From: a virus
Lineage: Duplodnaviria; Heunggongvirae; Uroviricota; Caudoviricetes
IMG/VR virus record: IMGVR_UViG_3300031555_002005
Length of the DNA: 64,000 nt
Direction: 5' to 3' (one strand)
Shown here: positions 1-64,000 of the stretch, piece after piece
Numbering within the stretch: the stretch's first letter is position 1
Layout: each line of letters starts with the position of its first letter
Translations under genes and position numbers: made by a program
The notes under the pieces: model-generated
Seen by the model: the letters and a program-made list of their open reading frames with translations, nothing else
Database searches by the model: none
Told to the model about the DNA's origin: nothing

Positions 1-2
1 AT

Positions 3-197
3 ATTGAAGATTTCTTTGTTAATTTTGATGACTGTAATGGAAATGATCATGGAATTGGTTGGTGCGCCGACAATGTAAATAGCTCACAGTACAAAGTTAA
101 TATCCTTGACTTGTCTTTTGTAAATGTAGAAACCTATGATGAATATCCAGTATCAAAGGATACAATTAATAGATATAATCATGGGGTGATACAATGA
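3..197 (+). CDS. hypothetical protein, 5'-truncated by window edge
   Basis: Open frame from window start to TGA 195-197; ATGA overlap with next ORF. Confidence 0.4.
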   Translation: MEDFFVNFDDCNGNDHGIGWCADNVNSSQYKVNILDLSFVNVETYDEYPVSKDTINRYNHGVIQ

Positions 198-400
198 GTA
201 AAAAATTTGTATTTGAAATTGAAGCATATGATGGCAATACAATGATGGCTTTTGAAGTCACAGTCAACGGAGACGAGCTTGAAGTAACCAAGACAATGGA
301 TTGTAGTCATGCAGATACAGACGCAGATTATATCTTTGATACAGAAGCAGACCTATATAGAATTCAATCAGACATATTGAGAATGGAGGGGTCTAATTAA
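194..400 (+). CDS. hypothetical protein (68 aa, acidic)
   Basis: ORF track; translationally coupled to neighbours. Confidence 0.6.
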   Translation: MSKKFVFEIEAYDGNTMMAFEVTVNGDELEVTKTMDCSHADTDADYIFDTEADLYRIQSDILRMEGSN

Positions 401-561
401 TGAGAAAAATAACAGAAAAGGAATATAAGAAAATAAAGTCTTTAGAAAATGGTTTCTATAGAGGTGTTGAGAAATATTGCGAAGAACTGGAAGACACATG
501 GGATTTTGAGTATTACTTTCAAAAAATTATTGCGATTATTGATAGCGCAAGGAGGGAGTAA
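400..561 (+). CDS. hypothetical small protein (53 aa)
   Basis: ATG overlaps previous stop (TAATG); read manually, below track cutoff. Confidence 0.5.
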   Translation: MRKITEKEYKKIKSLENGFYRGVEKYCEELEDTWDFEYYFQKIIAIIDSARRE

Positions 562-563
562 GT

Positions 564-953
564 ATGGGAGCATGTTATAGTGTAAAAGTAAAAGTAAATG
601 TGCTTGATATGCCGGGAGCAATTAAGGCATTAAATGAGCATATTGTTAATGATACAAGTGCTGATTATTCTTTAGACGAGTATGCAGAACAAGGAATCAC
701 AACTGAAACATTTGATGGCTTGATGATGATTCTGTTGGCAAATCTTCAACAGGGAATTTTTGTTTACCAGGAAGGCAAGTTTACTATTTATGAAAGTGAC
801 TTTAATGCTTCTTATGGATGGGAGCGTATAATGATGGAGTGGTTTGAAGTGCTTGCGCCATTCCTTGCAAATGGTTCTCAGATGTTAATTTATCCTGATG
901 AAGATTATGATAAACTCGTAATTAGAAACGGGAAATGTGTGCAAATTCATTAG
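564..953 (+). CDS. hypothetical protein (129 aa)
   Basis: RBS AGGAGGGAG upstream; ORF track. Confidence 0.75.
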   Translation: MGACYSVKVKVNVLDMPGAIKALNEHIVNDTSADYSLDEYAEQGITTETFDGLMMILLANLQQGIFVYQEGKFTIYESDFNASYGWERIMMEWFEVLAPFLANGSQMLIYPDEDYDKLVIRNGKCVQIH

Positions 954-968
954 TTTGGAGGTATATGT

Positions 969-1178
969 ATGAAATACGTAGTTGTTGTAACAGAAAAACT
1001 TGAAAGAGGATATATTGTAGAAGCAGACAATCCAAAAGAAGCAGAAAAGAAAGTGTCGGAAGTATATAATAACCAGGAAATTACTCTTGATTATAGCGAC
1101 TATAATGGCTATGAGATTTCATGTGATAGAGAGGCAAGTGAATGTGACCTTGACCTTTATGACGATTTAGAAGATTAA
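969..1178 (+). CDS. hypothetical protein (69 aa, acidic)
   Basis: RBS GGAGG 8 nt upstream. Confidence 0.7.
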   Translation: MKYVVVVTEKLERGYIVEADNPKEAEKKVSEVYNNQEITLDYSDYNGYEISCDREASECDLDLYDDLED

Positions 1179-1195
1179 ACAATACAAAATTAACG
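1179..1195 (+). promoter_or_regulatory. ACAATACAAAATTAAT box copy (leader/gene-end type)
   Basis: acaatacaaaattaacg directly 5' of RBS GGGAGG of the RT gene. Confidence 0.6.
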
Positions 1196-1207
1196 GGAGG
1201 TGTAAAC

Positions 1208-2467
1208 ATGGATATTCTATTGAAGAAGTTCTTTGAAAAAGAACGATGGGAACAGGCACTTGAAACTGGTGTAGATAAGCACATTGACAAGGGAGAATTG
1301 AGAAAGCTTACATCTCCCGAAGTTAGACTTGCTTTGTATAGTGCAATTGTTAACGACAACTATGAGATTGCCCCGCCACATCAAGTACAGATTCCCAAAG
1401 ATAACGGAGACATGAGAATTGTATATGTCAATGAAAATGTTGACCGTATCTTCTTGTCTATTGTGAACAATCTTTTCTTTGAAATGTTCCCTGAGTTTGT
1501 GCATAAAAGCTGTAAGTCATATCAGTCTGGTATTGGCTGTGGCAAGATTGTACAGGAAGTTTCAAGAGAGATGGTTAAGGTAAACAGCAAGATTGTTGGC
1601 TTTAAGGCAGATTTAACTAAATACTTTGATACTGTTCCTATTAAGTACATAGATGAAATCTTTGACAGAATGGAAAGCAAAGTTGGTAAGTCCAAAATCA
1701 TTGATGTTGTGCGCAAGTATTATCATGCTGATTTATGCTTTGACTACAACGGAGAGCTTATTGAACATTATCAGTCTTTAAAGCAAGGTTGTGCAGTAGC
1801 AAGCTTCTTGGCTGATGCAGTGCTCTATCCAATCGATAAGGAAATCAGTGACATGGATGTTTACTATGTAAGATATTCTGATGATTTGCTTGTAGTTGGT
1901 AGGTGTTACGATGAAGCTTTTCAGATTTTAAAGGCAATGCTGAAAGAGATGGACATGACTTTGAATCCCAAGAAAGTAGAAACTGTTTGCAAAGACAGAT
2001 GGGTTAAATTCCTTGGTTTTAATATCAAAGGAAGCCAGATTACGCTTTCCAAGCAGCGTGTTAAGTCTTTCCAAAAGGAGATTGAAGCACGAACTATTAA
2101 GCAGCGCAAAACTTCTATGGAAAGAGCCATCAACCAAGTGAATAACTATCTCTATAAAGGAGATGGAACTTATTCTTGGGCGACATCTGTGTTACCTATT
2201 ATCAATGTAGAAAAAGACATTGATTCTTTGAATGAATTTGTCATGGATGCAATCAGAGCGTGTGCTACTGGTAAGAAAAAGATTGGAGGTCTGGGAAGTG
2301 TAAACAGCAAAGAAGACTATACAATTCTGCGTGGCACTGGCAAGAATGTGAGCGCAAACAGAGACAAGACTGAAAAGGAAATTGACGGTTTCCTAAGCTT
2401 AAGGTGCATGAGAAACGCTATTCTTACAAACCGAAGTGTATATGAGACTTTGGTAAGAAGTATGTAA
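1208..2467 (+). CDS. reverse transcriptase, stand-alone (class unassigned)
   Basis: 419 aa; RT motifs RIVYV, ADLTKYFDTV, LKQGCAVASF, YVRYSDDLLVV (YxDD), LNPKKVE, FLGF; no En/maturase domain seen. Confidence 0.9.
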   Translation: MDILLKKFFEKERWEQALETGVDKHIDKGELRKLTSPEVRLALYSAIVNDNYEIAPPHQVQIPKDNGDMRIVYVNENVDRIFLSIVNNLFFEMFPEFVHKSCKSYQSGIGCGKIVQEVSREMVKVNSKIVGFKADLTKYFDTVPIKYIDEIFDRMESKVGKSKIIDVVRKYYHADLCFDYNGELIEHYQSLKQGCAVASFLADAVLYPIDKEISDMDVYYVRYSDDLLVVGRCYDEAFQILKAMLKEMDMTLNPKKVETVCKDRWVKFLGFNIKGSQITLSKQRVKSFQKEIEARTIKQRKTSMERAINQVNNYLYKGDGTYSWATSVLPIINVEKDIDSLNEFVMDAIRACATGKKKIGGLGSVNSKEDYTILRGTGKNVSANRDKTEKEIDGFLSLRCMRNAILTNRSVYETLVRSM

Positions 2468-2492
2468 TCAAAGTTGTAATGCAGCAATAAAT

Positions 2493-2622
2493 TGCAAGGC
2501 AACCGAATTCAACTATCTTCCGTCCACCGGCATATCAGAGGAGATACCCAGCTCGCTGTCGCTCCGCTGGAGTATCGCCTCGATCATGCAGGCGAACAGA
2601 AGCTAATATGAAGCAAATAAAG
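2493..2622 (+). ncRNA. RT-associated structured RNA unit U1
   Basis: 5' box TGCAAGG-N7-ATTCAA, 3' box ATATGAAGCAAATAAAG; internal helices cttc/gaag, gaggagatac/gtatcgcctc, ccagc/gctgg. Confidence 0.55.
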
Positions 2623-2670
2623 AAATGCATCGTGGTTGTGAGCAATTTAATTGGCAGTGCGGCCATAGAT

Positions 2671-2793
2671 TGCAAGGTAATTAAATTCAATGACGCAGCA
2701 TACAATTCAGAAATTATGATCTTACTTGCGTGCTATCTCACGCCATAAGATCATAATCTTCTGGCCAATGCTGCATATATGAAGCTATTAAAG
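2671..2793 (+). ncRNA. RT-associated structured RNA unit U2
   Basis: Same boxes (TGCAAGG..ATTCAA / ATATGAAGCTATTAAAG); helices gcagcat/atgctgc, attatgatctta/taagatcataat, gcgtg/cacgc. Confidence 0.6.
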
Positions 2794-2843
2794 TAACGCA
2801 CCAATATTATGAGCAATCTACATTTGGAGTATACCAAAAGAAA

Positions 2844-2967
2844 TGCAAGGCAGTTAAATTCAATACCCTGCAATTGATAAGCCCTAATATGAGGCTCCTT
2901 CAGGGTATCCCCTGAAGCTGCCTCATCTGATGGCTTCCAATCTCAGGGTTACATGAAACATCTAAAG
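2844..2967 (+). ncRNA. RT-associated structured RNA unit U3
   Basis: Boxes TGCAAGG..ATTCAA / ACATGAAACATCTAAAG; helices accctg/cagggt, atgaggc/gcctcat, cttcaggg-TATC-ccctgaag. Confidence 0.6.
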
Positions 2968-3018
2968 TTATATACCGAAACTGTTGAGCATCTTATATTT
3001 TATAAAGGAGGTAAATCA

Positions 3019-3480
3019 ATGACTATCTATGAAGAGCTGATTAAGCGAGTTGAAGAGGGTGAGTCATTTTATATTAACTTTAAGAATCAGGCGCTCAAAA
3101 TTGGCAAGGAATTTATTGTTGCTGATGGTTTTTATGACGATGAACGCATTCTTTATACAACTTCTGAATTGGAAATGTCTGAGATTTTGGCATATATTGA
3201 AACGCTGTATGAAAACTACAAGTACTCTTTACCAAGCGAAAGAAGCGACAGTAGGCGCAGACAGTATTTTAAGGCACTGCCAGTGGACAAGCTTACTGAT
3301 AAGCAAATGGCAACTGGGCAAAGACGTGAGGTTGCAAGAGCGAGGCTTGAAGGTTTCATTCTTTGCATGATTGTTGATGGCTTCTTTGTATGGAACGAAG
3401 AAGAAATGGGCAAGTGGTTTTACCAGTCTAATAGAAATCCTGATTTAGTAATTCTGAGAAACTGGATTGAAAATAATTAA
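3019..3480 (+). CDS. hypothetical protein (153 aa) between RT-associated RNA arrays
   Basis: Start moved from 2953 to ATG 3019 with strong RBS AAAGGAGG; 2953 start would lie inside unit U3. Confidence 0.7.
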   Translation: MTIYEELIKRVEEGESFYINFKNQALKIGKEFIVADGFYDDERILYTTSELEMSEILAYIETLYENYKYSLPSERSDSRRRQYFKALPVDKLTDKQMATGQRREVARARLEGFILCMIVDGFFVWNEEEMGKWFYQSNRNPDLVILRNWIENN

Positions 3481-3500
3481 TAGAAAAGGAGAATGATATT

Positions 3501-4424
3501 ATGATGCACAAAGAAAGAATGGAAAAGTTAAATAAGGCAGGTATAAACACTAGTAAGTATTTCACTGTTGATCTCGACAATGGAACTAAGATTCACCTTA
3601 TCATTGACGAGAATGGACAGCCTGTGGTTGTTAACAACAAGAACGATGAAATTGCTGAGCAGATTATTGCTGATGGCTATGTAAGAAACACCAAGCTTCA
3701 TAGAAGATTCGTTATGGCTCAGATGTTCCATATGCTTAACTATGTATCCTATGATGGAAAAGAGTCTGGCTATAATGCATACCTGAAGAATTACTATGGC
3801 TATCACTATACTCTCACCATGATGCTTGAAGAGGTTAGAGTGCTTGCTAAGCTGGAGGGTAGAGACAAGGAAAGTTTTGATGAGAGAAGCCACTTCTTTA
3901 CCAAGAGGGTTGTCATTGCTGTGCTTGAGGACTATGTGGAAAAGTTGAAGAAATATGTGGACAACCTGCCTGACCGCAAGTGCAAGGGTGTTCCTTATAA
4001 GAGAATTAAGGGTCAGGATATCTTTAATGCAGACCTTGACAAGAAGCTGTATGTTCCTTTGAGAAATAAGCTCAACTATGTTCGCTTTGCATCCAATTAT
4101 ACTGAAATCTATAATGCAATGCAGAAGTTTATGAATGATATGATTAAGCTTCCTTATGACACTCCTAAGAGTAAGATTTGGATTGATGCTTACAAGGGAG
4201 AAGGTGCTTACTATACTCTTAAGAATCTGATTATGTTCCATGAATGCAAGATTCTTGCTCGCTATGTGTTTTATACTACTAGTGAAAGTATGGACATTCT
4301 TAAGCAGAAACTTGATGAATACAAGGGAGAAGGCTGGAGAATGTTTGCTCTCATGAAGAAGGTAATTGAGGATAACAATTTTAACTTCAATGACAGAATG
4401 AAAGAAATATATTCTGACAAGTAA
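3501..4424 (+). CDS. hypothetical protein (307 aa) between RT-associated RNA arrays
   Basis: RBS AAAGGAG upstream; long uninterrupted ORF; no motif recognised. Confidence 0.8.
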   Translation: MMHKERMEKLNKAGINTSKYFTVDLDNGTKIHLIIDENGQPVVVNNKNDEIAEQIIADGYVRNTKLHRRFVMAQMFHMLNYVSYDGKESGYNAYLKNYYGYHYTLTMMLEEVRVLAKLEGRDKESFDERSHFFTKRVVIAVLEDYVEKLKKYVDNLPDRKCKGVPYKRIKGQDIFNADLDKKLYVPLRNKLNYVRFASNYTEIYNAMQKFMNDMIKLPYDTPKSKIWIDAYKGEGAYYTLKNLIMFHECKILARYVFYTTSESMDILKQKLDEYKGEGWRMFALMKKVIEDNNFNFNDRMKEIYSDK

Positions 4425-4453
4425 ACAACTGTCAGCAGATAGATACTGTTTAA

Positions 4454-4579
4454 TGCACAAGGTATTTGTACTTCAATTTACCGTCTATTGATAACATCTT
4501 ACCAGCCAATTGGCGGCATATCTGCCGCCAGTTTCGCTGGTAATATGTCACATATACGGTATATATGAAACAGTTAAAG
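4454..4579 (+). ncRNA. RT-associated structured RNA unit U4
   Basis: Boxes TGCACAAGG..CTTCAA / ATATGAAACAGTTAAAG; helices taccgt/acggta, ttaccagc/gctggtaa, ggcggca-TATC-tgccgcc. Confidence 0.6.
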
Positions 4580-4624
4580 TAATATCTACAGAAATACAGA
4601 GTGCATTTGGTATAAGCGCCAATA

Positions 4625-4749
4625 TACACAAGGGAATTGGTTCAATATAACCTGCGTAGACACCTGGTTACAGGATCCTTTATTCTGGATATCTCCCGAA
4701 ACAGGATCCTTTACCAGGTTAACGCAGGTTAAATATGAGACAGTTAAAG
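4625..4749 (+). ncRNA. RT-associated structured RNA unit U5
   Basis: Boxes TACACAAGG..TTCAA / ATATGAGACAGTTAAAG; helices aacctgcgt/acgcaggtt, acctggt/accaggt, apical gga-TATC-tcc. Confidence 0.6.
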
Positions 4750-4803
4750 GGAGCTTGCGCAATTCATGAGTGTATATAATTTTATAAAAATGGAGGTTAA
4801 AAT

Positions 4804-5073
4804 ATGAGCAAAATGGCTTTTATTGAAAAACCAGAAGTTCCTAATTACATAATGAAAGATTTACGCCAGCGCAGAGAACTTGATGAAAATGACACATCTC
4901 AAGATGAAGAGATACTTGGGCTCAGTGGATTTGAGTTCTTTGATGAGTGGTTAAAGTGGAATGGGTTCCTTGGTTACACAAGAGATTTCATTGATGTAAT
5001 CTATTTTGCTTATGGAATTGATTTGACTGAATATCCGTTTTATGAAGAGATTGAAAGAAGCTTGATGGAATAA
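4804..5073 (+). CDS. hypothetical protein (89 aa)
   Basis: RBS GGAGG upstream. Confidence 0.75.
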   Translation: MSKMAFIEKPEVPNYIMKDLRQRRELDENDTSQDEEILGLSGFEFFDEWLKWNGFLGYTRDFIDVIYFAYGIDLTEYPFYEEIERSLME

Positions 5074-5098
5074 AATATAAGATTTGGAGGTAATACAT

Positions 5099-5776
5099 AT
5101 GAAACAAGAAAAAGACTTTACAATGAGCAGACAGGAATACATAGATTTTCTTGCAAACAAAAGCAATGAAATCAATATGGGAAATAAGAACAGCAAGACT
5201 GGCGCAGCTTGTTTGAATCTTGCATTTCCTGTGGCTGTATGTCGTGAAGATGCACCTTGTAAGGCAACTTGCTATGCATGTAAAGGATGTCAGACTATGG
5301 CAAATGTGCAGGCAGCTTACTACAGAAATCTGAGACTGTATCATGATGATCCTGATAATTTCTTTGAACAGGTTTACTGCAAGGTAAAGTTCTCTGGACT
5401 ACCCAAAGTGAGACTGTTTGATAGTGGCGATTTTCCTGATGCAGACTTCTTGGTAAGGCTTGTGGATCTGTGTAAGAAAACTCCTGACACTAAGTATATG
5501 GCATTTACTAAGAAGTATGAGATTGTTAATGATTACATTGACAAGAATGGAGAGCTGCCTGAAAACCTTAACATTATATTCTCTGCATGGGACAAGCTTT
5601 GGGAAGTACCTAATCCTCATGGACTTGGTATGGCCTATGTGGATTTTAATGATAAGAGGTTGAATGCTGAATGGCCTAAAAACGCATTTATATGCCCCGG
5701 CAGAGCATCTACTTGTTCCGCTTGTGGCGCTTGCTGGTCTAAGAGACTTAAGGCAGTTGTGTTTCATCAGCACTAA
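5099..5776 (+). CDS. Cys-rich protein, possible Fe-S/radical-SAM-like (CX3CX2C)
   Basis: Start moved to ATG 5099 (RBS GGAGG); motif C-KAT-C-YA-C plus C-terminal CPGRASTCSACGAC. Confidence 0.7.
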   Translation: MKQEKDFTMSRQEYIDFLANKSNEINMGNKNSKTGAACLNLAFPVAVCREDAPCKATCYACKGCQTMANVQAAYYRNLRLYHDDPDNFFEQVYCKVKFSGLPKVRLFDSGDFPDADFLVRLVDLCKKTPDTKYMAFTKKYEIVNDYIDKNGELPENLNIIFSAWDKLWEVPNPHGLGMAYVDFNDKRLNAEWPKNAFICPGRASTCSACGACWSKRLKAVVFHQH

Positions 5777-5792
5777 CAATACAAAATTAATG
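5776..5792 (+). promoter_or_regulatory. ACAATACAAAATTAAT box copy
   Basis: acaatacaaaattaatg immediately after stop of 5099..5776. Confidence 0.6.
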
Positions 5793-5857
5793 TAAATGTT
5801 TAAGTAGACCGTATCATTTCTTTTATAGTATAATATGAAGGAAATGAGGTGTATGTA

Positions 5858-6043
5858 ATGGGAAATAAAATCATTGAACTAACAAAAGTTAATGATGACC
5901 ATACTTGTCTTATTTGTTGCAAAAATGACGCAACAATTAAAATGAAAATCAATCGACTGGTGCTTGACGATAGTGTTACAAGTTTTTCAATTTGTGATGA
6001 TTGTCTTGCAAAGATGCAAAAGGATATTGAGACCTGCGAGTAA
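5858..6043 (+). CDS. zinc-ribbon small protein
   Basis: CxxC..CxxC pattern; in-frame ATG 5858 after RBS-like GAGGTG. Confidence 0.6.
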   Translation: MGNKIIELTKVNDDHTCLICCKNDATIKMKINRLVLDDSVTSFSICDDCLAKMQKDIETCE

Positions 6044-6065
6044 GTGGGTCTCTTATTTTGTGATT

Positions 6066-6082
6066 ACAATACAAAATTAATG
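6066..6082 (+). promoter_or_regulatory. ACAATACAAAATTAAT box copy
   Basis: acaatacaaaattaatg upstream of RBS of 6109 ORF. Confidence 0.6.
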
Positions 6083-6108
6083 AAATGACGATTTGGTGAG
6101 GTAATAAA

Positions 6109-6309
6109 ATGGAATATAGATATGTGACTTGTCCTAATTGTGGTTTGAGTGATGGTAATGATGATAAGATTTTGTCTAGCAAAGTTATCGACAAATCATA
6201 CAATGGTGGGGAACTCGTGATTCTTGAAGAAAGAAAGTGTGATATCTGCCAAAAGATATACAGAGTGGAGATGCACTATACGCTCAAATACGAAGAGTTG
6301 AGAGTATAA
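6109..6309 (+). CDS. zinc-ribbon small protein
   Basis: CPNC..CDIC; RBS GGTGAGG. Confidence 0.7.
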   Translation: MEYRYVTCPNCGLSDGNDDKILSSKVIDKSYNGGELVILEERKCDICQKIYRVEMHYTLKYEELRV

Positions 6310-6340
6310 AAGAGTGAGTGATTTTAAGTGAGGCAAATAT

Positions 6341-6946
6341 ATGATTATTGAACAGAAACGTTATGAAATTGCAGATGTCTTTGGCCTTTTAGGAGAAGAA
6401 TATCTTTGTAGAAATAATGATGGCGGTCAGTCTGGAAGTGATATTGTTGTAGATGGATTTAATGTACATCCAATTTCTCTTCGATATATGACATTCTATC
6501 AGAAAGGTACAAAGTGTGTTTGTTGTGGAAAAGAAGGAACCCACTTCAAGCTTTGTGGCGATGAAAATACAAATCGAAGACATTTTAATCTGTATGCAGA
6601 AGATGGAACTCTAATGACAAAAGATCATATTTTGCCTAAGAGTAAGGGTGGTCTTAATAGAGTATCTAATATGCAAACAATGTGTACAGACTGTAATAGC
6701 GCAAAAGGCTCTCACTGCCCTGGCTATGAAAAAGAATATATTGTTGGCCGAAATGCAGAGGGAAAAGAAATTGCATTTTCCTCAATTGAAAAGGCAGTTT
6801 ATCACTTGGTAAACAATCATATGAAGAAAAAGAATACCAAAGAGGATTGGGCAAGAAAAGCTATTAATATTACTTTGCAATTACTCAATGTAATTGAAAC
6901 AGGAGAGTGTTATCAAAATAGAATTTGGACAAAGGAAATGAGATAA
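6341..6946 (+). CDS. HNH homing endonuclease
   Basis: KDHILPKSKGG ... CTDCNSAKG (HNH core). Confidence 0.85.
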   Translation: MIIEQKRYEIADVFGLLGEEYLCRNNDGGQSGSDIVVDGFNVHPISLRYMTFYQKGTKCVCCGKEGTHFKLCGDENTNRRHFNLYAEDGTLMTKDHILPKSKGGLNRVSNMQTMCTDCNSAKGSHCPGYEKEYIVGRNAEGKEIAFSSIEKAVYHLVNNHMKKKNTKEDWARKAINITLQLLNVIETGECYQNRIWTKEMR

Positions 6947-6966
6947 ATATAAATGGAGGGATATTA

Positions 6967-7266
6967 ATGAGTAAAATTTCTCTTGAAAATGAATTTAACA
7001 TAAAGGAACTAAATCGTCTAAAGGAATTGGGATATCCAGAGTGTTGTACAACCCCATTAACTGCTGATGAAATTAAAAATTTAAAAATTGGCGCAGTTTG
7101 TTATGTCGCCACGCTGCAGTCCACATTCAAGCTCATGATGTTTACTGGCTATCTACAGAATGTAGATGAATTTAGTTTTTGCTGCTATCAGGGTACATAT
7201 TGGTATAAGGCAAGAAATGTTGCAAAAACATATAATGTATTTAATGCAAATATGAAGGAGGATTAA
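6967..7266 (+). CDS. hypothetical protein (99 aa)
   Basis: Start moved to ATG 6967 after RBS GGAGGG. Confidence 0.7.
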   Translation: MSKISLENEFNIKELNRLKELGYPECCTTPLTADEIKNLKIGAVCYVATLQSTFKLMMFTGYLQNVDEFSFCCYQGTYWYKARNVAKTYNVFNANMKED

Positions 7267-7268
7267 CT

Positions 7269-7502
7269 ATGAAAGCTTTTACTATTAATGAAATGGAAAA
7301 TATTTTCGAGATTGGTCGTGCTATGCAGTGCGCAGCCGATGAAGGAGAAATTGAAATTGAAGATAGCAAGAATGCATTTCTTTTTGCAGCAAAACTTGCA
7401 ATGGAGTTTGAAGAAAAATATCCTGATTCTGAGGATTATTACTATGATCTGGATGAGTTCATTACAGAGAAAATTGTAAAGGAATTCAACAAAGGCAATT
7501 AA
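7269..7502 (+). CDS. hypothetical protein (77 aa, acidic)
   Basis: RBS AAGGAGG. Confidence 0.8.
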   Translation: MKAFTINEMENIFEIGRAMQCAADEGEIEIEDSKNAFLFAAKLAMEFEEKYPDSEDYYYDLDEFITEKIVKEFNKGN

Positions 7503-7513
7503 ATAATAAATAG

Positions 7514-7539
7514 GGCCAGGGGTTTCCCTGGCCTTTTTT
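7514..7539 (+). terminator. rho-independent terminator
   Basis: ggccaggg-gttt-ccctggcc followed by TTTTTT. Confidence 0.85.
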
Positions 7540-7563
7540 GTATTTAGAAAGGAGATTTAAATT

Positions 7564-8085
7564 ATGAGCACAAACTATGGATGGAAATTATTTGAGCAAG
7601 ATCCTGATGGTAACTTATATCCTTTGTTTCTGGACAAGAATACTGTATACCCCATTGATGAGTGGATTAATGCAGAAATTCACTATGGTGCAAAGTTCGC
7701 ACCGAGACCCGGTATTCATTGTGGAATCATTCCTGCGGCTCCTTGGCTCATGTCTGTTGATGCTCTTGGCAATGGATTTTATAAGGGAAGGCGCAAGGGC
7801 TGGAAGCGTGTTTGGGCATACATTGAATATAACTGCACTATCAATTATAACGATGAGGTGTCCAAGCTAAAGAAAAAGTGTTTTGAAGACAGAATTCCTG
7901 AGAATGGTTGGTATTACTTCAAGGAATATGGTAAGGCAACTTGGATTATTACTGATAAAATTAAGATCTTGAGAACTATTACCGAAGAAGAAAGACAGAA
8001 GATTCTTGGTAATGTTGGTTATGACGAAGCCAAGGAATTTATTCCATATAAAAATGCAATTCTGAAACGCAAAAAGATTGCATAA
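7564..8085 (+). CDS. hypothetical protein (173 aa)
   Basis: RBS AAAGGAG. Confidence 0.8.
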   Translation: MSTNYGWKLFEQDPDGNLYPLFLDKNTVYPIDEWINAEIHYGAKFAPRPGIHCGIIPAAPWLMSVDALGNGFYKGRRKGWKRVWAYIEYNCTINYNDEVSKLKKKCFEDRIPENGWYYFKEYGKATWIITDKIKILRTITEEERQKILGNVGYDEAKEFIPYKNAILKRKKIA

Positions 8086-8115
8086 AATTGAACAAATATT
8101 CGAAATTAATTATAC

Positions 8116-8144
8116 TTGACAATCCAAAATTAATGTAGTATAAT
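8116..8144 (+). promoter_or_regulatory. sigma70-type promoter with box in spacer
   Basis: TTGACA-aatccaaaattaatgta(17)-TATAAT. Confidence 0.75.
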
Positions 8145-8164
8145 GCAGAAAGGAAAAATTAAAA

Positions 8165-8410
8165 ATGAAACAGTGCTTATTTAATACTTGTTCTGACAAT
8201 TGCTGTGCATATTGTAAGTTGCATCATTGTTCTATGACAGTAAAGCAGATGAAGGCAAAGAACTGTCTTCAGAAACAGTGCTGGCATTTGGCAAAGAATG
8301 AAGAACATCCGTATTGGCGACAGAGAGACAATACAAAACAGAAGAGAAAGAATAGAAAGCAAGCTATTAATGATTATGTAAATTCTGTAAGTGGAGGTAT
8401 TTCTGTATGA
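8165..8410 (+). CDS. Cys-rich small basic protein
   Basis: ORF track; multiple Cys; downstream of promoter 8116. Confidence 0.65.
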   Translation: MKQCLFNTCSDNCCAYCKLHHCSMTVKQMKAKNCLQKQCWHLAKNEEHPYWRQRDNTKQKRKNRKQAINDYVNSVSGGISV

Positions 8411-8625
8411 ACAAGGCAAGACGTAAGGCAATTCAGGATGCAGTAAGAAAAATTGAAGATCTTGTGCAAAATATTTTAGACGATGAACAGGAAGCATACG
8501 ACAACATGCCCGAAAGTTTGCAAGAATCTGAAAACGGATTGAATTCAGCAGAAGCGCAGGAAAATCTTGAAGCAGCTATTGACGCACTTGAAGAGGCAAT
8601 TTCTTATCTGGAGGATATTTGCTAA
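8407..8625 (+). CDS. hypothetical acidic protein (72 aa)
   Basis: ATGA overlap with previous ORF. Confidence 0.65.
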   Translation: MNKARRKAIQDAVRKIEDLVQNILDDEQEAYDNMPESLQESENGLNSAEAQENLEAAIDALEEAISYLEDIC

Positions 8626-9044
8626 TGAGCGAAAGAGAGAATTTTATTGTCGTCAATGGTCAAAAATATTATACCGGAACTGTTTTTCTGATTGATTTTC
8701 ATGGTAAGGTACAAGAGGCATCTTTTGTCTGCACTGTTGTCAAGACAAATAGAGTTCGATGTAAACTTGCTAACTCTTACTGGTTTATACATGCTGACGA
8801 TTTTCGCAAAAGAATTGTTGAGATCACAGATAAGGTTGATTCCAGTGTGCACATGCCCGTTACCAAAACAATGAAAGACACTGAGATTGGCAGCCTGTTT
8901 ATTGGCTGGCTGTGGTATATTTTTCTTATGGCAATTAGCACGATTTTTAAAAATGCAATTGGACTGTGGTGTTTTATTTCTTGGGTGTTTTTTACTTGGA
9001 GAGCTAAGAAAATAAAAGAGGAGGGGACTTACATTGAGTGGTAG
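8625..9044 (+). CDS. membrane-anchored hypothetical protein
   Basis: ATG overlaps stop (TAATG), RBS GGAGGA; C-terminal hydrophobic helices. Confidence 0.7.
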   Translation: MSERENFIVVNGQKYYTGTVFLIDFHGKVQEASFVCTVVKTNRVRCKLANSYWFIHADDFRKRIVEITDKVDSSVHMPVTKTMKDTEIGSLFIGWLWYIFLMAISTIFKNAIGLWCFISWVFFTWRAKKIKEEGTYIEW

Positions 9045-10008
9045 ACTTGAAAAAGAAAGACAAATCGAACAGCAGGTCATGAAAAAACTTGACTCTATGC
9101 CTTCTATCTTAACAGACTATTATTATAGTTTAATTGGTGCAGGCAAATCATATAGAACTGCAAAAGTATATATAGAAAATGTAATTCAGTTTGTAAAATT
9201 TACATTTGGAAAAAATATTAAAGAAGACTTTTATTCTAGTGTGAACGCAATCCATATCAATAGATATATTGCTTCTCTGAGAACAAAGACTGTAAAAGGA
9301 AAAACGGAGCGCACATCTGATAGTCACAAAACATTAAATTGGTCTTCTTTAAATTCGTTTTTTCAATTCTTGGTTCCAGATTATATTTCCACAAACCCTG
9401 TGGCAAATACAAAAAGACCCAAAATGAAAGATAATCCAAATGTTACATTCTTGGACACGGAAGAAATGGCAAAAATCTTTAAAAATGTTAAAGAAAAAGC
9501 GAATCCACGAATGTTAAATAGAGATATGTGCCTTTTAAAACTTGGGTTTGCTACGGGCTTACGTATTTCTGCAATAGTACAAATTGATATTGATGATTTA
9601 GATTTAAAACGTAATCAAATCAGAATTACAGAAAAGGGAGATCATGACGATTATGTGATTATAGGAGATAATCTTAAAGCGCAAGTTGAACTGTGGCTAA
9701 AAGACAGAGAGGAATATTTTAGTGATGTAAACAGTAATGCTCTGTTTGTTTCGCAAGAAAAGAATAGACTTAGCGCACGATCTGTTAAGGATTTAATGGA
9801 TAAATATACACTTGGCGCAACTGATAAAAAGGTTACACCTCATGTAATGCGTCACTCTTGTGCGACAAATTTGTATGAAAAAACTGGAGATATTTATCTG
9901 TGTGCAAGACAGTTACATCATAAAAATGTATCTACAACACAGAGATATGCTGAGCTGTCTAAAGAGAAACAGAAAAAGGCGGCGAATATTCTTGATGACA
10001 TGATTTGA
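9034..10008 (+). CDS. int: tyrosine recombinase / phage integrase
   Basis: GLRISAI, HVMRHSCATNLY, TTQRYAE (R..HxxR..Y catalytic set); TTG start after GAGGAGGGG. Confidence 0.88.
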   Translation: MSGRLEKERQIEQQVMKKLDSMPSILTDYYYSLIGAGKSYRTAKVYIENVIQFVKFTFGKNIKEDFYSSVNAIHINRYIASLRTKTVKGKTERTSDSHKTLNWSSLNSFFQFLVPDYISTNPVANTKRPKMKDNPNVTFLDTEEMAKIFKNVKEKANPRMLNRDMCLLKLGFATGLRISAIVQIDIDDLDLKRNQIRITEKGDHDDYVIIGDNLKAQVELWLKDREEYFSDVNSNALFVSQEKNRLSARSVKDLMDKYTLGATDKKVTPHVMRHSCATNLYEKTGDIYLCARQLHHKNVSTTQRYAELSKEKQKKAANILDDMI

Positions 10009-10038
10009 CAAGAATATGATTATTCCAACAATTACAAA

Positions 10039-10067
10039 TTGACAAACACGTGTTCGCAATGTATAAT
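10039..10067 (+). promoter_or_regulatory. sigma70-type promoter
   Basis: TTGACA-N17-TATAAT (TG-extended). Confidence 0.75.
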
Positions 10068-10090
10068 ATTCCACGAAGGGGTGGCAAACA

Positions 10091-11005
10091 ATGTATCAAT
10101 CTGAAATGAAAGAGGGTTTTATAAAAGACTATATGAGATCAAGGGTGGTTGCTCGAACGTCTTTATATAGTTTATTCAGAAAAACAGAACCATTTGAAGA
10201 AGAGAATAAAAAGGATTGCAGTCAGTTCAATCAAGATGAAGCTTTATCTATGTACACAAAATTTAAAGCAAAATCAATTTATGTGCTTCTTAATTATAAT
10301 ACAATTTTAAAAGCTTATTGTGCATGGAGACACTATTACCATAAAGAAAAAGTTACGGACTCATATGACAATACTACTATAGAATTACTGAAACCATGTG
10401 TCCCAGAAGATAGTAATAAGTTTTTATCAAGAGAAGAAATAATAGAAATAGAAGATCAATTATATAATTGGACCGACAAGGCAATTGTAGAGTGTTTATG
10501 GGAAGGTATTTCTGGACCAAGTATGATTGACTTGGTGAATATCAATAGATCTATGGTCGATTTTAAGGAAAAGGAAATGTACTTTTCAGACGGAAGAATA
10601 ATTGAATTAACTGATAGGTTATGTGAGCTTTTAAACAAGACATTTGATGAAATTGAGTATATGTGCTACGGAGAATCATTAAGAGTTAAAAAGCTTGTTG
10701 GAATTGGCAATCTATACAAAGAAAGAGATAATGCGCATGCAACAGATTCAAATGATAAATATTTCAGATGGGTGTATAGGAAAGTACAAAATTTTAGAGA
10801 TCATGTTGGTATCCCCGGACTAACCATGAAAAATATACACATATCTGGTATGTATCATTATTTGTGTCAAGGGATGCAAGAAACTGGGCTTGACCTGAAA
10901 AGCTTCTTGAAATCTCAAGATGGTGCGGAATTGGCTTGTAAATATGGTTTTCATTCAGATAGTTACGTAGATAATTTAACACACCGCTTTAAAGATTTTG
11001 TTTAA
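10091..11005 (+). CDS. hypothetical protein (304 aa), possibly integrase-associated DNA-binding
   Basis: RBS GAAGGGG; function guess only from position next to int. Confidence 0.75.
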   Translation: MYQSEMKEGFIKDYMRSRVVARTSLYSLFRKTEPFEEENKKDCSQFNQDEALSMYTKFKAKSIYVLLNYNTILKAYCAWRHYYHKEKVTDSYDNTTIELLKPCVPEDSNKFLSREEIIEIEDQLYNWTDKAIVECLWEGISGPSMIDLVNINRSMVDFKEKEMYFSDGRIIELTDRLCELLNKTFDEIEYMCYGESLRVKKLVGIGNLYKERDNAHATDSNDKYFRWVYRKVQNFRDHVGIPGLTMKNIHISGMYHYLCQGMQETGLDLKSFLKSQDGAELACKYGFHSDSYVDNLTHRFKDFV

Positions 11006-11035
11006 GTTATTGACATTATTAAGGGGGATTTAGAA

Positions 11036-11305
11036 TTGTTTCAGACTATTACTACAGAATTTACGAGAAAATTTAATGAATTGAACGGAAAAAATGCAGA
11101 TGTCCAAATTAAGCATGCTCTTTATGGATCTCAAAAAATTAAAAGATGTGTTCTCCATCCTTTTGTTGATGGGGAACGCATTGGATTAAATATTAATGAG
11201 GAAGATATTTACATTACAACTGAAGAGCTAAGGGAGACTAGGGTGGGGGCAAATCAATATGTTATTAAAGGGGAATTGATGGAATTATATATTAGTTTAT
11301 TATAA
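11036..11305 (+). CDS. hypothetical protein (89 aa)
   Basis: TTG start after RBS AAGGGGG. Confidence 0.6.
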   Translation: MFQTITTEFTRKFNELNGKNADVQIKHALYGSQKIKRCVLHPFVDGERIGLNINEEDIYITTEELRETRVGANQYVIKGELMELYISLL

Positions 11306-11330
11306 GAAAAGTATGGCGGCGAGGGAGGGC

Positions 11331-11359
11331 TTGACAAAATAGAAAAAATATGTTATACT
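11331..11359 (+). promoter_or_regulatory. sigma70-type promoter
   Basis: TTGACA-N17-TATACT; box copy at 11376..11392 downstream. Confidence 0.7.
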
Positions 11360-11375
11360 ATCACTAGCAAAAGAA

Positions 11376-11392
11376 ACAATACAAAATGAATG
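11376..11392 (+). promoter_or_regulatory. ACAATACAAAATTAAT box copy (variant)
   Basis: acaatacaaaatgaatg at about +17 of promoter 11331. Confidence 0.55.
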
Positions 11393-11635
11393 TGTGTTTT
11401 ACAGCTGGTGAAGGGAGGTTACATATGTTTGGAAGGCAGGGGAAAAGAGCGCACGTGGATTCAGTGCCAAAGTTGTGGGCATATATACCAAACAAACAAA
11501 AAAGTTTCTATTGAGAAATCGATAATTGAATCAGTTTGTCCAGAATGTGAGGGACATGTTGGGTTAAACTGCGGAGATAAAGAAGAAGATATTTATGTTT
11601 ATATGAATCCAAATTTAGATAATAGATACTACTAA
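11390..11635 (+). CDS. zinc-ribbon small protein
   Basis: CQSC..CPEC; real start probably in-frame TTG 11429 behind RBS AAGGGAGG. Confidence 0.65.
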   Translation: MCVLQLVKGGYICLEGRGKERTWIQCQSCGHIYQTNKKVSIEKSIIESVCPECEGHVGLNCGDKEEDIYVYMNPNLDNRYY

Positions 11636-11657
11636 GGAAATTATATTTTTATAATTA

Positions 11658-11674
11658 ACAATACAAAATTTATG
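11658..11674 (+). promoter_or_regulatory. ACAATACAAAATTAAT box copy (variant)
   Basis: acaatacaaaatttatg upstream of RBS of 11694 ORF. Confidence 0.55.
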
Positions 11675-11693
11675 ACAAAAAGAGAGGTACTAT

Positions 11694-12047
11694 ATGGTTT
11701 ATTACGGAACTAGTAAAATTGAAACTCTATGGGTTGGGCCAGAGAACGACATGGATGATGTTTGCTGCATTGACATGACTAAGGCATATGATGAGAATAT
11801 GTTTTATGTTAGTACATGCTGTAATACTGATTGGGTGTGGAAGTTCAAGATGGAGGGAGAAACCAACTATGAAATGGTAAAGTACACCATTATTGATGAA
11901 ATTTTTGAATGCGAGAATATGATTGAACTGATGGATCATCTTGATGACATTTTTGGAGAACTTTTTGATGATATTGTTGCGTATGAAGATGAGGCACATG
12001 ATGAGCTGTGTTGTGAAAATTGCAACCATAGAAGTTGCTTGAATTAA
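11694..12047 (+). CDS. hypothetical acidic Cys-containing protein
   Basis: RBS AGAGAGG. Confidence 0.75.
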   Translation: MVYYGTSKIETLWVGPENDMDDVCCIDMTKAYDENMFYVSTCCNTDWVWKFKMEGETNYEMVKYTIIDEIFECENMIELMDHLDDIFGELFDDIVAYEDEAHDELCCENCNHRSCLN

Positions 12048-12071
12048 TAAATAGAAAAGTGTGTTGGTAAA

Positions 12072-12944
12072 ATGGAGGAAATTAATAATGGCGTTTTAAC
12101 AATACAAAAAATTTCAAATGAAAAACAAAATTGGTGTGTTTATTTACATACAAACAAAATAAATGGGAAGAAATATGTTGGTATCACTGGCCAAAATCCA
12201 GAAGATAGATGGAGAAGAGATGGTAAAGGATACAGAACTCAAAAGTATTTTTGGAGAGCAATTCAGAAATATGGATGGAACAACTTTAAACATGAAGTTG
12301 TTTTATATAACGAAACTTTTAAATACGCATGTGCCGTAGAAAAATGTTTAATAAAGCATTATAAATCTAATGATCCAAGGTATGGTTATAATCTTACTGA
12401 TGGTGGCGAAGGCGTTTCTGGTAGAACTCCATGGAATTATGGAATACCAATGTCTGACGAAATGAAAGAAATAATACGGAAAGCAAATACTGGGAGAAAA
12501 ATATCCGAAGAAACACGTAAAAAATTAATTAATGCAAAAAAGGGTAAGCCTCCCAATAACGCAGGGCGTCCAATGTCAGACGAAACAAAAAGAAAATTGT
12601 CAATGTCGCTTATTGGACGAGTGTTTGATGATGAGACAAAACAAAAAATTAGCAATTCCAAAAAAGGAAAATACACAGGCGTAGATAGCTCTAGACATCA
12701 CCCAATTTATTGCGTTGAATTAAATGAAATTTTTTGGGGTGCAAAGGCTGTGAAAGATAAGTATGGTTTTACCACATGTAATATTGGAGCATGTTGTAGA
12801 GGAGAGCGAAATTATGCCAATAAACATCCAGACACCGGAGAGAAGCTTCATTGGATCTATTGTGATGATGCAATAAAAAATGGATATATTACATCATTTC
12901 AACTTGATAATTACTATAAAGGATTAATGGACAAAGGAGATTAA
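12072..12944 (+). CDS. GIY-YIG homing endonuclease with NUMOD-like repeats
   Basis: WCVYLHTN..KKYVGIT..RW..GYNLTDGGEG; three repeats of M/ISDETKxKL. Confidence 0.85.
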   Translation: MEEINNGVLTIQKISNEKQNWCVYLHTNKINGKKYVGITGQNPEDRWRRDGKGYRTQKYFWRAIQKYGWNNFKHEVVLYNETFKYACAVEKCLIKHYKSNDPRYGYNLTDGGEGVSGRTPWNYGIPMSDEMKEIIRKANTGRKISEETRKKLINAKKGKPPNNAGRPMSDETKRKLSMSLIGRVFDDETKQKISNSKKGKYTGVDSSRHHPIYCVELNEIFWGAKAVKDKYGFTTCNIGACCRGERNYANKHPDTGEKLHWIYCDDAIKNGYITSFQLDNYYKGLMDKGD

Positions 12945-12948
12945 CAAA

Positions 12949-14016
12949 ATGAGCAACAGGGTATTTGATTTGCAGGAAACCAAGGGAACCTTTCAGGTGA
13001 GAGGTATTATTAATGGTGTAGAAAAGGATCGCTTCTATACTGATAAGAAGACTAAGACTGGCAAGGATTTTAGAGCAGTAAATTTTGGCTGCGAATATGA
13101 TGATAAGCAGACTATTTATCTAAATCTGAATGGTATGCCCCAGCAGAAGGTTTATTTTTCTAAGAGAAATCAGGCAACTGGCAAGACTGAAACTAAGGAC
13201 GTGCCTTGGGCAAATAGAAACAAGTTTAACGAAGAGGGCTTCCGCATGATTGGCGTTGGTCTTGGACTAACTAAGACTAGAGATAATAGTGGCAAGGAAG
13301 TTAATGACAAGAAGACTATGGCACCCTTTGATGCATGTGAGTATATCAATGCAAATCTAAAGGATGATATGTCTACTTTTATTAAGGGCAATGTCGAATT
13401 TAGCAGCTATACTGATAACGAAGGTAATATTCGTAGAAGTGTAAAGTATATTCCTAGCCAGATTTCTCTGTGTAAGGAAGTAGATTTCAGTAAGTATGAT
13501 GATGCAGATAATAAGCCTGCACATGATTTCACTCAGACCATTGTGTTTATGGGCGTAGATCAGGAAAAGGTAGATGATAAGGCAACTGGTAGATTCATTG
13601 TTTCTGCTAAGATTGTAACTTATTCTGATATTGTTGATACTGAATTCTATATTCTTGATAAGAGCCTAGCGAACCTATTTAAGAAGAATCTAAAGCCCTA
13701 TACTGCTATTACTGTACATGGTAAGATTGAAGTATCTCATAGCGTTCAGGAAGTTGAGGAAGAGGATTCTTGGGGTGAAGCAAATGCAATGAATAGAGTT
13801 TCTAATCCTACTAAGGCTGAAATGATTATTACGGGTGCCACTCCTAGTACTATTGATCGTGAGACTTATAATGAGAAGAATGTTGCAGAGGCGGTTGCAA
13901 AGGTAAAGGCATCTAAGACTGCCGAGCAGAATTTCTCTGGCAAGACAACTGAGAGTTCTGATGATAGTTGGGGCGATAGTTATGATGATACAGACGATGA
14001 GTCTGATCCATGGTAA
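12949..14016 (+). CDS. putative ssDNA-binding protein
   Basis: Position in replication module; acidic tail DDTDDESDPW typical of SSB C-termini; fold not verified. Confidence 0.45.
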   Translation: MSNRVFDLQETKGTFQVRGIINGVEKDRFYTDKKTKTGKDFRAVNFGCEYDDKQTIYLNLNGMPQQKVYFSKRNQATGKTETKDVPWANRNKFNEEGFRMIGVGLGLTKTRDNSGKEVNDKKTMAPFDACEYINANLKDDMSTFIKGNVEFSSYTDNEGNIRRSVKYIPSQISLCKEVDFSKYDDADNKPAHDFTQTIVFMGVDQEKVDDKATGRFIVSAKIVTYSDIVDTEFYILDKSLANLFKKNLKPYTAITVHGKIEVSHSVQEVEEEDSWGEANAMNRVSNPTKAEMIITGATPSTIDRETYNEKNVAEAVAKVKASKTAEQNFSGKTTESSDDSWGDSYDDTDDESDPW

Positions 14017-14049
14017 TTAACATTTGACATAAAAGGAGATTAAAGATAT

Positions 14050-15198
14050 ATGGCAATAGCAAGAAGTGGAAGCACAATTAAACCAAAGCTAAACATGTTA
14101 TTTTATGGTGAGCCAGGTGTTGGTAAGTCAACTATGGCGCTACAGCTGGCTTATTTTAAGAGAGAGGATGGAACTCCTTTTAGATTACTAGTTCTAGATG
14201 CAGAGAGTGGCGGCTGTGAAGAATGCCTAGCTGAACTAGAAGAGAACGGTATTGATTTGAGAAACGTATATATTGTATATAGCCAGTCTCAGAAGGAAAT
14301 TAAGGAATACATTGCAAAGGTAAGAGATCACGAGCCATTCTACGAATTGGATGAAGATGGTAATGAAACTGATGAGATCGTTAAGGATGCTTATGGTGAA
14401 GACTTCTACCCTGATGCGCTAGTTCTAGATGGTACTTCTGTTCTAAAGCTAGTTAGCTCTCAGAGCCTACTGGATCTATCTAGAAAGAGAAATAAGATTA
14501 AGGCTGAAAAGTCTGGCGCAACTGCAGAAGAGAAGTTTGTTGCAGTAAGTAATGCAAACCTAGAGCTAAAGGACTACTCCCAGCTGAATTACTCAGGACA
14601 GGATCTAGTTCTTTCTCTGATGGCATGTGGTGTGCATGTTATTATCACTGCAAGAGAAAAGGACGAGACTGTTTCCGTCAAAGGAGACGATGGTAAGATT
14701 ACTAGCGTTGCTACTGGCAAGCGTGTGTATGATTCCTTTAAGGGAATGGATTACAACACTAAGACTCTAGTCAGATTGTATAGAGATGATCTAGGTCAGG
14801 TGTGTGCCGAAGTTATTAAGGATAGAACTCGTGTTTACTCTGCAGGTGAGATTATTGAGAATCCTTCCTTGCTTGCTTGGGAAAGTGTTATTCAGAAGGG
14901 TAAGGGCAAGGCAGATTTTACTTTGAGAAATGACTTGGACAAGGCAATTGACACCGATCAGGCAATCTTTGAAAAGCAGATGATGGGTAGTAATGCTGCG
15001 GAAGCAGAGGATAAATCTGTAGCTGCTGGTTCAGCTGATAGTTTGAGAGCAACAATCAAGAGTGCTGTTGCAAAGCTAAGTAATGAAGGTAAGCAGGAAA
15101 TGAAAAAGAAGCTGACTGAAGCAAATCTTCCTACGAATTTTACAAAGGTAACTGATGTAAATGTCCTTCAGCAGATTCTAAATATTGTTTCTGAATAA
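14050..15198 (+). CDS. RecA-like AAA ATPase (Sak4/AAA_24-like)
   Basis: Walker A GEPGVGKST; Walker B-like LVLDG. Confidence 0.6.
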   Translation: MAIARSGSTIKPKLNMLFYGEPGVGKSTMALQLAYFKREDGTPFRLLVLDAESGGCEECLAELEENGIDLRNVYIVYSQSQKEIKEYIAKVRDHEPFYELDEDGNETDEIVKDAYGEDFYPDALVLDGTSVLKLVSSQSLLDLSRKRNKIKAEKSGATAEEKFVAVSNANLELKDYSQLNYSGQDLVLSLMACGVHVIITAREKDETVSVKGDDGKITSVATGKRVYDSFKGMDYNTKTLVRLYRDDLGQVCAEVIKDRTRVYSAGEIIENPSLLAWESVIQKGKGKADFTLRNDLDKAIDTDQAIFEKQMMGSNAAEAEDKSVAAGSADSLRATIKSAVAKLSNEGKQEMKKKLTEANLPTNFTKVTDVNVLQQILNIVSE

Positions 15199-15214
15199 CA
15201 GTATGAAATTAATG
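15198..15214 (+). promoter_or_regulatory. ACAATACAAAATTAAT box copy (variant)
   Basis: acagtatgaaattaatg overlapping stop of 14050..15198. Confidence 0.45.
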
Positions 15215-15242
15215 TAGGGAGGCTTAGTCCTCCCTATCTTTA
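15215..15242 (+). terminator. terminator-like hairpin
   Basis: tagggagg-cttagt-cctcccta then TCTTT. Confidence 0.6.
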
Positions 15243-15272
15243 TATATGCATTGGCAGAAATGGAGATCTAAA

Positions 15273-15929
15273 ATGGCTAATTCTACAGTAAGAAAGTGTG
15301 AGCATTGTAAGGACAGTATACTTATTGACAGAAATAATGTTCATGATGTAACACTGTTTAAAAATAAATATTATCATAGCAAGTGCTTTAAAGAACGTGT
15401 AGAACAAAGACTTGCAGGTAAAAATCCACATAAGATGTGGAAGGATGCATTGAGCCACGTGGGCGAGTATGAAAATGACGCAAAGGAAGCAATAGAATTT
15501 TGGTTCAATAGAGATGATATATACAATCACTTGTTAGACAACTATGATATTGTAGAGGTTCCAGGTACAGTATTTACACGTCTTGATGCGGTTATTACTG
15601 GTACATATGGACGTAAGTCAAAGCCAATTGACTATGCAGATTTTGTGTCATGTTGGCGTGATGGTCAAACAACTCTTAATAGGATTAACAGAAATAATAG
15701 GGTGAATGGTAAAAATATCGATGGAGTTCATAGAATAAATTATGACTTGGCAGTTGTTCTCAAGAAGTTTCCGCAGTGGAGAAAGCATCAAGAGAAATTG
15801 AAAGCTGAGCGCATTGAAGCTGAAAGAGCGCAAAGGGAAGCTGTGCGCATTAATTATGATAGCATGATCAGAACAGAAATCAAGCATGAAGGTTTGGATG
15901 ACATTTCTGATTTACTAGATGAATTTTAA
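15273..15929 (+). CDS. hypothetical zinc-finger protein
   Basis: Start moved to ATG 15273 (RBS GGAG); CEHC..HSKC. Confidence 0.7.
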   Translation: MANSTVRKCEHCKDSILIDRNNVHDVTLFKNKYYHSKCFKERVEQRLAGKNPHKMWKDALSHVGEYENDAKEAIEFWFNRDDIYNHLLDNYDIVEVPGTVFTRLDAVITGTYGRKSKPIDYADFVSCWRDGQTTLNRINRNNRVNGKNIDGVHRINYDLAVVLKKFPQWRKHQEKLKAERIEAERAQREAVRINYDSMIRTEIKHEGLDDISDLLDEF

Positions 15930-15933
15930 GTAG

Positions 15934-17490
15934 GTGACAGAATTGCAAAATGAAAATAATGCAGTGAAATTTGATAAAACAAATGTACAGTCGGAGCTAT
16001 TGTTTTGCGGCTGTATGTATAAAGAACCAGATTTATATCTAAGTTATGGTGAATCTACAAAGTCTAAGTATGACTTGTCTGATCCTGCGACAAGATTTTT
16101 TTATGACTTGTTTGAAGATTACTATTTAACTTTCAGTCAGGATATTTCTCAGAACAAAATCAATAATTTTGTAACGCAAAACTCTGAAAGATTGAAGTCA
16201 TACAAGAGTTATGGTGGATGGAAAACCATTCAGAACATGATGGATTTAGCAGATCCTAATGATTTTAAGAACGTATTTAATACGGTCAAGAAGTATTCAT
16301 TGATTCGTGAATATGACAAGCAAGGATTCCCTGCTGAAAAAATGCTGTCAATGAAGAACTTCCAGTACATGACGGCTCATGATGTGTATCGTATGATGCG
16401 CAGTAAGGCAGATAAAATTAATACTAAAATTAATGTTATTGAAGAGCCTGTATTGCTTACTAAGGGAGTTTCTAAAGTTGTTGATTCTTATTTGTTGGCT
16501 CCGCAATTTGGCATTCAGACGCACTGGAAGGGATACAATGAATATTTTAGAGGTCTATTGCCTGGAAATGTTTTATTCCAAGGTTTTCTTTCCAATGAAG
16601 GTAAGTCAAGAAATCTTGTTAATCTAATTGCATATGTTACTCTTGTTAAAAAACAAAAGTTTATGCTGCTAAGTAATGAGATGACTGAAGATGCAATGAA
16701 GAACTGCTTGATTACTACTGTACTAAACTGCAAGGAATTTAAGGAACTTCATGGTGTTGAGCTTATGAAGCCTGAAAAAGAAATCACCATGGGCATGTAC
16801 AGAGATGATGTTACAGGTGAGTTTATAGAAAGAAAAAATGATGGCAAGGGAAACTTCACAGAAAGCGAAGAAGATTTCCTTAACAGAATTAAAAGCACAA
16901 AGGAATATCAGGACGTAATTAAGGTTGCCAACTGGATGGAAGAACAGCTGGAAGGCAAATTCTATTTTAATGATATTACCTCTGATTATAGCGATGAAGC
17001 AATTGAGTTGGAAGTCAGAAGAGCAAAGCTTGTTTATAATTGTAATTGCTTTGCGGTTGATACATTGAAAGCTTGGGGCGCTGAGGACTGGGTTAAGGTT
17101 AAGGCAACTGCTACCAAGATTGTTGAGCTTGGAAAGGAATTGAAGTTATTCGGTATGTGCACATTCCAGCTGACTGACGCAACAGTATTTGATAGTGTGT
17201 TTGATCTGTCGAGTAATAATATTGGTGCGGCTAAGGGCATAAAGCATCCAGTCGATTTATTGACGCTTGGTAAAAGAATTACACCAGAAGAATATCCGTC
17301 GTTGCAATATTTGGCTTATGACGATAATTGGGGCGAAGAGGTAGCACATGACCTTGATCCTCAGAAGCAATATTTTGGCCTGCGAATCGACAAGAACCGT
17401 CTAAATGAGAAGGGTAAGATACTATTGTTTTCCTACGATTTAAATTTCAATTTTTGGTACAACGAGGGAATTTTGATTAAAAAGAAATAA
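15934..17490 (+). CDS. DnaB-like replicative helicase
   Basis: 518 aa; degenerate P-loop SNEGKSR, size and position next to ATPase and primase-type genes. Confidence 0.65.
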   Translation: MTELQNENNAVKFDKTNVQSELLFCGCMYKEPDLYLSYGESTKSKYDLSDPATRFFYDLFEDYYLTFSQDISQNKINNFVTQNSERLKSYKSYGGWKTIQNMMDLADPNDFKNVFNTVKKYSLIREYDKQGFPAEKMLSMKNFQYMTAHDVYRMMRSKADKINTKINVIEEPVLLTKGVSKVVDSYLLAPQFGIQTHWKGYNEYFRGLLPGNVLFQGFLSNEGKSRNLVNLIAYVTLVKKQKFMLLSNEMTEDAMKNCLITTVLNCKEFKELHGVELMKPEKEITMGMYRDDVTGEFIERKNDGKGNFTESEEDFLNRIKSTKEYQDVIKVANWMEEQLEGKFYFNDITSDYSDEAIELEVRRAKLVYNCNCFAVDTLKAWGAEDWVKVKATATKIVELGKELKLFGMCTFQLTDATVFDSVFDLSSNNIGAAKGIKHPVDLLTLGKRITPEEYPSLQYLAYDDNWGEEVAHDLDPQKQYFGLRIDKNRLNEKGKILLFSYDLNFNFWYNEGILIKKK

Positions 17491-17547
17491 AAGCGAAACA
17501 AAAAGCTCAAAAAGAAAGGAATTTGACAACATGGAAGTGACTTAATA

Positions 17548-18603
17548 TTGGAACAAATCAATAATAATTGGTGTGTTTATATGCACACCAATATCATAAA
17601 TAATAAAAAATATATTGGAATTACGTGCAAGAAGCCAGAACATAGGTGGAATGAAGGCAAAGGATATAAACATAATAGATATTTTTGGAATGCAATTCAA
17701 AAATATGGTTGGGAAAATTTTAAACATGAAATTGTTTCATTTAACCTCTCTCACGATGATGCTTGTAAAATGGAAAAATATTTAATCGCTTATTATAGCT
17801 CGAATAATTCGATATATGGTTATAATCTTACAAGTGGTGGAGATAGTGGGTTTTTACATACTGAAGAAACAAAAGAGAGAATAAGACAAGCTAATAGTGG
17901 TATAAGCAATGCAATGTACGGTATTTCTCCAAAAGAACGAATGGATGAAGATACGTACAAACAATGGCTTTATAAGCAACAGACAAATAAACCACACGGT
18001 GAAGATAATCCACAATATGGTGTATCTCCAAAAGAGAGAATGGATGAAACAACATACCAAGAATGGTTGTACAAACAGAAAAATAACAAGCCAAAAGGGA
18101 AAGACCATCCTATGTATGGAGTGTCGCCACAGGAGCGAATGGACGAAGATACATACAAAAATTGGTTGGAAAAAATGAAAAATCCAGCCAAAAGCATATC
18201 TGTTAAGTGCATTGAAACAGATAAAATATATAAAAGTGCAAGAGAAGCAGAAAGAGAAACAGGAATTGCACACAGTTCAATTGTGAAGTCTTGTATGTCA
18301 GAAGATCATTCGGTAATTGCTGGCGGATTTCATTGGTGTTTGGGCAGCGATAATTTTTCTATGGAGGATCTTGGCTTAGAATATAAAGGTAAGAGGTACA
18401 TTAGGTGCATAGAGACTAATCGTATTTATAAAACAGCCAGAGAAGTTAAGAGAGAAACAGGTTTGGATGACTCATCCATTAACAAATGTTGCAAGGGATA
18501 TTATTTCAAAACAGTTGGTGGCCTTCATTGGGAATATATTTATTTGCTTCCAGAACAATACGAAGAATGGTGCAAAACCAACAACTTAACAACACAAAAT
18601 TAA
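17548..18603 (+). CDS. GIY-YIG homing endonuclease with repeats
   Basis: WCVYMHTN..KKYIGIT..RW..GYNLTSGG; three repeats YGxSPKERMDExTY. Confidence 0.85.
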   Translation: MEQINNNWCVYMHTNIINNKKYIGITCKKPEHRWNEGKGYKHNRYFWNAIQKYGWENFKHEIVSFNLSHDDACKMEKYLIAYYSSNNSIYGYNLTSGGDSGFLHTEETKERIRQANSGISNAMYGISPKERMDEDTYKQWLYKQQTNKPHGEDNPQYGVSPKERMDETTYQEWLYKQKNNKPKGKDHPMYGVSPQERMDEDTYKNWLEKMKNPAKSISVKCIETDKIYKSAREAERETGIAHSSIVKSCMSEDHSVIAGGFHWCLGSDNFSMEDLGLEYKGKRYIRCIETNRIYKTAREVKRETGLDDSSINKCCKGYYFKTVGGLHWEYIYLLPEQYEEWCKTNNLTTQN

Positions 18604-18605
18604 TA
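18589..18605 (+). promoter_or_regulatory. ACAATACAAAATTAAT box copy (variant)
   Basis: acaacacaaaattaata encodes C-terminal TQN-stop of the GIY-YIG gene. Confidence 0.5.
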
Positions 18606-18624
18606 AACGAAAGAAGGGAAGTTC

Positions 18625-18885
18625 ATGGCAGTAAACCTACAATTACGTGCCGAACTCCCAGAGGATGCAATAGTCTTTGACAACATGTCATATGATGGTT
18701 CAATAGTGGGAGTAACGACAGATGGTAGAGTAGTTTATGACTACGATAAAATGGTAGAAGAATTAATGCATGATGAAGAATGGAGCTATGAAGAGGCCGC
18801 AGAGTGGATCGACTATAACACAATTAGAGCGCTTCCATATGCAGGCGAGAATGGTCCAATTATTATGTTTAGTATACTAGAATAA
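18625..18885 (+). CDS. hypothetical protein (86 aa)
   Basis: RBS GAAGGGAAG. Confidence 0.75.
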   Translation: MAVNLQLRAELPEDAIVFDNMSYDGSIVGVTTDGRVVYDYDKMVEELMHDEEWSYEEAAEWIDYNTIRALPYAGENGPIIMFSILE

Positions 18886-18889
18886 CCAG

Positions 18890-18922
18890 TTAGGCAGGGT
18901 AAAATTTGTTTATCCTGCCTAA
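18890..18922 (+). terminator. terminator-like hairpin
   Basis: ttaggcagg-N15-cctgcctaa, abuts -35 of next promoter; no T-run. Confidence 0.45.
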
Positions 18923-18950
18923 TTGACATATGGAAAATTTTTGGTATAAT
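18923..18950 (+). promoter_or_regulatory. sigma70-type promoter
   Basis: TTGACA-N16-TGgTATAAT; box at 18952. Confidence 0.75.
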
Positions 18951-18951
18951 A

Positions 18952-18968
18952 ACAATACAAAATTAATA
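18952..18968 (+). promoter_or_regulatory. ACAATACAAAATTAAT box copy
   Basis: acaatacaaaattaata 2 nt after -10. Confidence 0.6.
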
Positions 18969-18980
18969 GGAGTGAATATT

Positions 18981-19118
18981 ATGGTAAATAAAGATAATTG
19001 TGATGCTTACGATAGTGGTTATTGTTATCGTTTAGGCAGACCTTTAACGGATGAAGAAGATGATATGTGCGAACATTGTTGTTGTGAAGATATTAAACAA
19101 ATAAAAGCAGAGTTTTAA
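18981..19118 (+). CDS. Cys-rich small protein (45 aa)
   Basis: Start moved to ATG 18981 after RBS AGGAG. Confidence 0.55.
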   Translation: MVNKDNCDAYDSGYCYRLGRPLTDEEDDMCEHCCCEDIKQIKAEF

Positions 19119-19129
19119 GAGGTAAGAAT

Positions 19130-19486
19130 ATGATTAAAGTTATATATAGTAAAGACGGACAACCTATTTCTGACTTTAAGGTATACGATGCTGTTGACGA
19201 TATGATTGAAGTTTATAACACCCATAGAAACACAATCACACAAGATATTCCTATTAAAACTTCTAGTGAACTTTATCTATCGGTTTTTTCTCTGCGTGTA
19301 ATGGAAGGGAAAATTTCAGCGGACGAAGTAGAGTTTTACTGTGAAGACGAAAAGTTAGAATTCGATATCTATTTCGGAGTTTCAATATCAAAAAATCACG
19401 CTATGGGATTTTTTGCGGAAGTTACTGAGAAAGCCGTTGTAACTGGATATAAAAATATGAAACGAGATAGATGTTACGACATATAA
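19130..19486 (+). CDS. hypothetical protein (118 aa)
   Basis: ORF track; RBS AGAGG. Confidence 0.7.
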   Translation: MIKVIYSKDGQPISDFKVYDAVDDMIEVYNTHRNTITQDIPIKTSSELYLSVFSLRVMEGKISADEVEFYCEDEKLEFDIYFGVSISKNHAMGFFAEVTEKAVVTGYKNMKRDRCYDI

Positions 19487-19517
19487 AAGAAGATTTTTAA
19501 ATGGAGAAGATAAACTA

Positions 19518-19724
19518 ATGGAACAGAATGCAAAGATTAAACCCTTTAAATGGGCAGATCTTACACTAGTTGTGCAATTTGAACATTGCACAAAGTGCAA
19601 ATATTTTTCTAGTTGTTATGATATAAAAGAATTGGCATGTGAATATGATGGACGTTCACGTGTTGTTAAAAAAGTGCCAAATTATATAAGTCAAGATTGT
19701 TTTAAGGAAGGAAGCGAAGATTAG
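19518..19724 (+). CDS. hypothetical Cys-containing protein (68 aa)
   Basis: RBS TGGAGAAG. Confidence 0.65.
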   Translation: MEQNAKIKPFKWADLTLVVQFEHCTKCKYFSSCYDIKELACEYDGRSRVVKKVPNYISQDCFKEGSED

Positions 19725-19726
19725 AA

Positions 19727-20254
19727 ATGAACCTAACAAAAGTAAGTAAATATATTAGTTTAATTTTGCGCCATAAGCCAGAAACAATTGGCATCAGCCT
19801 TGATGAGCATGGCTGGGCCAATGTAAAGGATCTTATTGATGGCGTAAATAAAACTCACAAGCTAGATATGAAAATGCTTGAAGAGATTGTAGCAACAGAT
19901 GATAAGCAGCGCTATTCTTTCAATGAAGATAAGACTATGATTCGTGCCAATCAGGGGCATTCTATTGATGTAGACGTGGAACTTGAAGAAGCTGTGCCTC
20001 CTGAGATGCTTTGGCATGGAACTGGTGTTAAATACATGAAGAGCATTGATACAGAGGGGCTTATTCCTAAGTCCAGATTGTATGTGCATTTGTCTACTGA
20101 TCCTAATACGGCAATGGAGGTCGGTAAGAGACATGGTGCACCTATGATTTACTGCATTGATGCGCTAAGAATGCATGAAGATGGATATAAGTTTTACAAA
20201 TCCAAGAACGGTGTGTGGTTAACTAAACATGTGCCTGCGGAGTATTTTAGGTAA
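19727..20254 (+). CDS. kptA: RNA 2'-phosphotransferase Tpt1/KptA
   Basis: Near full-length collinearity with KptA as I recall it: LRHKPE..GI.LD..GWA, FNED..IRANQGHS, WHGT, YVHLS, NGVWLT. Confidence 0.9.
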   Translation: MNLTKVSKYISLILRHKPETIGISLDEHGWANVKDLIDGVNKTHKLDMKMLEEIVATDDKQRYSFNEDKTMIRANQGHSIDVDVELEEAVPPEMLWHGTGVKYMKSIDTEGLIPKSRLYVHLSTDPNTAMEVGKRHGAPMIYCIDALRMHEDGYKFYKSKNGVWLTKHVPAEYFR

Positions 20255-20265
20255 GGGAAAAGCGA

Positions 20266-20448
20266 ATGAAATGGATACATAAGGAAAATATAATTGGAGA
20301 GACAGTCAGTCATGAATGCTGTTGTTCTAAGTGTGGGTATGTAACCATAAGATACTCGCATTTAATTTATGATTTGAGAGCGGGAAAGCCATATAGTGCG
20401 CCTAAGTATAATTATTGCCCAAATTGTGGAGAGGGAGTGGAAGCATGA
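20266..20448 (+). CDS. zinc-ribbon small protein
   Basis: CSKCG..CPNCG. Confidence 0.65.
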   Translation: MKWIHKENIIGETVSHECCCSKCGYVTIRYSHLIYDLRAGKPYSAPKYNYCPNCGEGVEA

Positions 20449-20702
20449 ATATTAATCAAAAGTGTAACGGTAGAAATAATGTAATGATTGGTAGCTGCAA
20501 TGTAATTAAGGGAAGCAACATTATTAGTGGGTCTGCTATTATTGACGGAACTGTTATTGTTAATGGCGTAGAATTGCCACCGCCTCCTACTAAGTGCCGT
20601 AGCACTACAATTATTAATAATAAAGTATATATTGACGGCTATGAATTTAAGAATGGCAAATGGAAGAAGACGCTACGGGCGTGGTGGCATTTGTGGTTTT
20701 AA
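20445..20702 (+). CDS. beta-helix repeat small protein (bactofilin-like)
   Basis: Start at ATG 20445; repeats GSxNVIKGSNIISGSAIIDGTVIVNG. Confidence 0.55.
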   Translation: MNINQKCNGRNNVMIGSCNVIKGSNIISGSAIIDGTVIVNGVELPPPPTKCRSTTIINNKVYIDGYEFKNGKWKKTLRAWWHLWF

Positions 20703-20714
20703 GGAGGTGTAAGT

Positions 20715-21509
20715 ATGCCCAAATTTTTTGTAAGTTCTGATATTCATAGTGCATATACTCCGTGGATGAAGGCATTAAAAGAAGCGGGTTTTGATGAAAA
20801 CAATCCTAGTCACAAAATTGTCGTATGCGGAGATTTGTTCGATAGACTGGATGAATCTATTCAGGTGTACGATTTTGTTAAGGACATGCTTGAAAAAGAT
20901 AAGTTAATTTACGTAAAAGGAAATCACGAAAGTCTAATGGAAGAATGCCTTGAAAGAGGATACCCTGGAAGGCATGATTGGTCAAATGGTACGGCAAAAT
21001 CTATTATTGACCTCGTTCCCCATGCAGAGAATTTTTATGATGGTTGCGCCGTCGTACGTGAAAAAATGAAATCTTTGTGGGGCAAGACTGTCAATTATTT
21101 TGAGACTAAGAATTATATTTTTGTACATGGCTGGATCCCGGTTATTTGCAAGGATAATTTGCCTAGCTATTATACTAGAAATAGAAAGTTTGAATTTAAC
21201 CCAGAGTGGCGTCATGCGCACTTTTCTGAGTGGGAACAGGCTAGATGGTTAAACGGTATGGATATGGCCAGAAAAGGCTTTGTGGAGCCTGAGAAGACTA
21301 TTGTATGCGGACACTGGCATTGCAGCTATGGTCATATGATGGATGATATGGCTAAGAATGGCCCATTTGATTGTATTGATGAATTTGGAGAAACTGCAAT
21401 TTGGGAACCTTATTATGGAAATGGTATAATTGCAATTGATCGCTGCACTGCACATACTGGAGAGGTTAATGTTCTTGTCATTGAGGATGAACTGTTGGAG
21501 GAATTATGA
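20715..21509 (+). CDS. calcineurin-like metallophosphoesterase
   Basis: SDIHS, GDLFDR, GNHE, GHWH motifs. Confidence 0.85.
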   Translation: MPKFFVSSDIHSAYTPWMKALKEAGFDENNPSHKIVVCGDLFDRLDESIQVYDFVKDMLEKDKLIYVKGNHESLMEECLERGYPGRHDWSNGTAKSIIDLVPHAENFYDGCAVVREKMKSLWGKTVNYFETKNYIFVHGWIPVICKDNLPSYYTRNRKFEFNPEWRHAHFSEWEQARWLNGMDMARKGFVEPEKTIVCGHWHCSYGHMMDDMAKNGPFDCIDEFGETAIWEPYYGNGIIAIDRCTAHTGEVNVLVIEDELLEEL

Positions 21510-21662
21510 AAAAGTTAACAGCAAAGCAATGAGCAAACATACAATGGGCAAAGGGGAAAAATCCAATTCACTTATTTGGTAACGTATATTTGGTACGCTA
21601 TAAGTCTACACAGCTCTCTAAAATCCCATTTTATTTGATCAAAATTTTTAAAGAATACCCTC

Positions 21663-21691
21663 TTGACAAATAGAAATAAATATGCTATAAT
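21663..21691 (+). promoter_or_regulatory. sigma70-type promoter (conserved cassette)
   Basis: cctcTTGACAaat-N17-TATAAT. Confidence 0.8.
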
Positions 21692-21708
21692 ACAGACACT
21701 TCAGAGAT

Positions 21709-21725
21709 ACAATACAAAATTAACG
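21709..21725 (+). promoter_or_regulatory. ACAATACAAAATTAAT box copy
   Basis: acaatacaaaattaacg 17 nt after -10, directly 5' of RBS. Confidence 0.6.
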
Positions 21726-21738
21726 AAGGAGTAAAGAT

Positions 21739-22071
21739 ATGAGCAAGAATTACTTTGCCATTGAAAGAAACGAACAGTGTTGGACTCCCGTAATCCTGGC
21801 GGATAGAAACGGAAATCCCGCATTTGAAGAGTTTTTTGACATGAGCTATGATGAAATGAAGAACAGTGCGCTGCTTGAGGATTTCGTTGTTGCCGCTATG
21901 GAGGCAGCGGATATAGTTTGTGGTGTAGAAGATGATCAGACTATCATGACGCTTGTGGGCAGCGATGATGTTTTCATTTGGAGTATCATTATGGGATATG
22001 AAAATGATGATATTCGATATTGCCTTGTTGACTGGAAGAAAGATGGTCATTCTTACAGATATGCAACTTAA
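21739..22071 (+). CDS. hypothetical protein (110 aa)
   Basis: RBS AAGGAG. Confidence 0.8.
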   Translation: MSKNYFAIERNEQCWTPVILADRNGNPAFEEFFDMSYDEMKNSALLEDFVVAAMEAADIVCGVEDDQTIMTLVGSDDVFIWSIIMGYENDDIRYCLVDWKKDGHSYRYAT

Positions 22072-22079
22072 ATACCCCC

Positions 22080-22108
22080 TTGACAAATAATGGAAAGTGT
22101 GCTATAAT
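22080..22108 (+). promoter_or_regulatory. sigma70-type promoter (first of tandem pair)
   Basis: ccccTTGACAaat-N17-TATAAT. Confidence 0.75.
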
Positions 22109-22158
22109 ACAGATACTTCAAAGGAGAGCGGCCTTGAATCGGGAGATTACAAAGGGGC

Positions 22159-22187
22159 TTGACAAATGAAGAAAGATGTGCTATAAT
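22159..22187 (+). promoter_or_regulatory. sigma70-type promoter (second of tandem pair)
   Basis: ggcTTGACAaat-N17-TATAAT. Confidence 0.75.
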
Positions 22188-22201
22188 ATTTACAGCTTAA
22201 A

Positions 22202-22218
22202 ACAATACAAAATTAATG
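22202..22218 (+). promoter_or_regulatory. ACAATACAAAATTAAT box copy
   Basis: acaatacaaaattaatg. Confidence 0.6.
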
Positions 22219-22233
22219 AGAGGAACAAAAAAT

Positions 22234-22578
22234 ATGGCAATTAAGTATTTTGTAAACGAAGAGAAGCGACAGGTTATTGGTCTGCTGGAAAACACTCGGT
22301 GGGACGCACTGAATAAGATTTGTAAGACTGTTGCGGATACTGATTTTTGTGTAGTGCCCAATGAAAAGTACATGATGCCCTCTGAATTCAGAACTGTTGT
22401 CACCTGTGATCCTAGAGATGAGTTTGATGTAGAGATTGGTAAGAAGATTGCCAAGGAGCGTCTACTAAAGAATTATTACGCATCTCTTGATAAGCGTGTG
22501 AACAAGTTCTTGGACGCTGCGCTGATCTTCAATGGAAAGGTATTCAAGACTCCTGAAACGCTTGAAAATAACACTTGA
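22234..22578 (+). CDS. hypothetical protein (114 aa)
   Basis: Start moved from box-internal ATG 22216 to ATG 22234. Confidence 0.75.
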   Translation: MAIKYFVNEEKRQVIGLLENTRWDALNKICKTVADTDFCVVPNEKYMMPSEFRTVVTCDPRDEFDVEIGKKIAKERLLKNYYASLDKRVNKFLDAALIFNGKVFKTPETLENNT

Positions 22579-22603
22579 CAAAATGTAAGATGTATGATAT
22601 AAT
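22575..22603 (+). promoter_or_regulatory. sigma70-type promoter for tRNA island 1
   Basis: TTGACA-N17-TATAAT overlapping stop of upstream ORF. Confidence 0.8.
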
Positions 22604-22617
22604 ACATACACTTAATC

Positions 22618-22634
22618 ACAATACAAAATTAATG
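22618..22634 (+). promoter_or_regulatory. ACAATACAAAATTAAT box copy
   Basis: acaatacaaaattaatg in the leader of a tRNA operon (no CDS follows). Confidence 0.6.
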
Positions 22635-22697
22635 GAAAGTTACGATTGAATAATGGGTAACGAGTCAGCTGATGAGGTTTAGAGCTGGCATGAATTT

Positions 22698-22774
22698 GGT
22701 TCCGTGGCTCAGTGGTCTAGAGCAGCGGGCTCATAATCCGTCAGACTTCGGTTCGAATCCGAACGGAACCACCA
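22698..22774 (+). tRNA. tRNA-Met/Ile2 (CAT)
   Basis: Manual cloverleaf: acceptor ggttccg/cggaacc, loop ctCATaa, T-loop ttcgaat, encoded CCA. Confidence 0.9.
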
Positions 22775-22777
22775 AAT

Positions 22778-22854
22778 GCTCTAGTAGCTCAGTTGGTTAG
22801 AGTATTCGCCTGATAAGCGAAAGGTCGGCTGTTCAAGTCAGCCCTAGAGCACCA
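22778..22854 (+). tRNA. tRNA-Ile (GAT)
   Basis: acceptor gctctag/ctagagc, loop ctGATaa, CCA. Confidence 0.9.
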
Positions 22855-22857
22855 AAT

Positions 22858-22983
22858 GACGGTGTAGCTCAGTTGGAAGAGCAATAGCCTTTGTCAGATG
22901 CAGGCTTGCACTAATTCAGTTCGATTCTGAAGTTTGGCACCATAAGCTATGGGTCGAGAGTTCGAGCCTCTCCACCGTCACCA
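22858..22983 (+). tRNA. interrupted tRNA: Lys(TTT) after removal of 50-nt nested insert (alternative register Gln TTG)
   Basis: acceptor gacggtg/caccgtc, D arm, anticodon stem atagc/gctat enclosing cttt+50 nt+taa, T arm gagag-ttcgagc-ctctc, CCA. Confidence 0.75.
22893..22942 (+). ncRNA. nested mini tRNA-like element (acceptor + T arm + ACCA)
   Basis: gtcagat/gtttggc 7-bp helix (3 G-U), ttcag-ttcgatt-ctgaa T arm, ends ACCA. Confidence 0.6.
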
Positions 22984-22989
22984 AAAGAA

Positions 22990-23265
22990 ATGGAGTTTAT
23001 TATGTATCATTCTTATTCTTGGAAGAAACATCATGATTGGGTTAAAGCGATAAGGAAAAGAAAAGTTGCAAAAGACATTTTCCCTTTTTATGACGAATGC
23101 CCCGAATTACATAAGCTCCATCATTATTCTAAAAATAAATTTCATTGTGTTTGGACTTATTCTCCGAAAACAAAGCAGAATGGAATTTATAACTACAAAG
23201 TAAGTGACATGCGAAAAATCCAAAGATTATTTGATTCTAAAAAAGAATATGATATGGTCCCTTAG
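22990..23265 (+). CDS. hypothetical His/Lys-rich protein inside tRNA island
   Basis: ORF track; 3' end overlaps tRNA-Asn start. Confidence 0.55.
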   Translation: MEFIMYHSYSWKKHHDWVKAIRKRKVAKDIFPFYDECPELHKLHHYSKNKFHCVWTYSPKTKQNGIYNYKVSDMRKIQRLFDSKKEYDMVP

Positions 23266-23331
23266 CTCAGTTGGCAGAGCAATAGGCTGTTAACCTATGT
23301 GTCGCTGGTTCGAGCCCAGCAGGGATCGCCA
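23256..23331 (+). tRNA. tRNA-Asn (GTT)
   Basis: acceptor ggtccct/agggatc, loop ctGTTaa, CCA. Confidence 0.9.
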
Positions 23332-23450
23332 AGCCTAGTTAGTTATCTGCGCAGATACGGCACATCCCATGGTTAAGGCGGCTGACCTTATAAAAGCCAC
23401 CCTGGTACGGTGATAATGCTTGCTAACGGCAAAACAACCGTACAACATAT

Positions 23451-23604
23451 ATCCCAGTAGCTCAGCTGGATAGAGCAACGGTCTTCGGGGAGTTCGTTAA
23501 AAGGTAAGATACTTTAGGATAAAACCTAAGGAGATTACAGTTCGAGTCTGTTGCTCCCCACCATAAACCGTAGGTCGGGGGTTCGAGTCCCTCCTGGGAT
23601 ACCA
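23451..23604 (+). tRNA. interrupted tRNA: Arg(TCT) after removal of 77-nt nested insert (alternative register Arg TCG)
   Basis: acceptor atcccag/ctgggat, anticodon stem acggt/accgt enclosing cttc+77 nt+taa, T arm ggggg-ttcgagt-ccctc, CCA. Confidence 0.75.
23487..23563 (+). ncRNA. nested full-length tRNA-like element with 6-nt 'anticodon' loop
   Basis: ggggagt/gctcccc acceptor, tttagg-ataaaa-cctaag arm, acag-ttcgagt-ctgt T arm, ends ACCA. Confidence 0.6.
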
Positions 23605-23610
23605 AAATAT

Positions 23611-23745
23611 CGGGAACAGGTGGAATGGTATACACATCGGAACCATAACTGAGTTTTGATAAAAACTTGCCAACAGCAAATACGTGGACGTAAAATCCGA
23701 CGCTTTTGCAAGCATCCTTGGTTCGAATCCAAGGGTTCCCGACCA
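23611..23745 (+). tRNA. tRNA-like gene with ACAGCAA-module insert in anticodon-arm position (anticodon uncertain, possibly CAT)
   Basis: acceptor cgggaac/gttcccg, T arm ccttg-gttcgaatc-caagg, CCA; stem tcgga/tccga encloses hairpin agtttt-gata-aaaact + ACAGCAA (23673..23679). Confidence 0.55.
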
Positions 23746-23748
23746 AAT

Positions 23749-23823
23749 GGTCCCGTCGTCTAGTGGCTAGGACTCAGGATTTTCATTCCTGCAACAGGGT
23801 TTCGAATACCCTCGGGATCACCA
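23749..23823 (+). tRNA. tRNA-Glu (TTC)
   Basis: acceptor ggtcccg/cgggatc, loop ttTTCat, CCA. Confidence 0.9.
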
Positions 23824-23896
23824 ATAAAGTAATTCTTGTCAAACGATACACAAAAGATGCTAAAGAATTACCTAATTTTAAAAGTTAGGTGATAGC

Positions 23897-24541
23897 ATGG
23901 AACAGAAGAAAAAAGATTATTCCAAGTATAGAAAAAAGTATTGGAGAGAACAAATAAAACATAGAGGTGTTCAATTTCTAGGTGGTGTGTGTCGTAATTG
24001 CGGAGGCGCTTTTGAAGATTGTTGCTATGATTTTCATCATTTAAATCCAAAAGAAAAAGACTTCACGATTGGAAATGTACAAACTAACGGAGCAAAAAGT
24101 TGGTTTAAAGTACGTGACGAATTAAAGAAGTGTGTACTATTATGTGCGAACTGTCATCGTCTTGCTCATGCAGGACTAATTGAAACAGATCTTCAGTTAT
24201 ATTTTAATGATGAATACTATGAATGGGATTTGACAAAATTTAAACTAATTGATTCATCAACTGGTTTGCCCAAGGATGCAAATATTACATGTCCTATATG
24301 CGGACAATACAAATCTCCAAATGCAAATAAATGTTCAGAGTGTGCAATGAAAGAGCAAATAAGATTTGAAGTCTCACGAGAAGAATTAAAAGAAATGATA
24401 TACACTATGGCATTTACTGATATTGGTAAAAAATATGGGGTTTCTGATAATTCTATTAGAAAAAGATGTGAAAAATTTGGATTACCATCTTACAAGAAAG
24501 ATATTCTAAAATACTCACCAGAAGAGTGGGCATCTATTTAG
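23897..24541 (+). CDS. HNH homing endonuclease
   Basis: FHHLNPKEKD...LLCANCHRLAH; C-terminal HTH-like tail. Confidence 0.85.
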   Translation: MEQKKKDYSKYRKKYWREQIKHRGVQFLGGVCRNCGGAFEDCCYDFHHLNPKEKDFTIGNVQTNGAKSWFKVRDELKKCVLLCANCHRLAHAGLIETDLQLYFNDEYYEWDLTKFKLIDSSTGLPKDANITCPICGQYKSPNANKCSECAMKEQIRFEVSREELKEMIYTMAFTDIGKKYGVSDNSIRKRCEKFGLPSYKKDILKYSPEEWASI

Positions 24542-24611
24542 ATATTATTCTATAAAACATAGACAATAAGTTTTAAGAATGTATATTCTGTTTTAAAGTT
24601 GTCATTTATAC

Positions 24612-24687
24612 GGTGGTGTAGCATAGTGGCTAATGCGCTGGACTGTCTCTCCAGTTACCGTGGGTTCGAGTCCCATCACCATCGCCA
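24612..24687 (+). tRNA. tRNA-Asp (GTC)
   Basis: acceptor ggtggtg/caccatc, loop ctGTCtc, CCA. Confidence 0.9.
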
Positions 24688-24690
24688 TAT

Positions 24691-24775
24691 CGGTGAGTCG
24701 CCTAGTTGGTTAGGGCAGCAGACTGTAAATCTGCCGGTTTTACCATCGTTGGTTCAAATCCAACCTCACCGACCA
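24691..24775 (+). tRNA. tRNA-Tyr (GTA), class II
   Basis: acceptor cggtgag/ctcaccg, loop ctGTAaa, long variable arm, CCA. Confidence 0.9.
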
Positions 24776-24917
24776 GTCCTCTTGATGCAGCGAGAGTAAG
24801 ATAATTTCAGCCGATGACAAGGCTATACATTGGTACTGCATTACCGATTCACGACGTAAATACGGATATAACAACGTATTTGAAGGACAGTGCCAACTAC
24901 TGGTTAGTTGGAGATCT

Positions 24918-24992
24918 GCGGTAGTAGCTCAATGGTAGAGTTCCAGATTTCCAATCTGGCTGTTGCGAGTTCGAGTCTCGTCTACCGCTCCA
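24918..24992 (+). tRNA. tRNA-Gly (TCC)
   Basis: acceptor gcggtag/ctaccgc, loop ttTCCaa, CCA. Confidence 0.9.
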
Positions 24993-24993
24993 T

Positions 24994-25160
24994 GCTATAT
25001 GGAGTATGCAACTTTAATTAAATGAATTTAGTAATAAAGACTTCGGGCCTTGATGCGTACGACAGGGCTTTATGTAAAGGTGGATTAATAAGCTTAGAAG
25101 TACAAAAAGCTAAATGAGTTTAATTCATTGGGGGTTGTGCATAGCTCCGCTTCATATAGC
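24994..25160 (+). ncRNA. unassigned multi-branched structured RNA candidate
   Basis: Closing helix gctatatg/catatagc, then tatgcaac/gttgtgcata, aatgaatt/aattcatt, ataaag/ctttat, agctt/aagct. Confidence 0.4.
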
Positions 25161-25214
25161 AACCACCTGAACAAATGACATAGTGTTATGTGTGGCTGAC
25201 CAACCTTAAGGTCA

Positions 25215-25700
25215 ATGAATATTGAACAAGTAATTCTTTATAAAAGAATCGAAAAAGTACTTAAGAATTACCTAATAAATGACTTGGGTGATTCACAAAT
25301 GAAGAAAAAGGAAAGCTATTGTTTGAATTGTGGAGTTTCTATACCAAATAGAAATAAATATTGCTCAAACAAATGCCAACTAGATTTCCAATATAAAGAG
25401 TATATACAGAGATGGAAAAATGGGCTTGAAGATGGTATGAGAGGTGAATATCTTATATCAGTACACATTAGAAAATATTTAATGGAAAAGTTTGATAACA
25501 AATGCTCAAAATGTGGATGGGGAGAAATAAATCCTTATACCAAAAATGTACCACTAGAAGTCCATCATAAAGATGGAGATTATACCAATAATTCAGAAGA
25601 CAATCTTGACTTACTATGTCCAAATTGTCACTCATTAACAGAAACATATAAAGCTGCAAATAAAGGCAATGGAAGAAAAGATCGTAAAAAATACACATAA
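25215..25700 (+). CDS. HNH homing endonuclease
   Basis: EVHHKDGDYTNN..LDLLCPNCHSL; start may be internal ATG 25299. Confidence 0.85.
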   Translation: MNIEQVILYKRIEKVLKNYLINDLGDSQMKKKESYCLNCGVSIPNRNKYCSNKCQLDFQYKEYIQRWKNGLEDGMRGEYLISVHIRKYLMEKFDNKCSKCGWGEINPYTKNVPLEVHHKDGDYTNNSEDNLDLLCPNCHSLTETYKAANKGNGRKDRKKYT

Positions 25701-25703
25701 TAT

Positions 25704-25777
25704 GCCCCGATAGTTCAACGGTAAAACGGTGGATTTGTAATCCTCTGTTCTCGGTTCAAGTCCGGGTCGGGGCTCCA
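25704..25777 (+). tRNA. tRNA-Thr (TGT)
   Basis: acceptor gccccga/tcggggc, loop ttTGTaa (one anticodon-stem mismatch), CCA. Confidence 0.8.
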
Positions 25778-25914
25778 TATTAAAAGCACAAGTGGATAAG
25801 TACTTTATAGTCAACTGACTAGTCATGTCACGAAAGGTAAGACGAGTTTGCACAAAAATGGCCATGGACATTTAGTGATGAATCCGCAAATCTACGAAAC
25901 GGAGGATATTGCCT

Positions 25915-25962
25915 ATGATTGTTTGTAGTGAATCCAGTGTGGGGGACACCCCACCCGCTTAG
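25915..25962 (+). CDS. conserved 15-codon uORF, copy 1 (MIVCSESSVGDTPPA)
   Basis: GGAGGA 7 nt upstream; TAG stop sits in loop of hairpin cccac/gtggg; paralog at 30959. Confidence 0.4.
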   Translation: MIVCSESSVGDTPPA

Positions 25963-26017
25963 TAGTGGGTTTCGCCGTTCCCACCAAAAACGGCGAACTT
26001 AATTAAGAGGTAATAAA

Positions 26018-26200
26018 ATGTGTAAACACCAAAACGGAAGTATATCAAGTATGTTTGGCATTCCAGTAGATCCTTGTGTGTACAAGGATATTGAAGCATA
26101 CAAGAATGTAACAGTAATTGTTAGCAAATGTATTCACTGTGGTGCTATTAATATCAGTTGGAAGCGTCAGGAAGATACTGAAGAAATTGAAGTTGAGTAA
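26018..26200 (+). CDS. zinc-ribbon small protein (60 aa)
   Basis: RBS AGAGG; Cys pairs. Confidence 0.6.
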   Translation: MCKHQNGSISSMFGIPVDPCVYKDIEAYKNVTVIVSKCIHCGAINISWKRQEDTEEIEVE

Positions 26201-26208
26201 TTAAATAT

Positions 26209-26299
26209 GGGGAATTGGCCGAGTGGTCGAAGGCAGCTGACTTGAAATCAGTAGACGGTGCTGAGCCGTCCGTGGGTTCGAATCCTACATTCCCCGCCA
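26209..26299 (+). tRNA. tRNA-Ser (TGA), class II
   Basis: acceptor ggggaat/attcccc, loop ctTGAaa, long variable arm, G73, CCA. Confidence 0.9.
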
Positions 26300-26344
26300 C
26301 AAAATGGGCTTACGGCTTCACCCAACCAAAGAAGCCGACGATAT

Positions 26345-26436
26345 GGAGCAGTACCCAAGTGGCTATAAGGGGACGCCCTGCTAAGGCGTTAGACCGAGCA
26401 ATCGGTGCGAGAGTTCGAATCTCTCCTGCTCCGCCA
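26345..26436 (+). tRNA. tRNA-Ser (GCT), class II
   Basis: acceptor ggagcag/ctgctcc, loop ctGCTaa, long variable arm, CCA. Confidence 0.9.
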
Positions 26437-27064
26437 TGCACTCAAGGGCACTACAGATGTTACCGATATTAGAAAACTCATATCGCCCTCGTAAATACTA
26501 AGAATGGTGCGAAGTATTTACACAAATCTCACGCAACACTACTTATTGCAGTAAGTTGATTGAATAAAGGTGTTGCTTATATAGGGGAGTCGTTCAAAGG
26601 AAGGACTGTAGTCTCCAAAACTACCAATGGGATATCGTGATTCTCCTCCCCTGCCAAGTAAGTGATACTTAAATACTGCAGAATAAAGGATTTGCCTTCC
26701 AGGGAACTGTGCCTGCATAGATCCCGTTTACTGGTGTTGATGCCAAAGTACACGGTGCAGTAGCCAGCTGATAAAGCCAACAACAAAGATTGGCCGCTTG
26801 TTTCGTGCGGCATATAAAAGTGAAACTCGCTAGTCACAGTGTGAACCTGAAAAAGATGCTTCGTCAAAAGCTTAAAATGGCATCGCTCTTCAATAATTGG
26901 CGGTTGTTGGAAATCTAAAGAAAGGAAATTATGTATCATGTGGAAGACTTTTAAAAAGAGACTTTTTGATGCTATTGTTGAATACGGTAAGTTTGTTCAG
27001 TTTATGTATTCCTAATAGCGTTATTAAGTGGATCATTGAGCCTAAAAAGCTTAATGATTCCCTC
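26437..27064 (+). ncRNA. 628-nt ORF-free structured region; large ncRNA candidate
   Basis: No supported + strand ORF; helices gcaacac/gtgttgc, ggggag/ctcccc and many local hairpins; flanked by tRNAs. Confidence 0.4.
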
Positions 27065-27093
27065 TTGACAAATCTTAAAACATGTGATATAAT
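27065..27093 (+). promoter_or_regulatory. sigma70-type promoter (conserved cassette)
   Basis: cctcTTGACAaat-N17-TATAAT. Confidence 0.8.
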
Positions 27094-27110
27094 TCCTTCA
27101 GTTCAAAGGA

Positions 27111-27127
27111 ACAATACAAAATTAATA
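27111..27127 (+). promoter_or_regulatory. ACAATACAAAATTAAT box copy
   Basis: acaatacaaaattaata, 2 nt before a tRNA 5' end. Confidence 0.6.
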
Positions 27128-27128
27128 T

Positions 27129-27216
27129 TGGGGATTCGCCTAGAGGCTAAGGGCGGCGGGCTTTGACCCCGTTTGGAGAAATCCTATCGTGTGTTCGAAT
27201 CACACATCCCCAACCA
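27129..27216 (+). tRNA. class II-shaped tRNA with Gln anticodon TTG
   Basis: acceptor tggggat/atcccca, loop ctTTGac, 16-nt variable arm (gga-gaaa-tcc), A73, CCA. Confidence 0.7.
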
Positions 27217-27219
27217 TAT

Positions 27220-27296
27220 AGAGCCGTAGCCAAGCGGTTAAGGCATCAGACTCTGACTCTGACATTTCATTGGTTCAAATCCAATCGGCTCTACCA
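27220..27296 (+). tRNA. tRNA-Gln (CTG)
   Basis: acceptor agagccg/cggctct, loop ctCTGac, CCA. Confidence 0.88.
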
Positions 27297-27322
27297 TTAT
27301 TTATTTGACATTAAAGAAGTGA

Positions 27323-27922
27323 TTGACATTGGCGAAACATGTAACTACAGAAGAAATAGCAACAAGAATAAAAAATACTTTTAAACAAAATGTTTCATTA
27401 GTTGGAGAATATAAGAATAAACGATCAAAATTAACATTACATTGTAATGATTGTGGACATGAATGGGAATCTCCATCAAGTAGTGTTATATATGGAGATA
27501 GACACGAGTGTCCTCGGTGTGGAAGACATGCAAAACAATTGAATGAATTTCAATGTACAAACTGTGGACAAGTTGTGTATCGTAAAGATTCAGACATTAA
27601 AAAGAATCAAACAGGTAATTTCTTTTGTTCTCAACAATGTGGAAATGAGTTTAAAAATCGAATACGAAAAGAAAGTGGAGAATGGGATAACTCGTTAAGC
27701 TATAGACGGAAAGCATTTGAAACTTATGAACATTTATGTTGTGTATGCGGTTGGAATGAAGATGAAAGAATTTTAGAAGTTCATCATAAAGATGAAGATC
27801 GTACAAACAATATGGTAAATAATCTATGTATTCTATGTCCTACATGTCATAGAAAAATAACATTAGGATATTATGAATTAACAGATGATTTCAAGCTAGT
27901 TGATAAAAATCAAAAGAATTAA
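27323..27922 (+). CDS. HNH homing endonuclease with zinc ribbons
   Basis: EVHHKDEDRTNN..CILCPTCHRKI; several CxxC pairs. Confidence 0.85.
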   Translation: MTLAKHVTTEEIATRIKNTFKQNVSLVGEYKNKRSKLTLHCNDCGHEWESPSSSVIYGDRHECPRCGRHAKQLNEFQCTNCGQVVYRKDSDIKKNQTGNFFCSQQCGNEFKNRIRKESGEWDNSLSYRRKAFETYEHLCCVCGWNEDERILEVHHKDEDRTNNMVNNLCILCPTCHRKITLGYYELTDDFKLVDKNQKN

Positions 27923-27924
27923 TA

Positions 27925-28001
27925 TCCGGTAGTGGCCAAATTTGGTAAGGCTCTTGATTTGGGTTCAAGAAATTTGCACGTTCGAGTCGTGTCTACCGGA
28001 C
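27925..28001 (+). tRNA. tRNA-Pro (TGG)
   Basis: acceptor tccggta/taccgga, loop ttTGGgt; CCA not encoded. Confidence 0.85.
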
Positions 28002-28028
28002 CACAAAAAATAACAAAAGGAGATTTTT

Positions 28029-28202
28029 ATGCTAGAATTTGGAACAACTGTAACCGATACCAACACTGGATATTCAGGTAAGATCACCGCACGTGCAGAG
28101 TATAATATTGGTACAATTTTGTATCTGGTCGAAAGCGTTGATACAACTGGTAGACCGATTGAACAGTGGATTAACTCTGAAAGAATTGAAGTAGAAATTT
28201 AA
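28029..28202 (+). CDS. hypothetical small protein (57 aa)
   Basis: RBS AAAGGAG 8 nt upstream; read manually, below track cutoff. Confidence 0.6.
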   Translation: MLEFGTTVTDTNTGYSGKITARAEYNIGTILYLVESVDTTGRPIEQWINSERIEVEI

Positions 28203-28212
28203 AAAATACCCC

Positions 28213-28240
28213 TTGACAAATCAGAATTATATGATATAAT
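28213..28240 (+). promoter_or_regulatory. sigma70-type promoter for the ACAGCAA RNA array
   Basis: ccccTTGACAaat-N16-TATAAT. Confidence 0.8.
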
Positions 28241-28257
28241 ACAAGCAGTTCAAGGGA

Positions 28258-28274
28258 ACAGTACAAAATTAATA
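28258..28274 (+). promoter_or_regulatory. ACAATACAAAATTAAT box copy (variant)
   Basis: acagtacaaaattaata in leader of a non-coding array. Confidence 0.55.
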
Positions 28275-28275
28275 A

Positions 28276-28369
28276 AGGCGCACACAGCAAATTTACTATA
28301 TGGTTAAAATTTTTTATGTTTGTGTTAAAAAATGAGAAGGTTCAAATCCTTTAAAAATTTCATGCGCCT
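28276..28369 (+). ncRNA. ACAGCAA-module RNA unit A
   Basis: outer helix aggcgca/tgcgcct, 5' bulge cACAGCaa (28284..28290), inner helix aaattt/aaattt, cargo with T-arm-like aagg-ttcaaat-cctt. Confidence 0.55.
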
Positions 28370-28379
28370 TGACAAAAAA

Positions 28380-28442
28380 AGACACTAACAGCAACTTTAT
28401 TAACTATACAATTTGGGCTTGTAAATATTGTTAATAGTGTCT
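28380..28442 (+). ncRNA. ACAGCAA-module RNA unit B
   Basis: outer helix agacact/agtgtct, bulge aACAGCAA (28388..28394), inner helix attaac/gttaat. Confidence 0.55.
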
Positions 28443-28449
28443 TGAATAT

Positions 28450-28561
28450 GGGAACGTCCGGTGGCAGTAAATAAGTGCATGGAGTGGGCAGCACACACAG
28501 CAATTTTACTTAACAATTTCTGGAAAAAATTGACTCCTTGGTTCAACTCCGAGGGTTCCCA
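28450..28561 (+). ncRNA. tRNA-like RNA with permuted ACAGCAA module (unit C)
   Basis: acceptor-like gggaac/gttccc, T arm cttgg-ttcaact-ccgag; hairpin gtgc-N12-gcac + ACAGCAA (28497..28503); agtaaa/tttact. Confidence 0.5.
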
Positions 28562-28582
28562 AAAATCCCACTAACTTAATAT

Positions 28583-28712
28583 GCGGAAGTAGCTCAGCTG
28601 GGAGAGCAATAGTATTTATTTAAAAATGTGTTTAGATTAACACTAACAGCAATTTTTATTTAAAGAAGAAGTTGGGGACTATGGGTCGTAGGTTCGAGCC
28701 CTACCTTCCGCA
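28583..28712 (+). tRNA. tRNA-like gene with permuted ACAGCAA module in anticodon loop (unit D; anticodon unassigned)
   Basis: acceptor gcggaag/cttccgc, D and T arms canonical, stem atagt/actat encloses 64 nt: taaaaa-[gtgtt-tagatt-aacac]-tAACAGCAA-ttttta. Confidence 0.6.
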
Positions 28713-28724
28713 TCAACTAAATAT

Positions 28725-28852
28725 GCCAGAGTAGCTCAGTTGGTAGAGCACGTATATATCAACCAACGTGGTATGAAAATTTCACGCACAGCAATTTTAA
28801 TGATTCTTGCCTTTTAAGCACGTTGTCGTGGGTTCGAGTCCCATCTCTGGCA
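28725..28852 (+). tRNA. tRNA-like gene with ACAGCAA module (unit E; anticodon unassigned)
   Basis: acceptor gccagag/ctctggc, D/T arms canonical; insert has hairpin cgtg-N12-cacg + cACAGCAA (28788..28794); flanked by direct repeat agcacgt. Confidence 0.55.
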
Positions 28853-28862
28853 AACTTTATAT

Positions 28863-28981
28863 GGCGCAATGGTGTAATGGTAGCACAACGTAATAATTGA
28901 GGTTTGTTAAAATCTTAAACTGCAATTTTACAATGCATGATCACGCCGTAGGTTGAAGTTCGATTCTTCATTGCGTCTCCA
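28863..28981 (+). tRNA. tRNA-like gene with variant module ACTGCAA (unit F; anticodon unassigned)
   Basis: acceptor ggcgcaa/ttgcgtc, T arm tgaag-ttcgatt-cttca, CCA; hairpin gttt-N11-aaac + TGCAATTTTA. Confidence 0.5.
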
Positions 28982-28998
28982 AATTAACAATTAAATAA

Positions 28999-29118
28999 AG
29001 GCACATACAGCAATTTTAAATTCTGAAGCAGCCATTTTGCTTTGTAGTATAACTGGTTAGTACGCAGGACTGATAATCCTGAAATGCTGGTTCGAGTCCA
29101 GTCTTTAAAAATGTGCCT
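28999..29118 (+). ncRNA. ACAGCAA-module RNA unit G carrying an internal tRNA-like domain
   Basis: outer aggcacat/atgtgcct, bulge ACAGCAA (29007..29013), inner ttttaaa/tttaaaa; cargo has arm cagga-ctGATaa-tcctg and T arm ctgg-ttcgagt-ccag. Confidence 0.6.
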
Positions 29119-29129
29119 TGCAATTAAAA

Positions 29130-29235
29130 GAGAGACGAACAGCAAATTGATTGAATTAAAGAAGATAGAAAACTTATTTACTAATTATTGTTGTTTTATT
29201 TATGTATTAGATTATTTATCACTTTTAAGTCTCTC
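29130..29235 (+). ncRNA. ACAGCAA-module RNA unit H
   Basis: outer gagagac/gtctctc, bulge gAACAGCAA (29139..29145), AT-rich cargo. Confidence 0.5.
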
Positions 29236-29250
29236 GAATAAATAAAATCT

Positions 29251-29313
29251 CCAAAGACGCTAACAGCAATGTACGACTTGACTGCAAATCAATAATCGTA
29301 AAATGCGTCTTGG
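29251..29313 (+). ncRNA. ACAGCAA-module RNA unit I
   Basis: outer ccaaagacgc/gcgtcttgg, bulge tAACAGCAA (29263..29269), inner tacga/tcgta. Confidence 0.55.
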
Positions 29314-29353
29314 ATTTTAGTAATAAAATCAAAACTTTTAGGAGGAACAAAAA

Positions 29354-30907
29354 ATGGAATTTATGAGTGCAGTTAGACAGACTCTCAATAATGAGTACAA
29401 TGTGTCTATCACTGAGAACGGCGCAGTTGGTTATAGAACCACTGGCAAGGAGCTGCTTGACCTGAACTTTGCAGTAGCATCTCTTCGTAAGATGACCGAT
29501 GCAGAAGTCGCAAAGAGATTCAAGAAGGCTTTTTGTGAAGATCAGGTTCTCGCAATGAAGTGGCTGTTCTACGCAAGAGACGTTCGTGGTGGTTTGGGTG
29601 AGCGTAGACTGTTCAGAGTTGTTCTGGCAGATCTGGTACAGTCCAATCCTGAAATGGTTATTCCTGTCATGAATCTGATTCCTGAGTATGGTCGCTACGA
29701 TGACCTGTGGTGTCTGTTAGATGACAAGGAAGCAGCTAATGTGATTTATCAGATTGTTGATAATCAGCTGAAGCGTGACTGGGAAAACATGGCTTCAAAG
29801 AAGCCTATTTCTATTCTGGCAAAGTGGATGCCTTCTATCAATGCATCTTCTGCTAAGACCAAGGAATACGGAAAGAAGCTGTGCAAGGCTCTGAAGATGA
29901 CTGAGCGTGAATACCGCAAGGCTCTGAGCAAGCTTCGTGCATATCTGGATGTTGTTGAAGTTAAGATGTCCGATAAGAACTGGTCTGCAATTAAGTATGA
30001 AGCAGTTCCTTCTCGTGCAAATCTGATTTACAACAGCGCATTCCTGAGAAATGACGAAGCAAGACGTAGAGAATATCTTGGCCAGCTTGAAAAGGGCGAG
30101 ACTAAGATTAACGCATCTACTCTGTTCCCTCACGATATTGCTCATAAGTATACTAACAACTCATGGGGTCGTGGTCTAAAGGCAAAGGATGCAACCATTG
30201 AAGCTCTGTGGAAGGCGCTACCTGACACTGTAAATGGCTGTGGTAATACTATTGTTGTTGCTGACGGCTCTGGTAGTATGACTTGCACTGTTGACAATCA
30301 CTCTCGTGTTACTGCACTTGAAGTTGCAAACGCACTGGCAATTTACTTTGCTGAGCACTCTTCTGGTCAGTTCAAGGATAAGTACATTACTTTCTCTGAA
30401 AGACCTCAGTTTGTTGACTTCAGCAATTGTAAGACTCTGCATGACAAGCTACACACTGCACTAATGCATAATGAAGTTGCAAATACTAACATCGAAAAGG
30501 TGTTTGATTTGATTCTGACTTCTGCGGTCAATAACCATATGCATCAGGAAGATCTTCCTCAGAACATCCTGATCATCTCTGATATGGAGTTTGATAGCTG
30601 TGCAACTTCTGGCAATGTTGATCGTTGGAGCTACCGTAACAGACCTACTCAGAAGCTATTCGATGTTATCGCTCAGAAGTACGCAAGAGCAGGTTACAAG
30701 ATGCCTCGTCTGGTATTCTGGAATGTAAACTCTCGCACTGGTACTATTCCTGTAAAGGAAAATGACCTTGGTGTGGCACTGGTCAGCGGTTTCTCTGTAA
30801 ACGTTGCCAAGATGGTCATGAGTGGCAAGACTGATCCTTTCGAGTGTCTGCTTGAAACTCTGAACTCTGAGAGATATGCTCCTGTTGAGGAAGCTTTAAA
30901 TCAGTAA
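29354..30907 (+). CDS. DUF2828 / TROVE(Ro60)-like protein with C-terminal vWA domain
   Basis: N-terminal ITENGAVGYRTTGKELLDLNF signature as I recall for DUF2828; MIDAS-like VVADGSGSM; strong RBS AGGAGG. Confidence 0.75.
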   Translation: MEFMSAVRQTLNNEYNVSITENGAVGYRTTGKELLDLNFAVASLRKMTDAEVAKRFKKAFCEDQVLAMKWLFYARDVRGGLGERRLFRVVLADLVQSNPEMVIPVMNLIPEYGRYDDLWCLLDDKEAANVIYQIVDNQLKRDWENMASKKPISILAKWMPSINASSAKTKEYGKKLCKALKMTEREYRKALSKLRAYLDVVEVKMSDKNWSAIKYEAVPSRANLIYNSAFLRNDEARRREYLGQLEKGETKINASTLFPHDIAHKYTNNSWGRGLKAKDATIEALWKALPDTVNGCGNTIVVADGSGSMTCTVDNHSRVTALEVANALAIYFAEHSSGQFKDKYITFSERPQFVDFSNCKTLHDKLHTALMHNEVANTNIEKVFDLILTSAVNNHMHQEDLPQNILIISDMEFDSCATSGNVDRWSYRNRPTQKLFDVIAQKYARAGYKMPRLVFWNVNSRTGTIPVKENDLGVALVSGFSVNVAKMVMSGKTDPFECLLETLNSERYAPVEEALNQ

Positions 30908-30958
30908 ACTGGTACACGCAAGTGTCTTGTTTAAATAATCCAAAGGAGGACTTTGCCT

Positions 30959-31006
30959 ATGATTGTATCAGCTAATTCCAACTTGGAGGATTGTCCACCA
31001 GCTTAG
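30959..31006 (+). CDS. conserved 15-codon uORF, copy 2 (MIVSANSNLEDCPPA)
   Basis: GGAGGActTTGCCTATGATTGT shared with copy 1; TAG in loop of hairpin tccacc/ggtgga. Confidence 0.4.
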   Translation: MIVSANSNLEDCPPA

Positions 31007-31041
31007 GTGGAGTCCTGGGTAAGACTTAAAACTGCCCATTC

Positions 31042-31165
31042 AGACATTAACAGCAAACAATAATTACTTGGTTGCGAGGTTAGCTTAGCTGGTCTAAAGC
31101 AATAGATGTGAAAATCTATGATCACTGGTTCGAACCCAGTACCTTGTGTTTAAGTGATAATGTCT
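31042..31165 (+). ncRNA. ACAGCAA-module RNA unit J carrying a tRNA-like domain
   Basis: outer agacatt/aatgtct, bulge aACAGCAA (31049..31056), inner ttactt/aagtga; cargo 31074..31148 cloverleaf-like with 6/8-nt 'anticodon' loop. Confidence 0.6.
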
Positions 31166-31176
31166 AGTTTCTATAT

Positions 31177-31254
31177 TGCGGAGTGGACAAGAGGTCTAAG
31201 TCGCCAGCCTCATAAGCTGGAGGTCGCTGGTTCGAATCCAGCCTCACGCAACCA
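31177..31254 (+). tRNA. tRNA-Met/Ile2 (CAT) with bulged acceptor stem
   Basis: loop ctCATaa, T arm gctgg-ttcgaat-ccagc, CCA; acceptor tgcggag/ctc(a)cgca needs a 1-nt bulge. Confidence 0.6.
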
Positions 31255-31257
31255 TAT

Positions 31258-31344
31258 GCCGCTGTGGTGGAATCGGTAGACACCAGGGACTTAAAATCCC
31301 TTGCTGACAACAGCGTACGAGTTCGAGTCTCGTCAGCGGCACCA
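31258..31344 (+). tRNA. tRNA-Leu (TAA), class II
   Basis: acceptor gccgctg/cagcggc, loop ctTAAaa, long variable arm, CCA. Confidence 0.9.
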
Positions 31345-31379
31345 TAAAAAATATTGGCACTTTGAAAGGAGAAATTAAA

Positions 31380-31538
31380 ATGCCTGTATTTTATATTTTA
31401 GTCATTCTCGCAGCGTGTCTGTTGTGGTTCTTACTAGCTTTTATGTTTAAGCCAATGGGAAAGCTTGGACATAGAATCTGGAAAGATGCAGTAGATGCAA
31501 TGAATGAGGATGATGAAAACGAAAACAAAAAGGAGTAA
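31380..31538 (+). CDS. small membrane protein (52 aa), NfeD-like position
   Basis: RBS AAAGGAG; N-terminal TM helix; precedes SPFH gene. Confidence 0.55.
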   Translation: MPVFYILVILAACLLWFLLAFMFKPMGKLGHRIWKDAVDAMNEDDENENKKE

Positions 31539-31544
31539 AAACAA

Positions 31545-32465
31545 ATGAGAAAAGGTAGTATTGGCGCAATTCTTCTGGCATTTCTGATCTTTGGTGGACT
31601 GCTTCTATGTCTAGCATGCACAGAAAAGATTCCGACTGGTTATGTTGGTGTTGTTTACAACATGAGCGGTGGCGTAGATGGTGAAGTGCTTTCCCAGGGC
31701 TTCCATATCGTAGCACCCACTAAGAAGGTAACCACTTATTCTGTAGGACTAGAGCAGAGTTATCTGTCTTCTGAAGATGTTGGCGACTCCCCGAAGGATG
31801 AAAGTTTCAACATTCCTACTTCTGATGGTAAGACTGTCCGTGTAAATCTAGAATTCTCTTATCGTTTTGATTCCGAGCGTGTTGCAGAAACCTTTACTAT
31901 GTTTAAGGGTAAGTCTGGTGAAAACATTAAGGAAACCTTTATTAAGCCCAAGGTAATGGCATGGACTCAGGAAGTTTCCGCAAAGTATCCTGTTACAGAC
32001 ATTTTTGGTGACAAGCGTACTGCTATCAATGCAGAGCTAGACATTTATCTGCGTGAAAAGTTTGCACCTTATGGCATTATTATTGACACTGTAAACTTTA
32101 CTGACATTTCTGTTGACAATGAAACTGCCGCAGCAATTCAGAAGAAGGTTAATGCACAGCAGGAACTAGAGCTTGCAAACATTGAAGCAGAAACTGCAAA
32201 GATTCAGGCCCAGAAGGACAAAGAGGTTGCACGTGTTCAGGCAGAAAAGGACAAGGAAGTTGCCGCTATTAAGGCAGAGCAGAAGATTATTGCAGCCGAA
32301 GCAGATGCCGAGGCACTAAGAATTGCATCTGAAGCAGAAGCAGAAGCAAACCGTGAGATCGCAGCTTCTCTGACTCCTCAGCTAATCGAGAAGATTAAGT
32401 ATGAGCAGTGGAATGGTCAGATGCCCAAGGTCACTGGTGGCAGTTCTATTGTAAGTATTGATTAA
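31545..32465 (+). CDS. SPFH / band-7 (prohibitin-HflK-like) membrane protein
   Basis: N-terminal TM, SPFH core then Ala/Glu/Lys-rich coiled coil. Confidence 0.8.
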   Translation: MRKGSIGAILLAFLIFGGLLLCLACTEKIPTGYVGVVYNMSGGVDGEVLSQGFHIVAPTKKVTTYSVGLEQSYLSSEDVGDSPKDESFNIPTSDGKTVRVNLEFSYRFDSERVAETFTMFKGKSGENIKETFIKPKVMAWTQEVSAKYPVTDIFGDKRTAINAELDIYLREKFAPYGIIIDTVNFTDISVDNETAAAIQKKVNAQQELELANIEAETAKIQAQKDKEVARVQAEKDKEVAAIKAEQKIIAAEADAEALRIASEAEAEANREIAASLTPQLIEKIKYEQWNGQMPKVTGGSSIVSID

Positions 32466-32485
32466 AACTAAATTGAGGTAACACA

Positions 32486-32749
32486 ATGAAGAAGAACAAG
32501 CAGGATATTCTCACTCTAAAGACTCAGGAATATGCATCTGCGGCAAAGGAAGCAGAAAATGCAGTGTCTATGGTTTCTACTGCTATGAATCGTCTAAAGG
32601 CAGCAAACCATAGAATGGAAAGCAACATGAAGGACATTCGAGAGTATTGTACCAACATGATGGCTATTCATGATCAGATGGGCAAGGATCATGCCCACAA
32701 TGAAGCAGTTATTTCCAACTTTTCTAAGCTGCTATGCATTGAAGAGTAA
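32486..32749 (+). CDS. hypothetical coiled-coil protein (87 aa)
   Basis: RBS TGAGG. Confidence 0.7.
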   Translation: MKKNKQDILTLKTQEYASAAKEAENAVSMVSTAMNRLKAANHRMESNMKDIREYCTNMMAIHDQMGKDHAHNEAVISNFSKLLCIEE

Positions 32750-32757
32750 TTAAATAT

Positions 32758-32776
32758 AGGGGTGTTTTACACCCCT
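32758..32776 (+). terminator. terminator-like hairpin
   Basis: aggggtg-tttta-cacccct; no clear T-run. Confidence 0.45.
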
Positions 32777-32858
32777 AAAATATTAATAACAGGCTCATAT
32801 TATTTACAACAAAATGCAAGTTCGAGTCTTAAATAAATTTTAAGCGGGTGACAAGAAC

Positions 32859-33704
32859 TTGAAAAAATTTCATATCATTTGTGCACTAATATTGATTATT
32901 ACATTAATTATTGGTTGTGCACATGTACCAAATAATAATAACATTTCAAATAATATAATAGAAACAACAGTTGTTGAAACTGAAATTCCAGCAACAACAG
33001 AAGCAGAATACACTTTCTTTAATCCAGATAGCATATTTTCATATGAATATATTTATGATGGAGAAATTATTCCACATATTTTATTTACGCCTTCAATAAG
33101 TGATGAAAGTAGACCAAAGCCATTAATTGTATGGCTACATGGAACTGGCGAAAGAAATGCAAATAAGCTAGATTTTTTACTATCTGGTCTACCTTTAACA
33201 ATCAACATGTGGTTAACTGATGGATTTGATGCTTATGTTCTATGTCCACATCTAACTGGTAAATGGAATATTAGCGTTTGGAATTACATTTATTCAGCAG
33301 ATAATTTAAAATTATTATTGGATAAATTTATCAGTGAACATAATGTAGACACAGGCAATATTGTTATTGTTGGTCACAGCTTAGGCGGTCAAGGCGCACT
33401 ATATATGGCACATCAGTTGCCAGAGTATTTTTCTAAATGCGTTGTTCTTAGTGGATATCCAGCAGGAATAGATATTTCAGAAATCAAAATACCTACTATC
33501 GGATATGTTGGACAATATAACTGTGGAGAAAGCCGTGACAGCATTAATTATATGATGAACTATTTCGCCCCAGTTTTCGGAGAAGAAAATACATTTAGCA
33601 TTCCAACTTCTCATGGTAAATTACCATTTGTAGTTTTCAATCAGGATGTTGATGATAATAATAGATCAGATGTTATTGAATGGATGTTTGATGGCATTGA
33701 TTAA
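32859..33704 (+). CDS. alpha/beta-hydrolase lipoprotein (esterase-like)
   Basis: lipobox LIIGC; WLHGTGE; nucleophile elbow GHSLGG. Confidence 0.75.
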   Translation: MKKFHIICALILIITLIIGCAHVPNNNNISNNIIETTVVETEIPATTEAEYTFFNPDSIFSYEYIYDGEIIPHILFTPSISDESRPKPLIVWLHGTGERNANKLDFLLSGLPLTINMWLTDGFDAYVLCPHLTGKWNISVWNYIYSADNLKLLLDKFISEHNVDTGNIVIVGHSLGGQGALYMAHQLPEYFSKCVVLSGYPAGIDISEIKIPTIGYVGQYNCGESRDSINYMMNYFAPVFGEENTFSIPTSHGKLPFVVFNQDVDDNNRSDVIEWMFDGID

Positions 33705-33707
33705 TAT

Positions 33708-33792
33708 GCAGGTGTGTATGGAATGGTAGACAGGGTAGACTCAAAATCTACTGGCATATGCCGTGTGGGTTCGAATCCCACCACCTGCACCA
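33708..33792 (+). tRNA. tRNA-Leu (CAA), class II
   Basis: acceptor gcaggtg/cacctgc, loop ctCAAaa, variable arm, CCA. Confidence 0.9.
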
Positions 33793-33796
33793 AATC

Positions 33797-33900
33797 CCAA
33801 AGCTGACAGAGCGCAGGGGTGAACTTGATGATCCCGTCAGCAGGGCCCGAGCTAAGCCGGGAAGGAAAGCGGCGCTTTTCGGTGAAGTGCGACGCCAAGG
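33797..33900 (+). ncRNA. GC-rich structured RNA candidate
   Basis: helices gctgac/gtcagc, cccg/cggg, ggcg/cgcc in a locally GC-rich, ORF-free stretch. Confidence 0.3.
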
Positions 33901-33957
33901 ATATATCTGGAGAACTGTGTTCTCAATTTAAGGGTTATATCAAACCGAATTAAATAT

Positions 33958-34049
33958 CCAGCAATGGCGAAAATGGTAAACGCAGTCCGCAGTAGGATTG
34001 CCTGATAGCGCAGTCGGGCATGATAGTTCAAGTCTATCTTGCTGGGCCA
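33958..34049 (+). ncRNA. non-canonical tRNA-like RNA
   Basis: acceptor ccagcaa/ttgctgg+G+CCA, D arm gcg-N11-cgc, T arm gatag-ttcaagt-ctatc; middle is 7-bp hairpin tgcctga/tcgggca with 8-nt loop; direct repeat cgcagtc. Confidence 0.45.
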
Positions 34050-34089
34050 GAATTAAATTAAAAAAAACAAAAAAGGACGGTAACAAATT

Positions 34090-34290
34090 ATGCATTACGA
34101 ACTACCCGCAATGGAGCGACATGCCATGGAAGAACGAATTAATGAGCTTGAATCTATGCTCAAAGCTATGCAGTCTGATTTTGCAAAGAGCGCAAGAGGA
34201 ATTTCTCCGTGTTTCTTCTGTGCCAAAGATGATAGTTGTCAGTGTGTAGACGATAAAAAGTGTGAGTTTGTATGGGAAAAGCATAATTAA
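34090..34290 (+). CDS. hypothetical Cys-containing protein (66 aa)
   Basis: ORF track; weak RBS AAGGA. Confidence 0.6.
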   Translation: MHYELPAMERHAMEERINELESMLKAMQSDFAKSARGISPCFFCAKDDSCQCVDDKKCEFVWEKHN

Positions 34291-34306
34291 TTAGGAGGAA
34301 ACAAAA

Positions 34307-34429
34307 ATGTTTAACACTATTGATTCACTAAAGACTCGTATTCATAATCTGCAGCAGCGTGACCCTGTTGCTAATGCAAAGATTATTGCAAAGCTGAAGC
34401 GAAGAATCCGTGCACTAGAAAATAAGTAA
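34307..34429 (+). CDS. hypothetical small basic protein (40 aa)
   Basis: RBS AGGAGG 7 nt upstream; read manually. Confidence 0.55.
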   Translation: MFNTIDSLKTRIHNLQQRDPVANAKIIAKLKRRIRALENK

Positions 34430-34438
34430 AAAATATAA

Positions 34439-34469
34439 AGCCAGGGGTCTTCCCTGGCTTATTTTTTTT
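34439..34469 (+). terminator. rho-independent terminator
   Basis: agccaggg-gtctt-ccctggct followed by T8. Confidence 0.9.
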
Positions 34470-34474
34470 GTTAC

Positions 34475-34502
34475 TTGACAAAATGGTAAAATGTGTTATA
34501 AT
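34475..34502 (+). promoter_or_regulatory. sigma70-type promoter
   Basis: TTGACA-N16-TATAAT; box starts 2 nt after -10. Confidence 0.8.
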
Positions 34503-34503
34503 A

Positions 34504-34520
34504 ACAATACAAATTTAATG
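34504..34520 (+). promoter_or_regulatory. ACAATACAAAATTAAT box copy (variant)
   Basis: acaatacaaatttaatg. Confidence 0.55.
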
Positions 34521-34535
34521 AAGGGAGTATACATA

Positions 34536-35630
34536 GTGACATATCTTGACTACGCTGCCACAACGCCAATATGTGATGCAGCACAGCAAACAATAATTAA
34601 GTATTTAAATTACTTTGGCAACCCATCAAGTTCTCATGAGTTTGGAAGACAATCCAGACTGTTAATCGAAGATGCACGTGAAAGAATTGCCCAATGTATC
34701 AACGCAGATCCTAGTGAAATTTACTTCACGTCTGGAGGTTCTGAAGCAAATACACTTGCGTTAAACAATAGGAGATATTCAGCGTCTTCAAAATTTGAGC
34801 ATCATTCTGTGGTGTCAAATTGGCCAAAAATTTCTATTACAAAAGATGGATTTATCAAGGTACATAAACTAAATAATATGATCTCAGAATGGTGGGAGGT
34901 TCCATTTGATGTTATGTCTTGCATGTATGTGAACAATGAAATTGGAACAATACAGCCAGTAAAAGAGCTATCTACTGTAGCGCATAGATATGGTATTTTA
35001 CTTCACACTGACGCAGTTCAGGCAATGCCTTATGTACACATAGACGTTAAAGATTTGGGTTGCGATATGTTATCTGCAAGTGGGCATAAGTTTGGTGCAC
35101 CAAAAGGCATAGGATTTTTATATGCAAATTCTCGTTCAAGAATCAAGCCGATCATTAATGGAGGCAAGCAAGAAAACTCTATGCGCCCAGGTACTGAAAA
35201 TATTTTAGGCATTCTGGCCATGGCTTCGGCGCTTGAAGACGCTGTGGAACATATGGATGAACGTAATGAGCGCATTAAATCTTTAAGAGACAGTCTGCTT
35301 GATAAGTTACTTAAAATTGATGGAGCGCATCTTAATGGCTCACTTGAAAATCGCATTCCAGGCAACATCAATATCAGATTTGATGGGGTTTACGGTTCAA
35401 GACTAGTTACATTGTGCAGTTTATATGGAGTTTATATTTCCGCAGGATCTGCATGCAACGAAGGCACCACTGAGCCAAGCCACGTGCTTAAAGCAATTAA
35501 TCTATCAGACGAAGAAGCATTAAGTAGCGTAAGAATTACTTTGGGGCATCAAACTACCGAAGAAGATGTTAACATAGCAGCAGATATTATTACAGCACTA
35601 GTTAAAAGGATTCGTTCAGATGAATCTTAA
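34536..35630 (+). CDS. cysteine desulfurase (NifS/IscS-like, class V aminotransferase)
   Basis: GTG start giving MTYLDYAATTP; PLP lysine SGHKFGAPKG; active-site SAGSACNEG. Confidence 0.88.
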   Translation: MTYLDYAATTPICDAAQQTIIKYLNYFGNPSSSHEFGRQSRLLIEDARERIAQCINADPSEIYFTSGGSEANTLALNNRRYSASSKFEHHSVVSNWPKISITKDGFIKVHKLNNMISEWWEVPFDVMSCMYVNNEIGTIQPVKELSTVAHRYGILLHTDAVQAMPYVHIDVKDLGCDMLSASGHKFGAPKGIGFLYANSRSRIKPIINGGKQENSMRPGTENILGILAMASALEDAVEHMDERNERIKSLRDSLLDKLLKIDGAHLNGSLENRIPGNINIRFDGVYGSRLVTLCSLYGVYISAGSACNEGTTEPSHVLKAINLSDEEALSSVRITLGHQTTEEDVNIAADIITALVKRIRSDES

Positions 35631-35694
35631 GACATTTGTTATAATGTGCGCTATTATGCTTTCAGCAATGTTTATTAGCTGGTGTATAATACTC

Positions 35695-35723
35695 TTGACA
35701 ATACAAAATTAATGTGTTATAAT
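35695..35723 (+). promoter_or_regulatory. sigma70-type promoter with box as -35/spacer
   Basis: TTGACAatacaaaattaatgtgtTATAAT. Confidence 0.85.
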
Positions 35724-35746
35724 GATGGCACATTAAGAACTAACAG

Positions 35747-36790
35747 GTGAGCAGAATGGATATCAGAGATCTGAAAGAAGAAATTTTGAATAGAGAGCTC
35801 ATTTCTGATATCTTGACAGAGCTTGGATGTCATCATGTCAGAGATAAAGGCGATTATATCCAAGCAGGCAATCGTGATGGAGATAACCCAAGCAGTATTG
35901 TAGTTTATAAGAATGAATATATCAGCTGTATCAACTATACAAGACAGATAACTAAAAATGGTAGAACAGCTGATATTTTTGACTTGGTTGCTTATGTAGA
36001 GGATTGTTCCTTCGCTGAGGCAATGAAATTTGTATGCGGAGTTGCAGGAATTGATTATTACGGTGAAAGAGAAGATTTGCCTGAGTCATTGCAAATTCTT
36101 CGTATGCTAAAAGATATGAGCATCAATGATGATGATGAAGATAATAGCCAAGTGAAGCCAATATCTGAAAAAATATTGAGCTACTATCTTCATTGTGGCA
36201 ATAAGATGTTTGAAGATGACAATATCTCTCTTGAAACCCAAAAAGAATTTGAGATTGGGTATGATCCTCAAAGCAATTATATTACTATCCCTATTCGTGA
36301 CAGTCTAGGAACGCTTTGTGGTATCAAGGGGCGCTATTTTGGTGAGCCTGACGAGTCACACACCAAATATACGTATTTGGAAAAGTGCAATAAGTCTAAA
36401 ATTTTATACGGATATTGGCAAAATCGAGAGCATATCAAGCAAAATAAGTATATATATGTGTTAGAAAGCGAAAAGGCAGTTCAGCAATTAGCTACTATTG
36501 GAGTGCGTTCATGCGTATCGACTGGCGGCAAAACTATTTCTAAGTACCAAGTTGAAGAGATTATACGAACTGGATGCACTCCAATTCTTGCACTTGATAA
36601 GGATGTTGATGAAGAAGAGTTAAAAAAAATAGCATCAATGTTTATGGATGGCATCACCGTTTATGCTGTTATAGATAAAGAAAACATTCTTGATGAAAAA
36701 GAAAGCCCATCTGATTGCCCCGAGAAATGGGCAAAGCTTGTTAATAATCATATCTATGATATTAGCAAAGGGGGTGAGTCAGATGGTTAG
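35747..36790 (+). CDS. Toprim-domain DNA primase
   Basis: Toprim E...DxD: YVLESEKAVQQL ... LALDKDVDE; alternative start ATG 35756. Confidence 0.7.
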   Translation: MSRMDIRDLKEEILNRELISDILTELGCHHVRDKGDYIQAGNRDGDNPSSIVVYKNEYISCINYTRQITKNGRTADIFDLVAYVEDCSFAEAMKFVCGVAGIDYYGEREDLPESLQILRMLKDMSINDDDEDNSQVKPISEKILSYYLHCGNKMFEDDNISLETQKEFEIGYDPQSNYITIPIRDSLGTLCGIKGRYFGEPDESHTKYTYLEKCNKSKILYGYWQNREHIKQNKYIYVLESEKAVQQLATIGVRSCVSTGGKTISKYQVEEIIRTGCTPILALDKDVDEEELKKIASMFMDGITVYAVIDKENILDEKESPSDCPEKWAKLVNNHIYDISKGGESDG

Positions 36791-36983
36791 GTTTGAAGAT
36801 GAGTGTGTTGGATGCCCTCCAGAAATTGGATGTATGGGAGAATATTGCCCTTATAAAAACGTCCCTACATTATATTGCGATGAATGCGAGGAAGAGAATC
36901 AACTTTATTGGTTTGATGGCCAACAGCTTTGTCTTGGTTGTATAGAGGCACGATTGGAAAGGGTTGAATACGACGATGATTGA
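36783..36983 (+). CDS. zinc-ribbon small protein (66 aa)
   Basis: Start moved to ATG 36783 (overlaps primase end); CVGC..CDEC..CLGC. Confidence 0.6.
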   Translation: MVRFEDECVGCPPEIGCMGEYCPYKNVPTLYCDECEEENQLYWFDGQQLCLGCIEARLERVEYDDD

Positions 36984-37116
36984 TAAAAATAAGAAAAAAG
37001 AAGAGGCTAAACAGCAGCGCAATCTGTGGCCAATGAGTCCAGTAACAAGAATTGTTGAGAGCCGAAAAAAGTATAACAGGCAAAAAGATCGCAAGAATAA
37101 GAAATTGTATGATTAA
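36976..37116 (+). CDS. small basic protein (46 aa)
   Basis: ATG overlaps upstream end; Lys/Arg-rich; read manually. Confidence 0.4.
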   Translation: MIDKNKKKEEAKQQRNLWPMSPVTRIVESRKKYNRQKDRKNKKLYD

Positions 37117-37133
37117 AAAAGAGGTAGAGTGTT

Positions 37134-37550
37134 GTGGATTTGACAAAGAAAGACAGAGCATATTTTAATATTGCAAAAGAAGTATCTAAGCTGTCTGATT
37201 TTCCTAGAGTTCAAATTGGTGCGTGTGCAGTATACAAGCATAAAGTAATCAGCACAGGTTGTAACTCTATGCGCACAAGCCCTCTTCAGAAGAAATATAA
37301 TCAGTACAGATTTACGGTGGAAACTCCACACACTTGCCACGCCGAAACAAGTTGCCTTAAGCCGCTTATTGGGCGCAAGGATATCGATTTTAGAAATGTA
37401 GATATTTACATATTCAGGTCTTATAAAAACGGCGAACTGGGGCTTGCACGGCCTTGTGAGAGCTGTTTTAACTTGATAAAAGACCTTGGAATCAGAAATA
37501 TTTATTACTCTAATGAGGGCGGGTTCTCTCATGAAGAGATTATATATTAA
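37134..37550 (+). CDS. dCMP / cytidine deaminase family zinc enzyme
   Basis: HAETSCL ... PCESCFNLI (H-A-E, PCxxC). Confidence 0.85.
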   Translation: MDLTKKDRAYFNIAKEVSKLSDFPRVQIGACAVYKHKVISTGCNSMRTSPLQKKYNQYRFTVETPHTCHAETSCLKPLIGRKDIDFRNVDIYIFRSYKNGELGLARPCESCFNLIKDLGIRNIYYSNEGGFSHEEIIY

Positions 37551-37566
37551 CAATACAAAATTAATA
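37550..37566 (+). promoter_or_regulatory. ACAATACAAAATTAAT box copy
   Basis: acaatacaaaattaata overlapping stop of deaminase gene. Confidence 0.6.
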
Positions 37567-37579
37567 AGGAGAGTTATTA

Positions 37580-37741
37580 ATGAGTCAACAGGATATATAC
37601 GAATCTCTTTGTAAGAAGTGTTATATTCGTATTATGAAGCCGACCAAGAAGGAAATTAAGAAGATTGTTATGAGTGACGAAGAGTATCAGTGTGATTGTT
37701 GTAATAAGACTGATTACATTGTTGAGTATGTGGAGGATTAA
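37580..37741 (+). CDS. zinc-ribbon small protein (53 aa)
   Basis: RBS AAGGAGAG; CKKC..CDCC; read manually. Confidence 0.6.
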   Translation: MSQQDIYESLCKKCYIRIMKPTKKEIKKIVMSDEEYQCDCCNKTDYIVEYVED

Positions 37742-37743
37742 CA

Positions 37744-38520
37744 ATGACAGAAGAAAGACTGAAATTCATTCAGCCAATTTTAGACACATTTGAGAATGAA
37801 GATATTAAAGAATTTGCAGTTGTTTTGCTTGGCGATTTGCCTGATTATATTTGGCATGTAGGCGCAAGCTCCACTGGCAAATATCACCCAGCATATTCGC
37901 TTGGAGAAATGGGTTTGATGAGACATCAAGTTGCAGTAGTTAGATTTTTAAATTTCTTTTTGGAGTTAGAACAATATAATAGCAAGTTAACAAGCAGAGA
38001 AAGGGATCTTATTAGACTTTCTGGACTTGTGCACGATGGGCGCAAATCAGGATCTCAGGAAGATTATGAAAAGTCCAAGTACACCAGATTTAATCATCCT
38101 ATTCTGATGGCAGACGTAATTAGAAGTTTTGATGGAAAGTATTTAACTCATGAAGAAATTGAAATGGTAGCCGATACCATTAGCAAACATATGGGACAAT
38201 GGAACGAAGACAAAAAAACTGGTGTTGAGCTTCCTAAGCCTAATAATAAGTTTGCCAGAATGGTTCATGTTGCAGACTATCTTGCATCTAGAAAATGCTT
38301 GACTATGGACTTTGATGGATATTTCATGGTGCAAGAAAATGTTGAATTTGATGAGAATTATACACTACCATTCGGTAAGCATTCAGGTAAACGTCTAATT
38401 GATGTGTATAGATCTGCGCCTGACTATATTGCGTGGATGGAAGAAAACATTAAAAAGCCTGATATTTTGAATATGATTAAGGCAATGAAAGAACATTTGA
38501 ATAAGGAGAATAAAGAATGA
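37744..38520 (+). CDS. HD-domain phosphohydrolase with DUF3820-like C-terminus
   Basis: KYHP, GLVHDGRK (HD), C-terminal LPFGKHSGKRLIDV. Confidence 0.75.
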   Translation: MTEERLKFIQPILDTFENEDIKEFAVVLLGDLPDYIWHVGASSTGKYHPAYSLGEMGLMRHQVAVVRFLNFFLELEQYNSKLTSRERDLIRLSGLVHDGRKSGSQEDYEKSKYTRFNHPILMADVIRSFDGKYLTHEEIEMVADTISKHMGQWNEDKKTGVELPKPNNKFARMVHVADYLASRKCLTMDFDGYFMVQENVEFDENYTLPFGKHSGKRLIDVYRSAPDYIAWMEENIKKPDILNMIKAMKEHLNKENKE

Positions 38521-38939
38521 AGGTTGAAGTGCTAACTGGTGGAGAATTTCGTGATGTCGTAAGTCATCTACATATTGCAGCAAAGCGTACATATAGATGT
38601 CCGCATGATCCATACAATGACCATCCTTATTATGAAGTTTGGAAAGTAGAAAAGTGTGACCTAGGCAATATTGAATCATTCTGTATGAATGAAGAAATTT
38701 TCTGCTGCTTTTCAAATGGCGAGCACAGAGGAACCGCATATGATTTCCTAACCATTAATGGTGTTGGAGTAATTGCTTGGCAAGAGGGAAGCAAGAAAGA
38801 TACATTTAATTGTCTAAGTGATTACTTTAAGGATTGTATTGGTGTAACTGATAGCTATAAGATTGGCGCTTATTCTGTGTATCTGGCAAAGACTAACGGT
38901 TGGTCTTTGAGTGATATGTGGAAGAAATTGGAGGGCTAA
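38517..38939 (+). CDS. hypothetical protein (140 aa)
   Basis: ATGA overlap with upstream gene. Confidence 0.7.
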   Translation: MKVEVLTGGEFRDVVSHLHIAAKRTYRCPHDPYNDHPYYEVWKVEKCDLGNIESFCMNEEIFCCFSNGEHRGTAYDFLTINGVGVIAWQEGSKKDTFNCLSDYFKDCIGVTDSYKIGAYSVYLAKTNGWSLSDMWKKLEG

Positions 38940-38943
38940 GAGA

Positions 38944-39399
38944 ATGACTGTAACAGAGTGCAAGGTAGAAACGATTAAGCACATTGAAAATGTAAGAATG
39001 TATATTAGAATGTTTACAGATGCACTTACAACTCGTGGAGTTAAACATGATGCTTCTAAGCTAGAAAGTCCAGAAGTAGAAGCATTTACTAAATGCACTC
39101 CAAAGTTGGCAAAACTGACTTACGGAACACCAGAATATAACGAGTCACTAAAGGAACTTAATACAGCACTTCAACATCACTATGCGTGTAATCGTCATCA
39201 TCCTGAGCATTTTAGCAAAGGTATTAACGATATGACTCTTGTTGATGTTGTGGAAATGTTATGTGATTGGAAGGCTGCTAGTATGAGGCAACATGATGGC
39301 AATCTGCTCAAATCAATTGAAATTAACGCAACAAGATTTGGATATGATGACCAGCTAAAGCAGATCTTTATTAATACTGCAAAAATGCTTGATGAATAA
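38944..39399 (+). CDS. His-rich conserved phage protein (DUF5662-like?)
   Basis: Start moved to ATG 38944; HDASK ... HHYACNRHHPEHF. Confidence 0.65.
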   Translation: MTVTECKVETIKHIENVRMYIRMFTDALTTRGVKHDASKLESPEVEAFTKCTPKLAKLTYGTPEYNESLKELNTALQHHYACNRHHPEHFSKGINDMTLVDVVEMLCDWKAASMRQHDGNLLKSIEINATRFGYDDQLKQIFINTAKMLDE

Positions 39400-39426
39400 A
39401 TGTTGATTTTATTTGAGGTATGAAAA

Positions 39427-39834
39427 ATGAGTAATGAATGGAAAGATTATCAGCATGATATTCGGACAGATTTTGAATATAACTTTGAATCTTCAATTGA
39501 TGGTATTCCAGATGGCTGGATTAAGTCATTTTTCCCTCAATTAAAAGACGAATTGTTTAAAGCGTGCGGCGCATATGCGGACGAGATAATGTTTTATCAG
39601 ATTAAAGAAAAGTACGGGCAGTTAACTGTGTACTGGAATTTCCCCGATAAAGATTATTATACAGATATAGACAATAAAGATATTGAAGAGATCATTCCGA
39701 CTGTCCAAGATATTATTAAGAGGTATACTGAAATTAGCAGACATACCTGTATAATCTGTGGCAAAGAAACAGCACATATGACGTATGGACATATCATTGT
39801 GCCGCTTTGTGGTAGTTGCGAAGATAAACTTTAA
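39427..39834 (+). CDS. hypothetical protein with C-terminal zinc ribbon
   Basis: RBS TGAGG; CIICG..CGSC. Confidence 0.75.
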   Translation: MSNEWKDYQHDIRTDFEYNFESSIDGIPDGWIKSFFPQLKDELFKACGAYADEIMFYQIKEKYGQLTVYWNFPDKDYYTDIDNKDIEEIIPTVQDIIKRYTEISRHTCIICGKETAHMTYGHIIVPLCGSCEDKL

Positions 39835-39845
39835 CTAAAATAAAC

Positions 39846-39874
39846 AAATGGCCGAAGTGATCTTTGGCCATTTT
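39846..39874 (+). terminator. rho-independent terminator
   Basis: aaatggcc-N12-ggccattt then T-run. Confidence 0.8.
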
Positions 39875-39880
39875 GCCATA

Positions 39881-39908
39881 TTGATTTCTGGAAAATATAT
39901 GATATACT
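39881..39908 (+). promoter_or_regulatory. sigma70-type promoter
   Basis: TTGATT-N16-TATACT. Confidence 0.6.
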
Positions 39909-39909
39909 A

Positions 39910-39926
39910 ACAGTACAAAATGAATG
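39910..39926 (+). promoter_or_regulatory. ACAATACAAAATTAAT box copy (variant)
   Basis: acagtacaaaatgaatg. Confidence 0.5.
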
Positions 39927-39939
39927 GAGGTACAAAACA

Positions 39940-40104
39940 ATGCTTGATCTAAAATATGAACTGAAGAAATGTAAGGAATGTAGCTGCTCTAGATGCAGTC
40001 TAAATGGAACAAATGGATGCTTTATTGAAGTTGCTATTAAAGAGCTTGATAGATATGAGCAGGCTTTTGATTCCATGGAAAAACATAAGAATGATGAAGA
40101 TTAA
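39940..40104 (+). CDS. Cys-rich small protein (54 aa)
   Basis: RBS GGAGG; CKECSCSRC; read manually. Confidence 0.55.
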   Translation: MLDLKYELKKCKECSCSRCSLNGTNGCFIEVAIKELDRYEQAFDSMEKHKNDED

Positions 40105-40123
40105 TTAGAAAGGACAATAAGAA

Positions 40124-41509
40124 ATGGCTTATACAGCATTTATTACAAGAATTAAGAATCTGCGTACACACCCTAAGGCGGATCGACTGCAGATGGGTGA
40201 GTGCTTTGGTAACACTGTAATTGTCTCTCTGGAATACGAGGACAACCAGCTTGGCATTTACTTCCCTTCTGATGGACAGATTAGCACTGCATTTGCAGAA
40301 GCAAATAACCTGCTTCGCAAGAAGGATGAAAACGGCAATAACATTGGCGGTTACATGGATCCCGACAAGCGCAACGTCACTGCTATTAAGCTTCGTGGAG
40401 AAAAGTCTGATGGCCTGTTCCTGCCTCTGAAGTCTCTTGAGCCTTTTGGTGACATTACCACTCTGCGTGAGGGTGACCGAATTGATAACTTTAATGGACA
40501 TGAGATTTGCTGCAAGTATGTACCTTTTAAGCGTGAACGTACTGCCGCAGGTGGAGCAGGAAAGCGCATTAAGCGTAGAGCTAAGAGAAGCATTGCACCT
40601 CTGTTTTATGAGCATATGGACACTGAGCAGCTCGCCTACAATCTGGCAGCTTTTAAGCCCGGTGACGAGATTGAAATCACTCTAAAGATGCATGGCACTT
40701 CTCAGCGAACTGCACACCTACCTGTGTTTAAGGACTACAAGCGCACAATCTGGGACAAACTATTCCGTCGTGAAGGTACTCCTGTTTATGATTGGGGTTA
40801 CGTCTCTGGCACTCGTCGTACTGTTCTAGAGAATTTTGAAGGTGGATATTATGGATCTAACGAGTTCCGTGAAGCACATTCTAAGTTCTTTGAGGGCAAG
40901 CTGTGGAAGGGCGAAGAGGTCTACTACGAGGTGGTTGGTTTCACTCATACTGGCGCACCTATTATGTCTACGGCAGACAATAAGAAGCTGAACGACAAGG
41001 AGTTTGTTAAGCAGTATGGAAAGACTACTACTTTCTCTTATGGTTGTGCCCCTGATGGTGTAAATTCCGCAGATGGAGTTATTCCTCAGTCTGATATCTA
41101 CGTTTACCGTATGACAATGACCAATGAAGATGGTGATGTTGTCGAGTACACTCCTGATTTCATGCGCTATCGTTGTGAGCAGATGGGTGTTAAGACTGTC
41201 CCTGTGATGTGGAAGGGCACTATTCCTTACGCAGATTGGCTTGAAGCTAACACGTGGGAAAGCGCAGGGCATTATGCAATTACTCGTGCAGAAAAGTACT
41301 ATGATGGTCCCGACCCTATTGGCAAGACTCATGTCCGTGAAGGCGTTGTAGTTCGTATTCTGAACCGTCCTAAATTCTGTGCATACAAGCATAAGAACTG
41401 GTCTTTCAAGGCTCTTGAAGGAATTGTTAAGGTTGAAGCTGAGGCTCCTGATATGGAAGAAGCCGATGGCATTAATGAGGAAGTGATGACTGATGAATTT
41501 TCACAGTGA
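40124..41509 (+). CDS. ATP-dependent RNA ligase (Rnl2/Rnl5-like, N-terminal OB-like module)
   Basis: Motif I LKMHGTS (KxHG as in T4 Rnl2/DraRnl per memory); N-terminal ~150 aa extra domain. Confidence 0.7.
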   Translation: MAYTAFITRIKNLRTHPKADRLQMGECFGNTVIVSLEYEDNQLGIYFPSDGQISTAFAEANNLLRKKDENGNNIGGYMDPDKRNVTAIKLRGEKSDGLFLPLKSLEPFGDITTLREGDRIDNFNGHEICCKYVPFKRERTAAGGAGKRIKRRAKRSIAPLFYEHMDTEQLAYNLAAFKPGDEIEITLKMHGTSQRTAHLPVFKDYKRTIWDKLFRREGTPVYDWGYVSGTRRTVLENFEGGYYGSNEFREAHSKFFEGKLWKGEEVYYEVVGFTHTGAPIMSTADNKKLNDKEFVKQYGKTTTFSYGCAPDGVNSADGVIPQSDIYVYRMTMTNEDGDVVEYTPDFMRYRCEQMGVKTVPVMWKGTIPYADWLEANTWESAGHYAITRAEKYYDGPDPIGKTHVREGVVVRILNRPKFCAYKHKNWSFKALEGIVKVEAEAPDMEEADGINEEVMTDEFSQ

Positions 41510-42302
41510 TGAATGGATCATGCGGAATGTTCGAGAGCACTACAACGAGGCTCTCGAACACTTCCCCGAAGATAGAATTGTAGGTATCTTTTATCAGGGC
41601 AGCGGTAACTACGGCCTTGACTATGAAGGTTCTGATGTAGACACCAAGCTGATTGTCACGCCAACCTTTGAAGATATTGCAATGAATAAAAAGGCAGTAA
41701 GTACAACTCATATCAGAGAGAATGAAGAGCACATCGATTTTAAGGATATTAGACTCTATATCCAGACTTTCAGAAAGCAAAACTTGAACTTCCTAGAAAT
41801 CCTGTTTACTAAATATGCAATTATCAATCCTATGTATAAAGATGAATGGGATAGACTTGTAAAGGCTCGTGAGAAAATTGCACGCTATGCACCTGTACAG
41901 GCTATTAAGTCTATGAAGGGCATTGCAAAAGAAAAGTATCATGCAATGGAACATCACTATCCTGCACGAATGGCATGGATTGAGAAGTTTTCTTACGATC
42001 CGAAACAACTGCATCATCTACTGAGAGTTAATGAATATATCAGCAGATACATTGACGGCGAATCATATGAAGATTGCTTGATTTCAAAAATGCCAGACTA
42101 TTTACAGTCAGTAAAACTTGGTTTTCACAACCTGGATGATGCTCGCATGATTGCTAATTGGGCTATTGGCTGTATTGATAAAATGTGCGATAAGTATCTA
42201 GAGACTTGTTCAACTGAAGTTGATAAAGATGTTGATGTTCTACTTGATGATGTGCAGTACAACATTATGAAGATTGCTATTAAGAAAGAAATTGGTGATT
42301 AA
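41493..42302 (+). CDS. Pol-beta superfamily nucleotidyltransferase (RNA-ligase-associated type)
   Basis: GSGNYGLDYEGSDVD (GS..DxD NTase signature); overlaps ligase gene end. Confidence 0.7.
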   Translation: MNFHSDEWIMRNVREHYNEALEHFPEDRIVGIFYQGSGNYGLDYEGSDVDTKLIVTPTFEDIAMNKKAVSTTHIRENEEHIDFKDIRLYIQTFRKQNLNFLEILFTKYAIINPMYKDEWDRLVKAREKIARYAPVQAIKSMKGIAKEKYHAMEHHYPARMAWIEKFSYDPKQLHHLLRVNEYISRYIDGESYEDCLISKMPDYLQSVKLGFHNLDDARMIANWAIGCIDKMCDKYLETCSTEVDKDVDVLLDDVQYNIMKIAIKKEIGD

Positions 42303-42303
42303 A

Positions 42304-43200
42304 ATGAACAGACCTAGTTTAATTTTACTTGTCGGAATTCCCGGCTCAGGCAAAACTACATACGCAGAAAAATATATTAAAGAGAATCCCAATACAGTAC
42401 ATCTTTCCTCCGACAAGATTCGTGAAGAACTTTGGGGTAATGAAGCTACTCAGGGCGACAACAACAAAGTGTTTTCTCTGATGCAGTCTAGAGCAATTGA
42501 AGCACTGAATAACGGACAGTCTGTGGTATATGACGCTACGAACATTACAAGAAAAGACAGATCTTACATTATCACTCTTTGCCCTAAGTTTGCTAAGATT
42601 GAGTGCCATATTATTTGGGCACCTATTGAGACTTGCATCGAGAGAGACGCTGCCAGAGAACGCACTGTTGGCAAGGAAGTCATTGATAGAATGCTTAAGC
42701 GATTCCAGGCACCTTATTATGATGAAGGGTTTGATGGTATCTATATTCGTTATTCTGATGACAATTTTAATGCAAAAGAATACAGTAAAAAGATAGTTAT
42801 GAACATGGATATCCCTCATGATAACCCTCATCACACTTTGAATATTTTAGATCATTGTGCTGAAGCAGGATCATATTTTTATGAAAGAGGTCAGTATGAC
42901 GAAGTGTGGGTGGCAGCTATGTATCATGACATAGGAAAACCATACGTAAAAGCATTTGTTGATAGCAAAGGTAATCCTTGTGAGAATGCTCATTACTACC
43001 AGCATCAATGTTTGGGTTCATATATGTATTATGGAATGACTAGTGAAATTGGTGGTACTAGTGACACATGGGTAAAAATTGCTTGGCTGATTTCCACACA
43101 TATGGATCCTTATCTAAATACGAAATATTACAATAGACTTCCTGCTTATCTAAAGAAACAGGTAGATTTGCTTCACGAGGCGGACAGGAATGCACATTAA
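42304..43200 (+). CDS. polynucleotide kinase (P-loop) fused to HD phosphohydrolase (Pnkp-like)
   Basis: Start ATG 42304; GIPGSGKTT; C-terminal MYHDIGKP ... HMDP. Confidence 0.75.
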   Translation: MNRPSLILLVGIPGSGKTTYAEKYIKENPNTVHLSSDKIREELWGNEATQGDNNKVFSLMQSRAIEALNNGQSVVYDATNITRKDRSYIITLCPKFAKIECHIIWAPIETCIERDAARERTVGKEVIDRMLKRFQAPYYDEGFDGIYIRYSDDNFNAKEYSKKIVMNMDIPHDNPHHTLNILDHCAEAGSYFYERGQYDEVWVAAMYHDIGKPYVKAFVDSKGNPCENAHYYQHQCLGSYMYYGMTSEIGGTSDTWVKIAWLISTHMDPYLNTKYYNRLPAYLKKQVDLLHEADRNAH

Positions 43201-43225
43201 GTAATTAAAAATAAAAGATGCATAG

Positions 43226-43242
43226 ACGATACAAAATTAATG
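43226..43242 (+). promoter_or_regulatory. ACAATACAAAATTAAT box copy (variant)
   Basis: acgatacaaaattaatg upstream of LAGLIDADG gene. Confidence 0.5.
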
Positions 43243-43260
43243 TAAAATTGGAGTGGTTCT

Positions 43261-44049
43261 ATGCCAAATAAAATTGATAAAAAAACAGAAAAAGATATAA
43301 TTGATTTATATAATAATGGATACGGGACTATGGAAATATCACAAAAATGTGAAATTCATAGAGCAACTGTTCAAAGAATTTTAAAAAGAAATAATATAGA
43401 TTTACGTAAACGTACACCTGTACATTATGACATTCATTTCTTTGACGAATACAATGAAAATAGTTGTTATTGGGCAGGGTTTATTGCAGCAGATGGATAT
43501 GTGAGATCCGACAGAGCAGCTGTAACAATACATTTAGCAAGTGTAGATTATGAGCATTTGTTAAAACTTGCCAAATTAACCAATTATGAAGGGAACGTCA
43601 AACTCAATAAGAATGATTGTTATATTACATTTGCTGGCAAATGGTTTCAAGATGCTCTAGATAAAAATTTTAATATACGTCCAAATAAAACATTTGATAT
43701 TACAATTCCAGACAAAATTCCAGAAGATATGGTTAAACATTTTATTCGTGGTTACTTTGATGGCGATGGTAGTGTAACTCATACAAACAATTATTTACGC
43801 ATTAATTTCACTTCTGGATCTGAAACTATGCTTCAACAGATTATGAATTTTGTATATAACAATAATATATTAGTTCGAAATAATACTGGAATGCCACCAA
43901 TCCATCAATATGTAATTAACTATTCTTGTAGTGTTGCATATAAAATTCTAGACATATTATATGGATGTTCATCAGACTTAACAAGACTGGATAGAAAATA
44001 TCAATTATATTTAAGTTATAAAAAATCTAAAAGTCCATTGGCAAATTAA
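43261..44049 (+). CDS. LAGLIDADG homing endonuclease with N-terminal HTH
   Basis: GFIAADGYV and GYFDGDGSV motifs; free-standing between Pnkp-like and Thg1-like genes. Confidence 0.85.
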   Translation: MPNKIDKKTEKDIIDLYNNGYGTMEISQKCEIHRATVQRILKRNNIDLRKRTPVHYDIHFFDEYNENSCYWAGFIAADGYVRSDRAAVTIHLASVDYEHLLKLAKLTNYEGNVKLNKNDCYITFAGKWFQDALDKNFNIRPNKTFDITIPDKIPEDMVKHFIRGYFDGDGSVTHTNNYLRINFTSGSETMLQQIMNFVYNNNILVRNNTGMPPIHQYVINYSCSVAYKILDILYGCSSDLTRLDRKYQLYLSYKKSKSPLAN

Positions 44050-44069
44050 TTTGATTGGAGAATAATATT

Positions 44070-44903
44070 ATGGATACAAGTGAACTAGCAAAAAGAATGA
44101 AAGACTATGAGTCTGTGCCAAAAGCAAGGCTGATGAGGCGTTGTCCCGTGGCATGTCGTATTGACGGAAAGGCTCACCATAGCTTTACAAAAGGATTCAA
44201 AAGACCGTTTGACGAAGTTTATATTAAGTCGATGCAGAAAACAGCAAAATATTTATGTGAAAATGTACAAGGTGTTGTGCTGTCATATCAGCAGTCAGAT
44301 GAAATTACTTTGATTTTAATTGACTATAAAGAATTCAACACATCTCCATATTTTGACTACGAAATTCAAAAGCTGTGTTCAATTCTAGCTTCTATGGCAA
44401 CTATGGCGTTCAATAAGTTTTTTGCAAACGAATGTTGTCAGTGGTTTGAAAATAACATTGATTGGAGTGACCTAGACGTTGTCGCAGCAGATGAAGATAT
44501 CAAGAAGTTGTTTAATGCCTATACCAAGGCTTGTGAAAAAGGTGCAATGTTCGATGCTAGAGTATTTAATATCCCTAAGGAAGAAGTCATGAACCTTCTA
44601 TATTGGAGACAGTTAGATGCTACTAGAAACAGCATTCAAATGGTTGGGCAGGCAAACTTCTCTCATAATCAGCTTCACGGTAAGAACTGTAGCGATATTC
44701 AGGATATGTTAATGTTCGAAAAGGGCATCAACTGGAACGATTATCCGACTCACCTAAAGCGTGGCAGCTGTTGTATTAAGAAACCTTTCAAGATTAATGA
44801 GGGCACCGAGCAGGAAACAGTTCGTAACAAATGGGTAATTGACACTGAGATACCTATTTTCACGCAAGATAAAGATTATGTAAATAAATTGATTTTTATT
44901 TAA
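44070..44903 (+). CDS. tRNA-His guanylyltransferase-like protein (Thg1/TLP, 3'-5' polymerase)
   Basis: ACRIDGKAHHSFTKGFKRPFDE, SYQQSDEITL; start ATG 44070 (track 44055 TTG). Confidence 0.85.
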   Translation: MDTSELAKRMKDYESVPKARLMRRCPVACRIDGKAHHSFTKGFKRPFDEVYIKSMQKTAKYLCENVQGVVLSYQQSDEITLILIDYKEFNTSPYFDYEIQKLCSILASMATMAFNKFFANECCQWFENNIDWSDLDVVAADEDIKKLFNAYTKACEKGAMFDARVFNIPKEEVMNLLYWRQLDATRNSIQMVGQANFSHNQLHGKNCSDIQDMLMFEKGINWNDYPTHLKRGSCCIKKPFKINEGTEQETVRNKWVIDTEIPIFTQDKDYVNKLIFI

Positions 44904-44911
44904 AAAAGTTC

Positions 44912-44939
44912 TTGACAAACAAAGAATATATGATATAAT
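44912..44939 (+). promoter_or_regulatory. sigma70-type promoter
   Basis: TTGACA-N16-TATAAT. Confidence 0.8.
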
Positions 44940-44954
44940 ACACACAGTTAAATA

Positions 44955-44971
44955 ACAACACAAAATTAATT
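44955..44971 (+). promoter_or_regulatory. ACAATACAAAATTAAT box copy (variant)
   Basis: acaacacaaaattaatt then RBS AAGGAG. Confidence 0.5.
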
Positions 44972-44986
44972 AAGGAGAAAAACATT

Positions 44987-45595
44987 GTGGGTAAATATCA
45001 GAAAAAAGTAAATCGCTTTTCTCAAATTCAAAAAGTAGTGATTTACGTAATCATTTTTGCTATTGTGATTATGACTCCCGTTGTAAGTCAACGAGTCAAG
45101 TACGAAAAGCAAATTGCAGAAATTAATGCCAATCACGAAGAAGAGATGGTTGCTCTTCGTGCAGAATTACAGAGTGATTACGAATCCAAAGTCTCTGAAC
45201 TTGAACAATACTATGAATATGGTGGAGATGTTTCTCAGATCGAACGAGAAGCAGAATACATCGCAAAGGTTATTTATGGCACTGCTCGCAATCATGTGGA
45301 TTCCGATAAGAAAGCTGTTGTGTGGTGTATCTTAAATCGAGTTGAACATTATGCCCACCCTGACACTATTGCAGAAGTTTGTGAACAGCCTAAACAGTGG
45401 ATGGGCTACTCTAGTGACAATCCAGTTTTAACTGAGAATTATGATTTAGCTCTAGCTGAATTAAAGACCTGGTATAACGATGGTCATCGCCCTATGAGTA
45501 GTGACTACATCTATTTATCTTGGTCTTCCAAGGAAATTCTGTTGCGAGATACTTTTGAAGAAAACAAGAACACCCATTATTGGCGTATGAGATAA
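44987..45595 (+). CDS. membrane-anchored cell-wall hydrolase (SleB/CwlJ Hydrolase_2-like)
   Basis: N-terminal TM; AKVIYGTARN...VVWCILNRVEH...QPKQW. Confidence 0.7.
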   Translation: MGKYQKKVNRFSQIQKVVIYVIIFAIVIMTPVVSQRVKYEKQIAEINANHEEEMVALRAELQSDYESKVSELEQYYEYGGDVSQIEREAEYIAKVIYGTARNHVDSDKKAVVWCILNRVEHYAHPDTIAEVCEQPKQWMGYSSDNPVLTENYDLALAELKTWYNDGHRPMSSDYIYLSWSSKEILLRDTFEENKNTHYWRMR

Positions 45596-45607
45596 AGGAG
45601 ACTTTAA

Positions 45608-46156
45608 ATGAAGAGTTCAAAGATTGTATTAATTACTATTGCAATTATTATTGCAACTATTCTACTGGGTGTATTTGCATTCCAGGGTGTGCAGAATAAA
45701 GCAATTTCCCTAGAGGAGCAGATTTACACTGCATACTCTGACATTGATGTTCAGCAGAAGCGCAGAGCAGACCTTATTCCCAATCTGGTAGACTGCGTTA
45801 AAGCATATGACAAGCATGAATATCAGACTCTGATGGACGTTGTGAGCGCAAGAGGCACTGATTCTGACCAGTCTGTAGCAGAAATCCAGACTATGATTCA
45901 GGCGGTTGCAGAAGCGTATCCTGACCTGAAGAGCAATGAGAACTATAAGGAGCTTATGAATGAGCTTGCAACCACAGAGAATCTAATTGCAAACTACCGT
46001 AGCAACTATAATAAATGGATCAAGAGCTATAATCAGTATGTTCGCAAGTTCCCTAACAAGCAGATTCTAAGTATGCTTGGCTATGAAGCAGTTGCCTATA
46101 CTTATTTGGACTATAATACGTCTGCCGATGCCCCTACTAATTTGTTTGGTGATTAA
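45608..46156 (+). CDS. lemA: LemA family membrane protein
   Basis: N-terminal TM; QQKRRADLIPNLV...YNxxVRKFPN. Confidence 0.8.
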   Translation: MKSSKIVLITIAIIIATILLGVFAFQGVQNKAISLEEQIYTAYSDIDVQQKRRADLIPNLVDCVKAYDKHEYQTLMDVVSARGTDSDQSVAEIQTMIQAVAEAYPDLKSNENYKELMNELATTENLIANYRSNYNKWIKSYNQYVRKFPNKQILSMLGYEAVAYTYLDYNTSADAPTNLFGD

Positions 46157-46158
46157 TA

Positions 46159-46911
46159 ATGAAAGTTACAAAACGAGAAGTTCTGTTTAGCATTGTTATT
46201 GTTTGTGCCATGCTCATCATTGGTATTGTTATTGCTGGCAATATCAATGATGCAGTTATGGAAAAGCAGCAAGAATATATTACTGCATTGCAAATTAATA
46301 ATGATAAAGACCTATTTGAATATGGTATGAGAACGAACGTTGGTAATGCATTTGTATATGGTGAGCTAAAAGCTGTTGACACCGTGACGTTCGATGAAAT
46401 TGGTGGAGAATATTCATATGTTGAAAAAGTCAAAGAGAGATACACAAGACACACCAGAACCGTAACAAAAACTAGAACTGTTAATGGCAAGACTCAAACA
46501 TATACTGAAACAGAAGTGTATTGGACCTGGGATGAAGTAGATAGTTGGGATAAACATTCTGAGAAAATTACATTTTTAGACGTTGAGTTTGATTATGGTA
46601 AAATTAATTTTCCCAGTGAACGTCATATTGACACACAAGATGGCGGATATCATATTAGATATGTATACTATGGTGCACCAACATACAGCATTGGTACAAT
46701 TTATACAAATTTAAAAGATGATACAATTTCTAACTATACCACTATGTATCATAACTGCACAATTGAAGAAACTCTTGAGATTAAAACAAACGATTTTGGA
46801 ATTATATTCTTTTGGATTTGTTGGGTTTTCCTAACTGGCGTAGTTGTTTATGGATTCTATTATATCGACAATAGGTGGCTCGAAGACAACTATAGAAGAA
46901 GATATTATTAA
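46159..46911 (+). CDS. membrane protein (LemA partner position)
   Basis: TM helices at both ends; ATAATG coupling to lemA. Confidence 0.7.
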   Translation: MKVTKREVLFSIVIVCAMLIIGIVIAGNINDAVMEKQQEYITALQINNDKDLFEYGMRTNVGNAFVYGELKAVDTVTFDEIGGEYSYVEKVKERYTRHTRTVTKTRTVNGKTQTYTETEVYWTWDEVDSWDKHSEKITFLDVEFDYGKINFPSERHIDTQDGGYHIRYVYYGAPTYSIGTIYTNLKDDTISNYTTMYHNCTIEETLEIKTNDFGIIFFWICWVFLTGVVVYGFYYIDNRWLEDNYRRRYY

Positions 46912-46917
46912 TTTATA

Positions 46918-46948
46918 CGGGTCACGGCAAAACTGTGGCCCGTTTTTT
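46918..46948 (+). terminator. rho-independent terminator
   Basis: cgggtcac-N9-gtggcccg then TTTTTT. Confidence 0.85.
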
Positions 46949-46964
46949 GTATATATTGTCAATA

Positions 46965-46993
46965 TTGACAATACAAAATTAATGTGGTATAAT
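46965..46993 (+). promoter_or_regulatory. sigma70-type promoter with box as -35/spacer
   Basis: TTGACAatacaaaattaatgtggTATAAT. Confidence 0.85.
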
Positions 46994-47021
46994 AGCGATG
47001 CTAGAAAGGAGTTGGAATTAT

Positions 47022-48749
47022 TTGAAATATAAACTAATAGGAAGCAATGATACAAATAATATAATTAAAACAATATTAAACAACAGAGGAATAGAAGACT
47101 GGAATGGGTACATTAACCTTAGTAAAGCTCCACGAGACACATATGATAACTTGGATAATATTGCAAAAGCTGTTTTTGCGTTTGATTTGCACTATGTACA
47201 GAAACATCCAATTGCAATTCTTGTGGACAATGACGTTGATGGTGTTTGTAGTAGTACATTAATGTACAGGTTTATTAAGACACTTGATCCAGATTACGAT
47301 GTTAGAATGTATGTTCACAGAAAAAATAAGAGTCATGGACTAGATGGAGACTTCGACATTGACAGTGATATTAAGTTGTTAATTGTGCCAGATGCAGGAT
47401 CCAACGATGTTGCAGAGCATAAAAGACTGTATTACGAGCTTGGAATTGATTGTTTGTGTTTAGACCATCACCAAGTAACTGTTGATACAAGCAAGAGCCC
47501 AGCGATCATTGTTAACAATCAAACAAGTGATAGATATGAAAACAAAGGATGCTGTGGCGCATCAGTGACACTAGAATTCTGCAGAGCACTAGAAGAATTT
47601 TATTGGGAAGACGTATGCGACGATCTGTTAGACCTTGCCGCTGTGGCAAATGTATGTGACATTATGCCAATCACTGAATTTGAAACTAGAGCAGTAATTA
47701 ATGAGGGCTTGTCTAATATAAACAACAAGATGCTACAAGAAATCATTAAAGCTCAAGACTTCTCCATGAAAGGTATTGTGAGTCCACATACAGTAGGTTT
47801 TTATGTTGGCCCTCTAATCAATGCTTTTATTCGCATGGCAACTTTTGAAGAGCGTCAACTACTTGTTCGAGCATTTTGCGAAGATGAGTCTGAAACTTTT
47901 TCGTACACAAAACGTGGAGAATCACTACCAACTGAAGAGAACATTTATGAACATGTTGTTCGACTAATGAAGTCATATAAGGGCAAACAAGACCGACAGA
48001 GACAAAATACTTTACCTACGCTTGTAAACAAGGGTAAAGAGTGTGATGGTAACGTTGCACTTATTGATGCCACTGGCATTATTGACACATCTCTAACAGG
48101 AGTTGTGGCAATCAAGGTTTCAGAATCTTTAAACAAGCCAACATTACTTTTACAACAAAGAAATGACAAAGTGTATGGAGGAAGTGGCAGAGTATTTGAT
48201 AACTGTCCAATAGAAGACTTCAGAGCACTTGTTGATGAATGTCCTTACACCACCTTGGCACAAGGGCACCCAGGTGCATTCGGAATTGAGATTCCAGTTG
48301 AGAATATAGGACTTGCAAGAGATTGGCTTAACGAGCGGCTTGCGAATGTTGATATGGATAAAGTCTACAACGTTGACTTCGAAATCAACGCAGAAAATCT
48401 TTCTATTCCAATGTTCCAAGCGCTTGACCAAAACAAAACACTTTGGGGACATAACGTTAACGAACCTTTGTTCGCAATTAATAATCTACACATATCTTCT
48501 GAGAACTCTAGAATCTGTGGCAAAAGTCAAAATACAATTCAGATTTATGATGAAGTAGCAAACGTAAAGTATGTTATGTTCTTCTGCAATGGAGCAGAGG
48601 AACTGTATCAATGGATTAGTAATAACTGGGGAGATGATAAAGCAGTTATTACTGTTATTGGTACACTTGGATTGAGCTTGTATGAAGGTAAGCTAGATAG
48701 TCAAGTTATTATTAAGGATGCAAGAATAGAAAAAACAATACAAAATTAA
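47022..48749 (+). CDS. RecJ-like DHH-family ssDNA exonuclease
   Basis: DNDVDGVCS, VPDAGSND, LDHHQV (DHH); start likely TTG 47022 (RBS AAAGGAG) because track ATG 46998 lies at the predicted TSS. Confidence 0.8.
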   Translation: MKYKLIGSNDTNNIIKTILNNRGIEDWNGYINLSKAPRDTYDNLDNIAKAVFAFDLHYVQKHPIAILVDNDVDGVCSSTLMYRFIKTLDPDYDVRMYVHRKNKSHGLDGDFDIDSDIKLLIVPDAGSNDVAEHKRLYYELGIDCLCLDHHQVTVDTSKSPAIIVNNQTSDRYENKGCCGASVTLEFCRALEEFYWEDVCDDLLDLAAVANVCDIMPITEFETRAVINEGLSNINNKMLQEIIKAQDFSMKGIVSPHTVGFYVGPLINAFIRMATFEERQLLVRAFCEDESETFSYTKRGESLPTEENIYEHVVRLMKSYKGKQDRQRQNTLPTLVNKGKECDGNVALIDATGIIDTSLTGVVAIKVSESLNKPTLLLQQRNDKVYGGSGRVFDNCPIEDFRALVDECPYTTLAQGHPGAFGIEIPVENIGLARDWLNERLANVDMDKVYNVDFEINAENLSIPMFQALDQNKTLWGHNVNEPLFAINNLHISSENSRICGKSQNTIQIYDEVANVKYVMFFCNGAEELYQWISNNWGDDKAVITVIGTLGLSLYEGKLDSQVIIKDARIEKTIQN

Positions 48750-48751
48750 TA
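48735..48751 (+). promoter_or_regulatory. ACAATACAAAATTAAT box copy
   Basis: acaatacaaaattaata encodes C-terminal TIQN-stop of the RecJ-like gene. Confidence 0.6.
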
Positions 48752-48767
48752 TAAAAGGAGCAATAAA

Positions 48768-49937
48768 ATGATTCATTCTTATCAGAAACCTTTGAGTGGC
48801 AAAAGTGTTGGTGTAGTATTTGGCTCTTTTGCCCCTCTACACCAAGGTCATCTGGACTGCATTATGAGGGCAAAGAAAGAAAATGATGGCGGCGCAATTG
48901 TAATCGTTTGCGGATTCGACGGTGACAAGGGTGGTAAAATGATGCCACTAAAGCGAAGATACAGATATGTTAGAGAGTTCTTCTCTGATGATGATTTGGT
49001 TGCTGTATATGCAATTGATGACGGTGAGATTGGCGCAGAGCCTTATCCTAATGGTTGGGAAAAGTGGCTCGACGAGTTTTGGAATATTTGGGAAAAGGCC
49101 ACTGAGCTATCTTGGAAAGAAACAGATGGTCCAGAAGGTTTTGAAACTAGTGTTAGTTTGGAACGTCCTAAGCGCCACTGGTATGCAGGTGACCCTAATT
49201 ATGTGAGTGACCTCGTTGAACGTGGCGAAGAAGCAACTCTGCTTGACCGTGTAGCAGACAATCCTATTTGTGCAACAATGATTCGTCAGAATCCTATTAA
49301 GCACTGGGATAAAATTACTTTCCCCTTCCGTCGTCTGTTTAGCCACAACATTCTAATTTGTGGCACAGCATCTGAAGGTAAATCAACTCTTACAACGGAT
49401 CTTGGTAAGTATTTCAATGCGCCTTATAGCTATGAATGGGCACGTGACTATATGAGAGAAAGTTGCGTTATTGACTGGGAACTAGATGGCGCAGATTATA
49501 TGGCTTTCCTTGAAGGCCAGTACAACCTAAACAAGCAGATGATTAATTCTCCTGGCAATCATGGCATTTTCTTTGCTGATTCTGACTCTATGGTAACTAG
49601 AATGTATGCAGAGTATTATGCTCAGGATGAAACTTGTGCGCTTACTCAAGAAGAATTTGAACGAGTAGCAGTAATGGCCGATGAAATTACACGTAAATCT
49701 CGTTGGGACAAGATCTTCTTACTGGCACCGCATGGTGTATTTGTTGACGACCATGAAAGATATATGGCTCATTCTGGCATGAAGGAACGGCAAGAGCTAT
49801 TTGAAATCCTATGCAGAAACATTAAGGAATCTGGAAACTGGGACAAGGTTACAATTCTAACTGGAAACTATTACGAAAATTTCATGGCAATTGTAAGTTA
49901 TGTAAAAGATCGAATTGAGAAAGGCATGGCTGATTAA
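48768..49937 (+). CDS. nadR: NadR-type bifunctional NMN adenylyltransferase / ribosylnicotinamide kinase
   Basis: GVVFGSFAPLHQGHLDCIMRA (HxGH) plus P-loop CGTASEGKST. Confidence 0.85.
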   Translation: MIHSYQKPLSGKSVGVVFGSFAPLHQGHLDCIMRAKKENDGGAIVIVCGFDGDKGGKMMPLKRRYRYVREFFSDDDLVAVYAIDDGEIGAEPYPNGWEKWLDEFWNIWEKATELSWKETDGPEGFETSVSLERPKRHWYAGDPNYVSDLVERGEEATLLDRVADNPICATMIRQNPIKHWDKITFPFRRLFSHNILICGTASEGKSTLTTDLGKYFNAPYSYEWARDYMRESCVIDWELDGADYMAFLEGQYNLNKQMINSPGNHGIFFADSDSMVTRMYAEYYAQDETCALTQEEFERVAVMADEITRKSRWDKIFLLAPHGVFVDDHERYMAHSGMKERQELFEILCRNIKESGNWDKVTILTGNYYENFMAIVSYVKDRIEKGMAD

Positions 49938-50429
49938 ATGGCTAAAATGTATTTAATGTGCGGTTGCAGTGGCGCAGGAAAGACAACATTTGCAAAAGAG
50001 TTTGCCAAGAAAAATAGCCTTAAGTATTTAGGTATTGATGATTTCTACGCACTAGTCAATGGTGATGAATGTATACACACTAATTCATTTGAAGTGTGGA
50101 TTGAATTTTATAAAGCAATTCATGAAGCAGAGATTAATAATCTTGACGTAGTTATTGATACAAATGCAATTACTCGTTCTCATCGTGAACAGTTTATTGA
50201 TTGGTTTCCAACTTTTGAACATCATCTAATTTACATTAAAGCTACACATGACCTAAGAAAGCAGAACAATAAATCTCGTCGCAGACAAGTTCCAGACGAT
50301 GTAATGGATAAAATGCGTGACCAATTTCAAATACCTTTGTTGAGTGAAAAGTTTAAAACAATCACAATAATTAGAAACGTTGATAATAATTTTAGAGTAC
50401 CTATTGTATTAAAAGGAGAAGCAAAATGA
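49938..50429 (+). CDS. P-loop kinase/ATPase (AAA_33-like)
   Basis: GCSGAGKTTFA Walker A. Confidence 0.6.
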   Translation: MAKMYLMCGCSGAGKTTFAKEFAKKNSLKYLGIDDFYALVNGDECIHTNSFEVWIEFYKAIHEAEINNLDVVIDTNAITRSHREQFIDWFPTFEHHLIYIKATHDLRKQNNKSRRRQVPDDVMDKMRDQFQIPLLSEKFKTITIIRNVDNNFRVPIVLKGEAK

Positions 50430-51118
50430 AGAATTGGGTATTGAAGAATTTTTGGAATGGATACACTCTTTTCGAGAAGCTGTTTATGCTAGTAGCAGTA
50501 GCAATGCAGGTGATTGTCTTTATGATTACACCTGATAGTTGGCTAAATATCGTAGCTGGCCTTGCTGGTGTAGTGTCTGTTATTATGTGCGCCAAGGGTA
50601 GAACCATGTTCTATTTTATTGGCTTTATTCAGACGGTAACGTATCTGGTTCTTGCATGGCAGAATAGATTTTATGGCGAAGTGCTTGAAAACATTTTCTA
50701 CTTTGTAACTATGATTTTGGGCATTTTTGAGTGGAAGAAGAATGAAGTCACCAATGCTGACGGTACTGAGGATGTTATTGCCAAGAAGTTCAGTCCCACT
50801 CAGTGGATTCTGTCTATTGCTGGCACTGTAATTGCAACGATGGCTATGGGTTACTGGTTAGACGGTATTGGTAGCGCACAGGCATATACAGATGCAGCTA
50901 CTAATGTTATGGCTATCTTTGCTCAGCTTTTAATGGTTTGGAGATTCCGTGAGCAGTGGATTTGGTGGATCGTAATTGATCTGTTCTGCATCAAGATGTG
51001 GTTCGTTGCAGGTAATTGGTCCATGGTTGCAATGTACATTGTTTGGACTGTAAATGCAATTTATGGTTGGATTAATTGGAGTAAGTTGAACAAGATTCAG
51101 AGCGTTAAGGAGGCTTAA
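50426..51118 (+). CDS. pnuC: PnuC nicotinamide riboside transporter
   Basis: 7 predicted TM helices, W/F-rich pattern typical of PnuC; adjacent to nadR. Confidence 0.75.
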   Translation: MKNWVLKNFWNGYTLFEKLFMLVAVAMQVIVFMITPDSWLNIVAGLAGVVSVIMCAKGRTMFYFIGFIQTVTYLVLAWQNRFYGEVLENIFYFVTMILGIFEWKKNEVTNADGTEDVIAKKFSPTQWILSIAGTVIATMAMGYWLDGIGSAQAYTDAATNVMAIFAQLLMVWRFREQWIWWIVIDLFCIKMWFVAGNWSMVAMYIVWTVNAIYGWINWSKLNKIQSVKEA

Positions 51119-51120
51119 AT

Positions 51121-51567
51121 ATGACACTAGAAAAGCTACAGTCTGAAATGGTTCAGGCTATGAAGGACAAAGATAAACTACGCAAGTCCGTACTTTCTGG
51201 ACTTGTGGACGCAGTAAAGAAAGCATCTATGACCAATAATGGTCGTATTGAAATTACAGAGCAGCTTGTTGATGAAGTTCTGTTAAAGTATAAGAAAATG
51301 GTTCAAGAACAGATTGACACTTGTCCTGCAAAGCGCATTGAAACTCTTGAAGAGTATAAGGCGCAGATGGCAGTTGTTACCGAATTTGCACCTACTCTGA
51401 TCACTGATGAAACTGAGATTCATTATCTCATTCTTGACATTGTTAATAATGAACATGAATTCTCAAAATCAAATAGAGGCGTTCTTATGAAGATTCTTGC
51501 TCCTGTACTGAAGGGTAAGGCAGATATGAGTATTGTTAATAAGGTACTTGGAGGAATGTTGCAGTGA
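51121..51567 (+). CDS. GatB/YqeY-domain protein
   Basis: N-terminus LQSEMVQAMKDKDKLRKSVL typical of YqeY. Confidence 0.75.
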   Translation: MTLEKLQSEMVQAMKDKDKLRKSVLSGLVDAVKKASMTNNGRIEITEQLVDEVLLKYKKMVQEQIDTCPAKRIETLEEYKAQMAVVTEFAPTLITDETEIHYLILDIVNNEHEFSKSNRGVLMKILAPVLKGKADMSIVNKVLGGMLQ

Positions 51568-52841
51568 ACACTAATATATTTGTGCCAAAGCAAATCAATG
51601 TTGGTTTTCAAAATCGCAAAGATACATATTCTGGCAAGCTCGCATATGTAATTTACTTTGACGAAAAAGGAAAACTTCGCAAAGAAACTTCATGGAATAG
51701 TTGGAGAGATGAGAACATCCCCAATGAAATCTATGACAATGAGCCAACTGAAGGATTTGTTTTAAACAAAAAGGTTGGCGGTGTGGAAGAATGTTGGGGC
51801 TGGGATCCAAGAAAAACATACACAAGAGTCTATGATCCAAGAGGATTTGAATTTGAAATTACAATTCCTAATCTGCTATGGATTCTAGAAAACGCCAATT
51901 GTATTAAGGGCAAGGGTCTTGAAGGTGAGTTTGTTTATGGTTGGGATGGAAAGGAACTATTGCTAGTTCCTGTAGACTCTGCAGACTATAAAGAAATTGA
52001 AAGAAAGAATAAGATTTTCCACAATAACGAATTTATTAAAGCAAAAGACTTAAAAGTTGGCGCAACATATTTAAGTAAAAACGACGGTAAATACGTATAT
52101 ATGGGAAAGTTTGATAAATATGAACAAGGTTATTGGAAAAATGGTTTGTTCTTTACAACTCGCAAAAAGATGATTAAATATTGTGAAGAAAACAATATTC
52201 CGCCAACAAAAACATATAATGGTTATTGGACTACAAGCTGTTATGAAGCAGATAAGTGGGATTATGGCCCTGTTGGTAAACAGCATTGTTTCTATTACTC
52301 ATGGACAGACAGTAATGGTGCAGAGCGTTCTACATTTGAATGGAAAGCTTCAATTAGTAAATTTTTAATTAATGTAATTGATGAAAATTGTAATGCAAAT
52401 TATGCAACATATTTTGATTCATTGGAGCGCAAGCCAAGCTATTCTATGCCAGATAACGATAAAGTAACATACCACGAAGAGTTACTTGAAGACTTCTCTA
52501 AAAGAGCATATACTCCAAATTATTATTGGCCATATGCAACAGTTTATTTTTATTCAAATATAAATGGCAAAATTGAACGTTTTAAAATTGTTCCTAAAAA
52601 TAGTAATGTTAATGAATATGTGTTATATAAATGCAAAGTAGATAATAATTATGCAGAAAAAGAAGTTCTAGATATTTTTCCTGTAATAAGTGAAGAAAAA
52701 ACTGAATATCGTTGGCCATATAAAAAGTACACAGAACATCACATGATTCCAGCAACATGGCAGGAAATATATAATAAAATGAAACCAATGTACAAGCAAA
52801 CTTATTTAACTAATGGAAAAGAATATACAAAGGGGTATTAA
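51564..52841 (+). CDS. hypothetical protein (425 aa)
   Basis: GTG start overlapping upstream stop; long ORF. Confidence 0.75.
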   Translation: MNTNIFVPKQINVGFQNRKDTYSGKLAYVIYFDEKGKLRKETSWNSWRDENIPNEIYDNEPTEGFVLNKKVGGVEECWGWDPRKTYTRVYDPRGFEFEITIPNLLWILENANCIKGKGLEGEFVYGWDGKELLLVPVDSADYKEIERKNKIFHNNEFIKAKDLKVGATYLSKNDGKYVYMGKFDKYEQGYWKNGLFFTTRKKMIKYCEENNIPPTKTYNGYWTTSCYEADKWDYGPVGKQHCFYYSWTDSNGAERSTFEWKASISKFLINVIDENCNANYATYFDSLERKPSYSMPDNDKVTYHEELLEDFSKRAYTPNYYWPYATVYFYSNINGKIERFKIVPKNSNVNEYVLYKCKVDNNYAEKEVLDIFPVISEEKTEYRWPYKKYTEHHMIPATWQEIYNKMKPMYKQTYLTNGKEYTKGY

Positions 52842-52843
52842 TT

Positions 52844-53257
52844 ATGAGCAAGAATGATGATAGAATTTTAACTCTCAAGAAACAGATTGAAGACAAGAAG
52901 AAGGAGCTAGGTAAGCAGCCTAGATTCACTCCTGTAACCACATGTATGTTTACTTATAACGGCAATAGAGTGAATATTCACACTCTAACATCTGTTAAGG
53001 ATATTAATGCAATGTTAGTTTATTTTAATATCTACGCCATGTCTGCAGAGAACCTTGGCATTAACCTAGAAGATGTTGCTTTTGATGGTTTTTCTGTTGC
53101 TGATTGGATGGAAGACCTACATTCTAAGAAGACAGTTATTGAATATACCGCAAAGAAGTCTCAGCTAACTGTAATGGAAAAGAAGTTGGACAAGCTACTA
53201 TCTGACGATAAGAAGACAGAGCTAGAAATTGATGCAATTGCTGACCTGTTGGGGTGA
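52844..53257 (+). CDS. hypothetical protein (137 aa)
   Basis: RBS AAGGGG. Confidence 0.75.
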   Translation: MSKNDDRILTLKKQIEDKKKELGKQPRFTPVTTCMFTYNGNRVNIHTLTSVKDINAMLVYFNIYAMSAENLGINLEDVAFDGFSVADWMEDLHSKKTVIEYTAKKSQLTVMEKKLDKLLSDDKKTELEIDAIADLLG

Positions 53258-53262
53258 TAAAT

Positions 53263-53616
53263 ATGTTTGGTTTTAACAAAAATAATAGCTTTAGTCGAAT
53301 TGTTATTAATGGAAAATCCATTGACTGTGTTGGTAATAACATTACTGTACAAAACGGCAAAGTCATCGTTGATGGCAAGGTAATTCAGTCCAACATTGGA
53401 TATGATATCAAGGTTGTTGTATATGGTGACGTAAATAAGCTTGATTGCGCTGGCTCTGTTGAAGTGCATGGCAATTGTGGTTCCATTGATTGTAGCGGCA
53501 GCTGTAAAGTAGATGGTAATGTTAATGGTGACATTGACGCAAGTGGATCTGTGACTTGTGGTAATGTCTCAGGTGATATTGATTGCAGTGGAAGTGTAAG
53601 ATGTAGAAGGGGATAA
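53263..53616 (+). CDS. beta-helix repeat protein (bactofilin-like)
   Basis: repeats G(D/N)I(D)xSGSVxC; paralog-like to 20445..20702; track start GTG 53254. Confidence 0.6.
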   Translation: MFGFNKNNSFSRIVINGKSIDCVGNNITVQNGKVIVDGKVIQSNIGYDIKVVVYGDVNKLDCAGSVEVHGNCGSIDCSGSCKVDGNVNGDIDASGSVTCGNVSGDIDCSGSVRCRRG

Positions 53617-53617
53617 A

Positions 53618-55573
53618 GTGAATAAAATTGATAGAATTAAAGAACTCGTAGAGCTGCTAAATCATTATCGAAATGAATATTATAACAACTCTCGCAGTGA
53701 AATCTCAGATTTTGAATATGACCAGTTATTTGACGAACTTGTTAGTCTAGAATCAGAAACTGGTTTTATTATGGCAGTGTCACCAACACAAACAGTTGGT
53801 TATGAGGTTAAGTCAGAACTGAAAAAAGTGAAACATAATCATCCTATGTTGTCACTTGATAAAACCAAAAGCGTAGATGATGTACTTTCATTCCTTGATG
53901 GAAAAGATGGCGCAATTATGGCCAAGATGGATGGGCTGACATGTTCGCTACGATATTTGAATGGAGAGCTTGTTTCTGCTGAAACGAGAGGCAATGGTGA
54001 GGTCGGAGAGGATATTTTGCACTGTGCAAAAACTATTAAAAATATTCCTCTTAAAATTAATTGCACAGAAGAAATCATTATTGATGGCGAAGTGATTATT
54101 ACATATGATGACTTTGAAAAAATCAATTCCACATTACCAGACGATCAAAAATACAAACATCCACGAAACCTTGCGTCAGGATCTATTAGACAGCTTGATA
54201 GCAATATTGCCGCACAAAGAAACATGAAGTTCATTGCGTGGAAAGTTATTAAAGGTTGTAGTAATAATTCTTTTATACGTAGGTTGATGTTTGCAAGTGG
54301 ACTTGGGTTTAGCACTACTCCACTAATTCCACTGCCGACGATTTTTCAAAATAAAGAGCAGATTCAAATTGCGATTGAACAAATTAAGATTTGGTCTAAA
54401 GAAGAAGGATATCCTATTGACGGATGTGTGTTTGGATATGACGATGTAGCTTATGGTAAATCACTTGGTGCAACAGGACACCATCTGCGTAGCCAACTTG
54501 CTTTTAAGTTTTATGATGAGTTATATCCTACAAGATTACAATATATTGATTGGACAATTGGTAAGTCTTCTCAGCTAACACCAACAGCAGTATTTGATAC
54601 TGTAGAAATTGATGGAGCCGATGTGTCACGTGCATCACTACATAATATCAGTATTATTAAAAATCTTGGACTGACTAATGGTTGTACTGTAAATGTATTT
54701 AAGGCCAATCAAATTATCCCACAGATTGACTCTTGTGAAAATGATGGCAGTGGTGATATTGAAATCCCTATGACTTGCCCGATTTGTGGAGGAGCAACTG
54801 CTATTAAAAGAGATAATGAATCTGAGGTGCTAATCTGTACAAATTCTGAGTGTGCGGGCAAGAAGCTTGCGCAGTTTACTCACTTTGTTTCTAAGAAAGG
54901 TATGGATATTAAAAATTTATCTGAGGCAACACTTCAAGATTTGATCTCACATGGATTTATCCACAACTTCAAAGACATTTACCATCTTGCTGACCATAAA
55001 CAGCAACTTATTCGTCTAGATGGATTTGGCAAAAAATCAGTGGAAAATCTGCTAAAATCTATTGAAGATTCGAGGAATGTGAAGCTTGAGAATTTTATTG
55101 CTGCACTAGGCATTCCAAACATTGGACTATCAGCGTCTAAAACTATATCAAAACACTTCAGTGGCAGCTATAAAGAATTAATGAATACATATTTTTACTG
55201 GCGTTTTGATTGGACAGCTCTTGAAGACTTTGGAGATGTTATGGCAGAAAGTATCAATAAGTATTTGTGTAATCATTTTGAAGAAATTAATGAATTGGCC
55301 GATGAAATGAATTTTATACTTCCAGAGGAGCATAATGATAATTCTCTTGAAGGATTAAAGTTTTGCATAACTGGCAGTTTCAGTCAGCCTAGAGATGGCC
55401 TCAAGAAGCAGTTAGAGAGCCGTGGAGCCAAGTTTATCAGCTCCGTGAGCAAGAATCTGGACATTCTTTTCGCAGGAGAGAAGGCTGGCAGCAAGCTTAC
55501 AAAGGCACAACAGCTTGGTGTTAGAGTTGCAAATGAAGAAGAATTAATGAAGATGCTTGGAGAACATATATGA
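53618..55573 (+). CDS. ligA: NAD-dependent DNA ligase
   Basis: adenylation KMDGLT, Zn finger CPICGG..CTNSEC, HhH and C-terminal BRCT-like. Confidence 0.92.
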   Translation: MNKIDRIKELVELLNHYRNEYYNNSRSEISDFEYDQLFDELVSLESETGFIMAVSPTQTVGYEVKSELKKVKHNHPMLSLDKTKSVDDVLSFLDGKDGAIMAKMDGLTCSLRYLNGELVSAETRGNGEVGEDILHCAKTIKNIPLKINCTEEIIIDGEVIITYDDFEKINSTLPDDQKYKHPRNLASGSIRQLDSNIAAQRNMKFIAWKVIKGCSNNSFIRRLMFASGLGFSTTPLIPLPTIFQNKEQIQIAIEQIKIWSKEEGYPIDGCVFGYDDVAYGKSLGATGHHLRSQLAFKFYDELYPTRLQYIDWTIGKSSQLTPTAVFDTVEIDGADVSRASLHNISIIKNLGLTNGCTVNVFKANQIIPQIDSCENDGSGDIEIPMTCPICGGATAIKRDNESEVLICTNSECAGKKLAQFTHFVSKKGMDIKNLSEATLQDLISHGFIHNFKDIYHLADHKQQLIRLDGFGKKSVENLLKSIEDSRNVKLENFIAALGIPNIGLSASKTISKHFSGSYKELMNTYFYWRFDWTALEDFGDVMAESINKYLCNHFEEINELADEMNFILPEEHNDNSLEGLKFCITGSFSQPRDGLKKQLESRGAKFISSVSKNLDILFAGEKAGSKLTKAQQLGVRVANEEELMKMLGEHI

Positions 55574-55893
55574 TAAATATGGCGCCAATAGTATTAAACT
55601 TAATTAACGCATCAAGGCGTCCTACTGCAAGTAAAAGACAGCCTAATCCAAATTACAAGCATCCTGCATCAGTAGCTAATCGAGATATTCTTGATGGTAG
55701 AGGTTTAAAACCACTTGGGCACACAAATATTCCTATGTCACCAGTGAAACCGTCTGTCAAACATAATATACATATCAAAATGACTTATGATAATGTATGG
55801 CATATTTATGTTAATAATAAGCTAACATTTAGTACTACTTCAAACAAGAATTTACTAAAACATTTAGCAACAATTATTAATAATAAAAATTAA
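55570..55893 (+). CDS. hypothetical basic protein (107 aa)
   Basis: ATGA overlap with ligA. Confidence 0.65.
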   Translation: MINMAPIVLNLINASRRPTASKRQPNPNYKHPASVANRDILDGRGLKPLGHTNIPMSPVKPSVKHNIHIKMTYDNVWHIYVNNKLTFSTTSNKNLLKHLATIINNKN

Positions 55894-55900
55894 TTGAAAA

Positions 55901-55931
55901 GGGCACATGGGCTATCTATGTGCCCTTAATT
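55901..55931 (+). terminator. terminator-like hairpin
   Basis: gggcacat-N9-atgtgccc then TTAATTT. Confidence 0.65.
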
Positions 55932-55936
55932 TGCAC

Positions 55937-55964
55937 TTGACAAACTAGAAATTTCTGCTATAAT
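55937..55964 (+). promoter_or_regulatory. sigma70-type promoter
   Basis: TTGACA-N16-TATAAT. Confidence 0.8.
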
Positions 55965-55965
55965 A

Positions 55966-55982
55966 ACAGTACAAAATTAATG
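55966..55982 (+). promoter_or_regulatory. ACAATACAAAATTAAT box copy (variant)
   Basis: acagtacaaaattaatg 2 nt after -10. Confidence 0.55.
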
Positions 55983-55997
55983 AAAGGAATAACCAAT

Positions 55998-56483
55998 ATG
56001 GCAAGTAACAATATTGTCAACAATTACTGTAGCACTCTTATTCAGATTGCAACTGACGTGGTAAAAAAGTACGAAAGCAACGTAGAAATTATCAAGAAGA
56101 CTGAAGATGAGCTGAATGACGTTTATCACGAAATTGAGCTTGGTAAACCTCAGGATCTTTATGGCGGATATAAACTGTATAAACAAGTGAAGGATTTGCG
56201 TATGCAGAGAAGACAGGCCAAGGATGAGAATGATTTGCTCAAAGACATGTATGACTATATTAAGAGTCAGCCAGGACAGTCTTTCAAGAGTAAGATTCAG
56301 TCTATTCAGGGAAGCTCTGCAAAGGTTTATGAAGCACAGAATCGTAGAACTTATAATCCTCGACAAAGAAGTGATTTGACTATTACGAATAAGACTTGTG
56401 AGGTAAATAGACCGTTTGAGGATTTGATGAAGGAATTTAAGCAGACGAAGGTAACAATGCAGGGTGGCAAGTTAAGGAAGTGA
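55998..56483 (+). CDS. hypothetical protein (161 aa)
   Basis: Start moved from box ATG 55980 to ATG 55998. Confidence 0.7.
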   Translation: MASNNIVNNYCSTLIQIATDVVKKYESNVEIIKKTEDELNDVYHEIELGKPQDLYGGYKLYKQVKDLRMQRRQAKDENDLLKDMYDYIKSQPGQSFKSKIQSIQGSSAKVYEAQNRRTYNPRQRSDLTITNKTCEVNRPFEDLMKEFKQTKVTMQGGKLRK

Positions 56484-56487
56484 ATTA

Positions 56488-57627
56488 ATGGTTTTAACTA
56501 ATGGACAAGAAAAAGGATTAAAGATAGCGGTTGAAAGATATAAAAAAGGAAAGCCGTACACAACTATTGTCGGGTACGCTGGAACTGGTAAAACGACACT
56601 TGTTAGATTTATTGTGGATGAACTCAAGCTACATGACTCTAAAGTTGTATACATTGCATACACAGGAAAGGCTGCATTAGTTCTACGTAACAAAGGATGT
56701 ACTAATGCTATGACCGCCCATAGGCTATTATATAAATCAGAAGAGCTTCCAGACGGAACATTTATTCATACGCCAAAAAAGAAGCTGGACAGAAATTATG
56801 ATCTAATTGTTTGTGATGAGGCGTCAATGCTGCCACAGGAGATGATAGACCTATTGTTGTCACACAGTGTTCATGTATTATTTCTTGGTGATAATGCACA
56901 GCTCCCTCCAATTGAAGGCAAGCAGACTATTCTCAATAATCCAAATGTATTTTTAACAGAGGTTACGAGGCAAGCACTTGATAATCCTATTATTCAATTA
57001 TCTATGGATGTGCGAGAAGGAAAACGGCTTGAATATGGCGGTGACAAGCGATGCAGAGTAATGCAGAATGACAAAGTTACAGATGCGTTGTTGCTTGGTG
57101 CAGATCAAATTATTGTTGGTAAAAATATTACCAGACATAAGATTAATGAGTATATGCGTCAATTAAAATGGGGAGAAAAATATTCTAAAGATCCCCTAGA
57201 AGGAGAAAAGTGTATTTGTCTTAAAAATAACTGGAACGAAACCGCATCAAATGGAGATCCATTAATTAATGGGCAAATTGGGCAGTTAACAAACATTCAC
57301 ATAATTGAAATGCCCCCTTATGAGAAAGTTATTGTTGCAGATTTTATATCTGATGATGGTGGAGTTTATGAAGATTTATTAATTGACTATAAGTTAATGG
57401 TTGAGGGAAAATCCACTGTAAATAAAGATAATTGGAAACAATATGCCGGTGCGCCAAAATTGCTTGAATTTGCATATGCATATGCGATCACTTGTCATAA
57501 GAGCCAAGGTTCTGAGTTTAATCGTGTGATTTTATTTGAAGAGTGGCTAGGAGATTATGAACAGCATCAGAAGTGGTTATATACCGGAATCACGAGAGCT
57601 TCAAAACAATTAGTAATTGTTAAATAA
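56488..57627 (+). CDS. RecD/Dda-like SF1 DNA helicase
   Basis: GYAGTGKTT, CDEASML, TCHKSQGSEF, YTGITRA. Confidence 0.88.
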   Translation: MVLTNGQEKGLKIAVERYKKGKPYTTIVGYAGTGKTTLVRFIVDELKLHDSKVVYIAYTGKAALVLRNKGCTNAMTAHRLLYKSEELPDGTFIHTPKKKLDRNYDLIVCDEASMLPQEMIDLLLSHSVHVLFLGDNAQLPPIEGKQTILNNPNVFLTEVTRQALDNPIIQLSMDVREGKRLEYGGDKRCRVMQNDKVTDALLLGADQIIVGKNITRHKINEYMRQLKWGEKYSKDPLEGEKCICLKNNWNETASNGDPLINGQIGQLTNIHIIEMPPYEKVIVADFISDDGGVYEDLLIDYKLMVEGKSTVNKDNWKQYAGAPKLLEFAYAYAITCHKSQGSEFNRVILFEEWLGDYEQHQKWLYTGITRASKQLVIVK

Positions 57628-57644
57628 ACAATACAAAATTAATA
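57628..57644 (+). promoter_or_regulatory. ACAATACAAAATTAAT box copy
   Basis: acaatacaaaattaata directly after helicase stop. Confidence 0.6.
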
Positions 57645-57660
57645 TAAGTGAGGTGAGAGT

Positions 57661-58314
57661 ATGGGAAAAATAATTGATATGACCGGATGGGTTATGAGTG
57701 AACATGGTGTTCCTGATAGCAAATGGAAAGTTATAGAGCGGTCTAAATCTTTAGACGGGAAAAATAGTTTTTGGTTATGCGAATGCTCCTGTGATAATCA
57801 TACAAGAAAAATTATAGCACGGCATAGTCTTGTAAGCGGAAATAGTAAGTCTTGTGGGTGTTTGTCAGCAGAAGAAACAAGTAAGAGAATAAGTACTCAT
57901 AAAATGTCTGGATCTCGCCTTCATAATATATGGAAAAGCATGAAAGAAAGATGCTATAACATTAATCACAACCAATATAAAGACTATGGCGGAAGAGGAA
58001 TTGCTATATGCGAAGAATGGAAAGATGATTTTATTTCTTTTTATAACTGGGCAACAAGTAATGGTTATAGTGACAATTTGACAATAGATAGGATTGATAA
58101 TAATAAAAATTACTGTCCTGAAAATTGTAAATGGAGCACAAGAAAAGAACAAAATAATAATCAGCGAACTAATCATTTGCTTACATATAACAATAAAACA
58201 CAAACAATGGCGCAGTGGGCGGAAGAGATTGGATTGAATCCACGTACATTGCAAACACGTATTTCAAGAGGATGGAATGTACAAGATGCATTGTTCGGAA
58301 AAGCACAAAATTAA
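57661..58314 (+). CDS. HNH-type homing endonuclease with C-terminal DNA-binding repeats
   Basis: DRIDNNKNYCPENCKWSTRKEQ; C-terminus ends AQN-stop inside a partial box copy. Confidence 0.75.
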   Translation: MGKIIDMTGWVMSEHGVPDSKWKVIERSKSLDGKNSFWLCECSCDNHTRKIIARHSLVSGNSKSCGCLSAEETSKRISTHKMSGSRLHNIWKSMKERCYNINHNQYKDYGGRGIAICEEWKDDFISFYNWATSNGYSDNLTIDRIDNNKNYCPENCKWSTRKEQNNNQRTNHLLTYNNKTQTMAQWAEEIGLNPRTLQTRISRGWNVQDALFGKAQN

Positions 58315-58333
58315 TGAGAGGGAGTGATATAAA

Positions 58334-61300
58334 TTGAGTTTTGTGAATCTTCATGTTCACTCAGCACAAGGTTCATTACTAGATTCAATTTTAACTATTG
58401 ACCAAATGGTCAAGTATGCTGTAGATAATAAACAACCAGCTATTGCACTGTCTGACCATGGAACAATGCATGGTTTTGTGGACCAAGTAGAGCTGTGTAA
58501 TAAACATGGCATTAAGCCCATTGTTGCTTGTGAAATTTATGAGGTAGATAACTACCTTGAAAAGCAAGATACTAAAGAATATAAACAGCCAAGATATCAC
58601 TTGCTTCTTATTGTCAAAACACAGCAAGGTCTAAAAAATCTATTTAAAATTGTAAGTGAAGCATCGACGACTGGTTTTTATGGCAAGCCAAGAATTTCAA
58701 TTCCTTGGATAAAAGATAATAATCTTGGTGATGGCATTATTTGCCTTACCGCATGTCAAGCAGGTCGTGTTAGTAGATATCTTGAAGCAGAAAGATATAA
58801 AGAAGCAGAAGAATATGTTAAGCTTCTTAAAGATACTTTCGATTATGTATCTCTTGAAATTCAATCTCACCCCACAGAACAGCAGTTGGCATGCAATACT
58901 TTAATTTTTAATTTTGCAAGATATATGAAAATGCCTTATGTCATTACTACTGATGCACATATGTTAAGCGCCGATCAGCTTGATTCTCATTCCATTTTTG
59001 TTGAAATCGGTGAAGGTCGTGAAGCCGGTGAGATTTATTCAGGATGTCATTTGCAAAATGAAAAAGATGTCTACAAATATTTAGGCAACTGGAATCTAGA
59101 CAGAGTAATTCAGGCGGGAATTGACGAAACAATTAAAATCACAAATATGATTGATGATGGTATTGATTATGGTCTAGGACATGGTAGTATTACTCCTGTA
59201 GTTGATGTTCCTGCAGAATATTCATCTCATGCAGACTATTTGCACTATCTTGTTTTCCAAACGTTTAATGAAAAGTTTGGATGGATGAGTAAAGAAGAGC
59301 AAGAAATTAGACGAGAGAGACTTGAAAGAGAGCTTCCTGTTATTAACGCTCTAGATTACACAGACTATTTTATTATGCTTTATATGATTGCAAAAGAAGC
59401 AGATAAACGTGGACTTCCTAGAGGGTATTCTAGAGGTTCTGGCGCAAACTGCTTGTGTCTATTTATGCTAAATGTCACTCAGGTTGACAGTGTAAGATGG
59501 ACGCTTGATTTTTCTCGTTTTGCTAATATGGGTCGTATTGGTAGTCTAGCAGACTTCGACTGGGATATTTCTAAGCGTAGACGTAAAGAAATTATTGAAA
59601 TTACAGAAGAGTTATTTGGCAAAGAAAACGTGGCACCAATTGCTACATTTAATACATTGTCTACAAAGGTTGCAATCAAAGATATTGGTAAGGTTCTTAA
59701 TGAAAAAGAAAGTAGCCCATATTTTGGTCAGATTCCATATTCAGTACGTGATGAAGTTGCAAAAATGATTCCTACTGTAAAAACATTAAGCGACCTTGGT
59801 GAAGCCGAAGAAAAAGATGTCTTGCTACGAGAACTCGTTGGTAAAAATGAAAAGCTTGACACAATTCACAAACAATTCCCTATGTGGTTTAAGTATGTTA
59901 TGGATCTTGAAGGACTTCCTAAGAGTAGGGGTAGACATGCAAGTGCAACATTGATTACGCCACATCCAGTTATTGAGCATATGCCATTATGTCTTGATAA
60001 CGACAAAAATGTTATGGCTCAGCTTGAAATGCATGCCGCTATGGACAAGCTGGGTTATTGTAAAATGGACTATCTTGGTCTTGAAAATCTTGACATTATT
60101 GATGATGCTTTAAAAAATGCAGGCTTGACATGGGATAATGTTAACATCAACCATCTAAACATTGATGACAAAAAAGTCTTTGATGAAGTATACAATTCTG
60201 GCAATACAATTGGAATTTTCCAGTTTGAATCTGCCGAAGCTAGAGCGATGAGTATTGCTGCGCATGTTGACAATATTGAAGATGTTATTGCAGTGAATGC
60301 AAGTAATCGTCCTGGCACTAAAAATAGTTTTCCTGACTACTGCAAGAATAAGCTACATCCAGAAAGTATAGAAAGCATCCATAAAGACCTTGATACTTTA
60401 TTTAAAACTACTCATAGTATTCTTTTGTACCAAGAAGATGCACTTCATTTATTTGCATATGCAGGTTTTCCCGAGGAAAAACAAGATGTTGCAAGAAGAG
60501 CAATTGGTAAGAAGAAAAAAGATGTCATGGCTTCTTTGTACGAAGAATTTAAAAATGGATTAGTTGCAAAGCAATGGTCAGAAAAGCAGATTCAAGATGT
60601 ATGGGCATTGCTTGCTAAGCAGGCAGAATATTCTTTTAACCGTGGGCATGCAGTTGCATACAGTTTGTTATCTTATTTGACAGCTTGGTTAAAAGTTTAT
60701 TATCCTGTTCAGTTTATGACTGCACTATTGACTGCAAAATCAGACCGTACTGAAAAGCTGAGCGCAATTATTAATGATTGTAATCGAATGGGTATCCAAG
60801 TGCTTCCTCCGAAGATCAATGAATCAAAGCAGTCATTTACGGGCAATGCCGCTAAGCGTGAGATTCTATTTGGATTTGGCGCAGTTAAAGGCATTGGAGA
60901 TTCAGTTATCTCTAAGATTATTGAAAATCAGCCATATAAAAGCTTTGATGATTATGTTGATAAAGTTCAAGATAAAACTGCAACTATTGCTCTCATTAAA
61001 GCAAATGCGTTTCCAACCAAAGATAGAATGAAACTTATGCAGAAATATGCAAAGAGTTTGTATCCTGAAAAAGAATATAAACCAGTTTCTTCTTTGCCCA
61101 CTAAAGCCAGGCTTCTACTTGATTGGGATATTGACACTTCCGATTATATGATTGGCAAAAAGGTCGATAAAGAAAGAGTGCTTAATATTTATAATCAAAA
61201 GCGCAAAGAAATATTTGATGCAGATCAAAAGCAAAAGTTTAAAGCTTTTATGGCAGAGTTTAAATGTAAATATGCGGAAGATGAATTCTTGTGGGAATTC

Positions 61301-61675
61301 CAGAGTCTATCTATGTTTATCACATTTAATCCTTTGAAAGAAGCCTATGATCTTATTGGCACCGAGTGGGATGATGTTCCAAGTGGCAACAAAGCAGTTG
61401 TGCCATGTGTTATTGTAGATATCAAACGTAAAAAGGATAGAAATAATAATCAGTTTGCATATTTAGATTTGTGTATTAATGACCGCATTCTAGAAGCAAC
61501 TATTTGGAGTAAACAGCTTAAAGAATATGCTGAGCTTATCACAAAGGGTAGTTGTATTTGCATTCTTGGTAAAAAAGAAGAAGAACATTTATTTGTTGAG
61601 AAGATTAAGCCGTATCAGGTTTGGCTTAACAAGATCAAAAAGCTTAAAGCAAAAGCTAATATTTATAACTATTAA
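58334..61675 (+). CDS. dnaE: DNA polymerase III alpha subunit (DnaE-type, PHP domain)
   Basis: 1113 aa; FVNLHVHSAQGSLLDS PHP start; RGSGANCL; FNRGHAVAYS; C-terminal OB-like. Confidence 0.92.
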   Translation: MSFVNLHVHSAQGSLLDSILTIDQMVKYAVDNKQPAIALSDHGTMHGFVDQVELCNKHGIKPIVACEIYEVDNYLEKQDTKEYKQPRYHLLLIVKTQQGLKNLFKIVSEASTTGFYGKPRISIPWIKDNNLGDGIICLTACQAGRVSRYLEAERYKEAEEYVKLLKDTFDYVSLEIQSHPTEQQLACNTLIFNFARYMKMPYVITTDAHMLSADQLDSHSIFVEIGEGREAGEIYSGCHLQNEKDVYKYLGNWNLDRVIQAGIDETIKITNMIDDGIDYGLGHGSITPVVDVPAEYSSHADYLHYLVFQTFNEKFGWMSKEEQEIRRERLERELPVINALDYTDYFIMLYMIAKEADKRGLPRGYSRGSGANCLCLFMLNVTQVDSVRWTLDFSRFANMGRIGSLADFDWDISKRRRKEIIEITEELFGKENVAPIATFNTLSTKVAIKDIGKVLNEKESSPYFGQIPYSVRDEVAKMIPTVKTLSDLGEAEEKDVLLRELVGKNEKLDTIHKQFPMWFKYVMDLEGLPKSRGRHASATLITPHPVIEHMPLCLDNDKNVMAQLEMHAAMDKLGYCKMDYLGLENLDIIDDALKNAGLTWDNVNINHLNIDDKKVFDEVYNSGNTIGIFQFESAEARAMSIAAHVDNIEDVIAVNASNRPGTKNSFPDYCKNKLHPESIESIHKDLDTLFKTTHSILLYQEDALHLFAYAGFPEEKQDVARRAIGKKKKDVMASLYEEFKNGLVAKQWSEKQIQDVWALLAKQAEYSFNRGHAVAYSLLSYLTAWLKVYYPVQFMTALLTAKSDRTEKLSAIINDCNRMGIQVLPPKINESKQSFTGNAAKREILFGFGAVKGIGDSVISKIIENQPYKSFDDYVDKVQDKTATIALIKANAFPTKDRMKLMQKYAKSLYPEKEYKPVSSLPTKARLLLDWDIDTSDYMIGKKVDKERVLNIYNQKRKEIFDADQKQKFKAFMAEFKCKYAEDEFLWEFQSLSMFITFNPLKEAYDLIGTEWDDVPSGNKAVVPCVIVDIKRKKDRNNNQFAYLDLCINDRILEATIWSKQLKEYAELITKGSCICILGKKEEEHLFVEKIKPYQVWLNKIKKLKAKANIYNY

Positions 61676-61685
61676 TTGTTAAGTC

Positions 61686-61707
61686 AAGAGGGAATTACCA
61701 CCCTCTT
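61686..61707 (+). terminator. hairpin after dnaE, overlapping next -35
   Basis: aagaggg-N8-ccctctt. Confidence 0.5.
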
Positions 61708-61734
61708 GACAATACAAAATTAATGTGATATAAT
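61706..61734 (+). promoter_or_regulatory. sigma70-type promoter with box as -35/spacer
   Basis: TTGACAatacaaaattaatgtgaTATAAT. Confidence 0.85.
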
Positions 61735-61766
61735 ATATCCGACTACAATGAAAGGAAGGTATTACA

Positions 61767-62090
61767 ATGGAAGATGAAATGAAGACCATTGAAGATCAGG
61801 AAAATGATAAGCCCGTTCTAGACGACGATGCTCTAAAGGGAGCAATTGAGGAACAGCTTTCTAAGATTCGAAGACAGTCTATGATTTTAGGCTTTAGAGT
61901 AAGCTGTCAGACTGTTCTAGACAAGATCACCGCATTTGAAAGATCCCCTGGCAGCAAGTCTAACAATGATCATAAGAGACTTATTAAGGATATTAAAAAG
62001 TTTGTAGAAACTGGACTTGCTCGTAAGATGAATGAGAATGGTGAAATCGAAGTTCCAGAAGAAACTGAATCTGAAACAGTACAAAATTAA
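61767..62090 (+). CDS. hypothetical acidic protein (107 aa)
   Basis: RBS AAAGGAAGG; ends TVQN-stop inside box copy. Confidence 0.75.
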   Translation: MEDEMKTIEDQENDKPVLDDDALKGAIEEQLSKIRRQSMILGFRVSCQTVLDKITAFERSPGSKSNNDHKRLIKDIKKFVETGLARKMNENGEIEVPEETESETVQN

Positions 62091-62092
62091 TG
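62076..62092 (+). promoter_or_regulatory. ACAATACAAAATTAAT box copy (variant)
   Basis: acagtacaaaattaatg spanning stop of 61767 ORF, then RBS GGAGGG. Confidence 0.55.
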
Positions 62093-62104
62093 GAGGGCAA
62101 ATAC

Positions 62105-62818
62105 ATGAAAGTAACAATTTTAAACCCTGAAGAAACTACAAGACTTTTTGAGTATTGGGGAAAAGCAAGCTGTGTATGTTATGATACTGAAACCGACACT
62201 CCTGCAAATGTTGGTAAGCATTGTATGAATAGTGGCCATTTCTCTGGAAGTCGTGGAAGATTTATCTTATTCAAAGTAGAGGGCTGCCCCAGATTTACAA
62301 TTGATCAAGCCGTCAGACATGAAGTTGGCGTAATGAAAAATGTACAGTCATTTAGATACGTAAGTAAAGATGCGTTTGTCTATGAAATCCCTGTAGAAAT
62401 TACTGACAATCATGAGCTATTAGAAAAGTACCATGTACATATGATGGCTGCTAGAGATCTTTACTGTGAAATTCAGGAGTATGTTCTGAATAAAACTGGT
62501 TCTCATGAAAGAGCAAATGAACAGGCGAGACATGTTATTCCTATTTCTACTCATGCAGATTTTGTTATTGGCATGACTGTAGAAGCACTTATTCATTTTG
62601 AAAATTCTAGACTGTGCATCAGAGCAGAAGATAAAATTAGAGAACTGGCTTTAGGATTTAAAAATGCGACACTTGAACTTCTCCCTGAACTAAAAGAAAA
62701 GCTAGTTCCTAACTGTCAGGAGTTGCTGTGGTGCCCTGAGGGCAAAGCATCTTGCGGTGCATATCCTACCAAGAAACAGCTTAAGCAAATGATTGCAGAG
62801 GTGAGGGTTCGTGGATAA
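62105..62818 (+). CDS. thyX: flavin-dependent thymidylate synthase ThyX
   Basis: Start ATG 62105 (MKVTIL); AVRHEVG..QSFRYV resembles the ThyX RHRxxSxxxxSxRY motif. Confidence 0.8.
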   Translation: MKVTILNPEETTRLFEYWGKASCVCYDTETDTPANVGKHCMNSGHFSGSRGRFILFKVEGCPRFTIDQAVRHEVGVMKNVQSFRYVSKDAFVYEIPVEITDNHELLEKYHVHMMAARDLYCEIQEYVLNKTGSHERANEQARHVIPISTHADFVIGMTVEALIHFENSRLCIRAEDKIRELALGFKNATLELLPELKEKLVPNCQELLWCPEGKASCGAYPTKKQLKQMIAEVRVRG

Positions 62819-63374
62819 TACTCTTTATTTATTCGTGGGCAAAAGTGCATCAGGCAAAACAACTGTGGCAAATTTTCTAGAACAAAAACATGGTTTTAAA
62901 CAGGTAAATTCCTACACCACAAGACCTCCTAGATATGAAGGTGAAATTGGTCACATCTTTGTAAGTGATGAAGAGTTTGATGATCTTGGAGAGATGGTGG
63001 CGTATACAGAATACAATGGTCATCGCTACGGCACAACAGCAGAACAGCTAGATCAGTGCCAGATGTATGTAGTTGATGTGCCTGGAGTGGAAACACTACT
63101 AGAAAGATATGAAGCAGATAGGCAAATTGCGATTTTATATTTTAGCACCAATGTTTGCACTCGCATTAATCGAATGATAGATAGAGGTGATAGCGATATG
63201 GCTATTATTTCTAGGCTTTTGCAAGACGAGAAAGAAGATTGGCATGACAAACTAGATGATGTTGTTTGGCGATATAGAGCTTATTATAACCGTCGAATTT
63301 TTTTGTTTGACATGTATGCAGATGATGATCTAGCATCTGTAGTCACTAGAGCTGAGCGCCACATGGGGGTGTAA
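62811..63374 (+). CDS. guanylate kinase-like nucleoside monophosphate kinase
   Basis: GKSASGKTT; SYTTRPPRYGE. Confidence 0.8.
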   Translation: MDNTLYLFVGKSASGKTTVANFLEQKHGFKQVNSYTTRPPRYEGEIGHIFVSDEEFDDLGEMVAYTEYNGHRYGTTAEQLDQCQMYVVDVPGVETLLERYEADRQIAILYFSTNVCTRINRMIDRGDSDMAIISRLLQDEKEDWHDKLDDVVWRYRAYYNRRIFLFDMYADDDLASVVTRAERHMGV

Positions 63375-63376
63375 AC

Positions 63377-63928
63377 ATGGTGATTGTATGTGATGTAGAC
63401 AATGTGATATGTAATCTTCAAGAAGTTGTAGTTAACTTATTTAATGAGCGCAATGGCACACATTATACACTTAATCATTTTACTGAGTATGATGTAATGA
63501 ATGTTTTACCTACATCTGATGCAATTAAAATGCGAGATATATACAGCGAAACAGGCTTATACAATATTGTAAAGCCGCTTATTGGGGCACAAGATTCATT
63601 ACAAAAATTAATTAGTGACGGTCATCAAGTATATTTGGTGACCGACGCAATTCCAAAAACATATGGAGAAAAAGTTGAATTTATTCATCGGTATTTTCCA
63701 TTCATCGATGATGGGCATATTGTTGCCATGAAACACAAGCATTTATTTAGATGTGATGTACTTATTGAAGATAATTTAGCTAATCTTCTTGCGAAGCCTT
63801 ATTATCATCGAATCTGTTTCAACTATCCTTGGAACGAATCAAAAAAGGATTATGTTTACGGCATTCATCGTTGTTACAACTGGGATGATGTTGTTGCAGC
63901 GATTAATAAAATTAATGATTTGGAGTGA
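63377..63928 (+). CDS. 5'(3')-deoxyribonucleotidase (HAD/NT5C-like)
   Basis: N-terminal CDVDNV (DxDxV). Confidence 0.75.
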   Translation: MVIVCDVDNVICNLQEVVVNLFNERNGTHYTLNHFTEYDVMNVLPTSDAIKMRDIYSETGLYNIVKPLIGAQDSLQKLISDGHQVYLVTDAIPKTYGEKVEFIHRYFPFIDDGHIVAMKHKHLFRCDVLIEDNLANLLAKPYYHRICFNYPWNESKKDYVYGIHRCYNWDDVVAAINKINDLE

Positions 63929-63934
63929 TGAATA

Positions 63935-64000
63935 TTGAACGTTCAAGAATGGCTTGGAGAAGATAATCAGTTAGGAATTGATATCTGGGAAAAAAAGTAC
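63935..64000 (+). CDS. ribonucleotide reductase N-terminus (class II-like), 3'-truncated by window
   Basis: TTG start; EWLGEDNQLGIDIWEKKY resembles the N-termini of B12-dependent RNRs as I recall them. Confidence 0.5.
   Translation, partial: MNVQEWLGEDNQLGIDIWEKKY

Follow-up and report, generated by a model that had tools for sequence, protein, structure and literature searches.

A phage array of tRNA-linked RNA units beside a divergent Ro60-like gene: a probable Y-RNA-like system

In the bacterial Ro60 (Rsr)/YrlA system, the gene of a protein consisting of a ring and a vWA domain adjoins co-oriented small RNAs, and the Ro-binding motif is GNCGAAN0-1G (PMC4201824). A phage counterpart is known from Thermus phage phiLo, which encodes a canonical TROVE Ro60 and two Y-like RNAs, Yrl1 and Yrl2 (PMC12135203; PDB 9l5y). 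The Ro60-like protein gp130 of phage Bas63 is encoded upstream of tRNA genes and is reported to act against the Ppl defence system; as its RNA partners, Y RNAs nearby were guessed, and no motif was given (PhageMaP preprint, PMC11482910). The Listeria phage protein CKA15_055 was suspected of Y RNA binding as well, with Y RNAs likewise guessed to lie near it, the RNAs and the motif not being identified there (PMC12282133).

The window analysed here is a 64,000-nucleotide stretch of the Caudoviricetes record IMGVR_UViG_3300031555_002005. It contains an array of nine RNA units (28213-29312, promoter included) ahead of the gene of a Ro60-like protein, and two extra units at 23611-23745 and 31041-31167. 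As in the Rsr/YrlA system, a ring and vWA protein gene adjoins co-oriented small RNAs; as in YrlA, a candidate protein-binding stem with a conserved motif in its 5' strand is joined to a tRNA-like domain; and as in Ro60/Y RNA loci, several RNA copies are possible per gene. In contrast to the YrlA system, the protein belongs to DUF2828/DUF7788 and not to TROVE, the motif is ACAGCAA instead of GNCGAAN0-1G or GGUCCGA, and the arrays comprise up to 9-11 units in two topologies, with a cargo that may be as small as an anticodon arm or as large as a whole tRNA. From phiLo the locus differs by its divergent protein family, its other RNA motif and its tRNA-linked arrays, and it is known from sequence and predicted structure.

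The protein (29354..30907, + strand, 517 aa) is predicted to have a complete Ro60 fold, an alpha-helical ring followed by a vWA domain with the MIDAS residues D304, S306 and S308. At E <=0.01, Pfam gave matches to DUF2828 (2.5e-35) and DUF7788 (3.4e-45) only, and TROVE (PF05731) was not matched at this threshold. The AF2 model calculated from a 90-sequence alignment of 50%-cluster representatives reached a pLDDT of 94; another one from a shallow 18-sequence alignment (pLDDT 55) was discarded. Foldseek detected five matches at E <=0.001, all of them Ro60/TROVE structures, and with TM values of 0.45-0.57 we regard the structural match as moderate. The MIDAS residues (DxSxS) are invariant in alignments of 62 and 90 sequences, and in a profile search this region aligned with the MIDAS region of Ro60 (E 0.003). 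DUF2828 is abundant: 706 phage records were counted, along with 6955 clusters of proteins at the 50% identity level. A search of the literature on DUF2828 and on ACAGCAA retrieved nothing relevant.

A sigma-70-type promoter (TTGACA-16-TATAAT with TG extension) at 28213..28240 (+ strand) agrees with the consensus at 12/12 positions, and no ORF of >=60 aa exists between 28203 and 29353, confirming a first, sequence-only reading which had described the array as promoter-driven and ORF-free. Counterparts of this promoter precede the arrays in the loci L001 and L003 and in Listeria phage CKA15. There is no terminator between the array and the Ro60-like gene, and one promoter serves both. Eight ACAGCAA copies were observed on the + strand at 28284-29269 (0.07 expected from base composition), and the ninth unit contains the variant ACTGCAA at 28919, so that the nine units counted before were found again. 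Of the two copies proposed outside the array, the one at 23673 was correct and the one given as 31049 starts at 31050.

The module shared by the units, all on the + strand, is made up of a 7-bp covarying helix, two variable nucleotides followed by ACAGCAA on the 5' strand, and a G, left unpaired, that follows the 3' strand. Units A, B, G, H, I and J, for which an outer helix had been claimed, indeed exhibit helices of 7-9 bp directly against the motif, but one such helix alone is weak evidence, since 18-20% of random positions attain 7 bp. Unit A (28275..28371) pairs AAGGCGC (28275-28281) with GCGCCTT (28364-28370), with ACAGCAA at 28284-28290 and 28371 as the 3' G; its cargo includes a T-arm look-alike (GAAGGTTCAAATCCTTT), and orthologues with compensatory changes occur in at least 12 loci. 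The short, stand-alone unit B (28379..28444; AAGACAC with GTGTCTT, ACAGCAA 28388-28394, 3' G 28444) scored 48.4 bits (E 9e-11) under covariance model R1. In unit G (28998..29120), AAGGCAC (28998-29004) pairs with GTGCCTT (29113-29119), with ACAGCAA occupying 29007-29013 and position 29120 as the 3' G; it shares 74.6% identity over 113 nt with a unit of Bacillus phage vB_BcoS-136. Unit H (29130..29236; GAGAGAC with GTCTCTC at 29229-29235, ACAGCAA 29139-29145, 3' G 29236) has a long, A/U-rich cargo, and its orthologues keep GAGAGAC or compensate for changes (GAGATGC, GAGACAC, GAGAGGC). Unit I (29254..29312; AAGACGC with GCGTCTT at 29305-29311, ACAGCAA 29263-29269, 3' G 29312; 34.7 bits under R1) ends 41 nt before the start codon of the Ro60-like gene. 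Unit J (31041..31167) consists of the helix AGACATTA with TAATGTCT, ACAGCAA at 31050-31056 and the 3' G at 31167, and has an orthologue in L010 (4204).

Helix statistics were calculated from 83 non-redundant units of 25 loci and the window. The 7-bp helix is paired to 99.8%, with double changes at 7/7 pairs and some G-U pairs, and its covariation score of 0.658 was attained by 0/500 shuffles (0.214 in shuffles). The base 3' of the second strand is G in 83/83 units. The invariance of the motif is partly due to ascertainment, since the search used exact ACAGCAA or ACTGCAA, and the pairing statistics are inflated because 3' partner strands were picked by complementarity; the latter is offset by the invariant G, which played no part in choosing the partner strand, and by the held-out model described below. 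The pairing is kept, as supposed before, but the helix sequence is not free to vary: 94% of the units have G at position -7, and 90% have C at position -3. The motif had furthermore been described as an asymmetric bulge between this and an inner helix. Such a helix in fixed register (TTTA with TAAA) was rejected, as it is paired to 46.7% once the register is imposed, indicating that the motif sits in a variable internal loop or junction and not in a clean bulge.

In the permuted copies embedded in tRNA bodies, which are also seen in many orthologues, a G-N-N-A tetraloop caps the same helix, so that the module is circularly permuted. Units E and F show this as expected from the sequence-only reading, i.e. 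a hairpin of 7 bp with a GAAA or GTTA cap, from which two nucleotides lead to the motif. Unit E (28725..28852) is a tRNA body with a 66-nt insert containing the hairpin GTGGTAT-GAAA-ATTTCAC (28768-28785, one mismatch), GC and ACAGCAA (28788-28794), and an anticodon-loop look-alike, CTTTTAA, lies 3' of the motif; its orthologous hairpins covary and keep G-N-N-A loops. Unit F (28863..28978), a tRNA body with a 56-nt insert, contains the hairpin GAGGTTT-GTTA-AAATCTT (28899-28916), AA and ACTGCAA (28919-28925), and its orthologues have either ACAGCAA or ACTGCAA. The permutation suggested for units C and D applies to D in a 5-bp version with a 6-nt loop (hairpin 28628-28643, ACAGCAA 28646-28652), located in a tRNA body with a 61-nt insert in place of the anticodon loop (28583..28712). 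Unit C (28450..28572), a tRNA-like RNA with a T-arm and acceptor-like ends, has only an invariant 4-bp GTGC/GCAC stem with a 12-nt loop, followed by ACAGCAA at 28497-28503, and is the poorest resolved of the units. Its loop (GAGTGGG) is able to pair with CCCACT at 28567-28572, a pairing which, read off the sequence, is compensated in L003 (GGTGGG with CCCACC). Unit K (23611..23745), a tRNA-like RNA with acceptor and T-arm and ACAGCAA at 23673-23679, is the weakest copy because the helix flanking the motif (CTTGC, 23664-23668, with GCAAG, 23708-23712) comprises only 5 bp.

As cargo, the units carry a T-arm, an anticodon-stem-loop look-alike or an entire tRNA-like body. Units D, E and F and the cargos of G and J scored 42-53 bits with the Rfam tRNA model (D 51.1, E 47.9, F 41.8). 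The tRNA-like cargos reported before for G and J proved to be complete bodies gripped by the module helix: in G one resembling tRNA-Ile(GAU) (29041-29110), whose A/U acceptor stem is weak and which lacks CCA, in J a body at 31074-31148 with a 6-nt anticodon loop. In D, E and F, the module replaces the anticodon loop. These three fail the canonical cloverleaf (7-nt anticodon loop, 5-bp stem), and Infernal alignments place inserts of 61, 66 and 56 nt, respectively, at the anticodon loop or distal stem, in D within the 5-bp anticodon stem. ARAGORN called none of them a normal tRNA; it missed D and E and read F as a 95-nt 'tRNA-Cys' with its anticodon inside the ACTGCAA motif. No tRNA-like domain is present in units B, H and I. 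The cargo of unit I is the anticodon-stem-loop look-alike TTGA-CTGCAAA-TCAA (29278-29292). Among relatives, the 'anticodon' of this gene-proximal unit varies (UUU, GUU, GUA, UAC, GCA, GCU) within the constant frame GA-CU-NNN-A(A/C)-UC.

The nine array units precede the Ro60-fold gene by 42-1079 nt and share its strand, inside the distance of about 4 kb that characterises YrlA genes and their Ro60 orthologue; this arrangement is kept across relatives. Some of these were gathered by exact protein look-up; a metagenome scan for close relatives gave only 2 loci, and a profile-based homologue search led back to the same clade. All five IMG/VR relatives have 5-8 units just upstream of the gene, and the same applies to the looked-up relatives for which upstream sequence exists. 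Distant DUF2828 genes (34-40% identity) are flanked by the module too, on the gene strand in every case, with 9 copies in Bacillus, 4 in Salmonella, 3 each in Listeria, Staphylococcus and Mycobacterium, 2 in Campylobacter and 1 in Enterococcus phages; the single copy in Vibrio phage XZ1 is doubtful. For the phages of Mycobacterium, Staphylococcus and Salmonella, the modules follow the gene. CKA15_055, directly homologous to the protein studied here, has three ACAGCAA units immediately 5', and Felixounavirus homologues have modules among tRNAs. From its genus and gene position, we take Bas63 gp130 to be probably a DUF2828 protein, too. The very abundant RNA of phage CKA15 (26236-26727) was considered as a module array and rejected, the units (25216-25575) occupying a neighbouring locus.

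For 80 GTDB loci chosen by protein similarity alone, ACAGCAA was found 232 times on the gene strand and 54 times on the opposite strand (about 41 for permuted 7-mers), and full modules 137 and 5 times, respectively (permuted mean 3.2, maximum 10). At least one module was detected in 59 of these loci, and none within 3 kb in the other 21. Among IMG/VR pattern matches, a DUF2828 profile match was present in 18/40 loci with >=2 modules and in 0/65 loci without modules. Model R2, trained on the window clade alone as a held-out test, gave 11 matches at E <=0.01 in five distant phage genera and 0 on the opposite strand, with the shortcoming that Listeria and Salmonella units were below E = 1. The covariance models were derived from cargo-trimmed pseudo-units; they perform well on short units and mis-pair those with long cargo such as G.

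Rfam contains zero families for the module. A parallel to YrlA had been drawn, but the YrlA covariance model (RF02553) reached at best 25.1 bits at 28680-28757, below its gathering cut-off of 69, and in this match the T-arm comes from unit D and the D-arm from unit E. No YrlA was found in 12 related loci. The motif GNCGAAN0-1G, expected near the 5' end of the stem in YrlA, is missing from 10/11 units, the sole GNCGAA (29134, unit H) occurs without the trailing G, and the vertebrate form GGTCCGA (GGUCCGA) is not present in the units. Membership was rejected on score, on absence from related loci and on the missing Ro-binding motif. The array system is an analogue of YrlA, not a member.

Since the same handle adjoins the Ro60-like gene in very different phages, the module is probably the RNA partner of the Ro-like protein. 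The Ro60-fold neighbour, the co-orientation across phages and the tRNA cargos likewise support the earlier suggestion of a recognition module fused to tRNA-like domains. The array probably constitutes a small-RNA family whose handle docks the Ro60-like protein and whose remainder carries tRNA-type cargo, forming a Ro-Y-like particle. According to the best reading, this is a new Y-RNA-like class that links a divergent phage Ro protein with tRNA mimics, the binding as well as the function being what we infer. The array would yield structured RNAs of about 60-130 nt each, co-transcribed with the downstream gene from one promoter, and the long transcript may be processed into units. The handle (helix, single-stranded ACAGCAA and far-end G) would be the putative docking site for the ring protein, and the variable part a tRNA, a truncated tRNA or a mimic of an anticodon arm or T-arm. 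The complex may act like a Ro-Y RNA particle, in which the RNA connects the ring and vWA protein with tRNA-recognising factors; alternatively it might be that the RNA is shown to them as tRNA-shaped bait. Candidate factors are host tRNA-targeting nucleases and tRNA repair or modification enzymes, and as a result the tRNA pool might be protected or quality-controlled during infection.

DUF2828 'Ro-like RNA-binding proteins' are very common, which makes the finding widely relevant, and carriers include model and therapeutic phages (FelixO1-like, P100/A511-like, Staphylococcus, Enterococcus and cluster L mycobacteriophages). The cross-phyla signature of sequence and structure, i.e. a modular attachment of tRNA-shaped cargo to a protein in two topologies, provides concrete candidate ligands for searching, mutation, binding or structural work. 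It also flags many annotated or missed phage 'tRNAs' as chimeric non-tRNA RNAs.

A rather unlikely variant is that the units are exchangeable tRNA decoys, the Ro-like protein holding cargo modelled on the body or the anticodon arm of certain tRNAs. The particle might then serve as bait for host immune nucleases that cleave tRNAs, or for other defences directed at tRNAs, or it might sequester or sense them, and it could be retargeted fast by swapping the cargo. Given that purified virions were found to contain the Listeria phage homologue, such a decoy particle might even travel with the genome.

We consider it improbable that the modules are punctuation or processing signals in tRNA-array transcripts, read by a host or phage RNase without direct involvement of the Ro-like protein. 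Units do lie inside the tRNA arrays of the window and of Bacillus and Salmonella phages, some of them wrap complete tRNA-like bodies, and the 7-bp helix plus its unpaired 3' G looks like an acceptor stem followed by the discriminator base. However, the DUF2828 gene, and not tRNAs, is where the modules gather in Mycobacterium, Staphylococcus, Listeria and Campylobacter phages, most true tRNAs of the window have no module, and modules and the gene are missing together (the 0/65 loci mentioned above).

There is similarly little to be said for a removable, intron-like insert, with D, E and F being interrupted tRNAs and G and J caged pre-tRNAs that a phage RNA ligase reseals, the Ro-like protein serving as maturation cofactor. 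Neither a bulge-helix-bulge or other splice signature nor a group I core is visible, Rfam finding none, and A, B, H, I and nearly all units of distant phages contain no releasable tRNA. The tRNA scores of D, E and F with their 56-66-nt inserts at the anticodon arm would fit this explanation, as would the CTTTTAA loop kept in E, the RNA-ligase-like ORF and P-loop kinase encoded in the window and inserts in two further tRNA(CAU)-like genes; judged by eye, though, the anticodon stems are poor once the insert is removed.

Control of its own mRNA by the Ro-like protein through cis-regulatory sites, with no free-standing RNAs, appears quite improbable. The common promoter, the missing terminator, the position of unit I just ahead of the start codon and the frequent placement of modules upstream of the gene would all be compatible with it. 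Against it stand the modules 3' of the gene in Mycobacterium, Staphylococcus and Salmonella phages and the window copies 5.7 kb ahead of and 140 nt behind the gene; moreover, up to 9 copies with elaborate tRNA-like cargo are more than feedback needs. Finally, despite HNH and GIY-YIG endonuclease ORFs dispersed across the region, the objection that ACAGCAA and its inverted repeats form a DNA-level site (for cleavage by a homing endonuclease, for recombination or for a DNA-binding protein) is very improbable in view of the strict strand bias relative to the gene (137 vs 5 modules), the helix-arm spacing ranging from 27 to >130 nt, the G-U pairs, the T-arm and tRNA-like cargo on the same strand and the presence of the module in phages without endonuclease genes nearby.

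As the sequence-only reading had proposed, the array is promoter-driven and free of ORFs: no ORF of at least 60 aa was found in window 28203-29353, which includes a perfect TTGACA-16-TATAAT promoter at 28213-28240 (+ strand), and no terminator-like site was found between this promoter and the ORF at 29354-30907 (+). On the + strand from 28284 to 29269, ACAGCAA occurs eight times compared to 0.07 expected from base composition; together with the variant ACTGCAA at 28919 (+) this yields the nine motif units reported before (A-I, 28275..29312). Extra ACAGCAA copies lie outside the array at 23673 (unit K, 23611..23745) and 31050 (unit J, 31041..31167), and all motif copies of the window are on the + strand. 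The array is surrounded by a phage tRNA array (21-22 tRNA calls) with HNH endonuclease ORFs in between (three HNH/zinc-ribbon ORFs, 23897-24541, 25215-25700 and 27323-27922). The window also holds a reverse transcriptase ORF (RVT_1, 1208-2467) and two GIY-YIG/NUMOD3 endonuclease ORFs (12072-12944 and 17548-18603). Seven perfect TTGACA-16/17-TATAAT promoters with TG extension were detected, the array promoter included; the other six are located at 21663-21691, 22080-22108, 22159-22187, 22575-22603, 27065-27093 and 34475-34502. A shared leader, (C)AATACAAAATTAAT, follows most of the seven after about 15-30 nt, and a near-identical leader precedes the arrays of two comparison loci (L001 and L003).

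Units A, B, G, H, I and J, the stand-alone form, exhibit a helix of 7-9 bp whose 5' strand ends 0-2 nt ahead of the motif. Unconstrained folding recovered this abutting helix in A, B, G, H and I; for J, the folded stretch ended short of the 3' strand. As 18-20% of random window positions have, within 260 nt, a partner for an abutting helix of 7 bp or more, the window helices by themselves are modest evidence. Gut and rumen metagenomes contain many ORFs related to the downstream ORF at 65-97% identity. Among genome-binned sequences, the nearest relatives are gut MAGs of Clostridia and Lachnospiraceae. Directly 5' of the gene, 5-8 ACAGCAA units form an array in all five IMG/VR loci and likewise in those exact-protein look-up loci that hold upstream sequence. 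In orthologous units the helix sequence shifts and the pairing is kept (AAGGCGC/GCGCCTT, AAGACGC/GCGTCTT, AAGATGC/GCATCTT, GAGAGAC/GTCTCTC, GAGACAC/GTGTCTC, TAGTCAC/GTGACTA).

After removal of redundancy, 83 stand-alone units were aligned with motif and 3' strand as anchors, which gave the consensus 5'-A-[A/G/T]AG[R][C/G/A][R]C-NN-ACAGCAA-N(Y)UUA ... AAA-NN-G[Y][G/C][Y]CU[U/C/A]-G-3'. The outer helix with conserved pairing described earlier was thereby borne out as a 7-bp helix, paired to 99.8% with two-sided changes at all 7 pairs, compared to just 31-50% for slid partner strands. The covariation score was 0.658 against 0.214 in shuffles, of which 0/500 reached 0.658; these pairing and covariation figures are inflated, because the 3' strand was picked by complementarity. 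The base 3' of the helix, which played no part in choosing that strand, is G in 83/83 units, and the base 5' of it is A in 80%. The two bases ahead of the motif are paired only about 60% of the time. The earlier description of the motif as a bulge beside an inner helix did not hold: a fixed-register inner helix was rejected (46.7% paired), placing the motif in a variable internal loop or junction.

In the tRNA-embedded copies, the 7-bp helix appears as a hairpin directly 5' of the motif, ending at position -3. Of the 18 such cases found within arrays, 13 have a 4-nt loop of the form G-N-N-A (loops observed: GAAA, GACA, GCCA, GTTA, GGTA, GATA, GTAA, GAGA); such hairpins occur at 2.8% of random positions, with G..A loops in 7% of them. 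The first G and last A of the tetraloop are the counterparts of the unpaired 3' G and the 5' A of the stand-alone form, so the two forms represent a single structure in circularly permuted order. The permutation seen by the sequence-only reading fits well in units E and F, less so in D (5-bp stem, 6-nt loop) and in C, which has just an invariant 4-bp stem, the loop of which may pair with the 3' trailer.

The ORF at 29354-30907 matches DUF2828 and DUF7788 in Pfam, with no TROVE match. A plain sequence search of PDB gave no match. The best PDB hits of a family profile were Ro60 (E 0.003, MIDAS region). An AF2 model from a 90-sequence alignment (pLDDT 94, pTM 0.93) retrieved by Foldseek, at E <= 0.001, only five Ro60/TROVE structures, and the DxSxS residues D304, S306 and S308 are invariant. 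This is a large family: at 50% identity it falls into 6955 clusters, and 706 phage records were found, several of them annotated as 'Ro-like RNA-binding protein'.

Homologues at 34-40% identity are adjoined by the same module, always on the gene strand. Nine modules lie within the tRNA array of Bacillus phage vB_BcoS-136, four among the tRNAs of the FelixO1-like Salmonella phage Mushroom, three directly upstream of the gene, with their own promoter ahead, in Listeria phages LMTA-34 / CKA15, and three directly downstream in both Staphylococcus phage S-CoN_Ph13 and Mycobacterium phage Jubie, the latter with G+C-rich helices (e.g. TGGACCCC/GGGGTCCA). Campylobacter phage PC5 has two upstream, Enterococcus phage VRE9_4 one upstream, and Vibrio phage XZ1 a doubtful one just upstream. 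For Mushroom (NC_041923.1), the Rfam tRNA model puts the tRNAs on the strand of the gene, opposite to the RefSeq annotation. Searching phage DNA with a covariance model, as had been suggested, gave 11 matches (E <= 0.01) in Bacillus, Staphylococcus, Campylobacter, Enterococcus and Mycobacterium phage loci with training on the window clade only; all were on the gene strand, and the opposite strand of these loci gave none at this threshold.

In 80 GTDB loci chosen on protein similarity only, ACAGCAA occurred 232 times on the gene strand vs 54 on the other (mean of forty permuted 7-mers, 41), and full modules 137 vs 5 times (permuted 7-mers: mean 3.2, maximum 10). At least one module was present in 59/80 loci; the search took exact ACAGCAA or ACTGCAA and therefore under-counts variant motifs, which, like modules more than 3 kb away, may account for the other 21. 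Among the IMG/VR matches listed for a pattern scan with AAGACACNNACAGCAA, the sampled loci showed a DUF2828 profile match in the fetched stretch in 18/40 cases with at least two modules, 3/15 with one and 0/65 with none, co-stranded with the modules without exception. On a contig labelled giant-virus MAG (IMGVR_UViG_GVMAG-M-3300017963-53), four full modules share one strand, with no DUF2828 homologue in the 11-kb stretch fetched. Modules acting as processing signals, as removable inserts in tRNA genes, in cis-regulation of the gene or as DNA-level sites would each explain part of the data, but all four leave the strict strand-specific gene linkage across phyla unexplained.

The tRNA-like cargo postulated for G and J is supported by the Rfam tRNA model (49 and 53 bits): the module helix encloses complete tRNA-like bodies, that of G without CCA and with a weak A/U acceptor stem, that of J with an anticodon loop of 6 nt. 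Unit G shows 74.6% identity to a unit of Bacillus phage vB_BcoS-136. The same model matches D, E and F (51, 48 and 42 bits): each retains its acceptor, D and T arms in full and has an insert (61, 66 and 56 nt, respectively) in place of the anticodon loop or distal stem. Rfam 15 holds no family matching the module RNAs. Unit A carries a T-arm look-alike. The gene-proximal unit I has as cargo a hairpin (29278-29292) of anticodon-arm shape with the frame GA-CU-NNN-A(A/C)-UC, also found in relatives (L001 ~5935, L006 ~2935, L021 ~1008, L025 ~5720). Its triplet is GCA in the window, GCU in the mycobacteriophage, and among relatives UUU (seven loci), GUU (three), GUA or UAC; in relatives encoding tRNA-Lys, loop and two closing pairs are identical to the tRNA-Lys anticodon arm.

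The best-supported reading is that array and protein form a Ro-Y-RNA-like particle. We infer that the protein binds these RNAs and that the transcript is processed into units; the helix, ACAGCAA and G would be the handle docking the Ro-like protein, and the cargo, a tRNA or part of one, might link it to tRNA-recognising factors or bait them. Canonical Ro60 proteins of bacteria and phages bind Y RNAs via GNCGAAN0-1G or GGUCCGA, and YrlA has a tRNA-like domain (PMC4201824). A Thermus phage Ro60 has two Y-like RNAs and host PNPase as partners (PMC12135203). Bas63 gp130, described as Ro60-like, lies upstream of tRNA genes and counters Ppl defence, and the authors suggest that the 'tRNAs' might include Y RNAs (PMC11482910). 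Within the present protein family, CKA15_055 of Listeria phage CKA15, Rsr-like by HHpred, was detected in purified virions, with speculation on nearby Y RNAs (PMC12282133), and overexpression of LeBron gp53 is toxic (PMC13148394). None of these papers identified the RNA described here. With regard to function, the large tRNA array, the RNA-ligase-like ORF (40124-41509, weak Pfam match, E 1e-4) and the P-loop kinase (AAA_33 / polynucleotide-kinase type, 42274-43200) in the window, and RtcB-type ligase genes close to the Listeria homologue, fit tRNA protection or repair. Ligase-like ORF and kinase, about 10 kb downstream, look like a tRNA-repair gene set.

The abundant RNA of CKA15, which accounts for as much as two-thirds of the phage transcripts in published data, was rejected as the module array: it stems from a distinct promoter-driven region without ORFs (record 26236-26727, about 500 nt), which lies 0.7 kb upstream of the ACAGCAA units and in which Rfam at gathering thresholds found no family.

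Two paralogous 15-codon ORFs with strong ribosome-binding sites (25915-25962 and 30959-31006; products MIVCSESSVGDTPPA and MIVSANSNLEDCPPA) both terminate in Pro-Pro-Ala-stop, each with a G+C-rich hairpin 3' of it, and could serve as leader peptides or as stalling elements. Furthermore, two tRNA(CAU)-like genes lacking ACAGCAA (22858-22980, 55.8 bits; 23451-23601, 52.4 bits; Rfam tRNA model) contain a 50-78-nt insert within the anticodon loop (CT|insert|CATAA). The inserts resemble a T-arm minihelix or an entire nested tRNA; ARAGORN makes an inner 'tRNA-???' call at 23487-23563. These genes may represent another type of chimeric or interrupted tRNA besides the module-bearing ones.

What the first reader, a model, noticed from the sequence alone, without database searches (positions are those of the whole stretch)
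29354..30907. Ro60/TROVE-like vWA protein flanked on both sides by tRNA-like ACAGCAA RNAs: candidate phage Ro-Y RNA-type RNP
**Seen in the sequence**
- The 517-aa ORF has the N-terminal TENGA..T..ELLDL signature that I associate with DUF2828, a TROVE-related domain.
- It also has a vWA MIDAS-like motif, DGSGSM.
- It sits directly downstream of the ACAGCAA array and upstream of unit J and two tRNAs.
- An SPFH gene follows. An RNA ligase, a kinase-HD protein, a Thg1-like protein and Tpt1 are encoded elsewhere in the window.

**Established knowledge**
- Bacterial Ro (Rsr) is encoded next to Y RNAs that carry tRNA-like domains.
- It is often found with RtcB-type RNA repair genes.

**Inference**
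This phage encodes its own Ro-like RNP. Possible roles are RNA quality control or sequestration of, or protection from, host tRNA-targeting defenses.
Basis: inference. Interest (0 to 1): 0.8.

Follow-up and report, generated by a model that had tools for sequence, protein, structure and literature searches.

The report
Phage Ro60-like protein with tRNA-mimic RNAs
This phage gene encodes a ring-shaped RNA-binding protein of the Ro60 type, and the small tRNA-like RNAs encoded beside it all carry one shared tag (a stem followed by ACAGCAA) that travels with this gene family across hundreds of phages, so the two most likely form a previously undescribed Ro/Y-RNA-like particle.

Summary

The flanking RNAs are also real. 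Ten co-oriented units follow a consensus promoter. Each has a helix (AAGRCRC / GYGYCUU), two variable bases, ACAGCAA and then a tRNA-derived module: an anticodon-stem-loop mimic, a T arm or a whole tRNA body.

The motif lies next to the gene, on the same strand, in 77 of 80 viral loci (39-81% protein identity) and 65 of 80 genome loci. A covariance model trained on gut-phage units finds units beside the homologous gene in a Listeria phage, an Enterococcus phage, mycobacteriophage LeBron and a Felixounavirus. Rfam has no matching family. The canonical Ro-binding motif (GNCGAA) is absent.

The best reading is a divergent Ro/Y-RNA-type RNP. A preprint reports that the probable Felixounavirus ortholog counters the Ppl defence. 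Binding and function remain untested.

The parts
28213..28240 (+). Consensus sigma-70-type promoter (TTGACA, 16 nt, TG-TATAAT; 12 of 12) just upstream of unit A. It probably drives the RNA array and the gene as one transcript.
   Evidence: No terminator-like site lies between it and the ORF. L001 has a similar TTGACA...TATACT ahead of its first unit.
28275..28370 (+). Unit A: closing stem AAGGCGCA/TGCGCCTT, ACAGCAA at 28284, T-arm-like hairpin (AAGGTTCAAATCCTT).
   Evidence: Model R1 scores it 35.6 bits, E 2.5e-6, and it was not in the training set. Fold. Weak Rfam tRNA hit 28308-28360.
28379..28443 (+). Unit B: 9-bp closing stem AAGACACTA/TAGTGTCTT, ACAGCAA at 28388. The inner 5-bp hairpin has a 7-nt anticodon-like loop UUUGGGC (UGG).
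   Evidence: Minimum free energy -16.5 kcal/mol, z -3.3. R1 48.9 bits, but this unit was in the training set.
28483..28567 (+). Unit C: AGTGGG/CCCACT closing stem, ACAGCAA at 28497, T arm CCTTGGTTCAACTCCGAGG. A homologous unit is present in L001.
   Evidence: R1 is weak here, 14.1 bits.
28583..28712 (+). Unit D: complete tRNA body. A 57-61-nt insert (hairpin GTGTT..AACAC, then TA, then ACAGCAA at 28646) sits on the 5' side of the anticodon loop.
   Evidence: Rfam tRNA 51.1 bits with a 61-nt insertion. ARAGORN in intron mode.
28725..28852 (+). Unit E: tRNA body with a 55-nt insert in the 5' strand of the anticodon stem (hairpin, then GC, then ACAGCAA at 28788). Without the insert it reads as a canonical tRNA-Lys(UUU).
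   Evidence: Rfam tRNA 47.9 bits. ARAGORN -i reports Lys(ttt) with a 55-nt intron. Deletion scan. The L001 homolog keeps the split anticodon stem through a compensatory change, U29-A41 to A29-U41 (read by eye).
28864..28981 (+). Unit F: tRNA-like body with an insert carrying the variant motif ACTGCAA (28919-28925). The same insert is seen in L004.
28998..29119 (+). Unit G: 9-bp closing stem AAGGCACAT/ATGTGCCTT, ACAGCAA at 29007. It encloses a tRNA-Ile(GAU)-like body that lacks a proper acceptor stem.
   Evidence: Rfam tRNA 48.8 bits at 29041-29110 with the acceptor truncated. Fold. R1 23 bits.
29130..29235 (+). Unit H: closing stem GAGAGAC/GTCTCTC, ACAGCAA at 29139.
   Evidence: Fold. R1 18.5 bits, not in the training set.
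29254..29311 (+). Unit I: closing stem AAGACGC/GCGTCTT, ACAGCAA at 29263. Inner hairpin TTGA-CTGCAAA-TCAA is an anticodon-loop mimic (GCA). It ends 43 nt before the start codon, so it may lie in the mRNA leader.
   Evidence: Minimum free energy z -2.9. R1 43.8 bits, training member. A unit at -60 to -130 is typical of related loci.
29354..30907 (+). Ro60-fold protein of the DUF2828 + DUF7788 family (PHROG 850), 517 aa. N-terminal helical repeat ring (about residues 1-297) and C-terminal vWA domain with MIDAS D304-x-S306-x-S308...T378...D410.
31042..31165 (+). Unit J: 8-bp closing stem AGACATTA/TAATGTCT, ACAGCAA at 31050. It encloses a tRNA-like body (31073-31149) with an abnormal anticodon loop.
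23610..23745 (+). Outlying unit K, 5.6 kb upstream in the tRNA cluster. It is a tRNA-like RNA (GGGAAC.../...GGTTCCC-G-ACCA, T arm) containing CTTGC-CA-ACAGCAA (23673) ... GCAAG.
   Evidence: read by eye. Not scored by R1.

Best explanation
**What it is.** The ORF encodes a divergent structural homolog of Ro60: a helical-repeat ring plus a vWA/MIDAS domain, in the family DUF2828+DUF7788. About ten small RNAs are transcribed with it from the promoter at 28213-28240, and these are its cognate partners. Each RNA carries the same portable module: a helix with conserved G/C positions (5'-AAGRCRC / GYGYCUU-3'), two variable bases, and single-stranded ACAGCAA(UUUUA).

**Inferred mechanism.**
- The protein recognises this helix-plus-ACAGCAA junction, as Ro60 recognises the conserved stem/bulge of Y RNAs.
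- Binding places the protein next to the second module of each RNA. That module is always tRNA-derived: an anticodon-stem-loop mimic with a variable triplet, a T arm, an acceptor-less tRNA, or a whole tRNA whose anticodon arm carries the module as an extra branch.
- The resulting set of RNPs acts on tRNA-directed processes during infection. The most likely roles are decoys or shields against host tRNA- or RNA-targeting defences, or scaffolds that bring tRNA-binding or repair enzymes (the phage's own RNA ligase, kinase-HD, Thg1-like protein and Tpt1) to damaged tRNA.

**Status of each step.**
- Shown: the fold, the RNA architecture, and conserved same-strand linkage of RNA and gene.
- Inferred: physical binding, stoichiometry and biological role.
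For: **Fold**
- The AF2 model has pLDDT 93.4 and pTM 0.92.
- The top four Foldseek matches are Ro60/TROVE.
- A family profile searched against PDB sequences gives four Ro60/TROVE chains as its top hits (E 0.016-0.37). 16 of 70 family members weakly hit Pfam vWA_Ro60.

**RNA**
- 277 distinct motif instances give the consensus A-G-R-C-R-C-N-N-ACAGCAA-UUUUA.
- 52% have a complementary partner of at least 8 bp within 20-120 nt, against 8% after shuffling and 13% with a shifted anchor.
- In 87 short units the closing stem is 89% paired against 68% in shuffles, with 199 double-change cells against 58 (0 of 500 shuffles reach this).
- Strict anticodon-loop-like hairpins (RR-CU-NNN-AA-YY) are about 20-fold enriched within 53 nt after the motif, with 19 different triplets.

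**Linkage**
- The motif lies on the gene's strand within 1.2 kb upstream or directly downstream in 77 of 80 viral loci (39-81% identity). The opposite strand is almost empty.
- The same holds in 65 of 80 genome loci, of which only 14 have any tRNA gene.
- Several loci without the exact heptamer have variant units (ACAGCAG, UCAGCAA, ACCGCAA) just upstream of the gene.
- Model R1, trained only on metagenomic units, finds units next to the homolog in Listeria phage LP-048, Enterococcus phage VRE9_1, mycobacteriophage LeBron and, more weakly (17.8, 13.6 and 12.6 bits; E 0.033-0.69), Felixounavirus UAB_Phi87. It finds nothing elsewhere in those loci (sequences).
- In the reverse test, 22 of 120 viral stretches matching AAGACACNNACAGCAAT have the gene within 3.3 kb, all 22 on the same strand.

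**Function hint**
- Bas63 gp130 is a Felixounavirus protein described as Ro60-like and lying directly upstream of the tRNA genes. It counters the Ppl defence (preprint 10.1101/2024.10.10.617714).
- All 244 Felixounavirus records in the collection carry the homolog.
Against: - There is no direct evidence of binding, or that the units accumulate as stable RNAs.
- No Pfam TROVE match at sequence level.
- The RNA lacks the canonical Ro-binding motif.
- Rfam YrlA is not matched in the window. The 25-bit hit spans two adjacent tRNA bodies, a known false-positive type.
- Arrays of clear units also exist without the gene in the DNA held, for example L233, where four units sit upstream of a calcineurin-like phosphoesterase. 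Adjacency is therefore not obligatory, or another partner exists.
- The closing-stem alignment was selected for complementarity, so one search is partly circular. One search is the unbiased test.
- The identity of Bas63 gp130 with this family is inferred from position and description. It was not checked by sequence.
Confidence: 0.7

Rival explanations
1. The ACAGCAA modules are removable inserts (introns or mobile mini-elements) in tRNA anticodon arms. The Ro-like protein would be a splicing or processing cofactor, or would have no role. Excision and rejoining would use the phage RNA ligase, kinase-HD and Tpt1, and would yield functional tRNA-Lys, tRNA-Val and others.
For: - Units D, E and F are full tRNA bodies interrupted next to the anticodon loop.
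- Removing 55 nt from E gives a canonical tRNA-Lys(UUU). The window has no uninterrupted tRNA-Lys, tRNA-Val or tRNA-Arg.
- Tpt1, the enzyme that removes the 2'-phosphate at ligated tRNA splice junctions, is encoded at 19727-20254, together with an RNA ligase and a kinase-HD protein.
- Two other tRNA genes in the window carry a different kind of insert.
Against: - Most units (191 of 276) are free-standing hairpins with no tRNA exons around them.
- There is no Rfam ribozyme or intron hit.
- Insert positions differ between units (28/29 versus 31/32), and no bulge-helix-bulge motif was noticed by eye; no systematic search was made.
- The same tRNA body carries anticodon UUU in the window and UGU in L001, which is odd for a decoding tRNA.
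- Linkage to the DUF2828 gene persists in loci that have no tRNA genes at all.
Confidence: 0.12
2. The units are cis-acting signals in the transcript (RNase processing sites, stabilisers or a leader for autoregulation of the gene) rather than trans-acting partner RNAs. The protein may bind only its own leader, or none of them.
For: - One unit sits 60-130 nt upstream of the start codon in most loci, including unit I in the window.
- The array and the gene appear to share one promoter, with no terminator between them.
Against: - Up to eight to ten units per locus, many located downstream of the gene or inside tRNA arrays, are more than a leader needs.
- Each unit carries a different tRNA-derived module.
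- In LeBron and Felixounavirus the units lie after the gene.
- Autoregulation through unit I is compatible with the main explanation rather than a replacement for it.
Confidence: 0.1
3. The co-location is coincidental. The ACAGCAA hairpins are selfish intergenic repeats or phage promoter/operator sequences, and the protein is a vWA protein with a non-RNA role (for example an assembly co-chaperone).
For: - vWA proteins in phages have non-RNA roles (PMC7824862).
- Some arrays lie away from the gene.
Against: - The arrangement is strictly strand-specific, and the motif is kept next to homologs that are only 32-40% identical, in phages of Actinobacteria, Firmicutes, Proteobacteria and gut Clostridia.
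- Compensatory changes occur in a stem whose two halves are 40-250 nt apart. This indicates an RNA rather than a DNA site.
- The N-terminal ring aligns with Ro60, not only the vWA part.
- No MoxR-type ATPase was found among the neighbouring genes scanned.
Confidence: 0.04

Closest known systems
Bacterial Ro60 (Rsr) with YrlA/Yrn Y RNAs, including the phage versions reported by Chen et al. 2014 (PMC4201824)
   Same: - Ring-plus-vWA protein fold.
- Partner RNAs are encoded within a few kb on the same strand.
- The RNAs have a terminal 5'/3' stem whose internal loop opens with a short conserved motif, plus a tRNA-like second module.
- The locus is associated with RNA repair genes.
   Different: - The protein belongs to a different sequence family, DUF2828/DUF7788, with no Pfam TROVE match.
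- The RNA motif is (AAGRCRC)NN-ACAGCAA, not GNCGAAN0-1G.
- There is no YrlA match in the window.
- There are up to about ten units per locus instead of one or two.
- The tRNA-like modules are mostly anticodon-arm mimics or normal-topology tRNA bodies rather than the permuted T-arm/acceptor/D-arm domain of YrlA. LeBron and, read by eye, Felixounavirus do each have one permuted, YrlA-like unit carrying the (A/G)CAGCAA module.
Thermus phage phiLo phiRo60 with Yrl1/Yrl2 (PMC12135203; PDB 9l5y, 9kop)
   Same: - A phage-encoded Ro60-fold protein with partner RNAs immediately upstream of its gene.
   Different: - phiRo60 is a recognisable TROVE protein, and its RNAs use the CGAA motif.
- It attenuates host PNPase in vitro. 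Nothing comparable is known for the DUF2828 family.
Bas63 (Felixounavirus) gp130, PhageMaP preprint 10.1101/2024.10.10.617714
   Same: - It is very probably an ortholog of this ORF: the Felixounavirus homolog is 34% identical, sits in the same position and is present in all 244 Felixounavirus records.
   Different: - The preprint did not identify the partner RNAs. The four NCAGCAA units in the Felixounavirus tRNA array are candidates.
- Its phenotype, countering the Ppl defence, is known only for that phage.
- Its identity with this family was not verified here by sequence.
Vertebrate Ro60 with Y RNAs, and other TROVE proteins (TEP1 with vault RNA and telomerase RNA)
   Same: - Both are rings with a MIDAS-bearing vWA domain that partner with small structured RNAs.
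   Different: - Sequence identity in the structural alignments is only 13-17%.
- The RNA recognition sequence differs.
- The setting is viral, with multi-copy RNA arrays.

Membership tests
DUF2828 / DUF7788 family (PHROG 850 'RNA-binding protein') | Significant matches to Pfam PF11443 and PF25043 and to phrog_850 | tested here: met
   - PF11443 E 2.5e-35 and PF25043 E 3.4e-45, both above the gathering score.
- phrog_850 E 1.2e-141 over residues 4-509.
- All 70 diverse relatives match both Pfam families.
Ro60 / TROVE family | TROVE domain (Pfam PF05731) detectable by sequence profile | tested here: not met
   No TROVE hit at E<=1 for the ORF or for any of 70 family members. Profile-profile comparison (HHpred type) was not run.
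Ro60 / TROVE family | Ro60 three-dimensional architecture: helical-repeat ring closed by a vWA domain | tested here: met
   - The top four Foldseek matches are Ro60/TROVE with full-length alignments.
- The model has pLDDT 93.
Ro60 / TROVE family | MIDAS motif (DxSxS...T...D) in the vWA domain | tested here: met
   D304, S306, S308, T378 and D410 are invariant in 70 sequences. The region aligns with the Ro60 MIDAS segment.
Ro60 / TROVE family | Partner Y RNA with the conserved Ro-binding motif (GGUCCGA in animals, GNCGAAN0-1G in bacteria) in the terminal stem | tested here: not met
   The conserved sequence is AGRCRC-NN-ACAGCAA. The motif definition is from PMC4201824.
Ro60 / TROVE family | Physical association of the protein with the neighbouring RNAs | not testable with these tools
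   Only comparative linkage is available.
YrlA (Rfam RF02553) | Score at or above the gathering threshold (69 bits) with the permuted tRNA-like domain | tested here: not met
   - In the window the best hit is 25.1 bits. It spans the T arm of unit D and the D arm of unit E, an artefact of tandem tRNA bodies.
- In LeBron one unit reaches 39.8 bits over the full model length, still below threshold.
tRNA (Rfam RF00005), for units D, E, G and J | A cloverleaf scoring above 29 bits, with a normal 7-nt anticodon loop and an intact acceptor stem | tested here: inconclusive
   - Scores are 47.9-52.7 bits.
- D and E carry 61-66-nt insertions in the anticodon arm.
- G lacks most of the acceptor stem.
- J has an aberrant anticodon loop.

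The most novel reading that the evidence does not exclude
The stem-plus-ACAGCAA element is a portable loading tag for a Ro-like ring. Phages graft it onto anticodon-arm mimics, and even onto whole tRNAs, to build a diversifiable array of protein-bound anticodon decoys or shields. The anticodon triplet changes freely on a constant scaffold (UUU versus UGU on the same tRNA body; 19 triplets seen). This array would neutralise host tRNA- or RNA-directed immunity. Alternatively, the tag marks insert-bearing pre-tRNAs for a protein-assisted cut-and-ligate maturation that uses the phage RNA ligase, kinase-HD and Tpt1. Either would be a new mode of RNA-based counter-defence or tRNA maturation, present in hundreds of cultured phages (Felix O1-like, Listeria P100-like, Enterococcus, Staphylococcus, Campylobacter and mycobacteriophage cluster L).
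Probability: 0.3. Interest if true: 0.9.

Novelty: new variant of a known kind. Interest (0 to 1): 0.72.

Why it matters
- The protein family is very large: 6955 clusters at 50% identity and homologs in 706 GenBank phage records. These include well-studied and therapeutic phages, where the protein is annotated only as "RNA-binding protein", "vWFA protein", DUF2828 or hypothetical.
- Identifying a sequence- and structure-defined RNA partner turns a vague annotation into a testable RNP. The conserved module could be mutated, pulled down or searched for.
- It gives concrete candidate RNAs for the reported anti-Ppl activity of the Felixounavirus protein.
- It extends the Ro/Y-RNA principle (a ring protein plus modular tRNA-mimic RNAs) to a second protein lineage with a different RNA recognition code.
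- DUF2828 proteins are also mentioned in plant studies and a tardigrade genome paper, so the RNA module could guide a search for partners there.

Tried and rejected
- **Close DNA relatives.** Megablast of the locus against GenBank phages found none.
- **Sequence search of PDB.** The single sequence gave only noise. The family profile was needed to see Ro60.
- **Rfam.** Neither the gathering nor the E-value threshold gave any family other than tRNA for the array. The YrlA hit in the window was rejected as a tandem-tRNA artefact.
- **Single-sequence folding.** This was only weakly informative for the long units (z -0.6 to -2.1; unit J +0.8). The case for structure therefore rests on comparative data.
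- **ARAGORN deletion scan.** It is noisy, because many deletions yield "a tRNA". Only the Lys(UUU) reading of unit E is clear.
- **First hairpin-loop statistic.** It was contaminated by T loops ("anticodons" CGA and CAA), so it was replaced by a stricter pattern.
- **Reverse search from the RNA motif.** The result is diluted by chance matches and short flanks: 22 of 120 stretches have the gene. It also revealed gene-less arrays such as L233.
- **Literature.** Searches for DUF2828, ACAGCAA and Ro-like/tRNA-like found nothing on this RNA. Three reviews or papers that might discuss Ro paralogs were not held. The supplement of Chen et al. 2014 was not available, so I could not check whether LeBron-type phages were in their list.
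- **Bas63 accession.** A guess landed on another phage.
- **Promoter reading of the repeated CTTGACA.** Rejected: only the site at 28213 has a matching -10 element.
Full report
**1. Observation**

The ORF at 29354-30907 (+) is present exactly as described. It is 517 aa, with an AGGAGG ribosome-binding site and the peptides TENGAVGY...ELLDL and VVADGSGSM. An identical protein is on record from three metagenome contigs, and thousands of relatives exist. An exhaustive search counts 6955 clusters at 50% identity.

Pfam places the protein in DUF2828 (E 2.5e-35) and DUF7788 (E 3.4e-45), with a weak VWA_2 match. PHROGs places it in phrog_850, "RNA-binding protein" (E 1e-141).

The ACAGCAA copies are real and local. 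Eight exact + strand copies lie between 28284 and 29269, and one at 31050. The gene is followed by unit J, tRNA-Met, tRNA-Leu and an SPFH gene.
- RNA ligase, 40124-41509
- kinase plus HD protein, 42274-43200
- Thg1-like protein, 44055-44903
- Tpt1/KptA, 19727-20254

**2. The protein is a Ro60 structural homolog but not a Pfam TROVE member**

An alignment of 70 diverse relatives (41-59% identity) shows an invariant MIDAS motif (D304, S306, S308, T378, D410) and a conserved N-terminal TENG.

At sequence level the link to Ro60 is weak:
- The family profile searched against PDB sequences returns four Ro60/TROVE chains as its top hits, but only through the MIDAS region and only weakly (E 0.016-0.37).
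- No TROVE hit appears in Pfam for any of the 70 members. 16 of them weakly hit vWA_Ro60.

At fold level the link is strong. The AlphaFold model is confident (pLDDT 93.4, pTM 0.92).
- Foldseek's only four matches with E below 0.001 are Ro60/TROVE structures aligned over the full length.

**3. The RNAs**

The ten units (A-J), plus an outlier at 23610-23745, share one module: a helix, two variable bases, ACAGCAA and usually UUUUA. Two topologies occur.

- *Closing-stem type* (A, B, C, G, H, I, J). The helix is the closing stem of the unit, 5'-AAGRCRCNN ... NNGYGYCUU-3', and ACAGCAA opens the internal loop.
- *Insert type* (D, E, F). A local hairpin precedes ACAGCAA, and the whole module is an insert in the anticodon arm of an otherwise complete tRNA body. 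Rfam tRNA scores D and E at 48-51 bits with 61-66-nt insertions.

The rest of each unit is tRNA-derived:
- anticodon-stem-loop mimics in B (UGG) and I (GCA)
- a T arm in A and C
- an acceptor-less tRNA-Ile-like body in G
- a tRNA-like body in J

Over 277 distinct instances from the window and 80 viral loci, the consensus is A-G-R-C-R-C-N-N-ACAGCAA-U-U-U-U-A. A complementary partner of at least 8 bp lies 20-120 nt downstream in 52% of instances, against 8% after shuffling and 13% with a shifted anchor. In 87 short units the stem covaries: A-U and G-C are about equally frequent at the two R/Y positions, and 199 double-change cells are seen against 58 in shuffles. That alignment was selected for pairing, so one search is the fair test.

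Strict anticodon-loop-like hairpins are about 20-fold enriched in the 53 nt after the motif (most begin 10-21 nt after it), and they carry 19 different triplets.

A consensus promoter (12 of 12) sits at 28213-28240, and no terminator lies before the gene. The array and the gene are therefore probably co-transcribed.

A covariance model of the short unit (R1) hits only 28275-29311 in the whole window. Rfam 15 has no matching family.

**4. Linkage of RNA and protein gene**

| Test | Result |
|---|---|
| 80 viral loci, protein 39-81% identical | Motif on the gene's strand just upstream or just downstream in 77; almost none on the other strand |
| 80 genome loci, mostly gut Clostridia MAGs | Motif adjacent in 65; only 14 have any tRNA gene |
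| Loci lacking the exact heptamer | Several have variant units (ACAGCAG, UCAGCAA, ACCGCAA) just upstream of the gene |
| Model R1 on four cultured phages not used in training | Units found beside the gene, none elsewhere |
| Reverse search from the RNA motif | 22 of 120 matching stretches have the gene within 3.3 kb, all on the same strand |

The genome-locus result shows that the RNA follows the protein gene rather than tRNA clusters.

R1 was trained only on metagenomic units. In the four cultured phages it finds:
- three units directly upstream of the gene in Listeria phage LP-048
- one unit in Enterococcus phage VRE9_1
- two units directly downstream in mycobacteriophage LeBron, where gp53 is annotated "Ro-like RNA binding protein"
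- three weaker hits (17.8, 13.6 and 12.6 bits; E 0.033-0.69) downstream in Felixounavirus UAB_Phi87

The sequences confirm the architecture. In Felixounavirus the units read CAGAAGACCnnnU-NCAGCAA-...-nnnGGUCUGG. One unit there (read by eye) and one in LeBron (Rfam YrlA 39.8 bits, below threshold) contain a permuted, YrlA-like tRNA domain.

In the reverse search, many of the remaining stretches are chance matches or have short flanks. At least one, L233, is a clear four-unit array upstream of a phosphoesterase gene with no DUF2828 gene in the 14 kb held. Adjacency is therefore strong but not absolute.

**5. How it most likely works**

The anatomy parallels Ro/Y RNA in three respects: a ring protein, same-strand neighbouring small RNAs, and a terminal stem whose internal loop opens with a conserved short motif, followed by a tRNA-like second module (PMC4201824; PMC12135203).

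I infer that the protein binds the helix/ACAGCAA junction. This places it beside an anticodon-arm-like element.

Context points to tRNA-directed conflict:
- The window contains a large tRNA cluster.
- It encodes an RNA ligase, a kinase-HD protein, a Thg1-like protein and Tpt1.
- The Listeria phage homolog lies 1.3 kb from an RtcB gene.

The specific role remains open. It could be a decoy, a shield, a repair scaffold or a regulator of a host nuclease.

**6. Rivals**

- *Insert or intron reading.* This has real support for D, E and F. E becomes a canonical tRNA-Lys(UUU) if 55 nt are removed. Its L001 homolog keeps the split anticodon stem through a compensatory change. Tpt1 is present. However, most units have no exons, and the same tRNA body carries UUU in the window and UGU in L001. 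The split stem can also form without splicing, which would leave the module as an extra arm.
- *Pure cis-regulatory reading.* This fits unit I but not arrays that lie downstream of the gene.
- *Coincidence or selfish repeats.* This is hard to reconcile with strand specificity, covariation and conservation across phages of four host phyla.

**7. Comparison with what is known, and novelty**

Ro60-type RNPs with tRNA-mimic Y RNAs are known in bacteria and in some phages. The Ro-like nature of this protein family is already hinted at in annotations and in one preprint.

What appears new, within the Rfam release and the literature I could search:
- the cognate RNA class itself
- its distinct recognition motif
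- its occurrence as multi-unit arrays
- its grafting onto anticodon arms of whole tRNA bodies

I rate it a new variant of a known kind, with interest 0.72.

Noticed in passing
window 23451-23604: A tRNA-Arg(UCG)-like gene has an anticodon loop interrupted by a 77-nt insert. The insert is itself tRNA-like: acceptor GGGGAG/CTCCCC, a T arm, and an end in ACCA (ARAGORN calls it tRNA-??? at 23487-23563). If RNase P and RNase Z cut out the inner element, the outer halves would carry 3'-OH and 5'-P ends that an RNA ligase could join.
   Followed up: partly
window 22858-22983: A tRNA-Met(CAU)-like gene has a 50-nt insert between U33 and the anticodon. The insert contains a T-arm-like hairpin and ends in CACCA. 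This is a second nested-insert tRNA of a type different from the ACAGCAA inserts.
   Followed up: partly
window 28725-28852 versus L001 3540-3660: The same tRNA body (acceptor, D and T arms nearly identical) carries anticodon loop CUUUUAA (UUU) in the window and CUUGUAA (UGU) in the relative. A compensatory change at pair 29-41 spans the insert. The anticodon triplet seems free to change.
   Followed up: partly
window 19727-20254, 40124-41509, 42274-43200, 44055-44903: The window encodes a full RNA end-healing and sealing set: Tpt1/KptA 2'-phosphotransferase, RNA ligase, P-loop kinase fused to an HD phosphohydrolase, and a Thg1-like 3'-5' polymerase. It is unusual to find all four in one phage region alongside interrupted tRNA genes.
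   Followed up: partly
window 1208-2467: A reverse transcriptase (RVT_1, E 9e-22) lies near the left end of the window. A tyrosine integrase (9034-10008) and an MrpR-like recombinase N-terminal domain (10091-11005) are nearby. The type of RT (diversity-generating, retron or group II) was not examined.
   Followed up: no
window 12072-12944, 17548-18603, 25215-25700, 27323-27922, 43261-44049: There are many putative homing-endonuclease genes: two GIY-YIG/NUMOD3, one HNH and one LAGLIDADG, plus a zinc-ribbon/CapR-domain protein (27323-27922) with no HNH match. Several are interspersed among the tRNA genes.
   Followed up: no
window 48768-49937 and 50426-51118: A NadR-like protein (cytidylyltransferase-like domain plus AAA_28) lies close to a PnuC-type nicotinamide mononucleotide transporter. 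This may be phage NAD+ salvage, which could counter NAD-depleting defences.
   Followed up: no
window 30914-30929: Seven bases after the stop codon there is a mini-hairpin, ACAC-GCAA-GTGT, followed by CTTG. It looks like a collapsed version of a unit (the stem halves joined by the last four bases of the motif). Its significance is unknown.
   Followed up: no
L233 2997-3600 (minus strand): Four clear ACAGCAA units lie upstream of a calcineurin-like phosphoesterase gene, with no DUF2828 gene in the 14 kb held. The window also has a calcineurin-like phosphoesterase, at 20715-21509.
   Followed up: partly
L087 (Listeria phage LP-048) 5352-6518: An RtcB-like RNA ligase gene lies 1.3 kb downstream of the DUF2828 gene and its three upstream units. 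This echoes the bacterial rsr-yrlA-rtcBA arrangement.
   Followed up: no
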